Positions 1-64,000 of a stretch of DNA of 64,000 bases are shown here, in pieces. Location: positions 21,454,001 to 21,518,000 of the forward strand of contig CM119372.1 in the NCBI GenBank assembly GCA_051294905.1, in the 5' to 3' direction. Within the stretch, counting starts at the first letter, position 1, and every line of letters begins with the position of its first letter. The translations under genes were made by a program, and so were the position numbers. The notes under the pieces were generated by a model that was given only the letters and a program-made list of their open reading frames with translations, did no database searches and was not told the DNA's origin. The stretch comes from Botryllus schlosseri. Lineage: Eukaryota.

Positions 1-39
1 GACCATACTCATTGACTCAGAGACAGAGTCAGAGATCAG

Positions 40-966
40 ACTGAGAGGCATACCTCTGCGAAATTTTTCAGGGATTGGCATTTTCAGCAATTTAGCAGCC
101 ATCGCTGCCTTCAGTTTGTCAAGAATCTTTGGATTAGCTGAGAACATGGTAAATACCACCATTTCCTCAGTTAGATACCAATGATGTTTTCGCAATTTCT
201 TGTATGCCACATCAGCAACAGTGAGATCGCATAATGAAAAGTTTTTCATGTCATGAATGAATTTGAGATCATTCCAAGGTGTGTCACATGCAATACCAGT
301 TTTCAACCAAGCTGGAACATAAAACAAAGCAATGAATGTATTGATTTGTTCCAACTTTTCAATGAACTCTTCAGAATAGTCCATTTGCTCACTCCACATG
401 AACATTTTTTGACAGTACAGGACTTGACTCGTCCATCTAGCGCTATGAGTAGCACCAGGCTTGCGAAAACGATGCTCAACATATTTGTCATCCAAAATCG
501 CCAAGGTCCCTGTTGCATATTCTCTGTAGTCATCTCTTATCAAGACTTCTTTCTTCTTTCCATCATTGGGTTTCATCAGTGGAATTATTTCTTGCTTTAC
601 TTCATCAGCTTTCATCGCCAACCAGCTGCCTTCAATAAACTTCTGCGTTTTATAGTATCTTGATTTATCAATATGTTTCCACTTCTTCTTGAAGGTATTC
701 AAATCCTGTTTTCATGGCCTGTGGTTGTCGATCCAAACAAACACTTCCAAACCTCTCGAATGACCAGTTCATAAATATGATGGCGACAGGCATTGTAGAA
801 AACTTTCCTGTTAATCAATTCTTCAAGTAACGGAACCGCACCTTTGTTTTTACCAGTGTTTGAGGATGTTGTGTCAAACACAAGAGCTCTAACAGATTTT
901 GTTAAATTCCAAAGTTCCAGCAGTTCAAATGATGCATCAGCCTGTGCTTTTCCTGTAGCACTTTCC
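40..966 (-). pseudogene. Decayed hATm-like transposase, catalytic core
   Basis: Minus-strand frames give ESATGKAQADASFELLELWNLTKSVRALVFDTTSSNTGKNKGAVPLLEELINRKVFYNACRHHIYELV and YKKLRKHHWYLTEEMVVFTMFS, broken by frameshifts and stops. Confidence 0.75.
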
Positions 967-1083
967 GACTATGCTGCGTTCATAACGGATGACAAAAAAC
1001 AGCGAGCGAGCCTCCTACAAGCTGTGGAAGATCACCGGAACAGATATGCAGATTTCTCGAAAGCAACCATTTCATCCACCTGA
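963..1083 (+). pseudogene. C-terminal fragment of the same transposase type, in the opposite orientation
   Basis: SDYAAFITDDKKQRASLLQAVEDHRNRYADFSK* resembles the C-terminus I recall for this family (ITKDE.Q...LLQVVE.HR). Confidence 0.55.
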
Positions 1084-2016
1084 TTTATGTAATATTTTGC
1101 CAAGTTGATCTCTTTCTTTGCCTTATTTTTTCGTTTCCTGTGATGTTTATTATGTGGCTGTGAGTGTATGTTACATTTACAGTTATATTCTTGCACCTGG
1201 GGATCCAGGAAATTGATGAACAGTGCCGGGTAGGTTTGAGGGGTGTAGGATATGTGATCCAACAAAATGCTATCAGTTTTAGGTAGTTTTGAGCAGTTCT
1301 AAGGCAGTGTGGGAAATGGAAATGATATCCTGAACTAGGAATGCCTTATATAGTGGGGTTTTGTAGCACTCCAAACCGCAACAGCTGCATAAATCCATGT
1401 TATATGTCACTTTAACTAGGCTAGGTAAAATCGTGACACTCAGATTTTAGGGGAATCCCCTATTTTCAGCTGCTATTCTTCCAGCTCAATGTGCACACGG
1501 ATGCAGGGGACGAGTGACAAAAAAAAGTAGCCAGAATATGTTTTTAAGGTATAAGGCATGGGAATCGGACTGAAAACCTGGACTTTTTGAAAGTCGGTCA
1601 ATTCTGAACAACCCTAATGTATATTGCTATCAATTTTTTATCCCTTCTGCTCATGTAATCTGATTTACCGGTAGAGATGAGGGAGGTGTCTTGGCAACTG
1701 TAGGGTCCGTAAATAATAATTAAACATATTCGGGCCAGCGGACCGGTGGTATAATGACTTCGTTAGGTGATGTTATTTCGTGACCTTCTGTCTACTTTGT
1801 CAAAATATATTGACATCGCCCATACGTACTAAATCTAACGACGCTCACGATTTCAAATTGGTTATTTCTTCACAGGCAAATTGTTTTTCCATGCATGATG
1901 ACATTTGTCTTGTGGGATTCAGATTTGCAGGACAGGAACATTCGACGCCAACCATTTAGTCGTGAAGGTCTTCTCGCTTCGATCGTTCTGGCACACTTCT
2001 GACAGTCGCATGTTAT

Positions 2017-2147
2017 TAGGGTTACCATATTTTGGAATGGGGAAAGGAGGACACTTTTTCAAAATTATGAGACTTCCCATAGTGGAGTAAAATCCGGAAA
2101 AATGGTAAATTTATCACGAAATTGTGGTTCGACGTATGGTAACCCTA
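2017..2147. mobile_element. Short MITE of the TAGGGTTACCATA family
   Basis: TIRs TAGGGTTACCATA / TATGGTAACCCTA with ATGTTA on both flanks. Related copies at 38391, 48796, 52996 and 55298. Confidence 0.8.
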
Positions 2148-4403
2148 ATGTTACATGGCCTTAAACTTTATATGTTTCGGTGCGTCGTGACGCAGTAATA
2201 ACCGACGTCGAAATGCCCATTTCTATAAATCATGCCCATTTTTTCTTGATGAATAGCACCCAATAATCAAGATATTTGTCTACCTTAATTCGCACACAGC
2301 GCGAAAAAATTTGAAAAACTATCCTAAATTTAAAAAAATCTACAATTTATGCTAATTCACGAAATTCACGACCCTATTCGAGCTCCGACCCCCATTTGAG
2401 GGGGTTGGGGTGCGGCAGGTGCGGTCCTGGCCAAATGCCAACACTGGCATCGGCTGCTATTACGTAAAAGGTCCGCACACGGTGGATGTTTCCGAGCAAC
2501 TCATACCGATTCCAATATTTCTTTTTTTTCTAGGCAGTGACACGCAATCCTATCGCGCAGAAAAACTATTTCAAACTTTGCAGTATAAACGCCTCAGGAA
2601 CGCTCCTCACTTGTGAACTAGAAAATCACAGATACCAAGAATTGCGTCCAAACGACAAAAGTTACGGGCTCACTGTACTTGATATGCTATTATAGGTTTA
2701 TTGGAATTATTCCATGCCAGAAAAAATGAGAAATGGACAATTTTCAGTCGCATCCGAATTTTAATTGGCTTCATTCGCACCACGATTGTCCTTCACCCCT
2801 AATTTTTTTTCATTCGCACAAGTGCGAACCGTCACACAGGTTGAAAAGCACTGAACTAGACTACATCATTTCTGTTGAACTGCACCTATGTTTACAATCA
2901 TTCAATGAATAAGTCTTTACATCTAAATGATGAGCTAGCACTCACGCAATTGAATATCGATCATATAGAGTGCGTCAATATTAGGGCGGGACACAATGGT
3001 TCTAGTGCTCGAATACGAATCGAGTATTGATTGTAATAATTCGAATCGAGATATGAGACGCGAATATTTCTAGTACTGGAAATTATACACCTCCGTCTCG
3101 CTGCGCGGTATGTTGCTATCCACGGGAATTATAGTTTTGACACTTTATTCCTGTCGTCATAGCCTTGAAACCACGACTATAGTCGTATCAAGTACAAATA
3201 TACGGACGTTAGTAAAAATGACATTTCTTCGAAGTAATGACCAGCCTGCAGCATTTTCACAAATATAATGAAATAGCTGCGGTCGAAAAAAATCTAAAAC
3301 AAAATTATAATATCTTCAATGCTATATATAGTAGCAAGTAGCCTACTGGCATTACTTTCTGTGTGGTCTCACTTCGCACACAAGGAACATTTTAGCTGGT
3401 GCCCTCCAACCGGTTGTATCGTGCACCCGAGGGCCTTGGGGTGTCATTTTTAACGGGTGTACCACTTTGATGGGGTGTACTAGCGTGCACCAGATACCGC
3501 ATCAACTGTATTCAATACCTTTAGTAATATTTAAAGTCAGACAATGTTACTGTCTGGATACGTGTGACTATTCAGGAACATTAACGAGACAACCGAAAGG
3601 ATAGTTTTACCTTTAGTGCAATTCCCCTGCTCGATTTTCAATCCAGTAGGACACAGTCGATTGCGATATCTGACGTTCTGCATGGAACACTCCGCCCAAT
3701 TTCCCCAACTGACAGTACAAGCGGCATCTGATGTTGGAAGTTATATCATTACGTATGCTAGTTAATAACTACCGCAATGAAGATTGTAAGATCACACTAT
3801 GGTATAATACTGATAATAATCCCACGAGCGAAAGAAATGACAGCCAATCAATTTGTTTTTGGTAATTAGGACCGCATGGGCATAAGGACGAATGATATAC
3901 GATTTTGTGGTGATGGAGGTATTGTGATCTAATATTAAAGACGCAAGAACTATGTGGTATAGGCTAGGGCTCTTCAACCGCGTTTATCGTACCCCCAAGC
4001 TAGGGTGTACCGAAATATTAAAAGGGTGTACCACTTAGATGGGGTATACTGGGGTGTACCATATACTCATTAAAACGGACCAATGACTATAGCTATCACA
4101 GTTTATGTATCAGAACATGTTGACCGAGTATGCAATATCGTACAATGTTCAAATCAACTGTACGCAACTTGTAAATATCATTCCTTTTGTGACATAAGTA
4201 AGCGAATGCTTCTTCTCATCGTTTGAACGTTGGTAATGGACTTATTGGGAATTTGTGAAGTAGAACACGATGGAGTTGACATGTGTTCAGCTTGCGATAT
4301 CTGTCTATAATGATTCTTGAGGAATCCGCCACGAGAGTTCGGACATTTTGAATTGGTTCTTCCTGCGATATGCTTATGAATAGCGCAGTGTACATAATTG
4401 CAG

Positions 4404-5530
4404 GGCTCCGTAGACATATATGAGCAATGGGCATGCGAGATTATAGCATGCGACACTTGGGCATGCGACAATTGGGCATGCGATAGGGCAGTGTTGGGAT
4501 GACTCGAGTCACCTTTTTTGCATGACTTGACTTGACTCGAGTCACTTTGCTAAAATGACTTGACTTGACTTGACTTGACTCGGTGTATCAGAAATGTGGA
4601 TTGACTCGTGACTTGGAGCAAAATTCACGAGTCAATTTCAAGCCATCAATTAATCGGAGTCGATAAAAATCACTGTATCTTGCATATGTTCGGATTGTTC
4701 GCGAAATGCTGGTGTAACCCGTGAGAACGACCAATCATTCAATGACCGTACATTTACGGGGCCTCCATTGTTCTCTCACAAATAAATTGACCACAAACGA
4801 AGTGATCGAAGCTTACAGCTCACCTCGTAGTAAACTAGTAGTAAAGTAATACAATAGAAAATTGTATATTTCTGTTCTCTGTTCTTACCTTAACCAAACC
4901 TCTTGTTTTATTGATTTTGAATTTGAATATAGTTTATAAACTCCTCAATCATTGACGCAGGCTCAAATTGTTTCATATCACCATGTAAATGGGTAAAGGG
5001 TAATGTATTGCATCTTATTAATTCATCTTATCAATTCGGGATACAGCGCCTTCTTGGGTGTATATTCAACTCTATATTCGTTCATCGGTTCAAAAGCAAT
5101 GACCACTCAACCTGTATTACAAACAGCTAGGAAAATGTAATGACGTAATCATCCCTCATACTACGAAATAGCAACTCGACTTGAATTTTGACTTGACTCG
5201 TGACTTGACTTGACTTGACTCGACTTGACTCGAGTCACCTCCAAAAATCGAGTGACTTGACTTGACTCGAGTCATCTTCGAAAACCGATTGACTTGACTT
5301 GACTCGAGTCAAAATGTGCAATGACTCTTGACTCGAAGGTAGTGACTTGATCCCAACACTGGAGGGTAAGTCTAGGAGTAAGGGTATATATAGCATCTAA
5401 TTTCGGGGTTATATTTCGGGTTAGGGTTAGTTTTGGGGTTACAAGGTCACATGCTGAAATGACGCATGCTAAAGTGTTCCATGCTCAACTATCGTTTTCC
5501 ATTGTGTCGCATGGTCATATGTCGGGCAAC
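4404..5530. mobile_element. MULE-like non-autonomous element
   Basis: Flanking direct repeat TAATTGCAG (4395-4403, 5531-5539), degenerate inverted ends with GCATGCGA subterminal repeats, and an internal GGTTAGGGTTAG. Confidence 0.55.
4489..5361. mobile_element. MITE with GACTCGAGTC/GACTT subterminal repeats
   Basis: TIRs CAGTGTTGGGAT / ATCCCAACACTG and arrays of GACTT and GACTCGAGTC at both ends. No clean TSD seen. Confidence 0.75.
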
Positions 5531-5747
5531 TAATTGCAGGGGGTAGCCAGGGGTCTCGGCGGAGGGGGTCGATTTCGAGAACCAATGTGTTAGATTATGG
5601 TCCGATAACCTCGAGCCCTGATTATTATTCAGCATTCTCAACATTTTGCAGCCTTGTTCATCCTTATTTCAACAGGCCAAAGGTGGCCAACTTGCCGACG
5701 AAAGGTCGCCTGCAGCCATTTCACAATAATTGTGCGGTCCTCTACAC

Positions 5748-8536
5748 CAGGGGTCGCCAACTCAAAACGGGTCGCGGGCCACTTTTCAAAATAAGTCAAG
5801 GCCGCGGGCCGCATGACTTCAATATCAAGATAGAAATAGGCAACGGAGTTTAACAGCCACGTTTTTATAACTCCACGTCAGTACAGCGCTGTCCTCTCTA
5901 ACACGGGAGACGGGCATAGTTACCACAAAGGAAATAATATTTTATTGAAGAAATACAACAACAACAAAAAAATCATGATCATCACTTTCATTCTATTTTG
6001 TACTATGAGCTGCACACGGTACCTGACAACACTCTTCAGTAACTAAAGAAGATGTGAATATGTGGCCAACCTTTTTGCTATTCACGGCCGCATTTGATTA
6101 GCCTACTTATGTTGGCTACGGCTGCATTCCAGTGCATAGTCGTAATGAACTAATTGCAGTCCGAATCCCCACGTTAAACTGTCAATGTCCAATGCCGATG
6201 AACTCCAGACCAATCTATTTACTCCTATCGGTTTACTCTGCGCACCGACATCGTGATGAGCACTCCTGTTATAAATACCCCCAGGGGTGGCCTTGTTGGT
6301 CGCGCGAAGCGCGGAAATTTTTTCACATTCTCGAGTGAACTTCGTTAGTTTCACATACACTATCATATATTTATCTTTACTCAGCCCATGTGATCAAGTT
6401 TGCCGATAGTTGATGCAGGAGGTGTCTTCGAAAATTTAGGGAAGCCATTAATGCTGTGCTGCATCTATGGGCGGTCCAATTGGTGTTAGACCCCTCTGTT
6501 GCATAATGTTATTTCTTGACATCCCATCAGGATGGATGGAAAGATGTTGGATTTGCCCAAATGTAGACCTACCAGAAACAAATTTCATTCGTGATGAGGA
6601 GAACACGATTAAAAATTGGTATTCGTTTATGGGGCGCATCATTTTCCTGTGCTGTTCGCATCTGTACTGTGGGGCTCAGATTACAAAATACATTACTAAA
6701 TTAAAATCGAAAATCAACTCGCATGGAACCGCACGTGGCGAGAAGAAAATTTCAAGAATTCTTCAAACCTCTCATTAATTAGGAAGTCAATTCGTATATT
6801 CAATTTGCGTATTGATGTCCGCCAACACATCCTAATTGAAATAAGTGTTGACGGTAACATAATTTTCCTTCTACTGCCGCAGATTTGGCCACCCCTGAAC
6901 TAAAGAATCGATATTGGGATTAGCTGGACCAGGGGTTCTCAAAGGGTGGGCCACAGAGCATTTTGAGGTGGGCCACAGAGCCATTTGGAAAATTTCAGAA
7001 CTAAGGTAACTTTAGTTATATTTCTTATGTTATTCGCCAAAAATATATTCGTATTATCTAATTATAAGTAGGCTATAAAAAGCTTTTCATCCGACTTTGA
7101 TTAGACGTAGTGGCACGTATGAAGTCAGCATGTACAAATCGAAAACGTTAGGAAGAAACGGTGGCTTTTTCTACTGGCTATGACAACCTACGGCTAACAG
7201 CAACGAAAATAATTTCAAATGTATAAAAACTGGAAGATAATGCTGAAGTAACCAAGTATTCCGGCAGGGTCATGTCGTATTTCGTTGAAAGGGGTATGCA
7301 ATGAACTCGCAATGAAGTGCAATTGATGTACTGATTTACTGTACTTAGGCAGGCCGTATTATTGCAATCTAAACATAGCCATAGTTGCAAATTATTAGCA
7401 ACTTCTGACCGAGGTATACTGCACCACCGCAACAACGAATCTTAATGGATCGAGGATTTATCGGAGCGCATTAATCTTTGAAGTCGGTTTAAAATGTCCG
7501 GCCTGGAAATCCCTGTACTTACTGAAAGAGTGACAGGAATTGATTGTATCATTGGATTGAATATTCTGACATCGCAACTTCAGTTGTTTTGGTACAAGAC
7601 ACGCAAAGTACATCATGCATATTGAAAAATCTGTCTCCATTTCCCTGTAGTACCCCATTCACCAATGAATTGTTCGATGCTGGCCCAGAATGAATATAAT
7701 ATTCCCCACAATAGTATCACTAAAGTCCCAATCACACAGTGCGGAGATCTGATCATTGTGTTTCGCGACGGAAATGGAGCAGCGGACGAAAATAATATAC
7801 TTAGAAGTTTTAGCTTATGGTCTACCAGGGCCGTAACTGCCGCACCCAGATCCCCAATTGGGGGAGCTAGAAGGGGCCCAAGGTTACTTCGTTGGTCGTT
7901 TGTTGGAGGATATTTATTAAACTTGAATTTAGTTTCGCGCTTCGCGCGATTTCTTATTCCGGGAGATCGAGATTTAAATGTCATCAGTTAGAGAAAAATG
8001 CGCATCTTTTAGAGAAATAGGCATTCGGCGATGTCCGTGACCACGAATTAAACAGGATTATGACTCAAAGATGTCAGGTGGGCCACAGCATATTTTTAAA
8101 TCGGAAAATGGGCCACGGCCAAGAAAGGGCTGAGAACCCCTGAGCTGGACACAGTAGGCCTACTTGCTGGAGAACGACCTCCTCGTAAAGCTTGATCTTT
8201 TGCGGAGCCTGAAGTCATTTTATAAGCGTCTCGGACGTGGCATTATTGGGCCATTGTACGTCAAGGAAGTATGCCCATTCATATCAGCAAATCATTCATC
8301 CGTGGAATGATATTACCATCGCCGAAGCCGCATCAGCGAGTGTGGAATAGTGATATTGAGCACAGGAGAATACCACACTTTGAACAACAACAACATTGAA
8401 TTTAAACTGAAATCAATCTCAGCATTTCAAAATGCTTTACTAAGTGGTCTTCCGAAATTTCAAATCAGGTCGCGGGCCGCAAAATATGACCTCGCGGGCC
8501 GCATGCGGCCCGCGGGCCGCGTGTTGGTGACCCCTG
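5748..8536. mobile_element. hAT (Charlie-like) non-autonomous element
   Basis: TIRs CAGGGGTCGCCAAC / GTTGGTGACCCCTG, GCGGGCCGC subterminal motifs, perfect TSD CTCTACAC. Confidence 0.85.
6930..8142. mobile_element. hAT element nested in 5748-8536
   Basis: TIRs CAGGGGTTCTCA / TGAGAACCCCTG; perfect TSD AGCTGGAC. Confidence 0.85.
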
Positions 8537-9763
8537 CTCTACACATTATTAAATTTACATGTGTTGGCGGCCGTTAATGCGCAATTTGAATTACCGAATT
8601 GGTTTCTAAATATTGGAGAGATTTAAATTAAAGTTTAAATCTTATTCATGCTTTGCGGGATTCAGGATGACTTGGATGTTTGGTTTTAATTATAATAGTG
8701 TAATCTTTGCCTCCCTGTACAATCGCCAATCGCAGAGGCAAACGCAAATCGCAGAGGAAAATGATGCACCCCGTAAAGAAATATCAAGTCGGAATCGTGT
8801 GCGTCTCGCGCATGAACGTTTTTCTGGTACGTTTTGGCGATGCCAATATATATTTTCACTATGCCTACAACCTTGATGGGACGTCAAAAATGACAACATG
8901 CAACAATTTTAATAATAAAACCGGGAAATGCATCATCATTAATTGTGTGTCCAAAATTTTCGAAGACACCTCCTGCATCAGCAGCTCTACAGGTTGTTCT
9001 GATCACATGGGCTATGGATCAATGTTTTACAGTAATATATGGAACAAGCAATAGTATCGACGAAATTCATTTTCCAGGCTGAAAATTTTTTCAGAGGAAT
9101 CCAGATTACATTTTCCAATTTAACTTGAGTATATGACGTAGAGATGGGTCATGGCGATTCCCCGTCGGAATGCGACCGAATGCCATATATATCTAATCGA
9201 AATACAACCATGAATAGCAGAAAGGTTGATCGCCCCCGTATTAGGCTTACTACGAAATAAACGTATTGTGTGGTCAGGGGCGTACGAATTTCGAGTAAAC
9301 GTTAAAAGGGTGTACCATGACGATAAAGGCTGAAGAGCACTGGTATAGGCTACCTGTCGCAGTGGTACAGATGATATTCGTGATAGTTTAAACTCATCAG
9401 TTTATTAGTGATCGATCAATTCTGATAGTTCGGTATATAGTCATCACTGCCAGTATAAATTTTGGGGTTGATACAATCTCCTGAAAGCTAATCAATTGTC
9501 ATCGGATGAGTGAATGTATAATAATAGGAGTTCTTTTTTAGACGGAACCGGATTGGAGCCGGATTCATACTTCGTTTCTGACACAACCGGAGCTAGGGAA
9601 TTTTTTGACTTGGCCCGTACTGGTTGAGACCATCATCTAACTTAGGGGTTGTTGTTGTTGATGTGACTGGTAATCATGGTGTTTCATTTACAGCAGGGCG
9701 ATTTTATTTTCTATTTTTCATTCCGGATCTGCCGACTTGTAGCACGGCCTACTAACTCAAGGG

Positions 9764-10755
9764 CAGGGGACACCAAATCAAAACGGGTCGCGGGCCACTT
9801 TTCAAATCTCATCGAAACAAAATTGGGCACATAGTTCAGCAACTTAACCACGTTTTTAAAACGTTACGTCTATGTTCTCTAACTTGGGCGAAGGGAATAG
9901 TTACCGCAAAAGAATAATTTTATTAGGAAATACGAAACAGCAAAATATCATGACACCAATTTCCTTTCATTTTGAACTATGAGTAAACGCATGATACCTG
10001 ACAACGCTTTTCAGCCACTAAGTGTTATGAGCACGAAGCAATATTCGTGAGCAGTTTATTACTTCGGCTTAAATGAACTAATACCTTGACTACGATACTG
10101 GCAATACCAACATTTACCACAACAGCAACATAAATGAAGATCGGTTCAAGTACGCGAAGCAGGTAAACAGTCTGCACTCATTATGGTCCACGCCAGTACA
10201 TTACGACGAATGATCATTAACACAGAAAGGTAATCACAGCAGAACTGAAGTCGGTACCAATTTAACAACAAACATACAACACTAAGGAATCAATATTGGG
10301 TCTAGCAAGACGCGGTACTAGCCGACAGACTATCTCCTCCTAAGGTTCCCCCGGACGCTGTTTGAGCTACGTCCCTCATCCTAACTTTTACTGAAAAATG
10401 ATCAATAATTGTATAGTCTATAATATTATTATTATATGCTTATTTGCGAACGTAGGTAAATGGTCACTGGTTTACTGAGCACTTCCCTTACCAAATGAAC
10501 AATATTCTTGTCCGGTCTCCAACCCATTCTGGCATTGACGATTACGATATCTAACATCGTTCGTGGTACATTCCGTCCAACTTCCCCATGTCACGTTGCA
10601 AGCGGTATCTGACGATAGAATGCAGATTCTAACTTAATTTAGTAATCAACTGTTGGGCGCAGACCGTAACTAATTCAACGAGCGACACGCATCCGACTCC
10701 GCGAGCACATATGAGTTTGAGATCCGGCCCGCGGGGTATATGTTGCCCGCTCCTG
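9764..10755. mobile_element. Degenerate Charlie-like hAT element related to 5748-8536
   Basis: The first ~270 bp align by eye with 5748-6050 and 29428-29720. The right end is GGCCCGCGGG...CCTG. No TSD recognisable. Confidence 0.55.
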
Positions 10756-10798
10756 CAGTAGAGGGTGAATTTGTAGGACATCAAATCAGAACACTCAC

Positions 10799-10870
10799 CA
10801 AAAACTTCTATTTCTTATTAGGACGGAGGATTTGGAAAAAATACATGACTCTCTTTCATTGAAGTTGCAT
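10799..10870 (-). CDS. Candidate internal exon (CNFNERESCIFSKSSVLIRNRSF), possibly the start of a MAM-like domain
   Basis: TTTAG acceptor and GTGAGT donor bound 72 bp that is open in phase 2/2. Linkage to the upstream membrane-protein exons is not established. Confidence 0.3.
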
Positions 10871-11314
10871 CTAAATTTCTTGGAAATACTAAGGATCTTG
10901 ATTATTTGGAGGGTTTAGTTTAAGTTTAAGATAATAAAACCTCAAATCCAATAAAGTAAGTTTAAAGCTTTGTAAGATGTGTTCGTATCATATACGGACC
11001 TAAACGGGCATAAGCGCCCTGAATTCAGCCGTTTTTGAGTAAAATTTTTATTCGAATTTTGCGAAAAATTGTGACGTGATGAGTGAATTCTGACAGCAAA
11101 TTCGAAATCAGCATCTTCAAATTCGATAAACTCAATTAATCATTCTGAAAAAAAAAGTTGAAAAATGTCGACCAGTGTTATAAAAAATCTTGACGTGATA
11201 GAAAAAAAAGCGATTTCATATTCGTAATCAGCATGGGAAAATTGACTTGATAGTCATCATTTTGGCCAGAAAGTAAAAATCATGACGACCAGTGTAATTA
11301 TGGTCAAAGGCTAC

Positions 11315-13384
11315 CAGGGTTGTAACCAAGTCACATGGTTCCGAGTCACGAGTCAATCTTACTTTTGTGGTTTTGATTCGAGTCAAGTCGAGTCATTTTC
11401 AATTCATCACCGAGTCGAGTCCGAGTCCAAGTCACCGTTTAAAGGGTCAAGTCCGAGTCATAGTGTTATGACTCGAGTCCGAGTCCAAGTCACAGTATTG
11501 ATGTCATGTTCAACCCATGTTTTCAATCCTGCTTGGGTGATATCGATTGCCTTGCTTGCCAAACATGTTTATTTTGTCCCTATCAGAGTCTTCGCACATG
11601 TTTATTTAGGCAGATTACGGATAGTTCCTAGCCTCATTTACCGATGCTACAGATAAACGAGACAGGCCGCCAATATGATAACTTTACAAATCTTAGAACT
11701 TAAAAATAAAATATCTGTCTTGTCAGTCCGATACATCACAAATACAAGCATTTAGTTTTTATTACAAGCACATCGACGACAGCTCACAAATAGCTGATTG
11801 AGAACCAACGAATTCAAGTCTACATACTATCTGATGGAGAACCTACGAATTCACGTCAATCAGGTGATAGAGAATCAACAGATGCATGTTTATGTAGAGG
11901 TATTTTCACCAGGCCAGCATGCTGTAAAAGCGTGCATGCAGCTATGTGCACTGTGCAGTGACAAAAGAACAGATACCTTTTGATATTACTAAAGTTTTTC
12001 TCAATTGCATTACGGACTACATCGCAGTTACAGCATTGGAGAAATAATTGTACAATGGGGATGCTAAAAAACATTTTTTCAAAGTTACCGGCTACTTCTT
12101 AAAATTGTTAGATTGCCTAAAAACCAAATTTGTCTCAATTCCAACCGGTAGAAAGCACTGCTATGAGAGAAAATTTTGGATTGATTACGAATAGCGATTT
12201 TCGAATTTTACCGGCTACCTCGTGAAATTGTTAGATTGTGTGAAAATATGATTCATAGCAAATTTGGCTCGAATCCAACTAGAAGAAGCGAAGTTATTAG
12301 ACTAAGATATTTTTGATATGAAAAAATAGTCGGCTCACTACTAGTATGTAATTATATTATATGAAAGAATTTCTCACTAAAAATACTCTATTAATTTTGA
12401 AAACCAAAAATTTCTCCTCTGATATCGTTGATTCAACTTTTTAAGATTTAGCCAGATTCAGTGTTCTTTTAATGCAACATAACAATTTTATCAAGTAGCC
12501 ACCCAGTAAAATTAAAAAGAAGTTATTTCTGAACAGCCCGATTGTACAAACATCGCACAACATTAGCCATTCATTATTACTCACGTGCACAATGCACATA
12601 CCTAACAAAACGTCAAATGGACGGAGGGTATTGTGTGTCTTCACAGACGGTAGATCAAATCAATGATGAATTACAGTTCGATAATACCAAAGTGGAAAGG
12701 AGATCCTCAGATATATTAAAGCGGCATGGCCTTAGAATAAATCCACATCTACTGAATATACGTTCCAATGGTGCACTAGATGCAGGAATTGAGAAGCATG
12801 TTTGAACCTCCCTGAAAAGCATTGAATCCCATTCTTTCTAGTCGCCCAAAAATGCATAGATTCATCGCCTTCGAATCTACACATGAGCTTATCAGTCTCC
12901 TCAAAGTACTTGACCATTTGAGTCATTGCATTGGCTCTAATTGAACTTTGCTTCGATTGTTGCTTGTATAATCGAAAAGTCTTGAGTACTTTGATTGCGG
13001 AGGATCTATTACCTCTTCATCACTGGATGATTTTGTACAATGCATTGCCATGTATACCTTGTCTGTTGTTTTTACGGCAGCATATCTGATATCAGACGAG
13101 TGCAACGAAAGCAGTGGTGACAAATAGCGTTGTCAGCAGAATTCGTCAGATGCTTTGATCTAGCCATTACGATTCGCAAATTTCTTCGTCTTCAAGTCAT
13201 ATAAAATGAGCCAAGTCAATGACTTGGGTCGAGTCACGCGTAATGACTCGAGTACAAGTCGAGTCAATCCAAATATTGACTCGAGTCGAGTCGAGTCATT
13301 TTCCCATTTCAAGGAAATGACTCGAGTCAAGTCGAGTCACAAAAAATTCGTGACTCGAGTCTGACTCGAGTCATTACAACCCTG
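11315..13384 (-). mobile_element. hAT transposon deletion derivative with a transposase C-terminal relic
   Basis: TIRs CAGGGTTGTAA / TTACAACCCTG, perfect TSD AAGGCTAC, GACTCGAGTC subterminal arrays. The minus strand near 12750-12860 encodes HFWA and SIPASSAPLERIFS (hAT dimerisation-domain motif), frameshifted. Confidence 0.9.
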
Positions 13385-13949
13385 AAGGCTACACAGTAAA
13401 TGACGTAGTTAAGCAGTTCTATAGGTATGCGTGAGCGATACAATCCCTTTTTAAATCTATATTTAACTCTGCATTCCTTACTCGATTCAGAATAACTCTT
13501 TATTCCATCTGCGTTCAAGCAACTAAATAAATGCATTTGAATCATGCTACCTCGTTTCGAAAATTCAGATAAATTTTCAAAGTGATGCGATTCACATCAA
13601 ATTATCTCAAATATTCCGATTTCGAGTTAATTTCAAGTCGACAAATATTTTCAGTTTGGTTTGTTATTACAATGAGCGCAATGTACAATGAGCAATGAGC
13701 ATTATATACGCATTATTGAGGTCCCGAATATGGGTATCCCAGTTGATCTTTTAAATATCATATTGCAAGAGCATTCCTTCTGAATTCAGGTATCGTATTG
13801 ATCAGGTAGACTCATATATCTTATATCTTATATATCGGATTATGATCGGATAGTTTTCTGAGAGGAGCTATTTAGAAATGACTCTTATATCACGATGACT
13901 AGAATATGAATCTTACAAAGAACATTTACGATCAAAGACTTTTACACAC

Positions 13950-14024
13950 TTTCCTCATTCGCATCTGTCAACTGCAGCATTGTGTCATTTAATTTCCGTA
14001 TTGCAATATCAACTCCAGCAAAAT
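13950..14024 (-). CDS. Candidate coiled-coil neck exon of the type II membrane protein gene
   Basis: CTATTTTAG acceptor, GTGTGT donor, 75 bp, phase 1/1 like the upstream exons; encodes DFAGVDIAIRKLNDTMLQLTDANEE. Confidence 0.45.
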
Positions 14025-14489
14025 CTAAAATAGATGGAGAAAAAACAGGTTAAAGACAACGATGACACAAGGTCTTGCAAGCCGGGCATAGCAAGATAGG
14101 GATATGTTATGGAACAGGGGTTCTTAAACAGGGCCCCACGGAACCCATGTGAGTAGAAAGCACCGAAGAAGTGGACACGGAATGCAGTGACATTTTACGC
14201 TATTGAAGGCCGAAAACTGTTTCTCAAATCAACATTAAGTAGATATTTCAGGGCGGATTTATTCTACTAGAAAATTTTATACGGGCGCAATTTCGTGACA
14301 AGTGATTCATTGCTTTCAATTTGGTCACCATCCCTTTCAACGAAATAATAGTAAGATAATAATAAAAAATAAAACAAGAGTTGCAGAATTGATTCTAGCC
14401 TTCTTCCCATCTCCCAGCATGCACCTGTGAATATTATCATGCGGGGTGAAGGAGAATTAAAAATAATTATGATATAAATGCAATTTGGG

Positions 14490-15011
14490 CCGGGAGCGGC
14501 GCAATGAGCCAAAAACACATTTTTGTTTTAAATTTATTTCGAATCCAGAAATACCAATGAACTTTAGCAAAACGACGGATGAAAGTAAAACGCATATAGT
14601 TCCAAAGAAAAATGATTTGAAAATTCGAATAAGCACCGCCACTAGAAACGTACCCACAATTAGACTGGCGATGAGGGAAAATGCGACAGTATGAATAAAT
14701 TTAACACCGCGCCAGTTAGCAAGTAACTGAGAACTTTTGAAGAAAAGGGTGGATCAGCAAGTGTCGAAGACCAGTTCACATCCCGAAGGTTGAAATCGTA
14801 ATGAAACTTGCATGAAGATCGCTGCCGACTCGTCGGCCCAACTTGATTATAAGGAATGAAATAAAACCTTGATATCCTCCCATTATTGCCTGGTACTTCA
14901 AAAGATGTTTTAGGGAGTGTTGGTGACGATCTTGCTTCTGCGCACTCTTCTGTTTATTTTTATAAATTTTGTGAAATATGCTTTTGGATATCAGCGGACC
15001 AATGTGCCCCA
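14490..15011. repeat. Unclassified interspersed repeat
   Basis: Segments align by eye with 60940-61018 (CCAGAAATACCAATGA) and 63130-63425 (TTCCAAAGAAAAATGATTT; GTAATGAAACTTGCATGAAG). Confidence 0.6.
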
Positions 15012-15899
15012 TCTAAATTGTCCTAATGCGCCTCGATTGCCCACTTCTCCAAAGCAAAAATATCTCTAAAACTTTAAAATCGCAATCCTACGCCTAGAAT
15101 AGCATACTGGGCGACTAATAACTGCTCCAATTAAGCTTTGTACTTATTTCAAGCACTAAGAACGAGATATACACAGACACACCTAAAACACGATCGAAAG
15201 GTAGCGATGTAAATTTACTCAGGTCAGCCAAATTAAGAATGTTGTCATCTTCTCAAAAAGACAGCGACCTTGGCGAAATGAAACCGCATCAGGATTACGG
15301 CTGATAAGACACTACAAAATCATCGAAGCGAATACGTTTCCTCTCCGATTTCAAAATTATTTACGATGTACCACTGTGCCCCATCTTCTCCTATCATTAT
15401 TATTGACAAAATATCCATTACCCTTAAAATATTTTCACGACGCGTGCGACAATGAAGGTGTGATAGGTGGATAGAAATATATATAGATAAGTCTTGCATG
15501 CCTTCGTGAAATGCATGATTCCAGTCCATATTGGCTACCAAGAGAGAGCTTTTTAACCGTGTGTAGCACCGGTGTACAGTGATAAATGACCCGTATTAGA
15601 TAATGGGCTTTGGACGGTTAAAAATTGTGCTGAAAATCCTAGGTTTGCCAAGACCAGCGTTTGAGGCGAGCTGACAAAGTGCTGTCTCTATCCTAGACAG
15701 GAGGGGTGCGAAATACTTTCATGAGAGCTCAAGGGGTACAGGCGATCAAAAGGTTGAGAAATACCGTTTCAGAACAGAATTTAGGTGCGTGTGGTATTAT
15801 GTGTTAGCAGAATACATATACAATGATAGATACAGTCACACAAGTAGTGTAGTAGATCGGTCGCGAACTAACGTTTTTTGCATGGGGCTCTTATGGGCC

Positions 15900-16860
15900 C
15901 GCTGGTGACTCGTATTGAAAACTCGTGTTGGTGACTCGTACTTTCAGACCCCCCTCTCGCTCGTGATTCGTAATGGGTTCTTATGGATGCGGCGGTGACT
16001 CGTACTTTCGGGTATAGGCTGCGGCGATGACTCGTATTGAAAACTCGTGTTGGTGACTCGTACTTTCAGGTATGGGCTGCGGCGGTGACTCGTACTTTCG
16101 GGTATAGGCCGCGGTCGTGATTCGCCGTGAAAACTCGTGGTCGTGACTCGCCTTTTTTGCTATAGGCGGTGGCGGTGATTCGCCTGTCATGTATTCTTAC
16201 GGGATCTGTGGTGACTCGCTACGTATTCTTATGGGTGCGGTCGCATGCTAACGAGAAACCGGGGGTGGCATGCTAACGTTTTCGGGTATAGGCTCCGGTC
16301 GCATGATAGCGTTACAGAGATAGGGATCGGTCGCATGCTAACGTTTTCGGGTATAGGCTCCGGTCGCATGATAGCGTTACAGAGATAGGGATCGGTCGCA
16401 TGCTAACGTTTTCGGGTATAGGCGGCGGTCGCATGCTAACGTGAAAACTCGTGGTGGCATGCTAATGTTTTTTGGTATACGTGCGGTGACATGCTAACGT
16501 TCCAGTTATAGGGTGATGAAGTGGTGTTTCGACCCCTCCCGGTGGCACGATAGCGTTACGGAGATAGGGATCGGTCGCATGCTAACGTTGTGTCTTGTGG
16601 TCGCACGGTAACCCTTTTCAGTATTGGGATCGGTCGCATGCGGCTTCGTTGTTGGTATGTCGTACTTTGTGTTGAATATGTATCAAGTAAATAGTCAAGT
16701 GATTTTTCCTTAGTTAGTATCATGAATTATTATATACGACCAATTTGAAGTAATCCGAACGTTTACGGCGAGCGCGACTTCGATATATCGTTATTCTTAT
16801 GGACGCGGCGATGATTCGTACTTTCGGGTATAGACTGCGGGCGGTATGTCGTGCTTTTAG
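15900..16860 (+). repeat. Subterminal tandem motif array of the Polinton-like element (mirror copy at 27164-28124)
   Basis: Outer block built on GGTGACTCGTA and inner block on GGTCGCATGCTAACG at ~25-35 bp spacing. A 65-bp unit recurs at 16268, 16333 and 16398. Confidence 0.9.
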
Positions 16861-18399
16861 CAAAAAAGGGTGTGAAATAGTTTGCTAAATCTAGGAATCA
16901 CTTGCTTGGTAATATTTTGGTAATTAGTTTGCCACAGAACCGGCGTAGACGGCGATTCAAATACAAACAATAGCCGCGTTCACATACTAACACTTCAATA
17001 AGGTGTGAAATATTTGTAAAATCCTACGATCGCCAACAAGATAACACCTCAGACATAGTCATCTTTCACGACTTGGTGTCATAGCCATACTGATCGCTCA
17101 CACGGTGAAATTTTAGTAATCAGTTTGTCACAGAACTTGATTTCGCTGGTAAGATTTAATAAGTAACGAATAACAGACCGTCAGTGTCGGTAACTTGAAT
17201 AGCGACAAATTGTCACTTATTTCCGCTCTAACCCTAATCCTTTGTGAAGTGAACGCTTATTCAAAAGGGTGTGATATAATTTTAAAATCCAACGACCACT
17301 CACCGGATAATGCTTCAGACATAGCAATCCCTCATGCCCGCTCACAAGGTAATATTTCGGTAATTAGTTTGTCACAGAACCGTCGCAGACGGTGATTCGA
17401 AAACCAACAATTTGTCACTTGCCCGCGACCGCTATATGTTTCACGCCTCCGGAATAGTGGCTGACTTTAGTTGCGTGATAAGATCTATGAAAATATTCAA
17501 TCAATGCGTTAGTTTGTCAACTTGAAATGAAACTCACTACACAAATCAAGTTGAATCGTATTTGAATGTATTGATTCGATCCAACTCAAATCCTTTGACA
17601 AATCCTATTAACGCGATCTGTTGAATCGAACGTAACCTGAATATTACTGATGCCAACATTCACCCGCATCGGATTATTCACACATTCCGCACCGCTGTTT
17701 TCACACCTATAGAATCAATACCAACTAGCTCAATGAGAATCAGGAATAACAAGTATACAATAATTGTATTTAATACTGAGAAATCAAACGCTTAACAAAA
17801 ACACGCAACTAATCATTTGCCAACTCTAGCATTACCAAAAAAATTCAGGCATTGTTGATTGAAAATCCTTGAGTCCATATCAAAAATGTTATAGTGCAGT
17901 GTCGGAATCCATTCGCGAGATGTACTAAAGGTAAATTCAGATAATCCAAAATGAAATATTTGGACTTTGACATAGTCTGAATTGAAATAAATTGACAAAC
18001 ATGACTACCAACTTTCAATCCAGTCATATTTAGAATTAGATTTGAAACAAGTAATGAAACCTTACAACTCTATTCACGACTGAGTTTTCCGTTTGTCAAA
18101 TAGAGTTTCAGTAATTACTATCGCGATATTTTAATGTGTTACTACACACAATCAAGTCAGTCAATGAAATACCACCTGTTGTGAATATTTCTAACTTGAC
18201 AACCACTTGTGCATGCCACGATCTAGTTGCGACGCGATGAGTTAAATCGGAATATTTCAATCTATTTGTCGAAACCTTGAACAAGCTGTCTGGTTATTTT
18301 TTTTGTTGCAATTGAGATAACGGAAATAGTATTACGTCTCGACATTTTAACATCTTACCATACTCCAAAGAGTCAACAAGGAAAAACCTTGTCACGTAA

Positions 18400-19900
18400 A
18401 TCCGATTGTAACTCACCCAATCAACTCAACAGTATCCGTATGGAAAGTAGTCGAGATTACGCAAGTACATACAATCGCTACAATCTAAAATCCATAGCAA
18501 GTTCGGTTGTAGTCATATACCGCCAACTCGTCTTTTTTGTTCAACTGTGAAAGTAATTACTACTCGGTATACCGTGTAACATAAAGTAATTACTACTCGG
18601 TGCACGCAACTTGAGATTGGTATATGTTGAGAATATACGACATTTGAAAGTCTGACCAACGTAGTTAAGAATTCATTTCTCACGATCAAACGCAGGTGTT
18701 ATATTGAAAATTATCATGATGTAAACATATGGATTGACACAGTGATTTGACATATGTAATAGTTGATCAAGACTTGATTATTAAATTATTCACGGTAATT
18801 AGACCCGATGCTGTGGTAAAGGTTATTATGACAGCAACAAACTTTTCAGTACCATTGTTATTAACATATTGAGTTGCAAAACTATGCGTGTCTGAATTGT
18901 TCTTGATTGGAAAATTATTCCACCTTGGTACAAATTACCCTGCGTATCGCGGATATCAGAAAATATTTTACAAATGTAATTGTTTCCAGTTACCGAGACT
19001 AAAGATGAAACAACAATTTCGTTTACTGATTAACAACCGGCGCAATACTTCATTGTCGGAATCTGCGACGAAGAACTGAAACACATACCCGCATTACCCC
19101 AGTGTCAAGATGTGTGAATTGACATACCGCCGCTTGATTAATGCTTAATCCGTTCGCACCATTTCCCACACACTTTGATCATTACAAAAAACAAATTGGA
19201 ATATGTTTTCTAGACACCTCCTATTCAACTAGGTTTGAGTAATACAGAAAACTCTTGACATTAATAAAATCGAAACATATGCTTCACTGAATACTACAAA
19301 ATGTGGTTGCATTGATGTTCAATGTTTTATAGTAGTGATCATAAATTATCATTTGAATCTTATAAAATTGTAATCATAAAACCAAACCACAGGAAGTCAT
19401 CAAAAGCATATGGCAGGATGTTTGCTCAATGCATCCTAGTTTGGTAAACTGGAATTATTTGTAGAACGCACACCATCAAAGAAAAACACGCAACCACTAA
19501 CACGATTCCTAGTTGAGATTGAACTCCTAGTCATTTTCTACGCGTGCACAACTATAGGGTCGTTTTTCTGGACACAAGACCTAAAATTTTTGAGTTGTCA
19601 AAACGACACACATATTTGTAATTATCACTTACTTGGTTAAAGCTAATGCATCGACGGTAACAACCGACACGGATCATTACTATTTATTTCATAATCATTT
19701 CAACAAAATTACACACACTGTACATTGTTGCTTTTTGCGTGACACGAGAATAAATCAGATCACAACGAACTTAATGTGTATTTTACTCACTCGTCGCATT
19801 ATGGATATTGACCAACATCGTTTCAACGTCGTGCATCGTTTTGCCGAATACGAAATATGTTAGTGTAGCAAATGTTTTAGCGTAACAGAAAACTATTTTC
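18400..19900 (+). pseudogene. Highly decayed protein-primed family B DNA polymerase (pPolB) relic, left arm
   Basis: Collinear motifs: YPY (18433), IPPTRLFCS (18517, cf. LPP...FYS), YHD.....D and LDP at the expected spacing (18712, 18799), YGR (19409, shifted frame) and TDTD (19666, cf. YTDTDS). All but YGR share one frame. Many stops; boundaries approximate. Confidence 0.65.
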
Positions 19901-21559
19901 ACTTTCTTGACTTTTGAAAACAATACACGCGCATTTTGTTTGTGTCAACTATAGTTACTTGTAAGATACGACTGATAATCCCCGCGACTCATACAAAAGT
20001 ATGAAATATATTTACATCACGCAAAGTACTCAACCTTGCACGATATTTTTTGGTACTACGAAACTCAAGAATGATTGCCTACGCTTTCAAAGTAAACAAT
20101 GCTTAGTTAGACTCCACAAACTGTTTTGACGTCGCAAGTGTTTTTGACATGAATGATCCAACGTAGCTTATTATTCACATAGCTCGATACAGCACTAGTA
20201 CTTACAAAAATATCAGAGTTGTTTACACAAAAGTTTGTATATGTACAATATGTGAATACCATGCGTAAGTCCTGCACAACCGCGGTATCTGTCCTAGTTT
20301 AGTCAACACACATTTATTACACCGGATCGCGTAAACTTTCGTAGAAGATAAGCATAGTCACTACTCGAGGGTTCTGGCAATGTCATAGCAATAAACCAGT
20401 TACTCCAACAACAGAGTAGAGTACCTATGTTTTCTAGTCACCATCCTTAAATCTTACACACAAAACAACCAACTTTGCAAACGAAAAGTGCTGAGTCATC
20501 ACATGATTGCCGGCACAACAAAACGACTAGTAGATGGAGCCGTAATAAAAATGTTCCTAACCCTTAGCACACCAGTGACAAATCGTGCAATGGATATGTT
20601 TTGTCGAGTTGTTGTTGAGCGTCAAGTCTTCGTGTTGAACCGAACATTTGAACAGCACAACCACGATCCAATTGTAACCACGAATCTATTTTCATTTTGA
20701 CACAAACTATCGCGTACAGAAAAATAAATTTTCTTTCCTCAACACATACTTGTATCCAATCACTTTCGTCAAACACACAACTCAATAAAATTGTTACTTT
20801 CTACAACATCAAAAGCCCGATTTAGTTGTACATGTAGTTGAGAAATATTTTTATTAATCAAAATCATCGATTTCTGTTCACGGTGTTAGTGTGTGCATGT
20901 CATACCTGTGGGCCCCTCCGTATTAAAATGGACACGACACGACTGAATGTAAGGGGATAGAAGTCTATCGCATCGATTTACATGTGGTCTTCGCTACGGT
21001 TTCATAAAACGAATCATCTATTTTTCATTGGTCGAGACCGAGCGAGTCAGTTACATGTATTCGCAGTAATGATTTTGCTTGCCATATGCGAATGATAGGT
21101 TTGCTACTCCGACAAATCAAATCAACATACAACAATCTTCTGACGATCATAATAGCAATTTCATTTTCCGCCCCTTCGTAATTGTATACGCACGAAAAGT
21201 ATATTGTACAACTCGGCAACTACGTTTAACAAGAGCAATCACACTACCAGCGTTGAACACAAGATACCTACCCAAGTCAAAAATATCATACTGGTTTGGA
21301 CAACTGACGTTTACCTGTGTAAAATTATCATTTTCACTTAGTGATCTATCCTTTCCTAGAGTAACAAACCCTTGTCGTTTACAAATCTATTTTTTTCCTA
21401 CAGCAAAAAACTATTTTCACTTGGAAAAATACTTTTACCTAGATGTGGCTTATTGGTATGACATTGTTATCGGGTGTGATGACATTCGATCTGCATCAAA
21501 ATTACCGGCTATGATAATGTCTGTGGATCGAAGACTTACTCCCCGATGTTTGTATACCA

Positions 21560-21890
21560 ACACATTGCATGCAATGTCACACACCTCCATTTACGCGTAT
21601 ACTGGTGTGGGCAAACAAGCGCGACGTATGTCTGGATGGTATTTTTTCGTGGAAACACAGGGTGTAACATGTTTACTTTGAATATTGTTAATTGGTTATC
21701 GATTCAGAGTTGATATCCGGATCCGGTTACATACTTTATCAGGGTTTCCGATTTCAAACTGAATGTCGAGACATACATTGACCAATAAACACACAATTTA
21801 GTAAACATGCGGGGGAAAACTCGACCTGGAATTGCTATCGCGATGGGTGACATAAATCCAACCGTTTTCCGAATCCCGTTATCCACATAC
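21560..21890 (-). pseudogene. Possible decayed Polinton minor capsid (penton) C-terminal region in the spacer
   Basis: One frame with a single stop reads VGF...LCVYWS...LIKYV...FKVNMLHPV...NTIQ...VTLH. This follows the order and spacing I recall for the family (LGF...YVY.D...LLR.V...F....Y.PV...TI....VTLHF). Confidence 0.4.
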
Positions 21891-22184
21891 CAACCATCGT
21901 CGAAGAGGTGTTTTATTCAGACATTTTGACTCTGGAAAATCCAAAGCACGAACCCAGACATCACAGAGCTATCGAAGTCTATTGTCCAATTTTCCAAAAC
22001 ATGCATTTCGGCGTACAAGAGCATATTGTATGTGGTTAACCGATGATATTGATGTGATACGACTGATGGGGGGTATACTCTGAAACCGGTAGTCCGTGTA
22101 TATTTCCGTCACTGTTCGTTGTAATCTATTTCAAACTATCGTCAATACAACAAATACCAAATTGTCAGGTGTGTTTGTCAGATT

Positions 22185-22750
22185 TCAAAATGAAAATGGT
22201 TTTGTGACTCTAGGAAAAGCTAGATGACTAAGAGAAAATGTATTGTTACACTGGGTAAACGCCAGATCTCCAAAGGAAAATGATATTTTTACTCAGGTAA
22301 ACGACGACCCGCCAAGTGAAAATGGTTTGTTGCTCAGGGAAAAAATATATTTCCAAGTGAAAATGGTTTGTTGCTGATGGAAAAAATATATTTCCAAGTG
22401 AAAAAAATTTGTTACCCAGAGAAAAAATATATTTTACAAGTGAAAAAGGTTTGTTACCCAGGGAAAAATAGATTTCCGAGTGAAAACGGTATTGGTACTC
22501 AGGTAAATGATATTTTTCCAAACGAAAAGGGTTTGTTACCCCGGGAGAAAATATATTTTCAAAAGAAAATGATTAGTTACTCTAGGTAAAAGTATTTTTC
22601 CAAGTGAAAATAGTTTTTTGCTGTAGGAAAAAAATAGATTTGTAAACGACAAGGGTTTGTTACTCTAGGAAAGGATAGATCACCAAGTGAAAATGATAAT
22701 TTTACACAGGTAAACGTCAGTTGTCCAACCCAGTATGATATTTTTGACTT
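22185..22750 (+). repeat. Degenerate ~41-bp tandem array straddling the spacer/right-arm junction
   Basis: Units like AAGTGAAAATGGTTTGTTGCTCAGGGAAAAAATATATTTCC recur near 22314, 22355, 22396, 22438, 22479, 22520, 22561, 22602, 22644 and 22685. Confidence 0.85.
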
Positions 22751-25700
22751 GGGTAGGTATCTTGTGTTCAACGCTGGTAGTGTGATTGCTCTTGTTAAAC
22801 GTAGTTGCCGAGTTGTACAATATACTTTTCGTGCGTATACAATTACGAAGGGGCGGAAAATGAAATTGCTATTATGATCGTCAGAAGATTGTTGTATGTT
22901 GATTTGATTTGTCGGAGTAGCAAACCTATCATTCGCATATGGCAAGCAAAATCATTACTGCGAATACATGTAACTGACTCGCTCGGTCTCGACCAATGAA
23001 AAATAGATGATTCGTTTTATGAAACCGTAGCGAAGACCACATGTAAATCGATGCGATAGACTTCTATCCCCTTACATTCAGTCGTGTCGTGTCCATTTTA
23101 ATACGGAGGGGCCCACAGGTATGACATGCACACACTAACACCGTGAACAGAAATCGATGATTTTGATTAATAAAAATATTTCTCAACTACATGTACAACT
23201 AAATCGGGCTTTTGATGTTGTAGAAAGTAACAATTTTATTGAGTTGTGTGTTTGACGAAAGTGATTGGATACAAGTATGTGTTGAGGAAAGAAAATTTAT
23301 TTTTCTGTACGCGATAGTTTGTGTCAAAATGAAAATAGATTCGTGGTTACAATTGGATCGTGGTTGTGCTGTTCAAATGTTCGGTTCAACACGAAGACTT
23401 GACGCTCAACAACAACTCGACAAAACATATCCATTGCACGATTTGTCACTGGTGTGCTAAGGGTTAGGAACATTTTTATTACGGCTCCATCTACTAGTCG
23501 TTTTGTTGTGCCGGCAATCATGTGATGACTCAGCACTTTTCGTTTGCAAAGTTGGTTGTTTTGTGTGTAAGATTTAAGGATGGTGACTAGAAAACATAGG
23601 TACTCTACTCTGTTGTTGGAGTAACTGGTTTATTGCTATGACATTGCCAGAACCCTCGAGTAGTGACTACGCTTATCTTCTACGAAAGTTTACGCGATCC
23701 GGTGTAATAAATGTGTGTTGACTAAACTAGGACAGATACCGCGGTTGTGCAGGACTTACGCATGGTATTCACATATTGTACATATACAAACTTTTGTGTA
23801 AACAACTCTGATATTTTTGTAAGTACTAGTGCTGTATCGAGCTATGTGAATAATAAGCTACGTTGGATCATTCATGTCAAAAACACTTGCGACGTCAAAA
23901 CAGTTTGTGGAGTCTAACTAAGCATTGTTTACTTTGAAAGCGTAGGCAATCATTCTTGAGTTTCGTAGTACCAAAAAATATCGTGTAAGGTTGAGTACTT
24001 TGCGTGATGTAAATATATTTCATACTTTTGTATGAGTCGCGGGGATTATCAGTCGTATCTTACAAGTAACTATAGTTGACACAAACAAAATGCGCGTGTA
24101 TTGTTTTCAAAAGTCAAGAAAGTGAAAATAGTTTTCTGTTACGCTAAAACATTTGCTACACTAACATATTTCGTATTCGGCAAAACGATGCACGACGTTG
24201 AAACGATGTTGGTCAATATCCATAATGCGACGAGTGAGTAAAATACACATTAAGTTCGTTGTGATCTGATTTATTCTCGTGTCACGCAAAAAGCAACAAT
24301 GTACAGTGTGTGTAATTTTGTTGAAATGATTATGAAATAAATAGTAATGATCCGTGTCGGTTGTTACCGTCGATGCATTAGCTTTAACCAAGTAAGTGAT
24401 AATTACAAATATGTGTGTCGTTTTGACAACTCAAAAATTTTAGGTCTTGTGTCCAGAAAAACGACCCTATAATTGTGCACGCGTAGAATATGACTAGGAG
24501 TTCAATCTCAACTAGGAATCGTGTTAGTGGTTGCGTGTTTTTCTTTGATGGTGTGCGTTCTACAAATAATTCCAGTTTACCAAACTAGGATGCATTGAGC
24601 AAACATCCTGCCATATGCTTTTGATGACTTCCTGTGGTTTGGTTTTATGATTACAATTTTATAAGATTCAAATGATAATTTATGATCACTACTATAAAAC
24701 ATTGAACATCAATGCAACCACATTTTGTAGTATTCAGTGAAGCATATGTTTCGATTTTATTAATGTCAAGAGTTTTCTGTATTACTCAAACCTAGTTGAA
24801 TAGGAGGTGTCTAGAAAACATATTCCAATTTGTTTTTTGTAATGATCAAAGTGTGTGGGAAATGGTGCGAACGGATTAAGCATTAATCAAGCGGCGGTAT
24901 GTCAATTCACACATCTTGACACTGGGGTAATGCGGGTATGTGTTTCAGTTCTTCGTCGCAGATTCCGACAATGAAGTATTGCGCCGGTTGTTAATCAGTA
25001 AACGAAATTGTTGTTTCATCTTTAGTCTCGGTAACTGGAAACAATTACATTTGTAAAATATTTTCTGATATCCGCGATACGCAGGGTAATTTGTACCAAG
25101 GTGGAATAATTTTCCAATCAAGAACAATTCAGACACGCATAGTTTTGCAACTCAATATGTTAATAACAATGGTACTGAAAAGTTTGTTGCTGTCATAATA
25201 ACCTTTACCACAGCATCGGGTCTAATTACCGTGAATAATTTAATAATCAAGTCTTGATCAACTATTACATATGTCAAATCACTGTGTCAATCCATATGTT
25301 TACATCATGATAATTTTCAATATAACACCTGCGTTTGATCGTGAGAAATGAATTCTTAACTACGTTGGTCAGACTTTCAAATGTCGTATATTCTCAACAT
25401 ATACCAATCTCAAGTTGCGTGCACCGAGTAGTAATTACTTTATGTTACACGGTATACCGAGTAGTAATTACTTTCACAGTTGAACAAAAAAGACGAGTTG
25501 GCGGTATATGACTACAACCGAACTTGCTATGGATTTTAGATTGTAGCGATTGTATGTACTTGCGTAATCTCGACTACTTTCCATACGGATACTGTTGAGT
25601 TGATTGGGTGAGTTACAATCGGATTTACGTGACAAGGTTTTTCCTTGTTGACTCTTTGGAGTATGGTAAGATGTTAAAATGTCGAGACGTAATACTATTT

Positions 25701-28181
25701 CCGTTATCTCAATTGCAACAAAAAAAATAACCAGACAGCTTGTTCAAGGTTTCGACAAATAGATTGAAATATTCCGATTTAACTCATCGCGTCGCAACTA
25801 GATCGTGGCATGCACAAGTGGTTGTCAAGTTAGAAATATTCACAACAGGTGGTATTTCATTGACTGACTTGATTGTGTGTAGTAACACATTAAAATATCG
25901 CGATAGTAATTACTGAAACTCTATTTGACAAACGGAAAACTCAGTCGTGAATAGAGTTGTAAGGTTTCATTACTTGTTTCAAATCTAATTCTAAATATGA
26001 CTGGATTGAAAGTTGGTAGTCATGTTTGTCAATTTATTTCAATTCAGACTATGTCAAAGTCCAAATATTTCATTTTGGATTATCTGAATTTACCTTTAGT
26101 ACATCTCGCGAATGGATTCCGACACTGCACTATAACATTTTTGATATGGACTCAAGGATTTTCAATCAACAATGCCTGAATTTTTTTGGTAATGCTAGAG
26201 TTGGCAAATGATTAGTTGCGTGTTTTTGTTAAGCGTTTGATTTCTCAGTATTAAATACAATTATTGTATACTTGTTATTCCTGATTCTCATTGAGCTAGT
26301 TGGTATTGATTCTATAGGTGTGAAAACAGCGGTGCGGAATGTGTGAATAATCCGATGCGGGTGAATGTTGGCATCAGTAATATTCAGGTTACGTTCGATT
26401 CAACAGATCGCGTTAATAGGATTTGTCAAAGGATTTGAGTTGGATCGAATCAATACATTCAAATACGATTCAACTTGATTTGTGTAGTGAGTTTCATTTC
26501 AAGTTGACAAACTAACGCATTGATTGAATATTTTCATAGATCTTATCACGCAACTAAAGTCAGCCACTATTCCGGAGGCGTGAAACATATAGCGGTCGCG
26601 GGCAAGTGACAAATTGTTGGTTTTCGAATCACCGTCTGCGACGGTTCTGTGACAAACTAATTACCGAAATATTACCTTGTGAGCGGGCATGAGGGATTGC
26701 TATGTCTGAAGCATTATCCGGTGAGTGGTCGTTGGATTTTAAAATTATATCACACCCTTTTGAATAAGCGTTCACTTCACAAAGGATTAGGGTTAGAGCG
26801 GAAATAAGTGACAATTTGTCGCTATTCAAGTTACCGACACTGACGGTCTGTTATTCGTTACTTATTAAATCTTACCAGCGAAATCAAGTTCTGTGACAAA
26901 CTGATTACTAAAATTTCACCGTGTGAGCGATCAGTATGGCTATGACACCAAGTCGTGAAAGATGACTATGTCTGAGGTGTTATCTTGTTGGCGATCGTAG
27001 GATTTTACAAATATTTCACACCTTATTGAAGTGTTAGTATGTGAACGCGGCTATTGTTTGTATTTGAATCGCCGTCTACGCCGGTTCTGTGGCAAACTAA
27101 TTACCAAAATATTACCAAGCAAGTGATTCCTAGATTTAGCAAACTATTTCACACCCTTTTTTGCTAAAAGCACGACATACCGCCCGCAGTCTATACCCGA
27201 AAGTACGAATCATCGCCGCGTCCATAAGAATAACGATATATCGAAGTCGCGCTCGCCGTAAACGTTCGGATTACTTCAAATTGGTCGTATATAATAATTC
27301 ATGATACTAACTAAGGAAAAATCACTTGACTATTTACTTGATACATATTCAACACAAAGTACGACATACCAACAACGAAGCCGCATGCGACCGATCCCAA
27401 TACTGAAAAGGGTTACCGTGCGACCACAAGACACAACGTTAGCATGCGACCGATCCCTATCTCCGTAACGCTATCGTGCCACCGGGAGGGGTCGAAACAC
27501 CACTTCATCACCCTATAACTGGAACGTTAGCATGTCACCGCACGTATACCAAAAAACATTAGCATGCCACCACGAGTTTTCACGTTAGCATGCGACCGCC
27601 GCCTATACCCGAAAACGTTAGCATGCGACCGATCCCTATCTCTGTAACGCTATCATGCGACCGGAGCCTATACCCGAAAACGTTAGCATGCGACCGATCC
27701 CTATCTCTGTAACGCTATCATGCGACCGGAGCCTATACCCGAAAACGTTAGCATGCCACCCCCGGTTTCTCGTTAGCATGCGACCGCACCCATAAGAATA
27801 CGTAGCGAGTCACCACAGATCCCGTAAGAATACATGACAGGCGAATCACCGCCACCGCCTATAGCAAAAAAGGCGAGTCACGACCACGAGTTTTCACGGC
27901 GAATCACGACCGCGGCCTATACCCGAAAGTACGAGTCACCGCCGCAGCCCATACCTGAAAGTACGAGTCACCAACACGAGTTTTCAATACGAGTCATCGC
28001 CGCAGCCTATACCCGAAAGTACGAGTCACCGCCGCATCCATAAGAACCCATTACGAATCACGAGCGAGAGGGGGGTCTGAAAGTACGAGTCACCAACACG
28101 AGTTTTCAATACGAGTCACCAGCGGGCCCATAAGAGCCCCATGCAAAAAACGTTAGTTCGCGACCGATCTACTACACTACT
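22581..28181 (-). repeat. Right arm of the 5.6-kb inverted repeat
   Basis: Reverse complement of 15843-21443, with six substitutions seen. Confidence 0.98.
24124..25624 (-). pseudogene. Mirror copy of the pPolB relic, right arm
   Basis: Reverse complement of 18400-19900. Confidence 0.65.
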
Positions 28182-28841
28182 CACACACATACGTCCGGGG
28201 CGGTGAATAATTTATAGATCGTTATCTGTATTTCCCGTGACGCAGAATATCACGTAGTAGGCTAGTACTTGACTATACTTCGATTAGATATAGATAGAAA
28301 TCGTGCAAATTCCAAAATGAACATACTGGCATTATCCGATTTGATTATGTCACAGTGGACATGTGATATGTGTAGATATTATGACTATTTATCTAAATGA
28401 AATATTTAATCGATTATATGCAATTGTCGGCAACCGCTGTAGTCCACGAGGATCGCGTCACTAGTCCGCGACAAATTCATATACTTTTGTAGGTTGGAAG
28501 GTTCAAAATTATAGCGGTGAAGATCATTGATAGAAATTAAATAAAATTCCACATGCCCGTTTCATGATCGAATACCCCACTTTTTCGAATGCAAATTTCT
28601 AGCATCAATATATCTTTGCATAAGAGCTCATTCGTAAATAGATGCACGTTGAACTTTTCCACTGAATAATGCGGCTATGCTATTTTTCTTCGATTTTTCT
28701 CTTGTGGTCGAATTTTTTCAACCATATCTATATTTCATTGTACTTTGGGGCAACGCTGTGGGTTGATCATGAATTCAAAAATATGTTATATTTCCAGTAT
28801 AGATGTGCGATATTAGATAGGAGTCACTAACCTGGACTCAC

Positions 28842-28895
28842 CTTGAGAATTTTTCTCCATGAGCCGTTGAATTTTTTCTTCAAGATTCCCGTATT
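28842..28895 (-). CDS. Type II membrane protein, coding exon 3 (coiled-coil neck)
   Basis: TTCTAG acceptor, GTGAGT donor, 54 bp, phase 1/1; EYGNLEEKIQRLMEKNSQ. Confidence 0.7.
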
Positions 28896-29014
28896 CTAGA
28901 ATAGGATGGCGGATAGCGCATTAAAACATATCCATCAAGGTTATCGTTTACTTGCATATGAAGTTGGTTGCACCAGATGAATAACAAGTTGGCTGCAGCG
29001 TAATTCTTTCACAT

Positions 29015-30305
29015 CAGACTTGGACAACTAGATAATTCTAGTTTTTAATTTCACTAAATTAGAGCGAAATGCAAGTAATCTAATTCTAATCTAATTTGTG
29101 AAGTGTTCCTACGCGATAATTTTAATTCTAATCTAATTTATTGTTTTCCTGAATATGCCTCGTAGTAGTTAATGTGACGAATATTAGCCATGCTGGCATA
29201 GTCAACTACACCAAGAAAAAGAGGATGATTGCTTCAGATCTAACCAAAGAAAATATATTAGAGGATGAAGAGGGAAATGTTTCGCATCAGAGAGTGAGAG
29301 CATGGACTGTGATGTTTTGAGTTACTGAAAAAGTGAAAATCGTTTTCCTCATCTCAAGGCTGCTGCTCGAGAACTCGTAGGCCTGACTGCAACATCGGCT
29401 CCAGCCATGCTGGAAAACTGTATTGTGCAGGGGTCGCCAACTCAAAACAGGTCGCGAGTCACTTCCCGGCCGTGGGCCGTGGGCCGCAAGAATGCAATAT
29501 CGAGACCAATATAGTTGAGTAACCACGTTTTTAAAACTTTATGTTAGTAGCCTACAACACCTTGCTCACTAATATGTCTGATGGTCATGGTTATCACAAA
29601 AGAAGGAATATTTTAATAAAGAAGTACAAATATGACAAGAAATATCATTTATCATAAACTTCATTTAATTTTGAACTATGAGCTTCGCACGATAGCTGAC
29701 ACCGATTTCGAGAGACTAATGAAGAATCCATACTGGGCTTAGCTAGACATGCTACTAGCCGTAAAACTATCTCATCCGAAAAGTTGATCTTGTGGGGACG
29801 TTCTATACCGTTTTCTAAGCGCCTCGGTCTTGGCAGTGCCAGGGCCATTGCACGTCAAGCCAATATGCTTATAAGTTTCGGCGGATTCAGTAATTCTAAA
29901 TCTAGTCTAATTTGGAAAAAATGCGTTGCTCTAATTATAACTCTAATATACGAGGCGAGATAGCGTAGTGGTATATTCCACAGCGGCAACACCAATGGTT
30001 GCGGGTTCGAGTCCGACCGAGGTCGACTCTAGAATTCCAATCTACGTGTTGGAAGTTTGTCTATTTGGCTTCTCGTCGCCACGTGATCCGTGTCAGTGCT
30101 GTCTTATAAAAAGCCTAGAAGTCGGCCGTGCTACAAGTCGGTAAATACGGAATTAAAGTATATCGGCCTGGTGTAAAATGACCCATGCAGTCGAACACCA
30201 TGAATATAAAAAAATCTAATCTAATTTGGAAAATGACTGTGTACCTCTAATTCTAATTCTAATCTAATTCGGAAAAGCTGAAAATTGTCTAGTTTTCAAA
30301 GTCTG
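29015..30305. mobile_element. hAT-type MITE with CTAATT/CTAAT subterminal repeats, containing a Charlie-like fragment (from 29428) and a SINE
   Basis: TIRs CAGACTTGGACAACTAGA / TCTAGTTTTCAAAGTCTG; TSD TTTCACAT / TTTCACAA. Confidence 0.75.
29952..30214 (+). mobile_element. tRNA-derived SINE
   Basis: Pol III A box TAGCGTAGTGG, B box GGTTCGAGTCC, A-rich tail; second copy at 37062-37290. Confidence 0.8.
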
Positions 30306-30433
30306 TTTCACAAATGAAGCCATTTCCGTGAGGCGTCAGCAGAAATCATTATATTTTGCAAAACAGTTGTAGAATATTCACAATAAAATGAACCGCGAAG
30401 GGTTCAAATATGCCCATACCCTATTCTACTAAC

Positions 30434-30583
30434 CTCGATACCAAGTGCCTTGAAATTGAAAATGAAGAGTGAAGATTGCCGCGAATACAGCGATTGCTGC
30501 TGAAAGTAGTAAGATTGCAGCCACTCCCTTCACAAACTTTTGGCTCATTCGACTATCTGCCTTACCCGATTGTTGATAGTCAC
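30434..30583 (-). CDS. Type II membrane protein, coding exon 2 (transmembrane helix)
   Basis: CCATTTAG acceptor, GTTAGT donor, 150 bp, phase 1/1; GDYQQSGKADSRMSQKFVKGVAAILLLSAAIAVFAAIFTLHFQFQGTWYR. Confidence 0.75.
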
Positions 30584-31239
30584 CTAAATGGAAAGAGTTT
30601 TGTGACATATAGAGCCTGCGTGACCTACCTTTTCGGATAAGGGCCACATGAGATTCACGAACCATTGCGCGGGTTACTTGAATGCTGATGAAATTTTATT
30701 GGTCGTTTGATTCGATCGAACTGGATTAGGTAACGGTGAAAACAGGACTTATCTTACTACGCATCAAAATCGATAACAATTATGTCATGAAAACTCAGCG
30801 TGCATGAAAGTCCTAGCCCCAGCGCGAAAATTTCGCAAAGATAATGAATGAATTAGGTCAATAATATTGTTGCTTGCATATATTCCGGGTTTACTCTGTA
30901 TACCGCTGGGCTCATTTGGCAAGGGCAGGGGCTCATTTTGTGCCAAAGTTTCATCGCCAACGATCTCTCCGTGAGTGTACACTGTACAGGCACACGCGAA
31001 GTCGCATTGAACAACGCGTTCTTTCATAATCGCGAATATAGTTAGACTAAACTCTGGAGAGGTTACCAAACCAATACTAAAAGCCAGAAATCGAGTGACA
31101 ATCAATGGCGTGAAGTCAAATATATCCGCCGCAAAATATTCTACTTCATGGGCACTTGGGCATATACGAAGAAATAAGAAAATATGGCTGACCCCTGGCT
31201 ACGCTAATGCGTTGTAGCTGATATTGTAGCCATCAACAT

Positions 31240-32058
31240 CCCAAATCCCAACCCTATCTTTCAATGAAGCGATAGCCTATATTAATGTACACGATACCTA
31301 GCGACCCACTCGGGCCACATAATGCAACAGTGCTGAAGTACATATTGGCGTTTTAAACGTCGCTGAATGTATCTACTGAGGCAACCAAAGGACATAATAC
31401 TCCCATAAAATCATTATCTTCCGTCGCTTTAACAACAATTTCGACGAGGACTTACCAGGGAATATATGCTTACCCTTTAACCGGACAATGTATTCGGCGT
31501 CTGAGTATTGCTACATTGATATTGAGCACAGTGTAAAATGGGTTTCTATACTTGCTACCTATCCCCATTGAGAAGTTATACAGCAGTAGCCAACACCTCA
31601 ATCGAACGGATTTGGTTTTAATGATGCAGTAAAGATATGAAGTCAAGATTGAACCCGTACGCCTTCTCGATTTTTTACATCAGAAAACGATATCAATCTT
31701 ATTGATTGGTCGAATAAGCATCATTCGCTGACTACGTATTTCCCTTATGATGTTCTGTGATTGTGGGCCAAGCTCACAGCAGAGAGTCACTAATTGTTTA
31801 CAAACGGAAAGCTGGATATTTCGAGCAAACCCTTGTAACAAAGCAAGCAAAACTTCTGAGATTGTCAAGGTACATGCTCGTTTAGTGTCGATTTTTAATG
31901 CTGCTAGCGCCATGCATAGAGTGGCCCGCAGTTGAAATGCAATAAGTTTGAACCAAAGATGTTATAATGAAGTGACAATTGTTGTGAACGCGAACCTCTA
32001 AATCTCCGTGGCTCACTCACAGGATGCGGAAGCGAACCTCACGTTCACACCATCCCTA
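31240..32058 (-). mobile_element. Truncated copy of the TAGGGATGGTGTGAAC MITE family
   Basis: Reverse-complement match to 49937-50870, ending ...GTTCACACCATCCCTA. Confidence 0.8.
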
Positions 32059-32134
32059 CTGACCACCTTTGTTAATGATCACATGTCCACAAAATTCCCA
32101 CAGGAAGTTACAAAATTCGAATAAAATGACCCAC

Positions 32135-32264
32135 CGGTCGGGGAGCGCTGCGGTAGCGTATATTTATTTACGTAAACATTTTCACCAGTTACAGATACGA
32201 CGCCGTCTTGATTTGTCTGTCGATTCTCCGTTTCATCAGTCACATTGTACTTCATGGATTGCAT
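32135..32264 (-). CDS. Type II membrane protein, first coding exon (cytoplasmic tail)
   Basis: ATG at 32264 and a GTGGGT donor in phase 1 that joins in frame to 30583; MQSMKYNVTDETENRQTNQDGVVSVTGENVYVNKYTLPQRSPT. Confidence 0.6.
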
Positions 32265-32647
32265 ATCGGTACCGTTCTGGATTCAATTCACGTAGGTAGA
32301 ATTATACCTTGTTAGAATAACAAGCTGCACCTAATGCAATGAATAGTTGTTGATGAATAACGAATGAAAAGAATGAATAACGAATAAGAATGAGTGTATG
32401 CAATTAAGAGGTCCGTCTCTCTTATCGGATAAATTATGTATAGCTGGAATTGAAAGTTCAGCAACCGCAATGGTTGTTCCAGCCGTACATGTGTAATGAA
32501 GACTGATGTACAGTTTGCACACTCTCAGTGATTTGATTTGTTTCCGGTGGCACGCGTTTGTTGATAGTTAGTTTTTAACACCTCGCGTTTACATCGAGCC
32601 ATAATCTATTCCTTAGTAGGACGCCTAAATATTTATAGCCTATAGAT

Positions 32648-34116
32648 CAGTGGTCGGGAACCTTTGTCAGCTGAAGAACCATGTTAGCCCTATATTTTCC
32701 ATTTAAACTCGCAAAGACCCATACATGCCAATCAATTGTTACGTCACAATTTAAAATTCGTGACGTCATGGCAGTACTGATTCGAACTCATTACATGGGA
32801 TTTGTCGTGGGCGCCATATTTTCTCAGTAAAACTCATATCAATATTTTCATCATTCCAAAACACCACAAAACTGCGATACAATGAAAAGATACAGGAAGA
32901 TGTCGAAACAACTTGTCTTTGAAATCGTATGCTACCAATCATCCTGTGATAGCGCAATTCATCGTAAATAGCTCAGAATTTATAATAACTTATATAAATC
33001 TATAGCACTGATTCCAAAATAAATAGCCTACTGATCGACTTCTCAATTCGGCGGTAACATAAACGTTGCGCTACACGCCTACATTTAAAGGGCATGCAGT
33101 AATAGAAAGCTACTTATCAATTTGGAGGTGAATAGCGAAGTGTTGTTTGTAATTTAGATTTGTAATTGGAATGTCACTTCCAAGGCAGTTCATTTCTCGG
33201 CGTAGATCAGGCAGACAAAATGTATTTCAAAACTAGATTGTCATACAGGCATCCCCGTGTCTGCTATTCTCTTGATCAGTGACTCCCGACCGGTGAGGAA
33301 CTCAATGAATTCTGGTGGGGAATAGAAGCATTTGTAAAACGGTATATACATGTTTATGGAGACTCACGCGCGATTACCGTTGCCAGTTAACGGCTCAGGA
33401 AAGTATGTTTCGAAAATTATAAATTGGAAGTGTCCTCGGAGGATGCCTAAATGTCCTATTTTTTTGAATTTGTCCGCTTTTTCTATGAAAAAGATTTAAA
33501 TGCCACGAAAAATGCGAATCCAACGCGGCGAACGACAGAGTTTCGTAAAAAATCGGGAGCCGAATGAAAGTGATGATGACCTTTTATTTAGTCAACACAA
33601 TACTACCGGTCGAAAAATTTTCAAAATCACCAGCTTTCTTGTAGCTTTCAGAATTTATAAAAGTGTCTTCTTTTTAGGTTCTAAAAATCTGGTAAACCTA
33701 TTTTAAAGGATACATAGGAGTTTTGGGTAGTGGGGAATGAAGACTGGGAATAAATCTGACGTGGGGAATGAAGACAAAAAGGTTGGGAACCATTGCTCTT
33801 GATCAGCCAACGTATGGTACAATCCAAGATTACGCAACGCGCAATGCCGGTGCATCGAATTCGCGAGGGATATTGGTCGCTAGCGCTACAGCAACTTAAA
33901 TTTGAGCATTTTGTAACCCTGGGTACGCCACGCACCTCTCAAATGCATGTTTATGCTGCTACGAGAATAATTATTCTGGCCGTTAAGAAGATTTACTATA
34001 ACAAATTGCTGCAATATCGATAAAATTAGGTACAGAATCAAAAATATGTGAAAGAGCCATATCTTATACCCAAAATAGCCATATATGGCTCGCGAGCCAT
34101 GGGTCTCCGACCACTG
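32648..34116. mobile_element. hAT-type MITE
   Basis: TIRs CAGTGGTCGG / CCGACCACTG; perfect TSD CTATAGAT. Confidence 0.85.
33277..33795. mobile_element. hAT-type MITE nested in 32648-34116
   Basis: Degenerate TIRs CAGTGACTCCCGACC / GGTTGGGAACCATTG; perfect TSD CTCTTGAT. Confidence 0.8.
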
Positions 34117-34602
34117 CTATAGATGTATGCGAATACCACCTCATAAGATTTAGTAGATAGTCGGATGCTTCTGGCGAAATGAATCTAATGCAAACGTAGA
34201 TCTTACAAGGTGGTATTCGAATACATATATATGAACGGAGTAATAGGGTTACCTAATCAGAGTTATGTCTTCGCGTTTGCGGCATTGACGGATTCGCTCA
34301 TGGAATCTACTTATGTCAGCAGCTTATTAAAACAGGGATTGCAACATACTAACGTCCTCATGTTAGCGCTAACTGTCTCTACGTTTTCTTTTCTGGTCAC
34401 CAGCACGATGAGCATCTGCAATCAAGGCCTAGATTTCGTTCATTACTCTGTTGCAATATAGCCTACTCAACATCTCCGGATGTTTGCCTACACGAATGTA
34501 GATTGTAAGACATTATTTACAAAAGAATAACCCTGCGGTTGTTATTGGTAATTGTGGCCTGCTTTAGGAAAGGTGATTGGTTTCGCATTAAAAGAATCGA
34601 TA

Positions 34603-35887
34603 ACACTGGTCAACACATATTTTTAGGCATTCAAATTGGCTCTATTTTGGGAGATTATCCATGGGGCTATTTTCACTAAAATCTCATATTTTCGCTGCAT
34701 GGGCTGGATAGAAAATCGGATCAGTCGTACTATAAAGTTCAGAAATTCAATGTACATGTTATTTTGACACGCCGAAGACTGTTTTAAATCAAAATACGTC
34801 AAGAGAATTGTATTTCAGGGTATTAGATTTATCATAATTGGAGACTTTCACGGATATCATGTACATAAATAAACTTCAATCGTGTGAATAATCATTTACC
34901 TAAATATTCTAATAACATAGCATTATTTGAATCAGTTTTATGTCAACCACCTATTTTAAATTCAAAATAATCAGTTGGAATATAATATTAATAACTTAGC
35001 TTGAAGTAAAATTCCAGCAGTTCCAGCATTAGTCTGCCATAAAATGTTCGTCGCATCTGCAATGATATCTTTCTTTTGTTGTTTTGATTTATTGGGGAAC
35101 CTTTCCCCTTTCTGTTCCCTCTAATCTACAATATTATCAGAAAATATACCAAGATGAACAGGAAGTGAATGCTCATGTTTTCTCCAAGGTTTCCATATGC
35201 ATATGCCAATTCTCGGATCAACTGTTTGTAGTAGGGTTCCATGCAGTGAGCTCCTTTCTTACTATGAAATTGTAATCCTTGGTCTGTATTCGAATCTCAG
35301 ATCAGTCAAAGACTCCAGATTTAAGCTTCTCATTTGATATAGATACTAGGTATACCCACTTTGTTGGCTTTACGGAAAATTATCCATTTACAAGTGAAAA
35401 AAGAAATAAGAGGAAGAAAAAGACGCATATGAGTATTTTAGTTAAGCTTTCCAGGGACAAACATGATAGCTTTATACTCCTCTTTCATCTTGGTAGAATG
35501 ACTAATTGGAGAGAAGAATATAAATTTCCATTGTGAAAAAGTACAATTTTTAGGCTTGACAAACTGCTTTTTTAGCAAGCAAATTTATCGCGCCAGGTCA
35601 TGTCAATATTGATGGAATAATTGAGAACGACATGAGTGTTCATCATAGTCAATCATCTATTTATGCGCTGTATAAAAGTAGACAAATCTAAGATTTACTT
35701 CCCACCAAGTGAAATATTCGAGGGTAAATGCAGTGATTTTAAGCATGTTTAGGGGTATAAATATCTTCTTTTCTAGAGCCGATCTGACAAAACTAATGTG
35801 ATATTCGTAATCAGCAACCTCGAAAACCCCAGAAACGGCTCTCAGATGTTCTGCCAATATTTTTATTTTCAATTTGTTGACAAGTGT
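34603..35887 (-). mobile_element. TIR element (ACACTGGTCAAC ends) with a decayed transposase relic
   Basis: Ends ACACTGGTCAACA / TGTTGACAAGTGT. The minus strand gives MSIHFL and RYHCRCDEHFMAD*CW, like the RYQGRW...MADYCW motif. Same family as 61019-62643. Confidence 0.7.
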
Positions 35888-37061
35888 AATGGATAAAATA
35901 GGATTTAAGTATTATTATTCCTATTCAATCAATGGCAGATGGATATAGCCGTCCTTGGTTATTTGTTCTCTTGTCTCTGTTGACTTTATTGCATTTAATT
36001 GCATTAATTCCCTGTATATATCATTATACTGTTGGAACTATGGCGGTTAGGGTTTACCAATGTATGTAAAACTCGATCTAGATGGCCCGCCGGATTCGAT
36101 TCTTCTGATCGCTTGCAAGTCAGATCAGTAAAATGACGCCACACTGTAAATCCATGCCTTTGTGGGATGCTTCGTTATCATGTCTACATATAATATATCA
36201 TAATAGGGTTCGTAGGGGTTCTATTCTCGCAACATCAACATTAGGAACCAATGGAAATGTCAAACGCTAAAAATACAATGATTGAATAAAGTTCTAATCC
36301 ACTTCCCTGCGTATATGTTGTTACAAATAAAAGAGATTTAACTGTAAACTTAGGCTCATCGAATTCTTATTCGTGATTAATAAATCCCCTTTCGGGTTTT
36401 CTTGGAACGATATCGAGTCACAACATAAAAACGATTGTGAATCCACTGCATTGGAGTAACTCACCATACTACAGAAAGCGGGAGATTAAAGAAAATATTT
36501 TTACCAAAATTAACATACGTTGAATAGGCACGTTTGATCGATGGAAATGACAAAATGTAAGGCCGGGGATCTTTTGTGTGAGAAGTTATTTAGCATTGCG
36601 ACCACAGATCTATTGATAATAGTCTTTGAGCACTATGTAACGCGCATCCAACGGTTCTGCCTACACTGTGTAGATACACGCATGAAATTGCACAACTCAC
36701 TGCACATGGCCCACAACATTTTTTCCGAGCAACGGCAACTTATGGGAATATCTGGAGTGGATTCCCGAGCGCGAAATCTGATAACATTCGCACGAATCAA
36801 AAGCTACTGCGATACTGATCGCAAAGATACGGAATTTATCCTGCTGCCTATACATCAACGTAGAATACTATGGTTCTCATTGGCGTTCCTGCCTGTGTGT
36901 AAAACTACCTTTTGATTCATTTTAGAGAGAGGTATGAACTGAGGGTACACTTTTATATCTTCTGGTCCACTAACGGCGACTAGAGTGGAAATGCAACAAT
37001 TGCGTCAGACTGTGCTGTGTACATAGTCCGACTGTTCAAAACGTACTTTTACTTGAGGTAC

Positions 37062-37290
37062 GGGGTTGCGGGTTCGAGTCAGACAGAGGTCGACTACAGA
37101 ATTCCTATCTAAGTGTTGCAGGTTTACCTAGGCTCCTCCTCGCCACGTGATCCGCATAAGCGGTGTCTTATAAAAAGCCAACAAGTGGGCCTTGATACAA
37201 GTCGGTAAATACGCAATCAAAAATAAATCATATCGGCCCGGAGTAGAATGACCAATGTAGTCGAAACAGCATGAATATCAAAACAAACAG
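37062..37290 (+). mobile_element. 5'-truncated copy of the tRNA-derived SINE
   Basis: Aligns with 29997-30214 from the B box (GGTTGCGGGTTCGAGTC) onwards. Confidence 0.8.
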
Positions 37291-38343
37291 ACGTGAGTTA
37301 CGAGTAGTCGAGTATACCGATTGTGGTGACTGGTGATTAATCTCCTTTTCGCCACTAGAGGGTGTTTTGTGCTGATTGCTTTCTGATTACGTTCACATCT
37401 TGACTATTCATTTCATTCTGTTGTACTAGTTGGATGCGACATCGTTTTTGTTCGCAGTACCGGCTTTAACTCTATTTCATTGTCTTATAACTTATTGTAT
37501 TCGAATGCAATAGCTTACTTCCATGTTAATAAAAGCGTTAGAACCGACCGTATTGAGTTCTATCAAAGGGTACAACACCAACTATATTGCTGATGAAATA
37601 ATATAAAATTAGCAGGCCACAACTTTAGTAGAGAAGGTTCGCATAGATGTGGTTTTGAATTACGGCAAATCAGGTTAAGGATATAAATGCACTATGTTGT
37701 CGATTACTGTAAAGGAAGACCACCTACTATTCCAAGAGTGGGCTCCAAGTACCAGCAACATCCGCTCGTTTTTGCAAATCATCTTAAATCAACAATATGA
37801 GCATATAGGCTGATAGAACAATTGAGTGACGCATAGGGATGGTGCGAACCACAGAGAGGTTTTGATTCGTGTGAATATGATGTTTGATGAATGTTTCGCT
37901 GTGAACTCGAATGTATGACTTCCTGTTACATCACAATGTTAATTTAGAACACTGTGTTTCTGTTCGGATAGCTGTGCAGGTCGGACTACATGTACAATAC
38001 TTGAGCGAGAAAGTATACACTAGTTCTCCAAAACGAATTAAAAACAGATTGCCATCATTTGACTTCATCCGAAATCTGGATAGTCACCCTTGAGTTCATT
38101 AACTCCCCTGACTACCTTCATGGATGTACAAATAGACGTGGGCCTACAACTTACCTTACTATGTGTATTTTTATCAAGTTTATCATACTTGAACTATTCA
38201 GCATTTATACTATTTTATTCGTCTTTTCCGAAAAGAGAGGCAATGGTTATTGCCTTTTGCCTTCATTTACTCTCCCCTACCGGTAAATATTTTATCAGTG
38301 ACAGACAGTAACGCGAAACAATAAACTTCATATTGCTAATTTA

Positions 38344-38383
38344 TTCGCTAAAAGCTTTTCGACTGACTCTCATCAGTAGCGAA
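38344..38383 (-). ncRNA. Minimal type I hammerhead ribozyme motif (Penelope-type)
   Basis: Minus strand reads UUCGCUA-CUGAUGA-GAGUCAGUC-GAAA-AGCU-UU-UAGCGAA: 7-bp stem I, conserved core, 2-bp stem II and a palindromic AGCU in place of stem III. Confidence 0.7.
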
Positions 38384-39483
38384 CGTCAGGTAGGGTTACC
38401 ATATACGTCCTCCTTTAGGAGGATTTGTCCTCCGTCTTCGGGTTTTTGAAAATGTCCTCCGCGGACGCATAAATGTCCTACTTCTTGAGATTTTGTCCTC
38501 ATTTTTAGAATTTGAGTTGAAATCCGACCGAGATACCATAACATTGCATTGAATTAACGCTCAGGCGGGTATTTCAGGAGTCGAAGGAAAGTTGACCTTT
38601 TTTTAGTCAACCACCTGACGAAGTGAAGGAAAAAACAGTATTTTGGTCGCTGAGCGAGAAAGTTTAACCTTCTTTCAGTCAGCCGACTACGAAGCAGAGG
38701 TGGCCAGTAACGAAGTACTTCTACTTTTTCGAAGTAATCAAGTAGTTTTCCTCTACTTCTAGTACTTACTCAAGTAGATCTGAATTTCACTACTTCTACT
38801 TCTACTTCATAATTTTTTTGTGATCTATTTACTTACTTTTCGCTATTTTCATTCTGTCAAGTAGAAATAGTTTAATCCTCCAATCAGGAAGATAGCTGGA
38901 GTAATTTGGGGGCTGTTTTCACGGAGTATCGACATTTAATTTTCATAAAAGTTGAGTTAAGCCTAGAATTTCGGTCGCGCTTCGCGCGCAGTGAATGCAG
39001 AGTATCCAGTATTATTTCACGAAAGTATCGTTGAATATAATTTATGTAGCGGGTGGGCGTGGTTCCGTTCACACCGCATTGTCACCCTTCGCCATATCAA
39101 ATATTTCATCACGGTATATATGGCTTATCATAATGTTTGAAACTGATGTTTCGCAATCTAGCATTTACTTATCATACCGTAATCTAGCTGTCCATGGCGT
39201 GTCCTAATCTGGAAAAGTGGACTCTGACTTTTCTTTAGTTTTGGAGCTGTTTCAGCATACTAACCTTTGAAACTTTCTGGACTAAAGACATTAAATACAT
39301 GTTCCGTTATTAGATTTAGATTTCACTTGCAATTCCCAGTACCATATATTTTGATTTCTAATCAATATCAGTTCTTTTGTATGGATAACATACATGTTGA
39401 AGCATAAAAGCAAGTGTGGTAATGCCTTCAATTTCCAGAAATAAAGCTTGCAGCAAACAATACGTTCATACTGCCAAATTTAT

Positions 39484-39523
39484 TCCACTGCAAGCTTTTC
39501 GACTTGCTCTCTTCAGCAGTGAA
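39484..39523 (-). ncRNA. Second minimal hammerhead motif, variant copy
   Basis: Minus strand reads CACUG-CUGAAGA-GAGCAAGUC-GAAA-AGCU-UG-CAGUG. A G at the cleavage position suggests weak or no activity. Confidence 0.6.
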
Positions 39524-39778
39524 CGCCAGTAAATGAGGTTAACCAAGTTCGAAATATAGAAAGAATTCTGTCGTTGTGACATAATAATGACAAGTCCCAT
39601 AGGCGCCGACTTACGAGGTTACCAGGTGGCGCAGTCACCTCGTGACCACATTTACGAGGTGGCGGCCACCTCGTACAAAATGCTCAAACGCTCAAGTGAT
39701 TTGTGATCAGTAATTAGTAATAAGGCGAATCGATGCGACCTCGTTAGAGACGTCTTCGATTTTGATACGCGCACGTGC

Positions 39779-40775
39779 CAGGCGCGTAGCCACGGGGGTT
39801 TCGGGGGTCGAACTTCCCTATTTGAAACGCGAAACCCCGTCTTTTTGAAATGATCATTCTAACTCTAATATTCAGTTGCACTTCAATAATTGTGTAATCA
39901 GTGTTCCGCGCGGCGGATTTGAAAGAAACGTGTTGTCAATTAGCAAGAAGAATCTGTGATGATCTCCCGCTGAGATGGTCGCGAAATTAGGTCATTCATT
40001 CCCATGCGCATGGCAATCGTCGCTAGCCTGATTTATCGCGTCTCGATCAAGCCTGGTTCCGCAGGCTTCAACAATCGCATCTGCAAATCGCCCAGTTCAC
40101 ACTATATCATCGCTTAACTGCGCAATCGAATCTGCATTGGCGGCTTCGGCCTGGTGTGCACGATATCATCGCTGGCTCACACAATAGCATCTGCAATAGA
40201 CCTGGAGTGAAAGAGATCATTGCTGGCCTATGGCCGAACTATATCGCGTCTCGGGCCTAGCATGCTTTGGCTCCTATCTCTCGCTGGTTTCGAGACAATG
40301 CGGTCGAGTTTACGCTAATTAGTGATTGTTTTATGTCATATTGAATAAAAAGTGACATCGCGAAACTGAATAACATCAAATCGCTGCAAATAGACTTTAA
40401 CGTGCGAAATTGATTCCCGCTAATACTTAAACGTAACGACCAGAAGATGTGTATCATCTCTCGAGTTATGAAATACGACTAAGGTTTGAGATCGGTGCAA
40501 TCAAGTTCGAACATTTTGATTTGCGAAAACTGTAGCCGAGACTGCGTAACACGCGCGGCCCGCGCGCGTATTTAATTGTTCACCAGTGACTCTCTAATTG
40601 ACAGCACTCCCGGACTCTTAGGCAAGCTTATCATACGCCTAAAATATACGAAGAGATTATATGATCGCCATTTTCCCATTTACACATGTACCTGACCCTA
40701 ATTGAATTGATGCTATATTGGTAAATAAGAAAAAAGAATCCAATCCCCCTAATTTTTCGACTGGCCACACGCCTA
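39779..40775. mobile_element. Degenerate hAT-type element inside level 3
   Basis: Ends CAGGCGCGTAGCCA / TGGCCACACGCCTA; flanks GCACGTGC / GCGTGTGC match at 6 of 8. Confidence 0.55.
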
Positions 40776-40816
40776 GCGTGTGCTGAGAAGCACCATCCTA
40801 GATCTCCTCAGCCGAC

Positions 40817-43316
40817 CAGACATGGGGTAATCGCGATTAGTAATCGTAATCGATTACGACGATTACAGCATTTTGAAGTAATCGTAATCGCAATCGATTA
40901 CATTCGAAAAAAATCCGAAGTAATCGTAATCGTAATCGACTACTTCCCATATCTAATCGATTTTTTTGTGAAAGAACGATTACTTTTTGTTTGTACAAGG
41001 ACTATGACATAAACTGAATATTCGTGAACAAGAATGAGATAATATACCACGTTAGCGATAGCACAAACGTCTGTTTTCAAACGCCACTACTCATTATTAC
41101 GTCAGAAGTATTAGCTCCGCTCGTCATTGCGTAAGAAGTATCCACATTCCACACATAGTAAACAGACATGCGATGGACATTGTAGTGTGATTGTAAGAAC
41201 ACCTCCGTGGTGTATATCAGGTTATCAATACACTGCAGAAGCCCCTAGCTCGCAGCAGGATATTGATCACCACACTGCCTATAGTTTCAAATAGTAACTT
41301 ATGTATTGATGTTTGGTTGTGCTTAGTTAAACGCAGTTTACCGTTGCTGCTTGGCGAGCAGGAGGCCTACGTACGCACGTCGCACGTGCACCTGACGAAG
41401 ATTCGGAATTTTGTACTCGTCGAATAAAACATTGCAGTTTCCACAACGAAGCATTACAAATAAACAGCTGCTGATATATATCATAACTGAGCCGTGCTTA
41501 GCCGTTTCTCGTAACAGCAGCTCGCAGTATATGTATTAAGTTGAAGGCAGAATTTTTATGTTCACTATATCTTATTCTCATATAACTACTTGAAACGGGC
41601 GTCAATCGTTATTTCACAGTTCGTTACTCAGCATTTGGACCTGCCGCCATAACCATCCGCTTATATAGCCTGACATGTTAGCGTGGGTTGTAGCTAGAAT
41701 CAGAACCAAAACAGCAATTCGTCCCCCAGTCCGACCGTTGGTCAATTTTCAAAACTGAATTTCGTCAATAATATTGGTAATTGCATTATATTACTATTCA
41801 TTTATAACCTCTCTCAGCCCCGAATGTCAGATTTACCTGTAGATCTGGGGCACGTAATTCATAATTATAGCATCTGGTATGTTGTTATAATTACTTTATT
41901 GTATGTTGTTAATTCGCGACCTCCAGTCTGTTGTGTAATCAGAGGATATTGTACTCGCCCAAACGTAGCAGACTAAAAGAATATCTTTCGTGAGACGCAC
42001 ACACAAATTGTCATGGCTTTATTCCTTTGTGGATGCGCCGGGTGGCATTTGCATTGTGGGCCCAGATTGGAAGGACAGGAGTTATTAGTCACGCCCACCC
42101 AGCGCGGCTATTGACAATGGACGAATACCCTAAGTTTCGGCCAAGGTATTTCTTTGGTATCGCATCCCGTGGAGTTGCGTGTTGGCCGAAACTGCATATG
42201 TATTTTGGTGTGTTGTGGGATCGTGTCGCGGTAATGACCGGCTCCGAAATGCCTGTTCCCATAAAATAGCCTGTGCATGTTTTTTCTTGGGGGGGAGAGG
42301 TATGCATTTCAAACCCAGCTATCTACTGGAGCAGGGGTCACCAACCGTTTTGAAACAAAAAGCTACTTCCTGTGTAGTGTGTACTGAATATTGCGACGAC
42401 CGACGGGTTACCACTTACTCCCGCCGTTTATCCCTGTTCAATTGGATCTCTTCACTTAGAGTTCAACTAGGCCGGGTTTCCGCCCCTTACCAAGAACAAA
42501 AAACGCTCACTCGCCGGGACTCACACCAGCTCCTCCGGGCTCAGTTGCGTTGCTGCAGTGCGCGCCGAAACGCCAATCTCCGCGTCGAGACTCGGGAATA
42601 TTAACTATAGATTCCCGTTGAGCCGCCGCGTGGGCGAAGACGAGCAATGCCCCGAGCGACTGCGTTCGTATGTTCCTTGGGGTCGGCCGACCCGTGTTCA
42701 ACTGCTGCTCATATGAAACCAGCTTCAACTTTCAAATCTCTCATTTGGATATTTGCTACAGCGACCGCGGGCGACTCATTTGGTCCGCGTTAGTGACCCC
42801 TGTACTAGAGACATTTGAATCGCAAAGCTCGAAGAACATATTCAAGAATTAATTAAATTCTCGAAAATACTCTATAATTTATGTTGGATTACGAAATACT
42901 TTTGAGTCCCCTTCGAGCACGCTCCCCACCCTATTAAGGAATTTGGGGAGCGGCAGGTAAAGACCTGGCAATAATCCAAATCGTTGGGTGCGATAAATCA
43001 TCCCCTATAAAGTTGGGCAATTGGTATATTATGACGTAATAAGCAAATGACGCATGATGTATGAAGAGAGTTGGTATCTCATTAAGCCTTTTCATCGTAA
43101 TCCTTGTATTGCCTTCCAATATCATTTAAGATTATAGTCCTAAGAAGCAAAACAAATGTAATCGTGAGTAATCGTGATTACTTTTCCAATGTAATCGTAA
43201 TCGTAATCGACTACTTCCTGATTTTGCTGTAATCGTAATCGTAATCGTAATCGCGTGATTCTGAAGTAATCGTAATCGCAATCGATTACATTCATGAAGT
43301 AATCACCCCATGTCTG
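40817..43316. mobile_element. CAGACATGGGG element with GTAATC repeats (nest level 4)
   Basis: TIRs CAGACATGGGGT / ACCCCATGTCTG; perfect TSD CAGCCGAC. Confidence 0.9.
42332..42802. mobile_element. Charlie-like MITE (nest level 5)
   Basis: TIRs CAGGGGTCAC / GTGACCCCTG; TSD TACTGGAG / TACTAGAG. Confidence 0.8.
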
Positions 43317-44587
43317 CAGCCGACCAGGCGCCCAGATATACGTTCTGCTTTTCTGAAATCTAAATTATGTGCACCCATATTCGTTTACAAAACCATTCAT
43401 GAGCTAGCTAGCTTCGTGATAGGTAATCGGAGCGCGGAATTGGAGGGTGTGTGCCTGCAAATTGGAATTCATTTCTGCGCAGATTCGTTTCTCTAACAAG
43501 GCTTTACCAGCGACATTAATCGGGGAATGCAGCAATACAGCTTAAACACCGATATAATGAGAAAACAATTGTCGCGACGAAAGCTACTCAATATGGTGTC
43601 AGACTCAAAACCGACTCGTGGCGATACTGATTAGATTACACGCTACTTGATACATTCGTACTCCGAAATTGTCACACGAAGTCATTTCTCAGTCTTCCTA
43701 TCATTATTAACGGGATGCGTCACAAGATTATGGGTGGCACAAATTCTGATTTTATTCGATTCGTTCGAACCTTCTACATTCCGATAAACTTGATTGCTGG
43801 ATGTACTCGGATCGAGAACAACATTACCGAAAATTAAACTATTAGGCATTAGATAGACAGTGGATTTCTATTGGTACGATCGCGGCATGCGTCCGGAAGT
43901 GGAATTAATTCTAGCCCCCCAAGGGTGGCCAACCCACGGCCGTAGAACGAAATTTGTGCGGCCGTCAACACGTAATTTAATTAGCATGCGTTGGCGGCCG
44001 TCGACATGCAGATTGAATTTACGAATTGACCAATGTACTCTCGAAATGCTTCACGAACTTAAATTGGGAAATGCACCAATGTTTTAATCATCAAACCATT
44101 GCCGCGATGCGAGTTGGTCAACGCGAAGCAAGAAACCGCAAGAGACAATTACTGATTGGCTGCGCGATTTCGCGTTTGTAATCATCATTATTGTCTGCTT
44201 GAAGTATTCGAGAGTTGCCGCGTGTTACTTGCAAGGCCAGTGCGTAGTGTATTTATCGTTAGTACATCTGGGCATTGCGTGTGAATAACATTGATGCAAC
44301 TGCAGATTCCATCGGACGGACTGGTAGCGCAGGCCGCAGTTACACTTCAAATGATCGTACCGTTTTAAGATTCCATTTAATAACTCGACTGCATGGTTTG
44401 ATATTAATGAGTGCAGGGCCGATATTAAAACGTCACGCGAATGCATGCAGTAAAGTGCGTTTTCGTGCGACGATGAAGTCATCGATATGGAACAATTATG
44501 ACGTCACAAGAATTCGCCACCTCGTAAAAAAATAGAAGTCGGCGCCTATGACAAGTACACAGAGTCGCGAACGGCAGTAATCACTAG

Positions 44588-45013
44588 CAGAGATGAGCGG
44601 ATTTGAAATTTCTATGTCCTAATCCAATCCAAATCCGAACCTTCAAATCCAAATCCAAATCCTAGTCCATAACTTTTTCTTATTCAAGTCCATGTCCAAT
44701 CCTAATCCGATTCCAACTGGAAATTCAGAAAAAATACTAATTTATGCAATGGAGGGATTCGAAAATTTTCTTTCACAACCAACAATTCATTTGATTCAAG
44801 ATAACTTAGTAACCATAAGTACAATAATAACTGATCTGAATAAAGTTTGTCGCCATTCGCCACACAACATTTCAATCTCCCAGAAAATAGGTAAATCCAA
44901 TCCAAATCCTAATCCGTTCTGAAAAAATGTCTAATCCAAATCCAATCCAAATCCGACAAAATTTCACAAATCCTGTTTTTTCAAAACCTAATCCTAATCC
45001 ATGCTCATCTCTG
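44588..45013. mobile_element. CAGAGATGAGC MITE with AATCC repeats
   Basis: TIRs CAGAGATGAGC / GCTCATCTCTG; perfect TSD ATCACTAG; near-identical copy at 51038-51464. Confidence 0.9.
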
Positions 45014-45018
45014 ATCAC

Positions 45019-45835
45019 TAGGGATGGTGTAAACGTGAGGTTCACGTTCGCGTGCTGTATGTGAACCTCGGAAATTTAGAGGTTCACGTTTACAACAGAA
45101 CCTTGGTAGGTTCTGCACTGTGAACCTTTTTCATATATTACAATTTTCACTTCATTATGACATCTTCCGTTCAAATTTATTGCATTTCTACTGCGGGCTA
45201 CTCTATTCATGGCGCTGGCAGTATAAAAATCTACAGTAAACGAGCATGCACCTTGACAATCTCAAAAGTTTTACTTGCTTTGTTACAAAAGTTTGCTCGA
45301 AATATCCAGCTTAATTACTGTTTGTGACTTTCTGCTGTGAGCTTGACCCGTAATCACACAACATCACGAGCGAAATACGTAGTCAGCAATGATGATTACT
45401 CGAACAATCAATGAGATTGATATCGTTTTCTGATGTAAAAATCCAGCAGGTGTTCGGGGTCGATCTTGACTTCATAGGTTCACTGTATCATTAAAACCAA
45501 ATCCGTACGATTGAGGTGTTGGCTTCTGCTGTATAACTTGTTAATGGAGTAAAATCAGTAGCAAGTATAGAAACCCGTTTTACACTCTGCCTAATATCAA
45601 TGTAGCAATACTCAGACGCCGAATACATTGTCCGGTCTGGGCTAGACCGTTAAGTCGTAAGCTTTTATTCCCTGGTAAGTCGTCATCGAAATTGTTGGCT
45701 AAGCGACGGAAAATATTGATTTTATGGAATTATTATATCATTTGATTGCCCCATTTGATACATTTAGCGACGTTTAAAACGCCAATATGTACCTCAGCAT
45801 TATGTGGCCCGAGTCGTCGTTAGGTATCGTGTACA
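45019..45835 (+). mobile_element. Truncated copy of the TAGGGATGGTGT MITE family
   Basis: Aligns with 49937-50822. Confidence 0.8.
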
Positions 45836-48006
45836 GTCAGAACCGTAACTACCGCACCCCAAACCCCCAATTGAGGGGGGCAAGCCCAAAGGGAGCCAAC
45901 AATTATTTCGTGAATTATCATAAACTATAGAGTATTTTTTTAAAGTTATGCATCTTTTCAAAAATTTTTTGAAGGGGGGGGGGGCTGACGAAGTGCTGTT
46001 TCGTTCCTGGCAACGGGTATACACCTGGAGATGTTTAATTATTATTGAGGGTTCCTACCTTTTCAAACACACCTCACTCAGCTCTACCGGTAAATCCGAT
46101 TACGAAAGCAGAGAGAGGGTAAAAACTAATAGCAATATATGTGCATTCCCGATCATATTGGCCGATTCAGTCATCGAATTATCCAAATTCTCACGCATCG
46201 CGCTTGTAGGCGAGAAAAGCTGACATATTGAATGGACAGCCAATGTAGACAAGGTAGGACAAGTAGCGGGAAACAGCGCACAGGCTGAGGGTGGTCTGGG
46301 GGGCGTAGCCGGGGGGCGTAGCCGGGGGGCGTAGCCGGGGGGCGTAGTTTACTAATCGCACAATGTGTTTGCACCGTATCCAACACGCCATCTCCGTATT
46401 GCTCTTCGACTAAACTACAGGCCTTATAGTATGGGGAGTGCGCAATACCATGATATTTTCTAAAACGTGCTGTTTGAGTAAACAGAGGATTAGTATCGCA
46501 TTTCAATATCAATACTATCATTTTCATCCCATGATGTGGACGAATGCTTATACTTATGATATCGAAAATTGGATACCTACTTGTATGCATCAATATGAAT
46601 CAAGCTCATCACCTTTCGCATAGCTCAATTTGCACCTTTTTACAATCCATGTGAACGAATTAGGATCGTTTGACAACTACTTACTTACTTGAGTACTGTT
46701 AAAGTCAGTCAATTCTACTTCTACTTAAAGTAGTTTTAGGTTGCTCATGGAAGAAGTACTTCTACTTGTACTTGAGAAGATTTTTTCGTCGCTACTTCTA
46801 CTTCTACTTGAGTAGTTTTCTTGACTACTTTGACCACCTCTGCTACGAAGTGGAAAAAAATTACCATTTTTTCAAGATTTTCCTTTGGTATTCTAAGTTT
46901 GAAAATTTTGCAAAAGTGCCCTCCTTTCCCGATTCCAAAATATGGTAACCCTAACGCCAGGGAACTTCCTAAATACCAAGAAAATATGTAGTATGATGTT
47001 TTAAGCTGTTTGGAAGAATTTTATATGGCAGCTCTTTGCAACTTTTTCTATTTTTTCGTGCGACTTTTTAGTGCAACATTATCAAGTATTGCCCAAAATG
47101 TGAAGGAGTAATTTAAAACAAACATGCTATTAAACTATTTCTATAGGGTTCTCTCTTTGATTTGCTTAGCAAAGAGCAATGTGATGGATTAGCTGTATCT
47201 AATTGTCCCATATGACGCAGTGGCGTGTAGTTTAGAAGTTCAACGACCTCAGCCAATCACGGACGCCCATTTCGCGCCCATTTTCACATTTTCACTGGGT
47301 CACCTTTTCGGGCTATTGATTTTGTTAAATTCGCCAACACTGAGTTTTGGTGCAATGCCTTGGGTCAAGTTTGCAGATCTAGAGAGTTCGGGGTACCTAG
47401 GGTATTTGACTTGTTTTATGGAATATCGCTTTGCTGTTTGACTTTTGTGGAAAATTATTTTCTTGCTGCGTACGGGTAGGTCTAGCCAGGCCGTCAGTGA
47501 AATGGGGAAGTACCCAATTTGACTGCTTTGCAGGGGTTGGCAGCGGAACGCTGTCACGTAGCTGTCAAATCTAAAGAACAGAAGTGTATGGATGATCGAT
47601 TGAAAAGCGAAGAAAGTAAAGAAACAAGCAGACATCGTGCAAATCTTGGACTGTTGTGTTACACAACGGAACCTTTGGAGCATCTCATACCCTAATAATT
47701 TCTAACGATTTTAGTGCGACAGAAATCTACCCTACTAATCATGTCTTTGGTCTGACCCGGCCGGGGATTGAATCAACCACCGACCAACCGATCAAGAAGC
47801 CGTACGCTTCATCATTACGCAATCTTCTCAGTATAACAAAAACTGCTTTAAGGTTGTGGAACTGCTATGAACTTTCAAGTTGGATTAAGCTAAAGAGCCA
47901 AACACGCGGTATTGTGACTTCCTGTGCTGTTTTCATTTACTCGCGGGACAGAAAATGGGAAATTGAAAAATGAAACAGAACACAAGTTGGAGCAGATTAT
48001 CATAAG

Positions 48007-48483
48007 TAGGGCTGAGCAAAATCGAATAGGCCTACCTGAGTGATTCTATTTTGAATCGAGTATTTCCCTTGAAGCCGTGTCGAGTATTCGAGTACCACTC
48101 ATTATGATGTCATGTGATATGAATGACGTGAAAATTACAAATATGCTTATTCTATGCGGCCTCGAAGAACATAACAAGCCAGTTGTGTGACATTACAGAT
48201 GATTTGGTGTTTTTCTACTATACCTGTTCATTGCAATTTGTGACAATTATGTGAGTTGATCACAACTTCACACATATGTCATTTCCACTAACGTGCGTAG
48301 CTTTTTACTACATGTTTCGTATATGCTGCGTGCAACCAATCGAGGTTTCAAAGGCCTGCACAATGTAAAATAGTGTCGAAATTATTATTTTAGTTGAAAA
48401 TTCATCTTTTACTACTCGGTTCGAATCACTAGAATCATTACTCGATTCACATTCGAGCACTCGAATCAGGGTGCCTAACCCTA
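48007..48483. mobile_element. hAT-type MITE with TCGAAT/TCGAGT subterminal motifs
   Basis: TAGGG...CCCTA ends; perfect TSD ATCATAAG; related partial copy near 2982-3290. Confidence 0.8.
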
Positions 48484-48795
48484 ATCATAAGGTATCGAGC
48501 TCTAATGTGCCTACTCTGCTTTATAGTTTTGGAGCTTATTTTCCCAGCCATCAGATGTATCAAAACAAACATGTGGGTTTTGCACCCCTTCGACGAACTG
48601 GAGCCTCCGGGAATTTTGTGTCATACTCTTAAAACCGATTTCTGCTAGCGAGCATTTTTTACTCGCGAAAAATACGCAGTATTTTCGATAGGAGTGCTGG
48701 ATGGTTCTTATAAAGACCTGGTCGTCCAACATTATACGTTATTGTCCAAAACACATCAACTTATTTGCCCGAAAAGGGTTTTAGTGCGCTATAGT

Positions 48796-49174
48796 TAGGG
48801 TTACCATATTTTGTAATCGGGAAAGGACGACACATTTTCAAAATTCTCAAACCCAGAATTCCGGAGAAAATCTAGAAAAAAAAGGCCAACTTCCTCGACC
48901 AGCGCCCAAAATACAGTTTTTTCCTTCACGTTTACAGGTGGTTGCCTAAAAAAAGGTCATTTTTTCTGGTTCGGCTCCCAAATTGCCCACCAGAGCTTTA
49001 CTTCGGTGCTGATTTACGGTATCTCACTCCAATTCCACAGTAGATTTGACCAAAATTCTCCAAAAAGAGGACAAAATCTCAAAAAGGAGGCCATTTAGGC
49101 GTCCGCGGCGGACATTTTCAAAAACCTGAAAAAGGAGGACAAATCTTCCTAAAGGAGGACGTATGGTAACCCTA
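48796..49174. mobile_element. TAGGGTTACCATA MITE
   Basis: Perfect TIRs; perfect TSD GCTATAGT. Confidence 0.9.
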
Positions 49175-49800
49175 GCTATAGTTGAAATCATAACGAGAAA
49201 GGATAGTTGTCTTTTTAATGAGACACTTGATGGCCGAAACCAGTAGCCTATTTGTTGCTTAAATATCTTCATTTTATTTTTGTATAACAATTTTAGGTTG
49301 GCTTGTGCGGATGAAATGTTTTTTTGCGGAAAAGGCGCGGATAGTGCTCAAAAAGGTTGAAAAGCACTGTTCTATGCTATGGCAGGTCCCTGATACGACC
49401 TACTACGGCTTTAACAGAAGCTTCGTATAGTCGGTTCTCAATCTCCAATTCTCCCTTAGCGATTACCACCTACAACTCCAGACTGTTTTATACTGTAAGA
49501 TAACTCGAAACATCGATTGACAAAATATATCACGACATCAGACAATCTAAGAAACGTAGATGGACTGCAACCAAGATCCACGCAAACGGAATGTATATGG
49601 TCTCACGCACACTCCCCGCAGCTTGCAATTTACAGGCGAATCAGGGTTCTTTGCCGCGATCTATCACTCCCAAGCGATCTTCAGTGATCTCTCCATGCTA
49701 CTTCTACACTCGTGGCTGCAATTTCTAGTATCATTCCCTACTTCCCTATTACTTCACATTTCTACTTCCACCCACACTACGACAAATTTCTAACACCGAA

Positions 49801-49825
49801 ACACACACACACACGCACGCACTCA

Positions 49826-49914
<89 letters not shown>
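49801..49914. repeat. (CA)n microsatellite
   Basis: Long AC run, uninterrupted from about 49828. Confidence 0.98.
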
Positions 49915-49922
<8 letters not shown>

Positions 49923-49936
49923 GTATGTATATATAT

Positions 49937-50979
49937 TAGGGATGGTGTGAACGTGAGGTTCACGTTCGCGTTCTGTGTGTGAACTGTGAACCTCGGAAAT
50001 TTAGAGGTTCGCGTTCACAACAGAACCTTGGTAGGTTCTGCACTGTGAACCTTTTTCATATATTATAATTTTCACTTCATTATAACATCTTTGGTTCATA
50101 TTAATTGCATTTCAACTGCGGGCCACTCTATGCATGGCGCTGGCAGCATTAAAAATTAACACTATAAACGAGCATGCACCTTGACAATCTCAAAAGTTTT
50201 AGTTGCTTTGTAACAAATGTTTGCTCGAAATATTCAGGGATATCTAGACCCTGGAAATATTCAGCTTTCCGTTTGTGAATATTTAGTGTCTCTCTGCTGT
50301 GAGTTTGACCTGCGATCACACAACATCACGAGCGAAATAGCCTACGTAGTCAGCGAATGATGCTTATATTCAACCAATCAATGAGATTGATATCGTTTTC
50401 TGATGCAAAAAAGCTAGCAGGGGTACGGGGCAATCTTGACTCCATATCTTTACTGCATCACGAGAACCAAATCCCTGTGATTGAGGTGTTGTCTACTGCT
50501 GTAAAACTTGTTAATGGGGTAATATCGGTAGCAAGTATAGAAACCAGTTTTACTCTCAGCTCAATATCAATGTAGCGATAGGCTACTCAGACGCCGAATA
50601 CATTGTCCGGTCTGGCCTAGGCCGTTAAGGCGTAAGCTTATATTCCCTGGTAAGTCCTCGTCGAAATTGTTGGCAAAGCGACGGAAGATATTGATTTTAT
50701 AGGAGTATTATATCCTTTGATTGCCTCAGTTGAAACATTTAGTGACGTTTAAAACGCCAACATGTACTTCTGCATTGTGACATGATGTGGCCCGAGTCGT
50801 CGCTAGATAGCCTATCGTGTACGCTAATATAGGCTATCACTTCATTGAAAGATAGGGTTGGAATTAGCAATATGACGTCACGTGACGTCATGAGGTTCAC
50901 GTTCGTGTTCACACAGAACCTTTCAAAAAGGTTCGCGTTCACACGAACCTGAACCTTTCAGAGGTTCACACCATCCCTA
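49937..50979. mobile_element. Full-length TAGGGATGGTGTGAAC MITE
   Basis: 16-bp TIRs; ATATATAT on both flanks, inserted in a TA run. Confidence 0.9.
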
Positions 50980-51037
50980 ATATATATATAACCATCTTTA
51001 GCAACACAAAATGTCTCAACATTCCAGCCGTAACCAC

Positions 51038-51464
51038 CAGAGATGAGCGGATTTGAAATTTCTATGTCCTAATCCAATCCAAATCCGAACCTTCAAATCC
51101 AAATCCAAATCCTAATCCATAACATTTTTATATTCAAGTCCATGTCCAATCCTAATCCGATTCCAACTGGAAATTCAGAAAAAATACTAATTTATGCAAT
51201 GAAGGGATTCGAAAATTTTCTTTCACAACCAACGATTCACTTGATTCAAGATAACTTAGTAACCATAAGTACATTAATAACTGATCTGAATAAAGTCTGT
51301 CGCCATTCGCCACATGACATTTCAATCTCCCAGAAAATAGTTCAATCCAATCCAAATCCTAATCCGTTCTGAAAAAAATGTCTAATCCAAATCCAATCCA
51401 AATCCGACAAAATTTCACAAATCCTGTTTTTTCAAAACCTAATCCTAATCCATGCTCATCTCTG
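51038..51464. mobile_element. CAGAGATGAGC MITE, ~160 bp downstream of the GPI-protein stop codon
   Basis: TIRs intact; TSD GTAACCAC / ATAACCAC. Confidence 0.9.
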
Positions 51465-51621
51465 ATAACCACACCAAGCGCAGCATAAATTCCAAACGGC
51501 AATATAAGCATCAACATTCTCGGAATCGCGTATGTAAGGTAAGGAGTCCGAGGATTTATGAGGAGCACACTTCTGTTTTGCCATTCTTTGAGATCCCGTC
51601 CGATTTTGAAGGTGCCATGTT

Positions 51622-51946
51622 TTAGCTCCAAACGTTTTTCAACATCACCGTCATGGTTAAGATCCCTAAGAGGTTGCTGGCTTGGACCGCTGTCGAGGAA
51701 CCGGTTGTGGTGCTTGTCGCGGATGTCGGACGCAACCTGGTACTTCCCGTCGTAGTGTTATCATCGCTCTGCCTTGTGATATTATTGGTGTCTGTGGCGG
51801 TAGTTTCAACTCGTGGTCCCTGATGTCGTCGGTCTTCCTTTCCTTCCTTGGACTTAGAAGACTCGCGTATGGTTGAGACTGGGGTGGTGGCTAGTTTAAT
51901 TTGCGCGTTACACAGGTTGGCCGAGCACGCATTATAAACGCAGGAT
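51622..51946 (-). CDS. 810-aa secreted, probably GPI-anchored protein, exon 4 (last)
   Basis: TTTGCAG acceptor in phase 2; encodes SCVYNACSANLCN, a Ser/Thr-rich stalk and a hydrophobic tail GSSTAVQASNLLGILTMTVMLKNVWS*. This exon is absent from the ORF track. Confidence 0.85.
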
Positions 51947-52475
51947 CTGCAAATCGCAATACAGGTACATTTATGAGACCTGTCAGTCTATGTTTTTATT
52001 GATAAATTAAAATTTGACTTTCATGTTAAATGCTAGTTTGGCGGTGATAAATATGTGTTCACTTCTAACTAAGGTTGTATTCAAAGTAAAGCGCGTTTTA
52101 AATATTTTAATGTTTTTAAAAAAAGCTGTGTAAAAACATAATTGTCTTTTTTGAGCCTGGAGAACTATTTCAAAATTGTCTAAATCATTTTGATAGACAA
52201 TTTAGCGAGACCACGAGGTCGACTTGCACTAAAAATAACTGATGCATATGATCTGGAACATAGACGCTCTCCCCAAATCGGCAGTTGCATCACGCAGGTT
52301 ATGCATCACGCAGGTTATGCATCAGTTAATCCAGGAGGCTAGCTTTCGTTACCGTTACATGATTTACTGTCTGTCAACGCATCGCCGTTGACAGCTTGAT
52401 ATTTCTTTTTGATTAATACGATATATTATGACACCATGAAAGCGTACCAAACTATAATCTACAAACTCTACTTAC

Positions 52476-52714
52476 TGTGGGGAGAATCGCCTTCGTAATT
52501 CGTCCATGAATGTCCCTAGCTTCGACGTAATTCTCGCTACCGTTTGATTGAGAGCCCACACCATGCTCTCGAAGTACCTCCCGTCGGAAAAACTACCACC
52601 AGCTTGGTAATTCCATTCATAATAGCCAATGTAAAGCTGTTTGATATCTTCTCGATCAAGGACTTGCATCAGTCGAATATAGAATGAGAAATCAGGGAAG
52701 GCCTCCAAGATATT
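52476..52714 (-). CDS. 810-aa protein, exon 3
   Basis: TTTATTTAG acceptor in phase 0, GTAAGT donor in phase 2, open frame NILEAFPDFSF...RRRFSP. Confidence 0.85.
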
Positions 52715-52995
52715 CTAAATAAAAGTAATCAATATTATGTAAGGTTGCGGATAAAGCCTTTTCACTAATTACTTTACATGACTTGTCGATAGCAAGGACG
52801 GGCAAGAGGTTTATGGGATCTAATTCGACCGAGGTGTCATAATCAAATCAAAGACATCAATTGCTTTTGTTGGGCCCTTAAAACAGTGATGGAAAACCTT
52901 TTTGCATGGATATCTGGAATGTTTTGAAGTACAAAGAGTACAACATAGAAATACACCTGGACATCCATGCTATTGCCCAATATGCTATTATAAAT

Positions 52996-53417
52996 TAGGG
53001 TTACCATATTTTGGAAACGGGAAAGGAGGACACTTTTTCAAAATTTTCAAACTTAGAGTATCGATGAAAAATACTGAAAATATGGTCAATTTATTCCACT
53101 TCGTAGTCGGTTGACTAAAAAAGAGGGGATATTTCTCGCTCAGCGACCAAAATACTGTTTTTTCATTCACTTTATCAGGTGGTTGACTGAAAAAAAAGAA
53201 GTCAACTTTTTACTCAGCTCCCCAGATACCCGTCGGAGCGTCACTTCGGTGCTGATTTGCGGCATCTCAGTCGCATTTTGTTAGGAATTTGACCAAAATT
53301 CCTCAAAAAGAGGACAAAATCTCAAAAATGAGGACATTTACGCGTCCCCGGAGGACATTTTCAAAAACCCGAAAAAGGAGGACAAATCCTTCTAAAGGAG
53401 GACGTATGGTAATCCTA
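52996..53417. mobile_element. TAGGGTTACCATA MITE (intronic)
   Basis: TIRs with one mismatch; TSD TTATAAAT / TTATAAGT. Confidence 0.85.
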
Positions 53418-54323
53418 TTATAAGTGATATATGCTGATTGGTGATATCCCTCGCGACTTGGTGGCCAGCCAATGTAGATTGCAATGGTATAATTTCACGA
53501 ATTGATCAATTTGGTCGGTGACAAGAGAAATGATGATACAGGCTATGTGAACACAAATGGAATGGCGTTACAAACTCTTGTGGGCAATTTTATAAACGCA
53601 GGTTATAGGCCTATATGCAGAGGTGGTCAGTAACGAAGTACTTCTACTTTTTCGAAGTACTCAAGTAATTTTCCTCTACTTCTGGTACTTACTCCTGTAT
53701 ATCTGATTTTCGCTACTTCTACTTCTACTTCGTAATATTTTGTGATCTACTTACTTACTTTTCGCTATTTGCAGTTTGTCAAGTAGAAGTAATTTAATCC
53801 TCGAATCGGGAAAATAGCCTGAGGAAATTCGGGGTTGTTTTCACGGATCATCAACATTTAATTCATAAAATTAGAGTAAAGCCCAGAATTTCCGTCGCGC
53901 TTCGCGCGCAGTGGCTACGGAGTAACCAGTATGATTTCACGATTGTATCGATGAATATCATTTAGGTGGCGGGTTGGCGTGGTTCCGTTCACATGGCATT
54001 GTCGCCCTTCGTCATATCAAATATTTCGTCACAGTATATGATATTATGGCTCATCATAACGTTTGAAACTGATGTTTCGTAATCTAGCATTTACTTATCA
54101 TATCGTAATCTAGCAGTCCATGGCGTGTCCTAATCTGCAAAAGTGGACTCTGACTTTTTTATTAGATTTAGAGCTGTTTTAGAATACCAACCATCGAAAC
54201 TTTCTCGACTAAAGACATGAAATACATGTTCCGCTTTTAGAACTAGTATTAATATTTCACTTTCATTTCCCAGTAGCATAGACTTTCAGTTCTATTAATT
54301 GATACCAATTCTTTTGTGTGGAT

Positions 54324-55477
54324 GGTTGCCGGTGAACTCAGCCTTACAAACTCGGCCCTCGGTGAACTCGGACCTCGGGAAATTTTGTAATAAAGTGTAT
54401 TAAAACAAGTATTAATATGAATTATTAAACTAATAATGTTATTATCAAGTGATTTGTCAATATTGTAAGGAGGTCAGGGCATGCGTAGATCACGCAGTCA
54501 CGGCGTGATCATATCACGTGATCACGGACTGCGCAAGCGCCAAGCGCGGGAAAGAACGCGACGTTCACATATCGACCACGCGTGGTCGGCTCAGTGTTGA
54601 ATTGACTTGGCGAGGGGCGGATGTGCGACGTTCGACATCCTCGTATCTGTTCATGACATCGTATTGGGTCTTATCGCATTGTACATTGTGTGTGACTTGT
54701 TCAGATTAAAAATATATCCCAACGATTGTTATTGCTCACATATCAACCACGCGTTGTCTGCTCGTTGTTGCAACTGTAGGTTGAGGTGGGGTGTTAGGGT
54801 TGGGTAGGGTAGGGGGGGAGGAAGACATTAGGGTTAGGGGAGTGGAACATTAGGGTTGGAGAAGGGGGACATTAGGTTAGGGGGAAGGAAATATTAGAGT
54901 TGGGGAAGGGGGACATTAGGATTGGAGGAGGGCGATATTGGGGGTGGGGGATATTAGGGTTGGTGGTGGGTTAGGGTTCCAGTTTGGGTTAAGGTATCCC
55001 AAAATTAGGGTTAGGGGAGGAGGGACATTAGGGTTGGGGGAGGGCGATATTGGGGGTGGGGGATATTAGGGTTGGTGGTGGGTTAGGGTTCAAGTTGGGG
55101 TTAAGGTATCCCAAGATTAGGGTTAGGGGAGGAGGGACATTAGGGTTGGGGTTGGGGGACATTAGGGTTGGAGTAGGATATTAGGGTTGGGGAAGGGGGG
55201 ATATTAGGGTTGGAGGAGGGGATAGTCGGGTTGGTGGTGGGTTAGGGTATCCCAAGATTAGGGTGCCCTGACATGAATATCCCCCAGTCGTATTATCTAG
55301 GGTTACCATATTTTGGAAGTCTGAAAAGAGGACCACATTTTCATTTATAGTTTCGGAATTAGTGCGACTGTAGCTTTTGATCAAGACCAAATTCAGTAAA
55401 TTCTGTTTTAATACAAAATTCACCGAGGGCCGAGTTCACCGAGGGCTGAGTTTGTAAGGCTGAGTTCATTGGTAATC
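54324..55477. mobile_element. TIR element (MULE-like ends) carrying a G-rich minisatellite, nested in 53618-56090
   Basis: ~45-bp TIRs (GGTTGCCGGTGAACTCAGCCTTACAAACTC...); flanking duplication GTGTGGAT; the sister copy shows the empty site near 39375-39390. Confidence 0.8.
54781..55265 (+). repeat. G-rich degenerate minisatellite with TTAGGG cores
   Basis: Many units like GGACATTAGGGTTGGGGAGG, plus a ~112-bp duplicated block. Confidence 0.9.
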
Positions 55478-56208
55478 GTGTGGATAACATACATATTGAA
55501 GTATAAAAGCAAGTGTGGTAATGTTTTTAATTTCCGGATATAAAGCTACACAGTATGACATTTTTACGATTCATCATATTTTTTATTATCGTTTACTAAT
55601 CGCGTAAAGTGTTTACACCGTATCCTTTACATCTTCTCCGTATTGCTCTTCGACTAAACTACAGGCATTATAATATGGGGGAGGGCGCCATACCATGATA
55701 TTCACTAAAACGTGCTGTTCGAGTAAACAGAGGATTAGTATCGCATTTCCATATCAATACTATCATTTTTATCCCATGATGCGGACGAATGCCCAATTGC
55801 CCATGCTGTCGAAAATTGGATGCCTCCTGGTATGAATCAATATGAATCAAGCTCGGCAACTTTCGCATAGCTCAATTTACACCTTTTGACAATCCATGTG
55901 AACGGATTACGATCGTTTTCACAACTACTAACTTACTTGAGTAGATTTAAAGTCAACCAATTCTACTTCTACTTCAAGTAGTTTTAGGTTGCTTATTGAG
56001 GAAGTACTTCTACTCGTACTTAAGTAGATTTTTTCGTCGCTACTTCTACTTCTACTTAAGTAGCTTTCTTGACTACTTTGACCACCTCTGCCTATATGTA
56101 CCGCGTCACTCGTTCTCTGTATCGTAAATACGCAGCTTTACACGGAACGCGGCCAGTCCTATACCCGCATATGAATTCAAGAGTGTTTACACAATATTGA
56201 GGACTCAC

Positions 56209-57881
56209 TTTGTAAATCATTTGATCCTTGGTGAAAACTTCATTGATGAGAGCGTATTGAAGATCGACATTGATGCTCAAGGCCATAACGTTGAGCTTTC
56301 TATCATGTTCCCGAAAAGCAATGTAGCGCTCATTCTGGCACGCTTCTACTTCAGTCCAGTTGATCTTCTGATCATCTTCGAACTGGCTTTCAAAACAGTC
56401 TTGATGCTGAGGTATGTCGTAAGTTTGGTTGTAATACTCAACAAATTTTGTTGCAATACTCGGGAATTCCGACTTGGGATATAACTCTTCATATTCCTGA
56501 ATAATTTTTTGTGCTACTTTCAAATATGTGTCTCGACTCTCCATATTCACGTATGGCATGATTAGACTTTGTAGGTTTACCAACAGCGGATCCAGCGGCT
56601 TTGGAATGTGGTATCCCAAATTTACGAGAACTCTCTTCAGGATATCTCCTAGGTTGAAAACTGGCCACTCCGCGAATCCCTCCAGCAGTGTCGTGAATAT
56701 AATATCCATTTCATCTTTTCGGCTGTCCAAAAGTGTGTACGTAACGCGCGATAGATTGATAACAATTAGATTGACCTTTTGATGAAGCGTACTTGCTTCT
56801 GGATGTGCTAATACCGTTTTGAGCAGCAGGAAGTTTACGAATTCGCTCATATTAGATTTTTTCAAAGTGATGTTGGGCTTGTCGAAGTCGATTAATTCTA
56901 TTCCTTCCGCAATTGTGTTGTAGATATTATCGATATCGGTTTTATTGCCGGGGAAAAGGTTGTAGTAAATCCCTGGCAACCATGTAACCAGCAAATTCAT
57001 ATCACCCGACAGTGGTTGTTGAAAGAACGAAACGTAAAGCCTGGTCAAAGCTGATGACAATCTCTTCGTCGCCGGCGTCAGCGTGCTCTCTTGGGATAAA
57101 AGCTTGGCGGACCAATGAAACGGATAGTAATAGTTGCCGCTAGCCATATTCTCCACCAAATCAGGCGTGCTGTCCATAATTGGATTCAGATATCCTGAGT
57201 ATTCTTCTGGAATTTTCATATTCTTCTTCATCGTGCTCATAACCCTCATCGTGGATTGCCTGGGCTTGTTAATGTTAACGTCTCCGAGTAGTTCGAAAAA
57301 CACACCGTACCATTTGTCGACTTGTAAGTATTTCGGCAGAATGGACTTGATTAGTCCCGGCAAATTATTCACCAGCGACGAAAAAACCGACTCGTGAAAT
57401 TCCTGTATGTCTTCGGGTCCCATGAAATTACCCAGAAAGGAGTAAATCTGAGATGAAATCTTCGCCTCTTTGGTGTCGAGCTGTCCCAAAGCTCCCGTAA
57501 TGTCCGCTATCACCGCATCCAGCTGCTTAATCCAGTCTGTTATATAGTAAGGGCCGGGTGAGGGAAGTGTGAGATTCACCAACTTCACAAATCCAGGCTG
57601 AAGCGGCAACGCTTTCTCCATGTTAAAACCTAAATTTCCCAAAAGGGTGTAGCATCCGGATATAAAGGATTCGGTTCCAGTTCCGTTCGACAAGAGAATC
57701 CGGAATCTTTCCGTTAAATTCTCTCTGAATTCGTCCATTATGTACTGAATTTTATCATCTAGATCGGGAAGCATGTTGAATACGATAGATGGGTCGAGAT
57801 CGCTGCCCTCGCCAAACAATTTCTCGCAAGTAAGCAGCGGAGAGTACTCTCTCGAAATACACTCGCCGTATTGCATTCCCA
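56209..57881 (-). CDS. 810-aa protein, exon 2 (1,673 bp)
   Basis: Most of the 596-aa ORF; TTTTGTTTTAG acceptor in phase 1 and GTGAGT donor in phase 0 after ...QMIYK. Confidence 0.9.
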
Positions 57882-57984
57882 CTAAAACAAAAAACCTCCG
57901 TAAACTTTTAACAAATGTCTCGCTTTTACATCGTGGTGGTTAGTGGTCCACGTATTGTATATGAACGCATAATTGAATACGTAC

Positions 57985-58180
57985 CTTCTAAGTCGGTCGA
58001 AGGGATTTGTAACATGATTTTCTGAGCGAAACAGTCACTGTGCTCTTTGCAACTTCTCCGACTCCAGTGGTACAGCGGTAGGCCCATGATCGACGCATTG
58101 AACCCTTCATGACATTGTAACCCTATAACATCGTCGGCGCATAACCACCCCGTAAGCGCAACCAGCCAATATATTTTCAT
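57985..58180 (-). CDS. 810-aa protein, exon 1 (signal peptide and start of the three-finger-like frame)
   Basis: ATG at 58180; MKIYWLVALTGWLCADDVIG then LQCHEG...SCKEHSDC; GTACGT donor in phase 1; 103-bp intron joins exon 2 in frame. Confidence 0.85.
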
Positions 58181-58600
58181 TTTGGATTGGTCGTACTGTG
58201 CACAACACTGCGCCGTATTTGTCGAGTATTGCTTGCTGTGTTTTAAGCCTAAAACCAAATTCTAAATACGAATGGTAAGGTTACCACGACTGACCGAAGA
58301 GGCCTATTTATAATATCGAATAGGATATTACAATTGTAACAATTATATACCGTTACAAAACTAAATATACCATTACCAGCACGACGTTTTTATCACATTC
58401 TATTGTGAAGCGGATGATTGAATTGGTGATATAACACAAATTTAAACTCTGACTTATCAACAGAAATAATATTTTCAGGAATGGGACACAACCGCTGGGA
58501 GGCTTGAGTCTAAGTAAACGCGAATTTTTTGGAAAGTTCCGCCGTGAACGCGAATCCACGACGTGATTCGAAATAACAGCCTCAGGCCTACGTTATATAG

Positions 58601-60058
58601 CAAGGGTCGGCAACCTACGGCCCGCGGGCCGGATCCGGCCCGCCAAGCGAAATCGTCCGGCCCGCGACATAATAATTAGTTTTCACAAGAATGCGGCCCG
58701 TCGTTTCACAATGAGTTTCAATCAGCAGTGCAGCACTGCTTGGAAAGAATTCGGCATTGATACGATATAAGTTGCCTAAACGCCACAAAACGAAGGCGGT
58801 TGAAGTAGGAGATCGAGATTGTCTAGAGTAGACTAGATCAGTGCTTATCAATCGGGTGTATCTCGCAACCGAAGGTGTACCATATACTTTTTGAAGGGTT
58901 TACCGATGGGGTGTGACAATAAAGGTGTCCTTCCTCTGCTTCAAAAGCGCTTGGAACATCTCAGACGCAATGACAAAATCTCAAACTTAAACTGTTTAAT
59001 TACAGATAACTAGCCTCCGTAGGCTAGTTATTCATGGTTTAATTCACCAGAAGGCATTGTGCGCCAATACTACAAACCTGAAGTGTTTCGGCCGCAATGA
59101 TTAAAACTGTAAATATCATTTTGTCTCACAAACTGAATCACCAACATTGTTACGACAGATAACTAGAAGCATAGAATCAATATGGCGATGTAATGTATAT
59201 CTGCCATGTTCGCGCATCAAGTCGAACAGCTATGCTTGCACGAGTCTATGAACTGAGAAATGAAATAGCATCTTTCCCCGAAAATACAAATATCGCTGAC
59301 TCATAATCTTGTAATCGAAAATGGGTATCTAATCTTGCTCTCCTGGTAGGCTACATTACGCCTACCAGGACGTCACATCTGTACAAATTGAATTCGCAAC
59401 TTCGGGGGGGGGGGGGATAACTGAATACATGAGATGTTGAGCCGCACCAACACTATATTTGTAACTGTGATAAGAAATTTAATTACTGAATATTCACCCG
59501 CTTTTCCGACATTCCTTCTGTACAAAATAAACTCTGACTATTCAGTACTCCATTTAATGTGGACGCCAATACCATTGTCTCAAAATTTCAAATGGGCCTT
59601 TTTGAATTGCGATGCAGTTGGATTGAATGACAAATTTCATACAAAGAGCATATCGCTGCATGACTTCGACAAAGAGTACGTTCTTGAAATTGATCTTTAT
59701 CCCAGCTTATCAAACGATGCAGAAGACAATAGTTTTGAACAATGAAATTCACGAATATAGAAAGCCAAGATCACGTATCTCGGACGCCCATTTCGAATGT
59801 GGTCTGATTTTTGCTTCATCTGACTGTTACTAGAAGTTGAAAACCTTTCACAAAGCAAGCTGCGTCAATTGTCATATTTATTCTGCGTTGTTGAAGTGTA
59901 AATACTTGTGTTTTATGATTGGTATGATTGAGATTGCAGCAATGTAGGATAATATACCGAAGTGAGCGGAAAATATAGTACTAGGAAAAATTCCGGCCCG
60001 CCAAAAAGTTGTACACTCGAAATTTGGCCCGTGACTAGCAAAAGGTTGCCGACCCCTG
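58601..60058 (+). mobile_element. Charlie-like hAT deletion derivative with transposase relics
   Basis: TIRs CAAGGGTCGGCAACC / GGTTGCCGACCCCTG; perfect TSD TTATATAG; KPRSRISDAHFECGL resembles the hAT C-terminal RSRLTD.HL motif. Confidence 0.85.
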
Positions 60059-60169
60059 TTATATAGATTTCAACTGTTTAGCCGACGGCAATCTAAACAA
60101 CGGGCTGTACGTCAAAAATTGTCCTAATACAATATGTCTCATGTTACGAGCAATCACTGACTAATACAA

Positions 60170-60450
60170 TGTTTCCAGATAAAAGGTCACGATGACTCCT
60201 GCCCAGAGTCATCCTACGGACTGAAAATAACATTTCTGATATTGCACATTTATCCCCTCACTCGTAATCCCGGTGGCAGCATACGACGGTGACGAAAACA
60301 CTGATTGGACAAGCCCAAATTTAAATCCTGTTCCGGATTTTAGACTAGAATTGAAGTTCAAACCGGTAGTCGCGGTAGCAGCTTAACTTATTCAACTCCG
60401 ATCAAATCATGATTGTCCAAGCTCTTCGCTGCAGCACCCCAGTCAAGTAT
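60170..60450. repeat. Possible Helitron-associated fragment
   Basis: The conceptual peptide FQIKGHDDSCPESSYGLKITFLILHIYPLTRNPGGS resembles sequence I associate from memory with invertebrate Helitron repeats. No termini identified. Confidence 0.3.
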
Positions 60451-61018
60451 GAATGAAAAAATCGTAATCGCATAGCTGATATACGACGACTATATTGAAA
60501 GCACCATTATTATTGGGGATATCAAAACACAATAACGATAATTTACAATCCCGCATCTACCATATCCATTCCTCTTACCACTTACGACATTCGCTGTTGT
60601 TAAATAAGGTATATTCTCATTATCAATCACTAACTCGACTCGACTAGGTTAACGATCTCTTCCTGTTATACGGAAAAAAATCACTTCGATTTCGAAGGAA
60701 AATCATCGAATATCGCGTTTGCATCCGTAATGACGTGAGATCTCGTGACTGTTCAGGATTTAAAAATTTCTTGCCTCGAGCACATACAGAAATTGTAGGA
60801 CTGAAAATACGCGTGAAAGTGCACGAACAACAAAATTGAAATGCTTACTCTCTTCGAACACTTATATATCCTTATCTACGTAAAACATGTCATGGACATA
60901 GGAACAATGTTAGGGGAAGTTGGTGGGCCAAATGGTGGCCAATGGGCCAAAACTCACATTGTCATAAACATATTCGCAAACCCAGAAATACCAATGATCT
61001 TTAGCCAAACGATGGATT

Positions 61019-62643
61019 ACTCTGGTCAACACAGTTTTTGTTGACTTTGATTAGGCAATTGATTTTGACTAACTTTTGGGCGCTGAATTCAAAAATGACT
61101 TCCGTTTTTCTATATCAAGTCAAGTTTTTGGGTTAGGCACCCCCCACATTGCCTCAAAACCCACATAATAGCACTACTTTTAATATTTTTTGTGCATTGT
61201 ATAAAAAGCGTTTCCAAAACTACAACCAGTTGAAAGTAAATCATTAGACTTCAATTAAACATTTGCAATGCTTTATTTGGTTGATTTAAACTGATATTGC
61301 TTGTACAGGACAAATAAAGTGCAAGTTTCAGCCTTCAGGGTCCAAATTCACGCTAATAACCCATAATTCTGTAGGTTGTCTAGTTTGATACTCAAGCAAT
61401 AGTCAGCTAACATATATAAGCTCCAATCTACTCTGGTATCTTATCCCCATGATCTTCAGAGGCTTGGTGACATTTTCTCCTTGGCCATCTCTGATTATGT
61501 CAAGGTTTTCAGGGAAATTATTAGGATATTTTAGTTTATTTTTAAAATGTCTGCTGTCCGACATAAACATATGGCAGTGGCACATGTGTATCAGGGTTGC
61601 ATGTGCTGTGCATCCTTATTGTCTGGAAAACAAAGAAAACACAATATTTCAAAGCTGACACATACGATCCAATCGTGCTCGTGATATTGCAACAATTCTA
61701 TGCTTCTGTATTGTTCTCAATGTTTCTGTATTATTCACGAAGACTAACTGAGTGCGCAATTGTTACTGCACCCACGTTGCCATTTTGGAGAATGCCACAC
61801 TTTAGGATCTTTTTTGAGCTACTTGTAGGCATTTGTCATTCACTTGAGTTCTAAATGGGAATTTCTAACTCCTCCAGTAATCCATGGTGACAGTATCATG
61901 CCAATACCAGTATCACGGCAATACAAAAAGCTACCGAAAGTAGGCCGACGAAGGAAAGGCTGATTCTCCTGATCGAGAGTGAGATACCTTCTCTACCTTG
62001 CCAAGTAATCTTTTCTCACTTCGTAAGGATGTTAAAAGTTCTGAAAATCTATATTCCAAGCCCCAAAGCCTATGTCAGATCAATAACTTGTGTTGATGGA
62101 CTACTCTACATTTTGAATCATCTTCAATTTCAAAATCTACATCATTAGGCCTACTATCCCTAAGATCTTCATCTTGATCCAAATTATCGAGCATATATCA
62201 GTTTTAAGTTACACTGGATAAGCTGAATGGGGCATTGGACCTATAGCTGATAGCAAATGTAATGTTTATTTTTCTTGCCATATCCTGCAGTTTGCATCAA
62301 ATATGTGTGTGAAATATCCTCGGATGGTTGCATCCTCTAACCAAAAATGGGAGAAAGCATCGACCTATAGATCGATACCACTACCTTTATTCTTAATAAT
62401 TCAATTGAACCCTTGGCTAGATAACTTATTATATGGTAAAAGTGTGGATTTCTGTATGGTATAGAAAAGTAATATGGCTAAATTCGTGAAAATTTGCATG
62501 TTTTGGGCATCTGTCGTAGAGCAAAAACTTGATGTGATGGAAGAAAACCAGGGGCATTTCTGGAATCAGCACGCCAAAATTAGCCTAAATCAAGTGCAAA
62601 ATCGAAATCAACAAACTTTTTGTTCAAAATTGTTGCCCAGTAT
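61019..62643 (-). mobile_element. TIR element with a decayed transposase relic (same family as 34603-35887)
   Basis: Ends ACTCTGGTCAACA / TGTTGCCCAGTAT; minus-strand peptides FPENLDIIRDGQGE, MGIRYQSR and MLADYCLSIK. Confidence 0.75.
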
Positions 62644-64000
62644 TATGGTTTCAATGCCTTTTTTAAAAATATTGTGTTTAACTTGAAAAGTTGTAGTATT
62701 ATGCCACAATTGTATATATACTTTCCAAAAACATGTGGTATGAGCCGACGGACGATTTGCACTCGATAGTCGACGTACACGTTATGGCATGGTCAGAACC
62801 GTCATGGCCTACTAAAAACATGGCCATGGAACCCTCGAAATTGTCACCGGTTCAACAGTTATAGCACGTAGATATAGATGATTGGTACGGAGTGGATGTT
62901 CCGATAATGATAACCGCCGACCGTAAAAATGCTGCATGACGATATAGTCCTGGTTAAAGATATTTTGGTCCGTTTATACCTGGGGCCTAGTTCGTCAAAA
63001 GAACCATATTTACCCTACATCTTCCACTGTCAATGGCAATCCACTATGACGTCACAGTTTAATATTCATGACGTCATGACCAAAAAACAAACAATAAAAT
63101 CTCGTTTTAAACAAGGGCCATGTTTTAAACATGTTTGTTTTAAATTGATTTTTGTTTTAAATGCAACCCCAAGACGGATGAGCATAAAACGCATACTTCC
63201 AAAGAAAAATGATTTTAAAATACGAAGAAATAGTGAAAGCAGAGCCCCTTGAAAAACATACCCTTTTTGGTCAGGTGGGGGAAATTAAAACAGTATAAAT
63301 ATTCAACACCACATCAGTTAGCAAGAAACTGAGAATTGTTAAGAAAAGGATGGTTCAGCAGGTGTCCAAGAACAGTTTTAGTTTACATCCCTAATTGGGA
63401 CATTGTAATGAAACTTGCATGAAGTGTTAGCTTCGCAGAAACGTATAAATGGGTGTCCTGCTTAAGTGATTTTCTAGGCTCAATACTCTGATATTCATTT
63501 CCTTCGGCCTCATGCTCTTAGCACGACGTGTGTAGTATAGTGATTTGTCAGGCTTAAATTGGTTGTATCTAGACCTTTATATAGTTAGTATATGATTGAT
63601 TGTTTGCTTCTTTCTGCATTATGTTATAGTGTAGCGACATTTGGTGTACCACTTAAATTTGATGCTTTTTTCATGTAAGGCTGAGGTCATACACAATAAA
63701 CGGTTACCCTAGAACAGGGGGAGGGCAAATATTTGTCTCCACTGGCCAAATGATTAACAGAAAATATGTTGACGGGCCGAGTCAAAATGTTTAGCTATAT
63801 TCTCCAGCGTATTAATTTTATTTCTAAATTGAAATCAGTAAACTGCATTGTTAATAAATGCTGCTCAGTGGATGCGATGATATTAGATACTGAGAAAACG
63901 ATGGTTAATTAACAAAAAGCAATATTCTATTTGCTTTCCGTCATAATTCGAAACAATGGTAAACATGATACATTTTGAATTCTGTTTAATCCACGTTTTC

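What the first reader, a model, noticed from the sequence alone, without database searches (positions are those of the whole stretch)
15843..28181. A 12.3-kb fold-back Polinton/Maverick derivative that integrated as a near-perfect palindrome
Seen: 5,601-bp inverted arms make up 91% of the element around a 1,137-bp spacer; termini are AGTAG...CTACT; there is an exact 6-bp TSD CACACA, no intact gene and no nested MITE in an otherwise MITE-saturated region. Established: Polintons have AG...CT ends, 6-bp TSDs made by their integrase, and TIRs usually of a few hundred bp to about 1 kb. Inference: one end of a Polinton plus its decayed polymerase region was copied back on itself, giving a snap-back genome with two identical origins, comparable to defective-interfering genomes of DNA viruses. 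A helper then replicated and integrated it in trans. The TSD implies the two ends entered together. This would be a non-coding, palindromic satellite class of Polintons.
Basis: partly seen in the sequence, partly recalled or inferred. Interest (0 to 1): 0.9.

Follow-up and report, generated by a model that had tools for sequence, protein, structure and literature searches.

The report
Gene-less giant-palindrome Maverick hitch-hiker
This 12.3-kb insertion is almost entirely a mirror image of itself, has the end marks of virus-like Maverick/Polinton elements but no detectable genes, and is one copy of a highly repeated family that likely spreads by borrowing a Maverick's enzymes.

Summary
In detail: 5,601-bp inverted arms (6 mismatches, no gaps), a 1,137-bp spacer, AGTAGT...ACTACT ends and CACACA on both sides. 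The target is a CA run, so a 2- or 4-bp duplication fits too. Contigs of 4 public runs show arm and spacer are highly repeated. The scan has already noted this palindromic family many times elsewhere in this genome.

No polymerase relic was detected against 120 animal Maverick and 121 other protein-primed polymerases; one motif-like 12-mer is the only signal. The 21443/21444 join is probably a later one-sided deletion, not the founding fold-back: a 41-bp array runs on through the right junction but is cut mid-unit on the left, and 36 contigs carry other DNA there.

Best reading (0.65): a non-autonomous Maverick-type palindrome, likely replicated through a fold-back intermediate and integrated by a helper. 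All six arm mismatches lie in the inner third (P about 0.003), as end-first correction would give. The helper and a read spanning the element were not testable here. New variant of a known kind; interest 0.55.

The parts
15837..15842 (.). Left target-site copy CACACA (CA run; 6 bp is the longest fit, 4 or 2 bp also fit)
15843..21443 (+). Left arm, 5,601 bp, starting AGTAGT
15843..15848 (+). (AGT)2 end motif of Maverick type; likely origin for protein-primed replication and integrase end
   Evidence: motif as in PMC8097293 passages; function inferred
15906..16641 (+). GC- and CpG-rich subterminal arrays of 32-33-bp units (mirrored at 27383-28118)
   Evidence: GC 0.515, CpG o/e 1.49 for 15843-16700
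19300..19969 (.). Arm segment with far lower summed contig depth than its neighbours in 4 of 4 runs; likely subfamily-specific or diverged; present in both arms (mirror about 24055-24724)
   Evidence: table 2; bounds are bin limits
19411..19446 (+). Single 12-codon stretch resembling polymerase motif A; the only polymerase-like signal, not confirmed
   Evidence: 19.5 bits with the protist-type profile; not picked by the animal profile
19535..21340 (.). Span holding all 6 arm mismatches (19535, 19552, 20038, 20354, 21295, 21340); none in the outer 3,692 bp
21269..21443 (-). Mirror copy of the 41-bp array, cut mid-unit at 21443
21443..21444 (.). Left inner junction; likely a secondary deletion join specific to this copy or its subfamily
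   Evidence: table 7: 36 contigs of run X1 carry other sequence before 21443
21444..22169 (.). Unpaired central sequence, 726 bp; highly repeated in public runs; no recognised gene
22170..22755 (+). 41-bp tandem array running in register across the right inner junction at 22580/22581
22581..28181 (-). Right arm, 5,601 bp, ending ACTACT
28182..28187 (.). Right target-site copy CACACA

Best explanation
The element is a gene-less, near-perfect palindrome with Maverick/Polinton-type ends, one copy of a highly repeated family, and it likely replicates and integrates with the polymerase and integrase of an autonomous Maverick acting in trans. Shown: the arms, ends, flanking duplication, absence of detectable genes, and high repeat depth of both arm and centre. 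Inferred step 1: a helper's protein-primed polymerase starts at an AGTAGT end and displaces one strand. Inferred step 2: that strand folds back on itself over 5.6 kb, which rebuilds a double-stranded origin without needing a partner strand and lets one arm correct the other from the end inwards. Inferred step 3: the helper's integrase inserts the duplex and duplicates the target. Inferred step 4: this copy, or its immediate subfamily, lost roughly 1 kb on one side of the centre (inner part of the left arm plus part of the loop). That deletion, not the founding fold-back, made the 21443/21444 join.
For: Arms 99.89% identical with sharp ends and a flanking duplication. End motif equals the commonest vertebrate Maverick motif; Ginger elements have TGT ends and 4-5-bp duplications. 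No gene: Pfam 0 on 6 of 6 frames; 0 tblastn hits at E<=1e-3 from 1,228 ORFs of 103 loci fetched for their protein-primed polymerase, most of them phage-type. High copy: summed contig depth in most element bins is about 100- to 10,000-fold that of flank bins 13605-14274 in 4 of 4 runs laid, and 3 single arm contigs of X16 are 8.6-11.7 times the depth of its flank contigs; summed depth is not a copy number. Mismatches: all 6 in the inner third; 0.35% of 200,000 uniform draws have as high a mean position. Deletion reading: the array keeps its 41-42-bp register across 22580/22581 but stops mid-unit at 21443; 36 contigs of X1 continue differently before 21443; adding the array to the right arm gives at least 6,012 bp, close to the 6.2-6.35-kb arms that unchecked notes report for 13-kb relatives. 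A single-stranded racket-like intermediate is the proposed Polinton mechanism (PMC4196379 passages), and panhandles are a proposed homology-restoring route in adenovirus and PRD1 (PMC11886824 passages).
Against: No autonomous Maverick with these ends was seen here: no genome is held, the 18-nt end had 0 matches in viral contigs, and its 7 metagenome matches are unrelated. No contig spans the stretch laid or bridges a flank-element junction in the rows shown. The duplication length is ambiguous in a CA run. The mismatch test rests on 6 sites and was chosen after seeing them; host gene conversion after insertion could give the same pattern. PMC11886824 says direct evidence for panhandles is still lacking. 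That the 13-kb elements in earlier notes are this family was not checked by sequence; look-ups by sequence returned nothing. X1 may be the sample the window was assembled from.
Confidence: 0.65

Rival explanations
1. One reading: this copy records the founding event, in which one end of a Polinton with its decayed polymerase was copied back on itself at 21443/21444.
For: The right arm plus spacer reads as continuous sequence and the left join is new, which a template switch would also give. One motif-A-like 12-mer at 19411 scored 19.5 bits; with the protist-type profile 0-1 of 60 shuffles reached the chain score at each of 3 penalties.
Against: Animal Maverick polymerases, the relevant set, gave 0 tblastn HSPs at E<=1e-2 for 120 of 120 queries. 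The frameshift-tolerant score was within controls at 2 of 3 settings and 1 bit above the top shuffle at the laxest (54.3 against 53.3). The block chain was matched by 8-17 of 60 shuffles. A profile of 34 mostly invertebrate-type sequences gave no significant domain. The whole element, centre included, is high-copy.
Confidence: 0.13
2. A foldback element of a cut-and-paste family (FB-, Galileo- or Mutator-like) with very long, internally repetitive arms; the Maverick-like ends are coincidence.
For: Long arms with subterminal tandem arrays and a non-coding loop are the classic foldback plan (recalled). The duplication could be 2 or 4 bp. No Maverick gene remnant was found.
Against: The ends are exactly (AGT)2//(ACT)2. 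FB/Mutator make 9-10-bp and Galileo 7-bp duplications (recalled); no duplication longer than 6 bp fits here. Ginger ends and duplications differ.
Confidence: 0.09
3. The palindrome formed in the chromosome after insertion: a longer Maverick-type element integrated, then one end overwrote the other by recombination or conversion, so the palindrome never moved as such.
For: The flanking duplication would survive such a rearrangement, and conversion could explain the mismatch-free outer 3.7 kb.
Against: It needs a separate rare event per copy, whereas arm and centre are both high-copy in 4 of 4 runs and unchecked notes describe many palindromes at other sites.
Confidence: 0.07
4. Assembly artefact: one arm was duplicated or collapsed from other family copies.
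For: No record laid spans the element, and very long inverted repeats of a high-copy family are hard to assemble.
Against: The two flanks differ and meet the arms through a matching duplication; the arms differ at 6 sites; the window has no N. A fold-back chimera would carry the mirror image on into the flank, and it stops at the element's end.
Confidence: 0.06

Closest known systems
Autonomous Mavericks/Polintons (vertebrate survey, Barreat and Katzourakis 2021, PMC8097293; passages read)
   Same: (AGT)2//(ACT)2 end motif, duplication of up to 6 bp, terminal inverted repeats, overall size near the lower end of 12.7-24.6 kb.
   Different: Their repeats are 46-1,447 bp; here 5,601 bp, 91% of the element. 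They encode 7-8 core genes; none was detected here.
Non-autonomous Polintons such as zebrafish Polinton-1N1_DR (name seen in one passage of PMC9341505; described by Kapitonov and Jurka 2006, recalled, not held)
   Same: Polinton ends on an element that depends on a helper.
   Different: Their structure could not be read here. I have an unverified recollection that one zebrafish family has unusually long repeats; if it is a whole-element palindrome, this finding drops to a new member of a known kind.
Butterfly polintons with ~2-kb repeats and polB-lacking mobile derivatives (bioRxiv 10.1101/2025.02.07.637071; passages read)
   Same: Repeats expanded inwards well past the usual size; relatives that lack polB and stay mobile.
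   Different: Those repeats hold capsid and protease genes and are a minority of the element; here the arms are 2.8 times longer, non-coding and nearly the whole element.
Snap-back defective genomes of AAV (PMC8235507; abstract read)
   Same: Self-complementary genome with two copies of one end, dependent on helper functions.
   Different: AAV uses hairpin-primed replication and the particles are transient; here the form is fixed in a chromosome with a target duplication and is highly repeated.
Foldback transposons (FB, Galileo; recalled, mentioned in PMC6431247 passage)
   Same: Very long inverted arms with internal tandem repeats around a loop.
   Different: Different ends, longer duplications, mobilised by cut-and-paste transposases (recalled).

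Membership tests
Maverick/Polinton (autonomous) | 5'-AG...CT-3' ends with a short tandem end motif such as (AGT)2//(ACT)2 | tested here: met
Maverick/Polinton (autonomous) | 6-bp target-site duplication | tested here: inconclusive
   CACACA on both sides, but a CA run also allows 2 or 4 bp; other copies and the empty allele were not readable
Maverick/Polinton (autonomous) | Terminal inverted repeats of about 50-1,450 bp (about 2 kb in one butterfly group) | tested here: not met
   5,601 bp
Maverick/Polinton (autonomous) | Protein-primed family B polymerase gene | tested here: not met
   no intact gene and no significant relic
Maverick/Polinton (autonomous) | Retroviral-like integrase, ATPase, protease and capsid genes | tested here: not met
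   Pfam 0 on 6 of 6 frames; longest ATG frame 70 codons; 0 hits from 1,228 ORFs of 103 loci. No dedicated animal profiles were built for these genes, so old relics could be missed.
Non-autonomous Maverick/Polinton | Maverick-type ends without the core genes | tested here: met
Non-autonomous Maverick/Polinton | Ends shared with an autonomous element of the same genome | not testable with these tools
   no genome held; claimed in unchecked notes; 0 relevant matches in public collections
Non-autonomous Maverick/Polinton | Multiple dispersed copies, each with its own duplication | tested here: inconclusive
   high repeat depth in 4 of 4 runs; flanks of other copies were not in the rows shown
Ginger DNA transposons | TGT...ACA ends, 4-5-bp duplication, 40-270-bp repeats | tested here: not met
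FB/Galileo/Mutator foldback elements | 7-10-bp duplication (recalled) | tested here: not met
   no duplication longer than 6 bp fits

The most novel reading that the evidence does not exclude
A self-correcting satellite class of Mavericks: gene-less whole-element palindromes that keep spreading as palindromes because folding back gives them a replication advantage over their helper, the chromosomal counterpart of copy-back defective genomes. The end-first loss of arm differences would then be a footprint of the long-proposed but unobserved fold-back intermediate of Polinton replication, readable across hundreds of copies.
Probability: 0.35. Interest if true: 0.8.

Novelty: new variant of a known kind. 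Interest (0 to 1): 0.55.

Why it matters
Maverick/Polinton replication is inferred from gene content, and the fold-back intermediate has no direct evidence even in adenovirus and PRD1. A family that is nearly all inverted repeat makes the model testable from sequence alone: arm differences should be erased from the ends inwards, and subfamily-specific segments should appear in both arms. This copy shows the first pattern (6 of 6 mismatches in the inner third) and a candidate for the second (19300-19969). It also shows that 12-kb near-perfect palindromes, normally unstable, can be common in an animal genome, which matters for assembly and repeat annotation. This copy is a probable deletion derivative and adds less than a full-length member would.

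Tried and rejected
Own genome: not held, so no copy count, helper search or duplication survey.

End motif (18 nt): 0 matches in viral contigs; 7 in metagenome contigs, none resembling the element beyond the motif.

Polymerase relic. By eye I saw motif-like pieces first on the minus strand, then on the plus strand; neither held up. A profile-free search of one minus frame (17500-19569) against 1.84 billion proteins gave 1 hit, a 64-aa singleton 88% identical over 34 residues and not a polymerase; the other five frames were not searched this way. With a profile of 121 protist-type polymerases the element scored 25.5 bits, 24 controls 17.0-23.7, and the natural positive control (PRD1 locus) 69.2. 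Animal profile results are given under the first rival. Real motif spacings (A to B 160-201 aa, B to C mostly 92) do not match the pieces I had picked by eye. Two recalled motif patterns found 0 viral contigs.

Small ORFs: 0 of 10 are in the protein collection by exact sequence. PHROGs gave 1 weak hit (E 0.005, unknown function) in 9 frames. Pfam on shorter frames gave 3 hits below cut-off in 7 frames. The ESM Atlas best score for the 101-aa frame was 0.75, uninformative.

Rfam: 0 matches at E<=0.1 over 15500-22700.

Empty site: one X20 contig aligns to the left flank up to 15822 and has 120 further letters that do not align (table 8). The letters are not shown, the run has another organism label, and the alignment stops 20 bp short, so this is a hint only. 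4 of 24 listed runs were laid; all are contigs, and tables 3-8 were cut.

Literature: searches listed no paper describing a whole-element palindromic Polinton family. The library lacks Kapitonov and Jurka 2006 and Repbase, and no supplements were read, so this does not show absence from print.
Full report
Observation. Self-BLAST of the window gives one long inverted pair, 15843-21443 and 22581-28181: 5,601 bp, 6 mismatches, no gaps. The spacer is 1,137 bp. The mirror stops exactly at AGTAGT on the left and ACTACT on the right, and CACACA lies directly outside each end. CACACA occupies 0.12% of positions outside the element (64 of 51,661). Because the target is a CA run, a 2- or 4-bp duplication fits the same letters, so this copy alone does not prove a 6-bp duplication. 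The element shares no sequence with the rest of the window, where 24.6% of bases are repeated locally, and no second copy of its end is present. Its longest ATG-started frame is 70 codons.

Anatomy. Each arm begins with about 0.8 kb of GC-rich 32-33-bp repeats, followed by 4.5 kb of AT-rich sequence and a 41-bp tandem array. On the right the array runs from about 22170 to 22755 and keeps its register across the arm boundary at 22580/22581. On the left its mirror image stops mid-unit at 21443. So the right junction is no junction at all, and the only new join is 21443/21444. All six arm differences lie at arm positions 3693-5498; the outer 3,692 bp are identical. Under uniform placement 0.35% of 200,000 draws have as high a mean position. 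The test was chosen after seeing the data and rests on six sites.

Family. No whole genome is held. Public runs hold the stretch (21 of 24 listed rows, 5 with half the words or more). I laid 4 of them, from 4 studies, on 12600-22620; all are contigs, and X1 may be the window's own sample. Summed depth in most element bins, centre included, is about 100- to 10,000-fold that of the flank at 13605-14274. That is no copy number, but three single arm contigs of X16 are 8.6-11.7 times as deep as its flank contigs. In X1, 36 contigs that align from 21443 onwards carry other sequence before it, so in many relatives the central sequence continues where this copy joins the left arm. Counting the array as arm gives a right arm of at least 6,012 bp. 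Unchecked notes of this scan describe 13-14.5-kb palindromes with 6.2-6.8-kb arms and loops of about 0.9-1 kb elsewhere in this genome, in hundreds of copies, beside gene-carrying Mavericks. A one-sided loss of about 1 kb would turn such an element into this one. I took that reading from those notes and could test it only in part; look-ups by sequence returned nothing. No record laid spans the stretch, so the structure is not confirmed by reads.

Polymerase claim. Pfam found nothing in six read-through frames. I then collected natural polymerases: PRD1 as seed, a protist-type set, a Maverick-type locus from a contaminated genome bin and from it 120 animal Maverick polymerases. Against the window these gave 0 tblastn HSPs at E<=1e-2 and no significant hmmsearch domain. 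A frameshift-tolerant alignment stayed within controls at two settings and exceeded the best shuffle by 1 bit at the laxest. A chain of conserved blocks chosen blind was matched by 8-17 of 60 shuffles. A profile of 34 mostly invertebrate-type sequences gave no significant domain. The one signal in favour is a motif-A-like 12-mer at 19411 with the protist-type profile (0-1 of 60 shuffles as high), one result among several profiles, strands and settings. A very old relic cannot be excluded, but none is shown. ORFs from 103 loci fetched for their protein-primed polymerase (1,228 ORFs) also gave no hit.

Mechanism. Shown: Maverick-type ends, flanking duplication, near-identical giant arms, no detectable genes, high repeat depth. 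From established knowledge: Mavericks encode a protein-primed polymerase and a retroviral-like integrase (PMC6431247 passages), and are proposed to replicate through a single-stranded racket-like form (PMC4196379 passages). Panhandles are proposed to restart replication and restore end homology in adenovirus and PRD1, without direct evidence (PMC11886824 passages). Inferred: a helper replicates this element from its ends; a displaced strand folds back over 5.6 kb and re-forms an origin; correction from the ends inwards keeps the outer arms identical; the helper's integrase inserts the duplex. The low arm divergence (0.11%) means recent insertion or continuing conversion; it is not a safe clock.

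Comparison. It likely works like a helper-dependent Maverick. It is not an autonomous Maverick: the gene tests fail and the repeats are 3.9 times the longest of the vertebrate survey (46-1,447 bp; PMC8097293 passages). Membership among non-autonomous Mavericks is likely, but the shared-end test could not be run. Non-autonomous Polintons are known by name (PMC9341505, one passage; Kapitonov and Jurka 2006, recalled, not held). Butterfly polintons reach about 2-kb repeats and have mobile polB-less relatives (bioRxiv 10.1101/2025.02.07.637071 passages). C. elegans Polinton repeats are 744 bp and also occur without the genes (bioRxiv 10.1101/2024.01.15.575659 passages); the anole element has 584-bp repeats and no non-autonomous copies were seen (PMC3014272 passages). 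AAV snap-back genomes are the closest viral analogy (PMC8235507 abstract). Passages of PMC5499653, PMC11296320 and PMC2836005 gave background only. Searches listed no description of a whole-element palindromic family, but Repbase and the founding paper were out of reach and no supplements were read.

Verdict. A real feature and a new variant of a known kind. The family architecture is striking and makes the fold-back replication model testable across copies. This copy is probably a shortened member, its polymerase relic is not shown, and the helper is unverified here. Interest 0.55; the boldest reading not excluded, a self-correcting palindromic satellite class, has probability 0.35 and interest 0.8.

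Noticed in passing
window 56092-57939 (-): A 615-codon stop-free frame, the only long one in the window, with no Pfam family above cut-off.
   Followed up: partly
window 54805-55221: G-rich tandem array (22-bp unit, about 18 copies, with a 112-bp higher-order period) and strong G skew.
   Followed up: no
window 13240-13377, 4500-4615, 5216-5333: A short self-inverted repeat with two relatives in the window; contig depth over 12600-13604 is as high as in the element, so it is an abundant small repeat family.
   Followed up: no
window 19300-19969 (mirror about 24055-24724): Summed contig depth drops about 8- to 45-fold against the neighbouring arm bins in 4 of 4 runs; possibly a subfamily-specific segment copied into both arms.
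   Followed up: partly
window 21337 and 22244: One X16 contig joins these on opposite strands, which fits relatives with a shorter 41-bp array (table 5).
   Followed up: no
L090:1-3831 and L091:860-5143: Animal-type Maverick polymerases on contigs binned into bacterial genomes (Photobacterium, Amoebophilaceae); many top homologues of L090 are fish proteins, so this is likely host contamination of the bins.
   Followed up: partly
L001:1-56 (-): The match to the end motif runs straight into what looks like a sequencing-adapter sequence (recalled) at the contig end.
   Followed up: no

What the first reader, a model, noticed from the sequence alone, without database searches (positions are those of the whole stretch)
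51622..58180. Three-finger (Ly6/uPAR-like) cysteine frame split by a ~620-aa insertion in a GPI-type surface protein
Seen: four exons with canonical, phase-consistent splice sites give 810 aa. The order is signal peptide, LQC(23)...C44...C50...GEC73...C84, about 620 aa of cysteine-poor Leu/Ile/Phe-rich sequence, then C705-VYNA-C710-SANL-C715-N, an S/T-rich stalk and a hydrophobic tail. Established: LU domains begin L.C and end C....CN, are about 80-90 aa, and are often GPI-anchored. Inference: a large, probably amphipathic helical domain is grafted into the third finger of one LU domain. I do not recognise this architecture; lipid binding, gamete recognition or allorecognition are possible roles.
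Basis: partly seen in the sequence, partly recalled or inferred. Interest (0 to 1): 0.7.

Follow-up and report, generated by a model that had tools for sequence, protein, structure and literature searches.

The report
Split three-finger sea-squirt surface protein
This is a real, expressed sea-squirt gene for a cell-surface glycoprotein whose small three-finger (Ly6/uPAR-type) domain is cut in two by a 620-residue helical insert, and it belongs to the family of the blood-cell protein A74, whose textbook picture as a signalling receptor may need revising.

Summary
Confirmed. Four minus-strand exons give the 810-aa protein as described. RNA reads join exons 2-3 and 3-4; intron 1 was not seen as a joint.

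All named relatives are ascidian: uncharacterised Styela clava proteins and Halocynthia roretzi A74 (30% identity over 725 columns). The 5+3 cysteine frame is complete in 11 of 20 sequences examined; the rest lack an end. An AlphaFold model of A74 closes both blocks into one LU fold (GPIHBP1 Z 8.8, 80 of 83 residues).

The insert is nested: two helical caps enclose 0 to 21 copies of a ~120-aa helical repeat with no solved match. No internal membrane segment is seen, so A74's reported ITAM tyrosines would lie outside the cell.

Best reading: a GPI-anchored adhesion or recognition glycoprotein in which the LU domain is a clamped pedestal. One Styela gene model puts the same ectodomain on an adhesion GPCR. 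The function is inferred, not shown.

The parts
58181..58263 (-). 5' untranslated region (at least this far)
   Evidence: X6 contig 14 covers 58263-57985 without differences
57985..58180 (-). Exon 1: signal peptide (aa 1-20, 58180-58121) and LU strands A-C with C23, C44, C50 (aa 21-65)
   Evidence: conserved cysteines; strands 22-62 in the A74 model
57882..57984 (-). Intron 1, 103 nt, phase 1, splits codon 66 in loop 2 (the usual LU intron position)
   Evidence: GT..AG; RNA contig ends at the donor, joint itself not shown; open frames of relatives P0013 and P0014 begin just upstream of the same place
56209..57881 (-). Exon 2 (aa 66-623)
57826..57881 (-). LU strand D and the helix in place of strand E, with C73 and C84 (aa 66-84)
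57562..57825 (-). N-cap of the insert (aa 85-172), helical
   Evidence: 53-54% identical to repeat-less relatives P0014 and P0016
57244..57519 (-). Helical repeat unit 1 (aa 187-278)
   Evidence: 41 bits with a repeat profile trained without this protein; reversed controls at most 5.4 bits; fold
56869..57192 (-). Helical repeat unit 2 (aa 296-403), the best-kept copy
   Evidence: 83 bits; E 1.5e-19; fold
56641..56853 (-). Helical repeat unit 3, degenerate (aa 409-479)
   Evidence: 13.7 bits
56209..56532 (-). C-cap of the insert, first part (aa 516-623), with the pair C561/C580
   Evidence: joined to the N-cap by about 25 residues in P0014 and P0016
52715..56208 (-). Intron 2, 3,494 nt, phase 0, full of dispersed repeats
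   Evidence: joint in 4 reads and 1 contig; repeats
52476..52714 (-). Exon 3: C-cap, second part (aa 624-703)
   Evidence: family profile E 2.4e-18
51947..52475 (-). Intron 3, 529 nt, phase 2, two codons before C705
   Evidence: joint in 14 reads and 1 contig; open frames P0011, P0012, P0013 stop at this same place
51907..51946 (-). Exon 4, start: LU strand F and last loop, C705, C710, C715, N716
51706..51906 (-). Exon 4: Ser/Thr-rich stalk (aa 717-783), not conserved
   Evidence: 36% S+T over aa 717-785; 0-21% identity to relatives
51622..51705 (-). Exon 4: GPI-type signal (small residues 784-786, spacer, hydrophobic tail) and stop
   Evidence: family-wide pattern at the C-termini; stop kept as a stop in the X23 allele; no GPI predictor available
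51438..51621 (-). 3' untranslated region (at least this far)
   Evidence: X6 contig 9 (51438-51792); one-strand pile in single-cell run X21 (60 against 0 reads at 51565)

Best explanation
An ascidian A74-family surface glycoprotein, most likely a GPI-anchored adhesion or recognition molecule.

Shown: a spliced, expressed 810-aa frame. Shown on the homologue's model: residues 21-84 and 705-716 form one three-finger domain. Shown by sequence: finger 3 carries an N-cap, a variable number of ~120-aa helical repeats (three here, 0-21 in the family) and a C-cap.

Inferred: the chain enters the ER whole and is glycosylated along its length. It swaps its tail for a GPI anchor. The LU domain acts as a membrane-near pedestal; a C84-C705 bond clamps both ends of the insert. 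The two caps pair into a stalk and the repeats loop out and back from its tip, so repeat number sets reach or avidity. The repeats bind other cells or particles. Any signal passes through a membrane partner, or, in one Styela paralogue, through a fused adhesion-GPCR unit. A role on blood cells in aggregation or phagocytosis is carried over from A74 and is the weakest step.

Odds: split LU fold about 0.9, wholly extracellular about 0.9, GPI anchor about 0.75, adhesion or recognition role about 0.55.
For: Gene and splicing. Family and A74; E 2.5e-93 over aa 6-718. Cysteine frame whole in 11 of 20 sequences, about 9 independent loci.

Fold: mean pLDDT 70.3; GPIHBP1 Z 8.8, rmsd 2.8, 80/83; CD59 7.7, 3.1, 75/78; Lynx1 7.7, 2.8, 74/74; 3hh7 Z 8.2, rmsd 1.8, 65/65. 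The N-half alone has only about 65 residues, so these alignments must use the C-block. Intron 1 is phase 1 in loop 2, as in LU genes.

Repeats: 17 copies in P0009, 21 in P0011, 3 here, none in P0014 or P0016.

Extracellular: best internal 19-residue hydropathy 1.14 here and 1.38 in A74, against 2.09-2.45 for the real membrane helices of P0024. Sequons exceed all 300 shuffles in 5 of 11 inserts, this one included (10 against 4.2).

Role: P0024 carries the same ectodomain before GPS and 7tm_2, with a junction that fits a phase-1 splice. The review describes a Halocynthia hemocyte membrane glycoprotein active in aggregation and phagocytosis; that this is A74 is my recall.
Against: The window's own spliced protein was not folded; the model is of A74 (pTM 0.45, so the domain arrangement is unsure) from 12 rows, three of them near-duplicates. 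Foldseek gave no hit at E<=0.001 and Z values of 7-9 are middling by the tool's own note. Pfam finds no LU family (best is CD59 at E 0.5 for P0006). Cysteine spacing departs from the usual LU 7-8/9 pattern (10 residues between C73 and C84, 4 between C705 and C710).

P0017, a current 324-aa Styela model, has the N-block without a C-block. Sequon excess is absent in 6 of 11 inserts, A74 included (24 of 300 shuffles reach it). The window's signal and tail are the weakest among complete members. The tree does not pair this protein with A74, so function may differ. The cell type of expression is unknown. The 1997 paper's title reports tyrosine phosphorylation, which fits a wholly extracellular chain badly; I could not read it. 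The GPCR fusion rests on one gene model, and the same annotation joins two paralogues end to end in P0022.
Confidence: 0.55

Rival explanations
1. A structural coat protein: same fold, but it serves as a GPI-tethered, shed or secreted glycocalyx, tunic or mucus component and spacer with no specific ligand.
For: Very high sequon counts in long paralogues (67 and 84); free change of repeat number; weak tail in this copy.
Against: Repeat 2 and both caps keep invariant aromatic, Pro and Gly positions across species; the same ectodomain sits on an adhesion GPCR model; the Halocynthia protein is described as active in aggregation and phagocytosis.
Confidence: 0.15
2. A lipid-binding or lipid-carrying scaffold: the amphipathic helices wrap lipid as apolipoproteins do, with the LU domain as the tether.
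For: Helical hydrophobic moment above shuffles (z 4.4 here, 6.2 in A74); a clamped loop of helices could form a belt (inference).
Against: Any helical bundle gives such a moment. The two-repeat piece folds confidently alone (pLDDT 82.3). Dense N-glycosylation fits a belt poorly. The top fold hit GPIHBP1 matches the LU part only and shows no function.
Confidence: 0.1
3. An allorecognition or gamete-recognition determinant whose alleles must match or mismatch.
For: A multigene family with fast length change; LU proteins such as Bouncer act in fertilisation.
Against: Little coding variation was seen: 1 difference in 1,640 nt in X6. Of the 4 exon-4 differences listed for X23, two are silent, one is stop-to-stop and one changes a stalk residue. 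Only 2 RNA sources could be read this way, and 802 difference rows were not shown.
Confidence: 0.1
4. A membrane-spanning signalling receptor with cytoplasmic ITAMs, as reported for the Halocynthia protein; the cysteine blocks would then lie on opposite sides or be unrelated.
For: The review reports two ITAMs and association with phosphoproteins; YxxL/I pairs exist in A74 (353/357 with 369) and here (371 with 386).
Against: No internal membrane segment. Both cysteine blocks co-fold in the model. The motif lies on helices of repeat 2. A74 Y353 is Tyr in 1 of 9 aligned rows and Y357 in 2 of 9, otherwise Leu, Phe, Ile or Val. Six A74 sequons lie after Y369. Y369 itself is invariant (9 of 9), which does not decide the matter.
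Confidence: 0.07

Closest known systems
A74 protein of Halocynthia roretzi (UniProt O15983, BAA22658.1; P0026)
   Same: Full-length homologue: 30% identity over 725 columns, same signal peptide, eight cysteines, caps, repeats, S/T stalk and GPI-type tail.
   Different: Insert 620 against 565 aa; extra pair C561/C580; an extra intron (intron 2), since the A74-cluster frame P0012 runs through that place; not grouped with A74 in the tree. A74 is described as an ITAM protein with no LU domain noted in what I could read.
Ly6/uPAR (LU) three-finger proteins: GPIHBP1, CD59, Lynx1, TEX101, CD177, C4.4A, Prod1, TGF-beta receptor ectodomains
   Same: Three-finger fold on the homologue's model, L-x-C start, terminal C-N, loss of the 2-3 bond, phase-1 intron in loop 2, GPI-type tail.
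   Different: The domain is discontinuous, with 565-2,446 residues in finger 3. The loop-3 cysteines sit further out than the usual 7-8 pair. There is no separate signal-peptide exon. No Pfam LU hit. The review lists LU domains as 60-90 residues, single or in tandem.
Uncharacterised Styela clava proteins LOC120342692, LOC120343116, LOC144420998, LOC120342139, LOC120342757, LOC120338318
   Same: Same architecture; up to 38% identity over the whole ectodomain; several lie on one 25.6-Mb sequence.
   Different: Repeat number from 3 to 17; LOC120338318 continues into a GPS/7TM adhesion GPCR instead of a GPI tail. None is named or studied in the records seen.

Membership tests
LU (Ly6/uPAR) domain, canonical | Contiguous domain of 60-90 residues (PMC6600238 section 2) | tested here: not met
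   The two pieces sum to 76 residues (21-84, 705-716) but are 620 residues apart. It is therefore filed as a split LU-fold variant, not a canonical member.
LU (Ly6/uPAR) domain, canonical | Three-finger topology, strands A-F | tested here: met
   On the A74 model: 31 of 50 rows are LU or three-finger chains spanning about 21..670; the top 12 rows as well. Not run on the window's own spliced protein.
LU (Ly6/uPAR) domain, canonical | Ten cysteines bonded 1-5, 2-3, 4-6, 7-8, 9-10 (2-3 often lost) | tested here: inconclusive
   Eight conserved cysteines fit loss of 2-3. C84/C705 sit further out than the usual 7-8 pair and may be a displaced or new bond. Pairings could not be read from the model.
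LU (Ly6/uPAR) domain, canonical | Non-glycosylated Asn after the last cysteine | tested here: met
   N716 follows C715 and is not in a sequon; Asn in 8 of 9 aligned rows, the ninth ends earlier.
LU (Ly6/uPAR) domain, canonical | Phase-1 intron at the tip of loop 2 | tested here: met
   Intron 1 is phase 1 at codon 66, 7 codons before C73, a few residues past the hairpin between strands 51-62 and 65-76 of the A74 model.
LU (Ly6/uPAR) domain, canonical | Separate exon for the signal peptide (typical, not universal) | tested here: not met
   Signal peptide and strands A-C share exon 1; an RNA contig reads straight through.
LU (Ly6/uPAR) domain, canonical | Match to a Pfam LU-clan profile | tested here: inconclusive
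   None above cut-off (best CD59, E 0.5, P0006); a split domain is expected to score poorly.
GPI-anchored proteins | Signal peptide, no internal membrane segment, small-residue site about 25 residues from the end, hydrophobic tail with no cytoplasmic part | tested here: met
   by inspection and hydropathy only; this copy is weak at both ends.
GPI-anchored proteins | Actual glypiation (PI-PLC release, omega-site peptide) | not testable with these tools
   No predictor or experiment available.
A74 family (defined here) | End-to-end homology with A74, 5+3 cysteine frame, caps and helical repeat | tested here: met
A74 family (defined here) | One-to-one orthology with A74 | tested here: inconclusive
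   The window protein groups with P0014 and P0016 (95/92); A74's place is unresolved.
ITAM-bearing immunoreceptors | A membrane-spanning segment upstream of the motif | tested here: not met
   Best internal hydropathy 1.14 (window) and 1.38 (A74, a beta hairpin in the model) against 2.09-2.45 for true membrane helices in P0024.
ITAM-bearing immunoreceptors | Two conserved YxxL/I tyrosines 6-8 residues apart (spacing recalled) | tested here: not met
   The first tyrosine is kept in 1-2 of 9 rows; spacing is 11 in the window protein. I could not see which motifs the 1997 paper named.

The most novel reading that the evidence does not exclude
An undescribed ascidian receptor family uses a split LU domain as a disulfide clamp that closes a loop of 0 to 21 copies of a new helical repeat. 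The array has to go out and come back as a ring or hairpin of tunable length. It works as an adhesion ruler, either GPI-anchored or wired to an adhesion GPCR. A74, cited as an invertebrate ITAM receptor, is then a GPI-anchored member whose 'ITAMs' are structural helices outside the cell.
Probability: 0.35. Interest if true: 0.8.

Novelty: new variant of a known kind. Interest (0 to 1): 0.66.

Why it matters
LU domains are among the most compact extracellular folds, described as 60-90 residues and nearly always alone or in tandem. A version that tolerates up to 2,446 residues in one finger changes what the scaffold can do and explains why Pfam misses it. The helical repeat has no solved match. 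The link to A74 gives the family an experimental anchor and makes a sharp, cheap test possible: a protein still cited as an invertebrate ITAM receptor would be GPI-anchored, with its motifs outside the cell. The adhesion-GPCR fusion, if real, suggests what the ectodomain senses and a route to find ligands.

Tried and rejected
Blank searches with exon 2: Pfam, word-index search, ESM Atlas, PDB sequences. The profile of A2 against PDB sequences gave 3 rows, none under E 0.27. The Atlas with A74 gave no usable hit (best feature score 0.79, TM at most 0.32). Two profile searches added only P0027; they scored about 8,000 candidates each, so the range of the family outside ascidians is not settled.

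The fold of the two-repeat piece has no match: Foldseek best E 0.83; VIA best Z 6.7 at rmsd 16.5, the rest short helical hairpins. This does not prove a new fold. Self-BLAST found no internal repeats (the empty output for P0009 and P0011 suggests that run failed, so it was replaced by profile searches).

The two-copy complex job gave no answer. No run was on record as an RNA holder; the lay itself supplied the RNA evidence. No paralogue lies in the window. No whole genome was held. Rfam is blank on the window.

Rows dropped: P0018 (1,037-aa proline-rich tandem repeat, E 9e-5, no family cysteines) as spurious; P0022 as an end-to-end join of P0009 and P0023 with the tail and next signal peptide still inside. 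P0019-P0021 are near-duplicates, used only for alignment depth.

Not in print, as far as searched: searches found 0 papers; one search found 2 that only cite the 1997 paper; one search found the review; two searches listed LU or domain-insertion papers, judged by listing, with none on this family. The A74 papers (1995, 1997, 2005) are not held, so a remark there on cysteines or GPI could have escaped me.
Full report
**Observation.** The gene lies on the minus strand in four exons (58180-57985, 57881-56209, 52714-52476, 51946-51622). I laid 4 of the 24 runs on 50900-58900. The exon 3-4 joint appears in 14 raw reads of X23 and the exon 2-3 joint in 4. One X6 contig runs through exons 2, 3 and 4. 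Intron 1 is not among the joints shown, but a contig ends exactly at its donor. The single-cell run piles on one strand in the 3' UTR (60 against 0 reads at 51565), as expected for a minus-strand mRNA. In X23 the stop codon changes to another stop.

**Family.** Pfam, the word-index search, the Atlas and PDB sequences were blank. The full phmmer scan gave 14 proteins; 13 are family and P0018 was dropped. Every named one is ascidian: Styela clava uncharacterised proteins and Halocynthia roretzi A74. The window is therefore taken to be an ascidian genome (inference; species not determined). The window protein aligns to A74 over aa 6-718 at 30% (E 2.5e-93) and to P0005 at 38%. Of 20 sequences examined, 11 have both cysteine blocks, from about 9 independent loci. 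Eight of the other nine look like partial frames or an older truncated model. The ninth, P0017, is a current 324-aa model with the first block only, and is either truncated or a real exception. Identity is highest in the two LU pieces and lowest in the stalk. Several Logan frames start or stop exactly at the window's intron 1 or intron 3 positions, so these introns seem old (inference from frame ends).

**The split domain.** I folded A74 with a 12-row alignment that holds the window's exon 2 (pLDDT 70.3, pTM 0.45). It has four strands at 22-76, a short helix at 77-83, an all-helical insert, and one more strand at 650-656 made by the last cysteine block. Against 48,161 chains, 31 of the 50 listed rows and 23 of the top 24 are LU or three-finger domains, aligned over ranges like 21..670: GPIHBP1 Z 8.8 (rmsd 2.8, 80 of 83), CD59 7.7 (3.1, 75 of 78), Lynx1 7.7 (2.8, 74 of 74). 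The second look agrees. The first block has only about 65 residues, so these alignments need the distant block. Against this: Foldseek found nothing at E<=0.001, the Z values are middling, and I had no coordinates to read bonds from. By the LU review (PMC6600238; passages and its section 2 read), the pattern fits loss of the 2-3 bond, the terminal Asn, a helix in place of strand E, and a phase-1 intron in loop 2. It departs in being discontinuous, in having no signal exon, and in the outward shift of the loop-3 cysteines.

**The insert is nested.** A profile built from P0009 and P0011 and iterated without the window protein finds a ~120-aa unit: 21 copies in P0011, 17 in P0009, 4 in A74 and 3 here (41, 83 and 14 bits; reversed controls at most 5.4). 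P0014 and P0016 have none: they join the equivalent of aa 63-174 to aa 516-623 through about 25 residues and are the window protein's nearest rows in the tree (95/92). The layout is thus LU-half, N-cap, n repeats, C-cap, LU-half. Since the ends must meet, the array has to return to its start (inference). The window's own two-repeat piece folds at pLDDT 82.3 as helices and has no solved match, which does not prove a new fold.

**Topology and A74.** The tunicate review (PMC5465252; passages read) describes a Halocynthia hemocyte membrane glycoprotein active in aggregation and phagocytosis, with two ITAMs, citing Takahashi 1995 and 1997 and Azumi 2005. The review does not use the name A74; that these papers concern A74 is my recall, and I saw only their titles. 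A 2025 paper still lists the 1997 work among its references (PMC12582321; reference line only). Neither A74 nor the window protein has an internal membrane segment (1.38 and 1.14, against 2.09-2.45 in the true 7TM part of P0024). The ITAM-like tyrosines lie on repeat helices, and the first is usually Leu or Phe in relatives, although Y369 is invariant. Sequons are in clear excess in 5 of 11 inserts, but not in A74. Complete members end in small residues plus a hydrophobic tail. A wholly extracellular GPI-type chain fits best. The reported tyrosine phosphorylation counts against this until explained, for instance by a co-purifying partner (inference).

**Function.** The best reading is an adhesion or recognition receptor with the LU domain as pedestal and clamp and the repeats as the working surface. 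Support is indirect: the A74 phenotype, and P0024, where the same ectodomain precedes GPS and 7tm_2 domains. That model merges two older half-models, one without a tail and one without a signal peptide, at a junction that fits a phase-1 splice. It is one annotation, and the same genome's P0022 is a false-looking end-to-end join. The window gene is not shown to be the A74 orthologue, and its cell type is unknown. Rivals are a passive coat protein (0.15), a lipid scaffold (0.10), an allo- or gamete-recognition determinant (0.10; little coding variation in the two RNA sources read) and the transmembrane ITAM model (0.07).

**Novelty.** Nine literature searches showed no description of a split LU domain or of this family's architecture. 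A 2026 survey of domain insertions has no mention of toxin, Ly6 or uPAR in its main text (PMC13114784; term search only, supplements not read). The library lacks most subscription papers. Verdict: a real gene and a new variant of the LU fold, a member of the A74 family, with function inferred. Interest 0.66.

Noticed in passing
window 15843-21443 and 22581-28181: A 5,601-nt inverted repeat, 99.9% identical, with 1,137 nt between the arms that hold short tandem units. A young foldback element or an assembly artefact.
   Followed up: no
window 54629-54723 (intron 2): A very deep RNA pile (about 12,800 X23 reads at 54662; strand-biased in X21) whose reads run on into unlike sequence. Probably a repeat shared with an abundant transcript elsewhere; no Rfam match.
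   Followed up: partly
window 54805-55221 (intron 2): A degenerate G-rich array built on telomere-like hexamers, periods 22, 66 and 112.
   Followed up: no
window 58250-58263: A pyrimidine-rich splice acceptor lies about 70 nt upstream of the start codon, and the RNA contig reaches only about 12 nt beyond it. It could be a trans-splice or upstream-exon acceptor.
   Followed up: no
P0024 (Styela clava LOC120338318): The family ectodomain fused to a GPS/7tm_2 adhesion GPCR; the junction fits a phase-1 splice.
   Followed up: partly
P0022 (Styela clava LOC120342757): A 3,513-aa model that joins two tandem paralogues with the first tail and second signal peptide left inside; probably an annotation error, but it shows tandem clustering.
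   Followed up: partly
P0011: A 2,739-codon open frame on a 20-kb contig seems to hold the whole 21-repeat insert in one giant exon.
   Followed up: no
window 51439-53015: Run X12, labelled as another organism, holds this stretch unspliced with 3 differences but shows no depth on exon 2: a filter gap, a label problem or a mixed sample.
   Followed up: no
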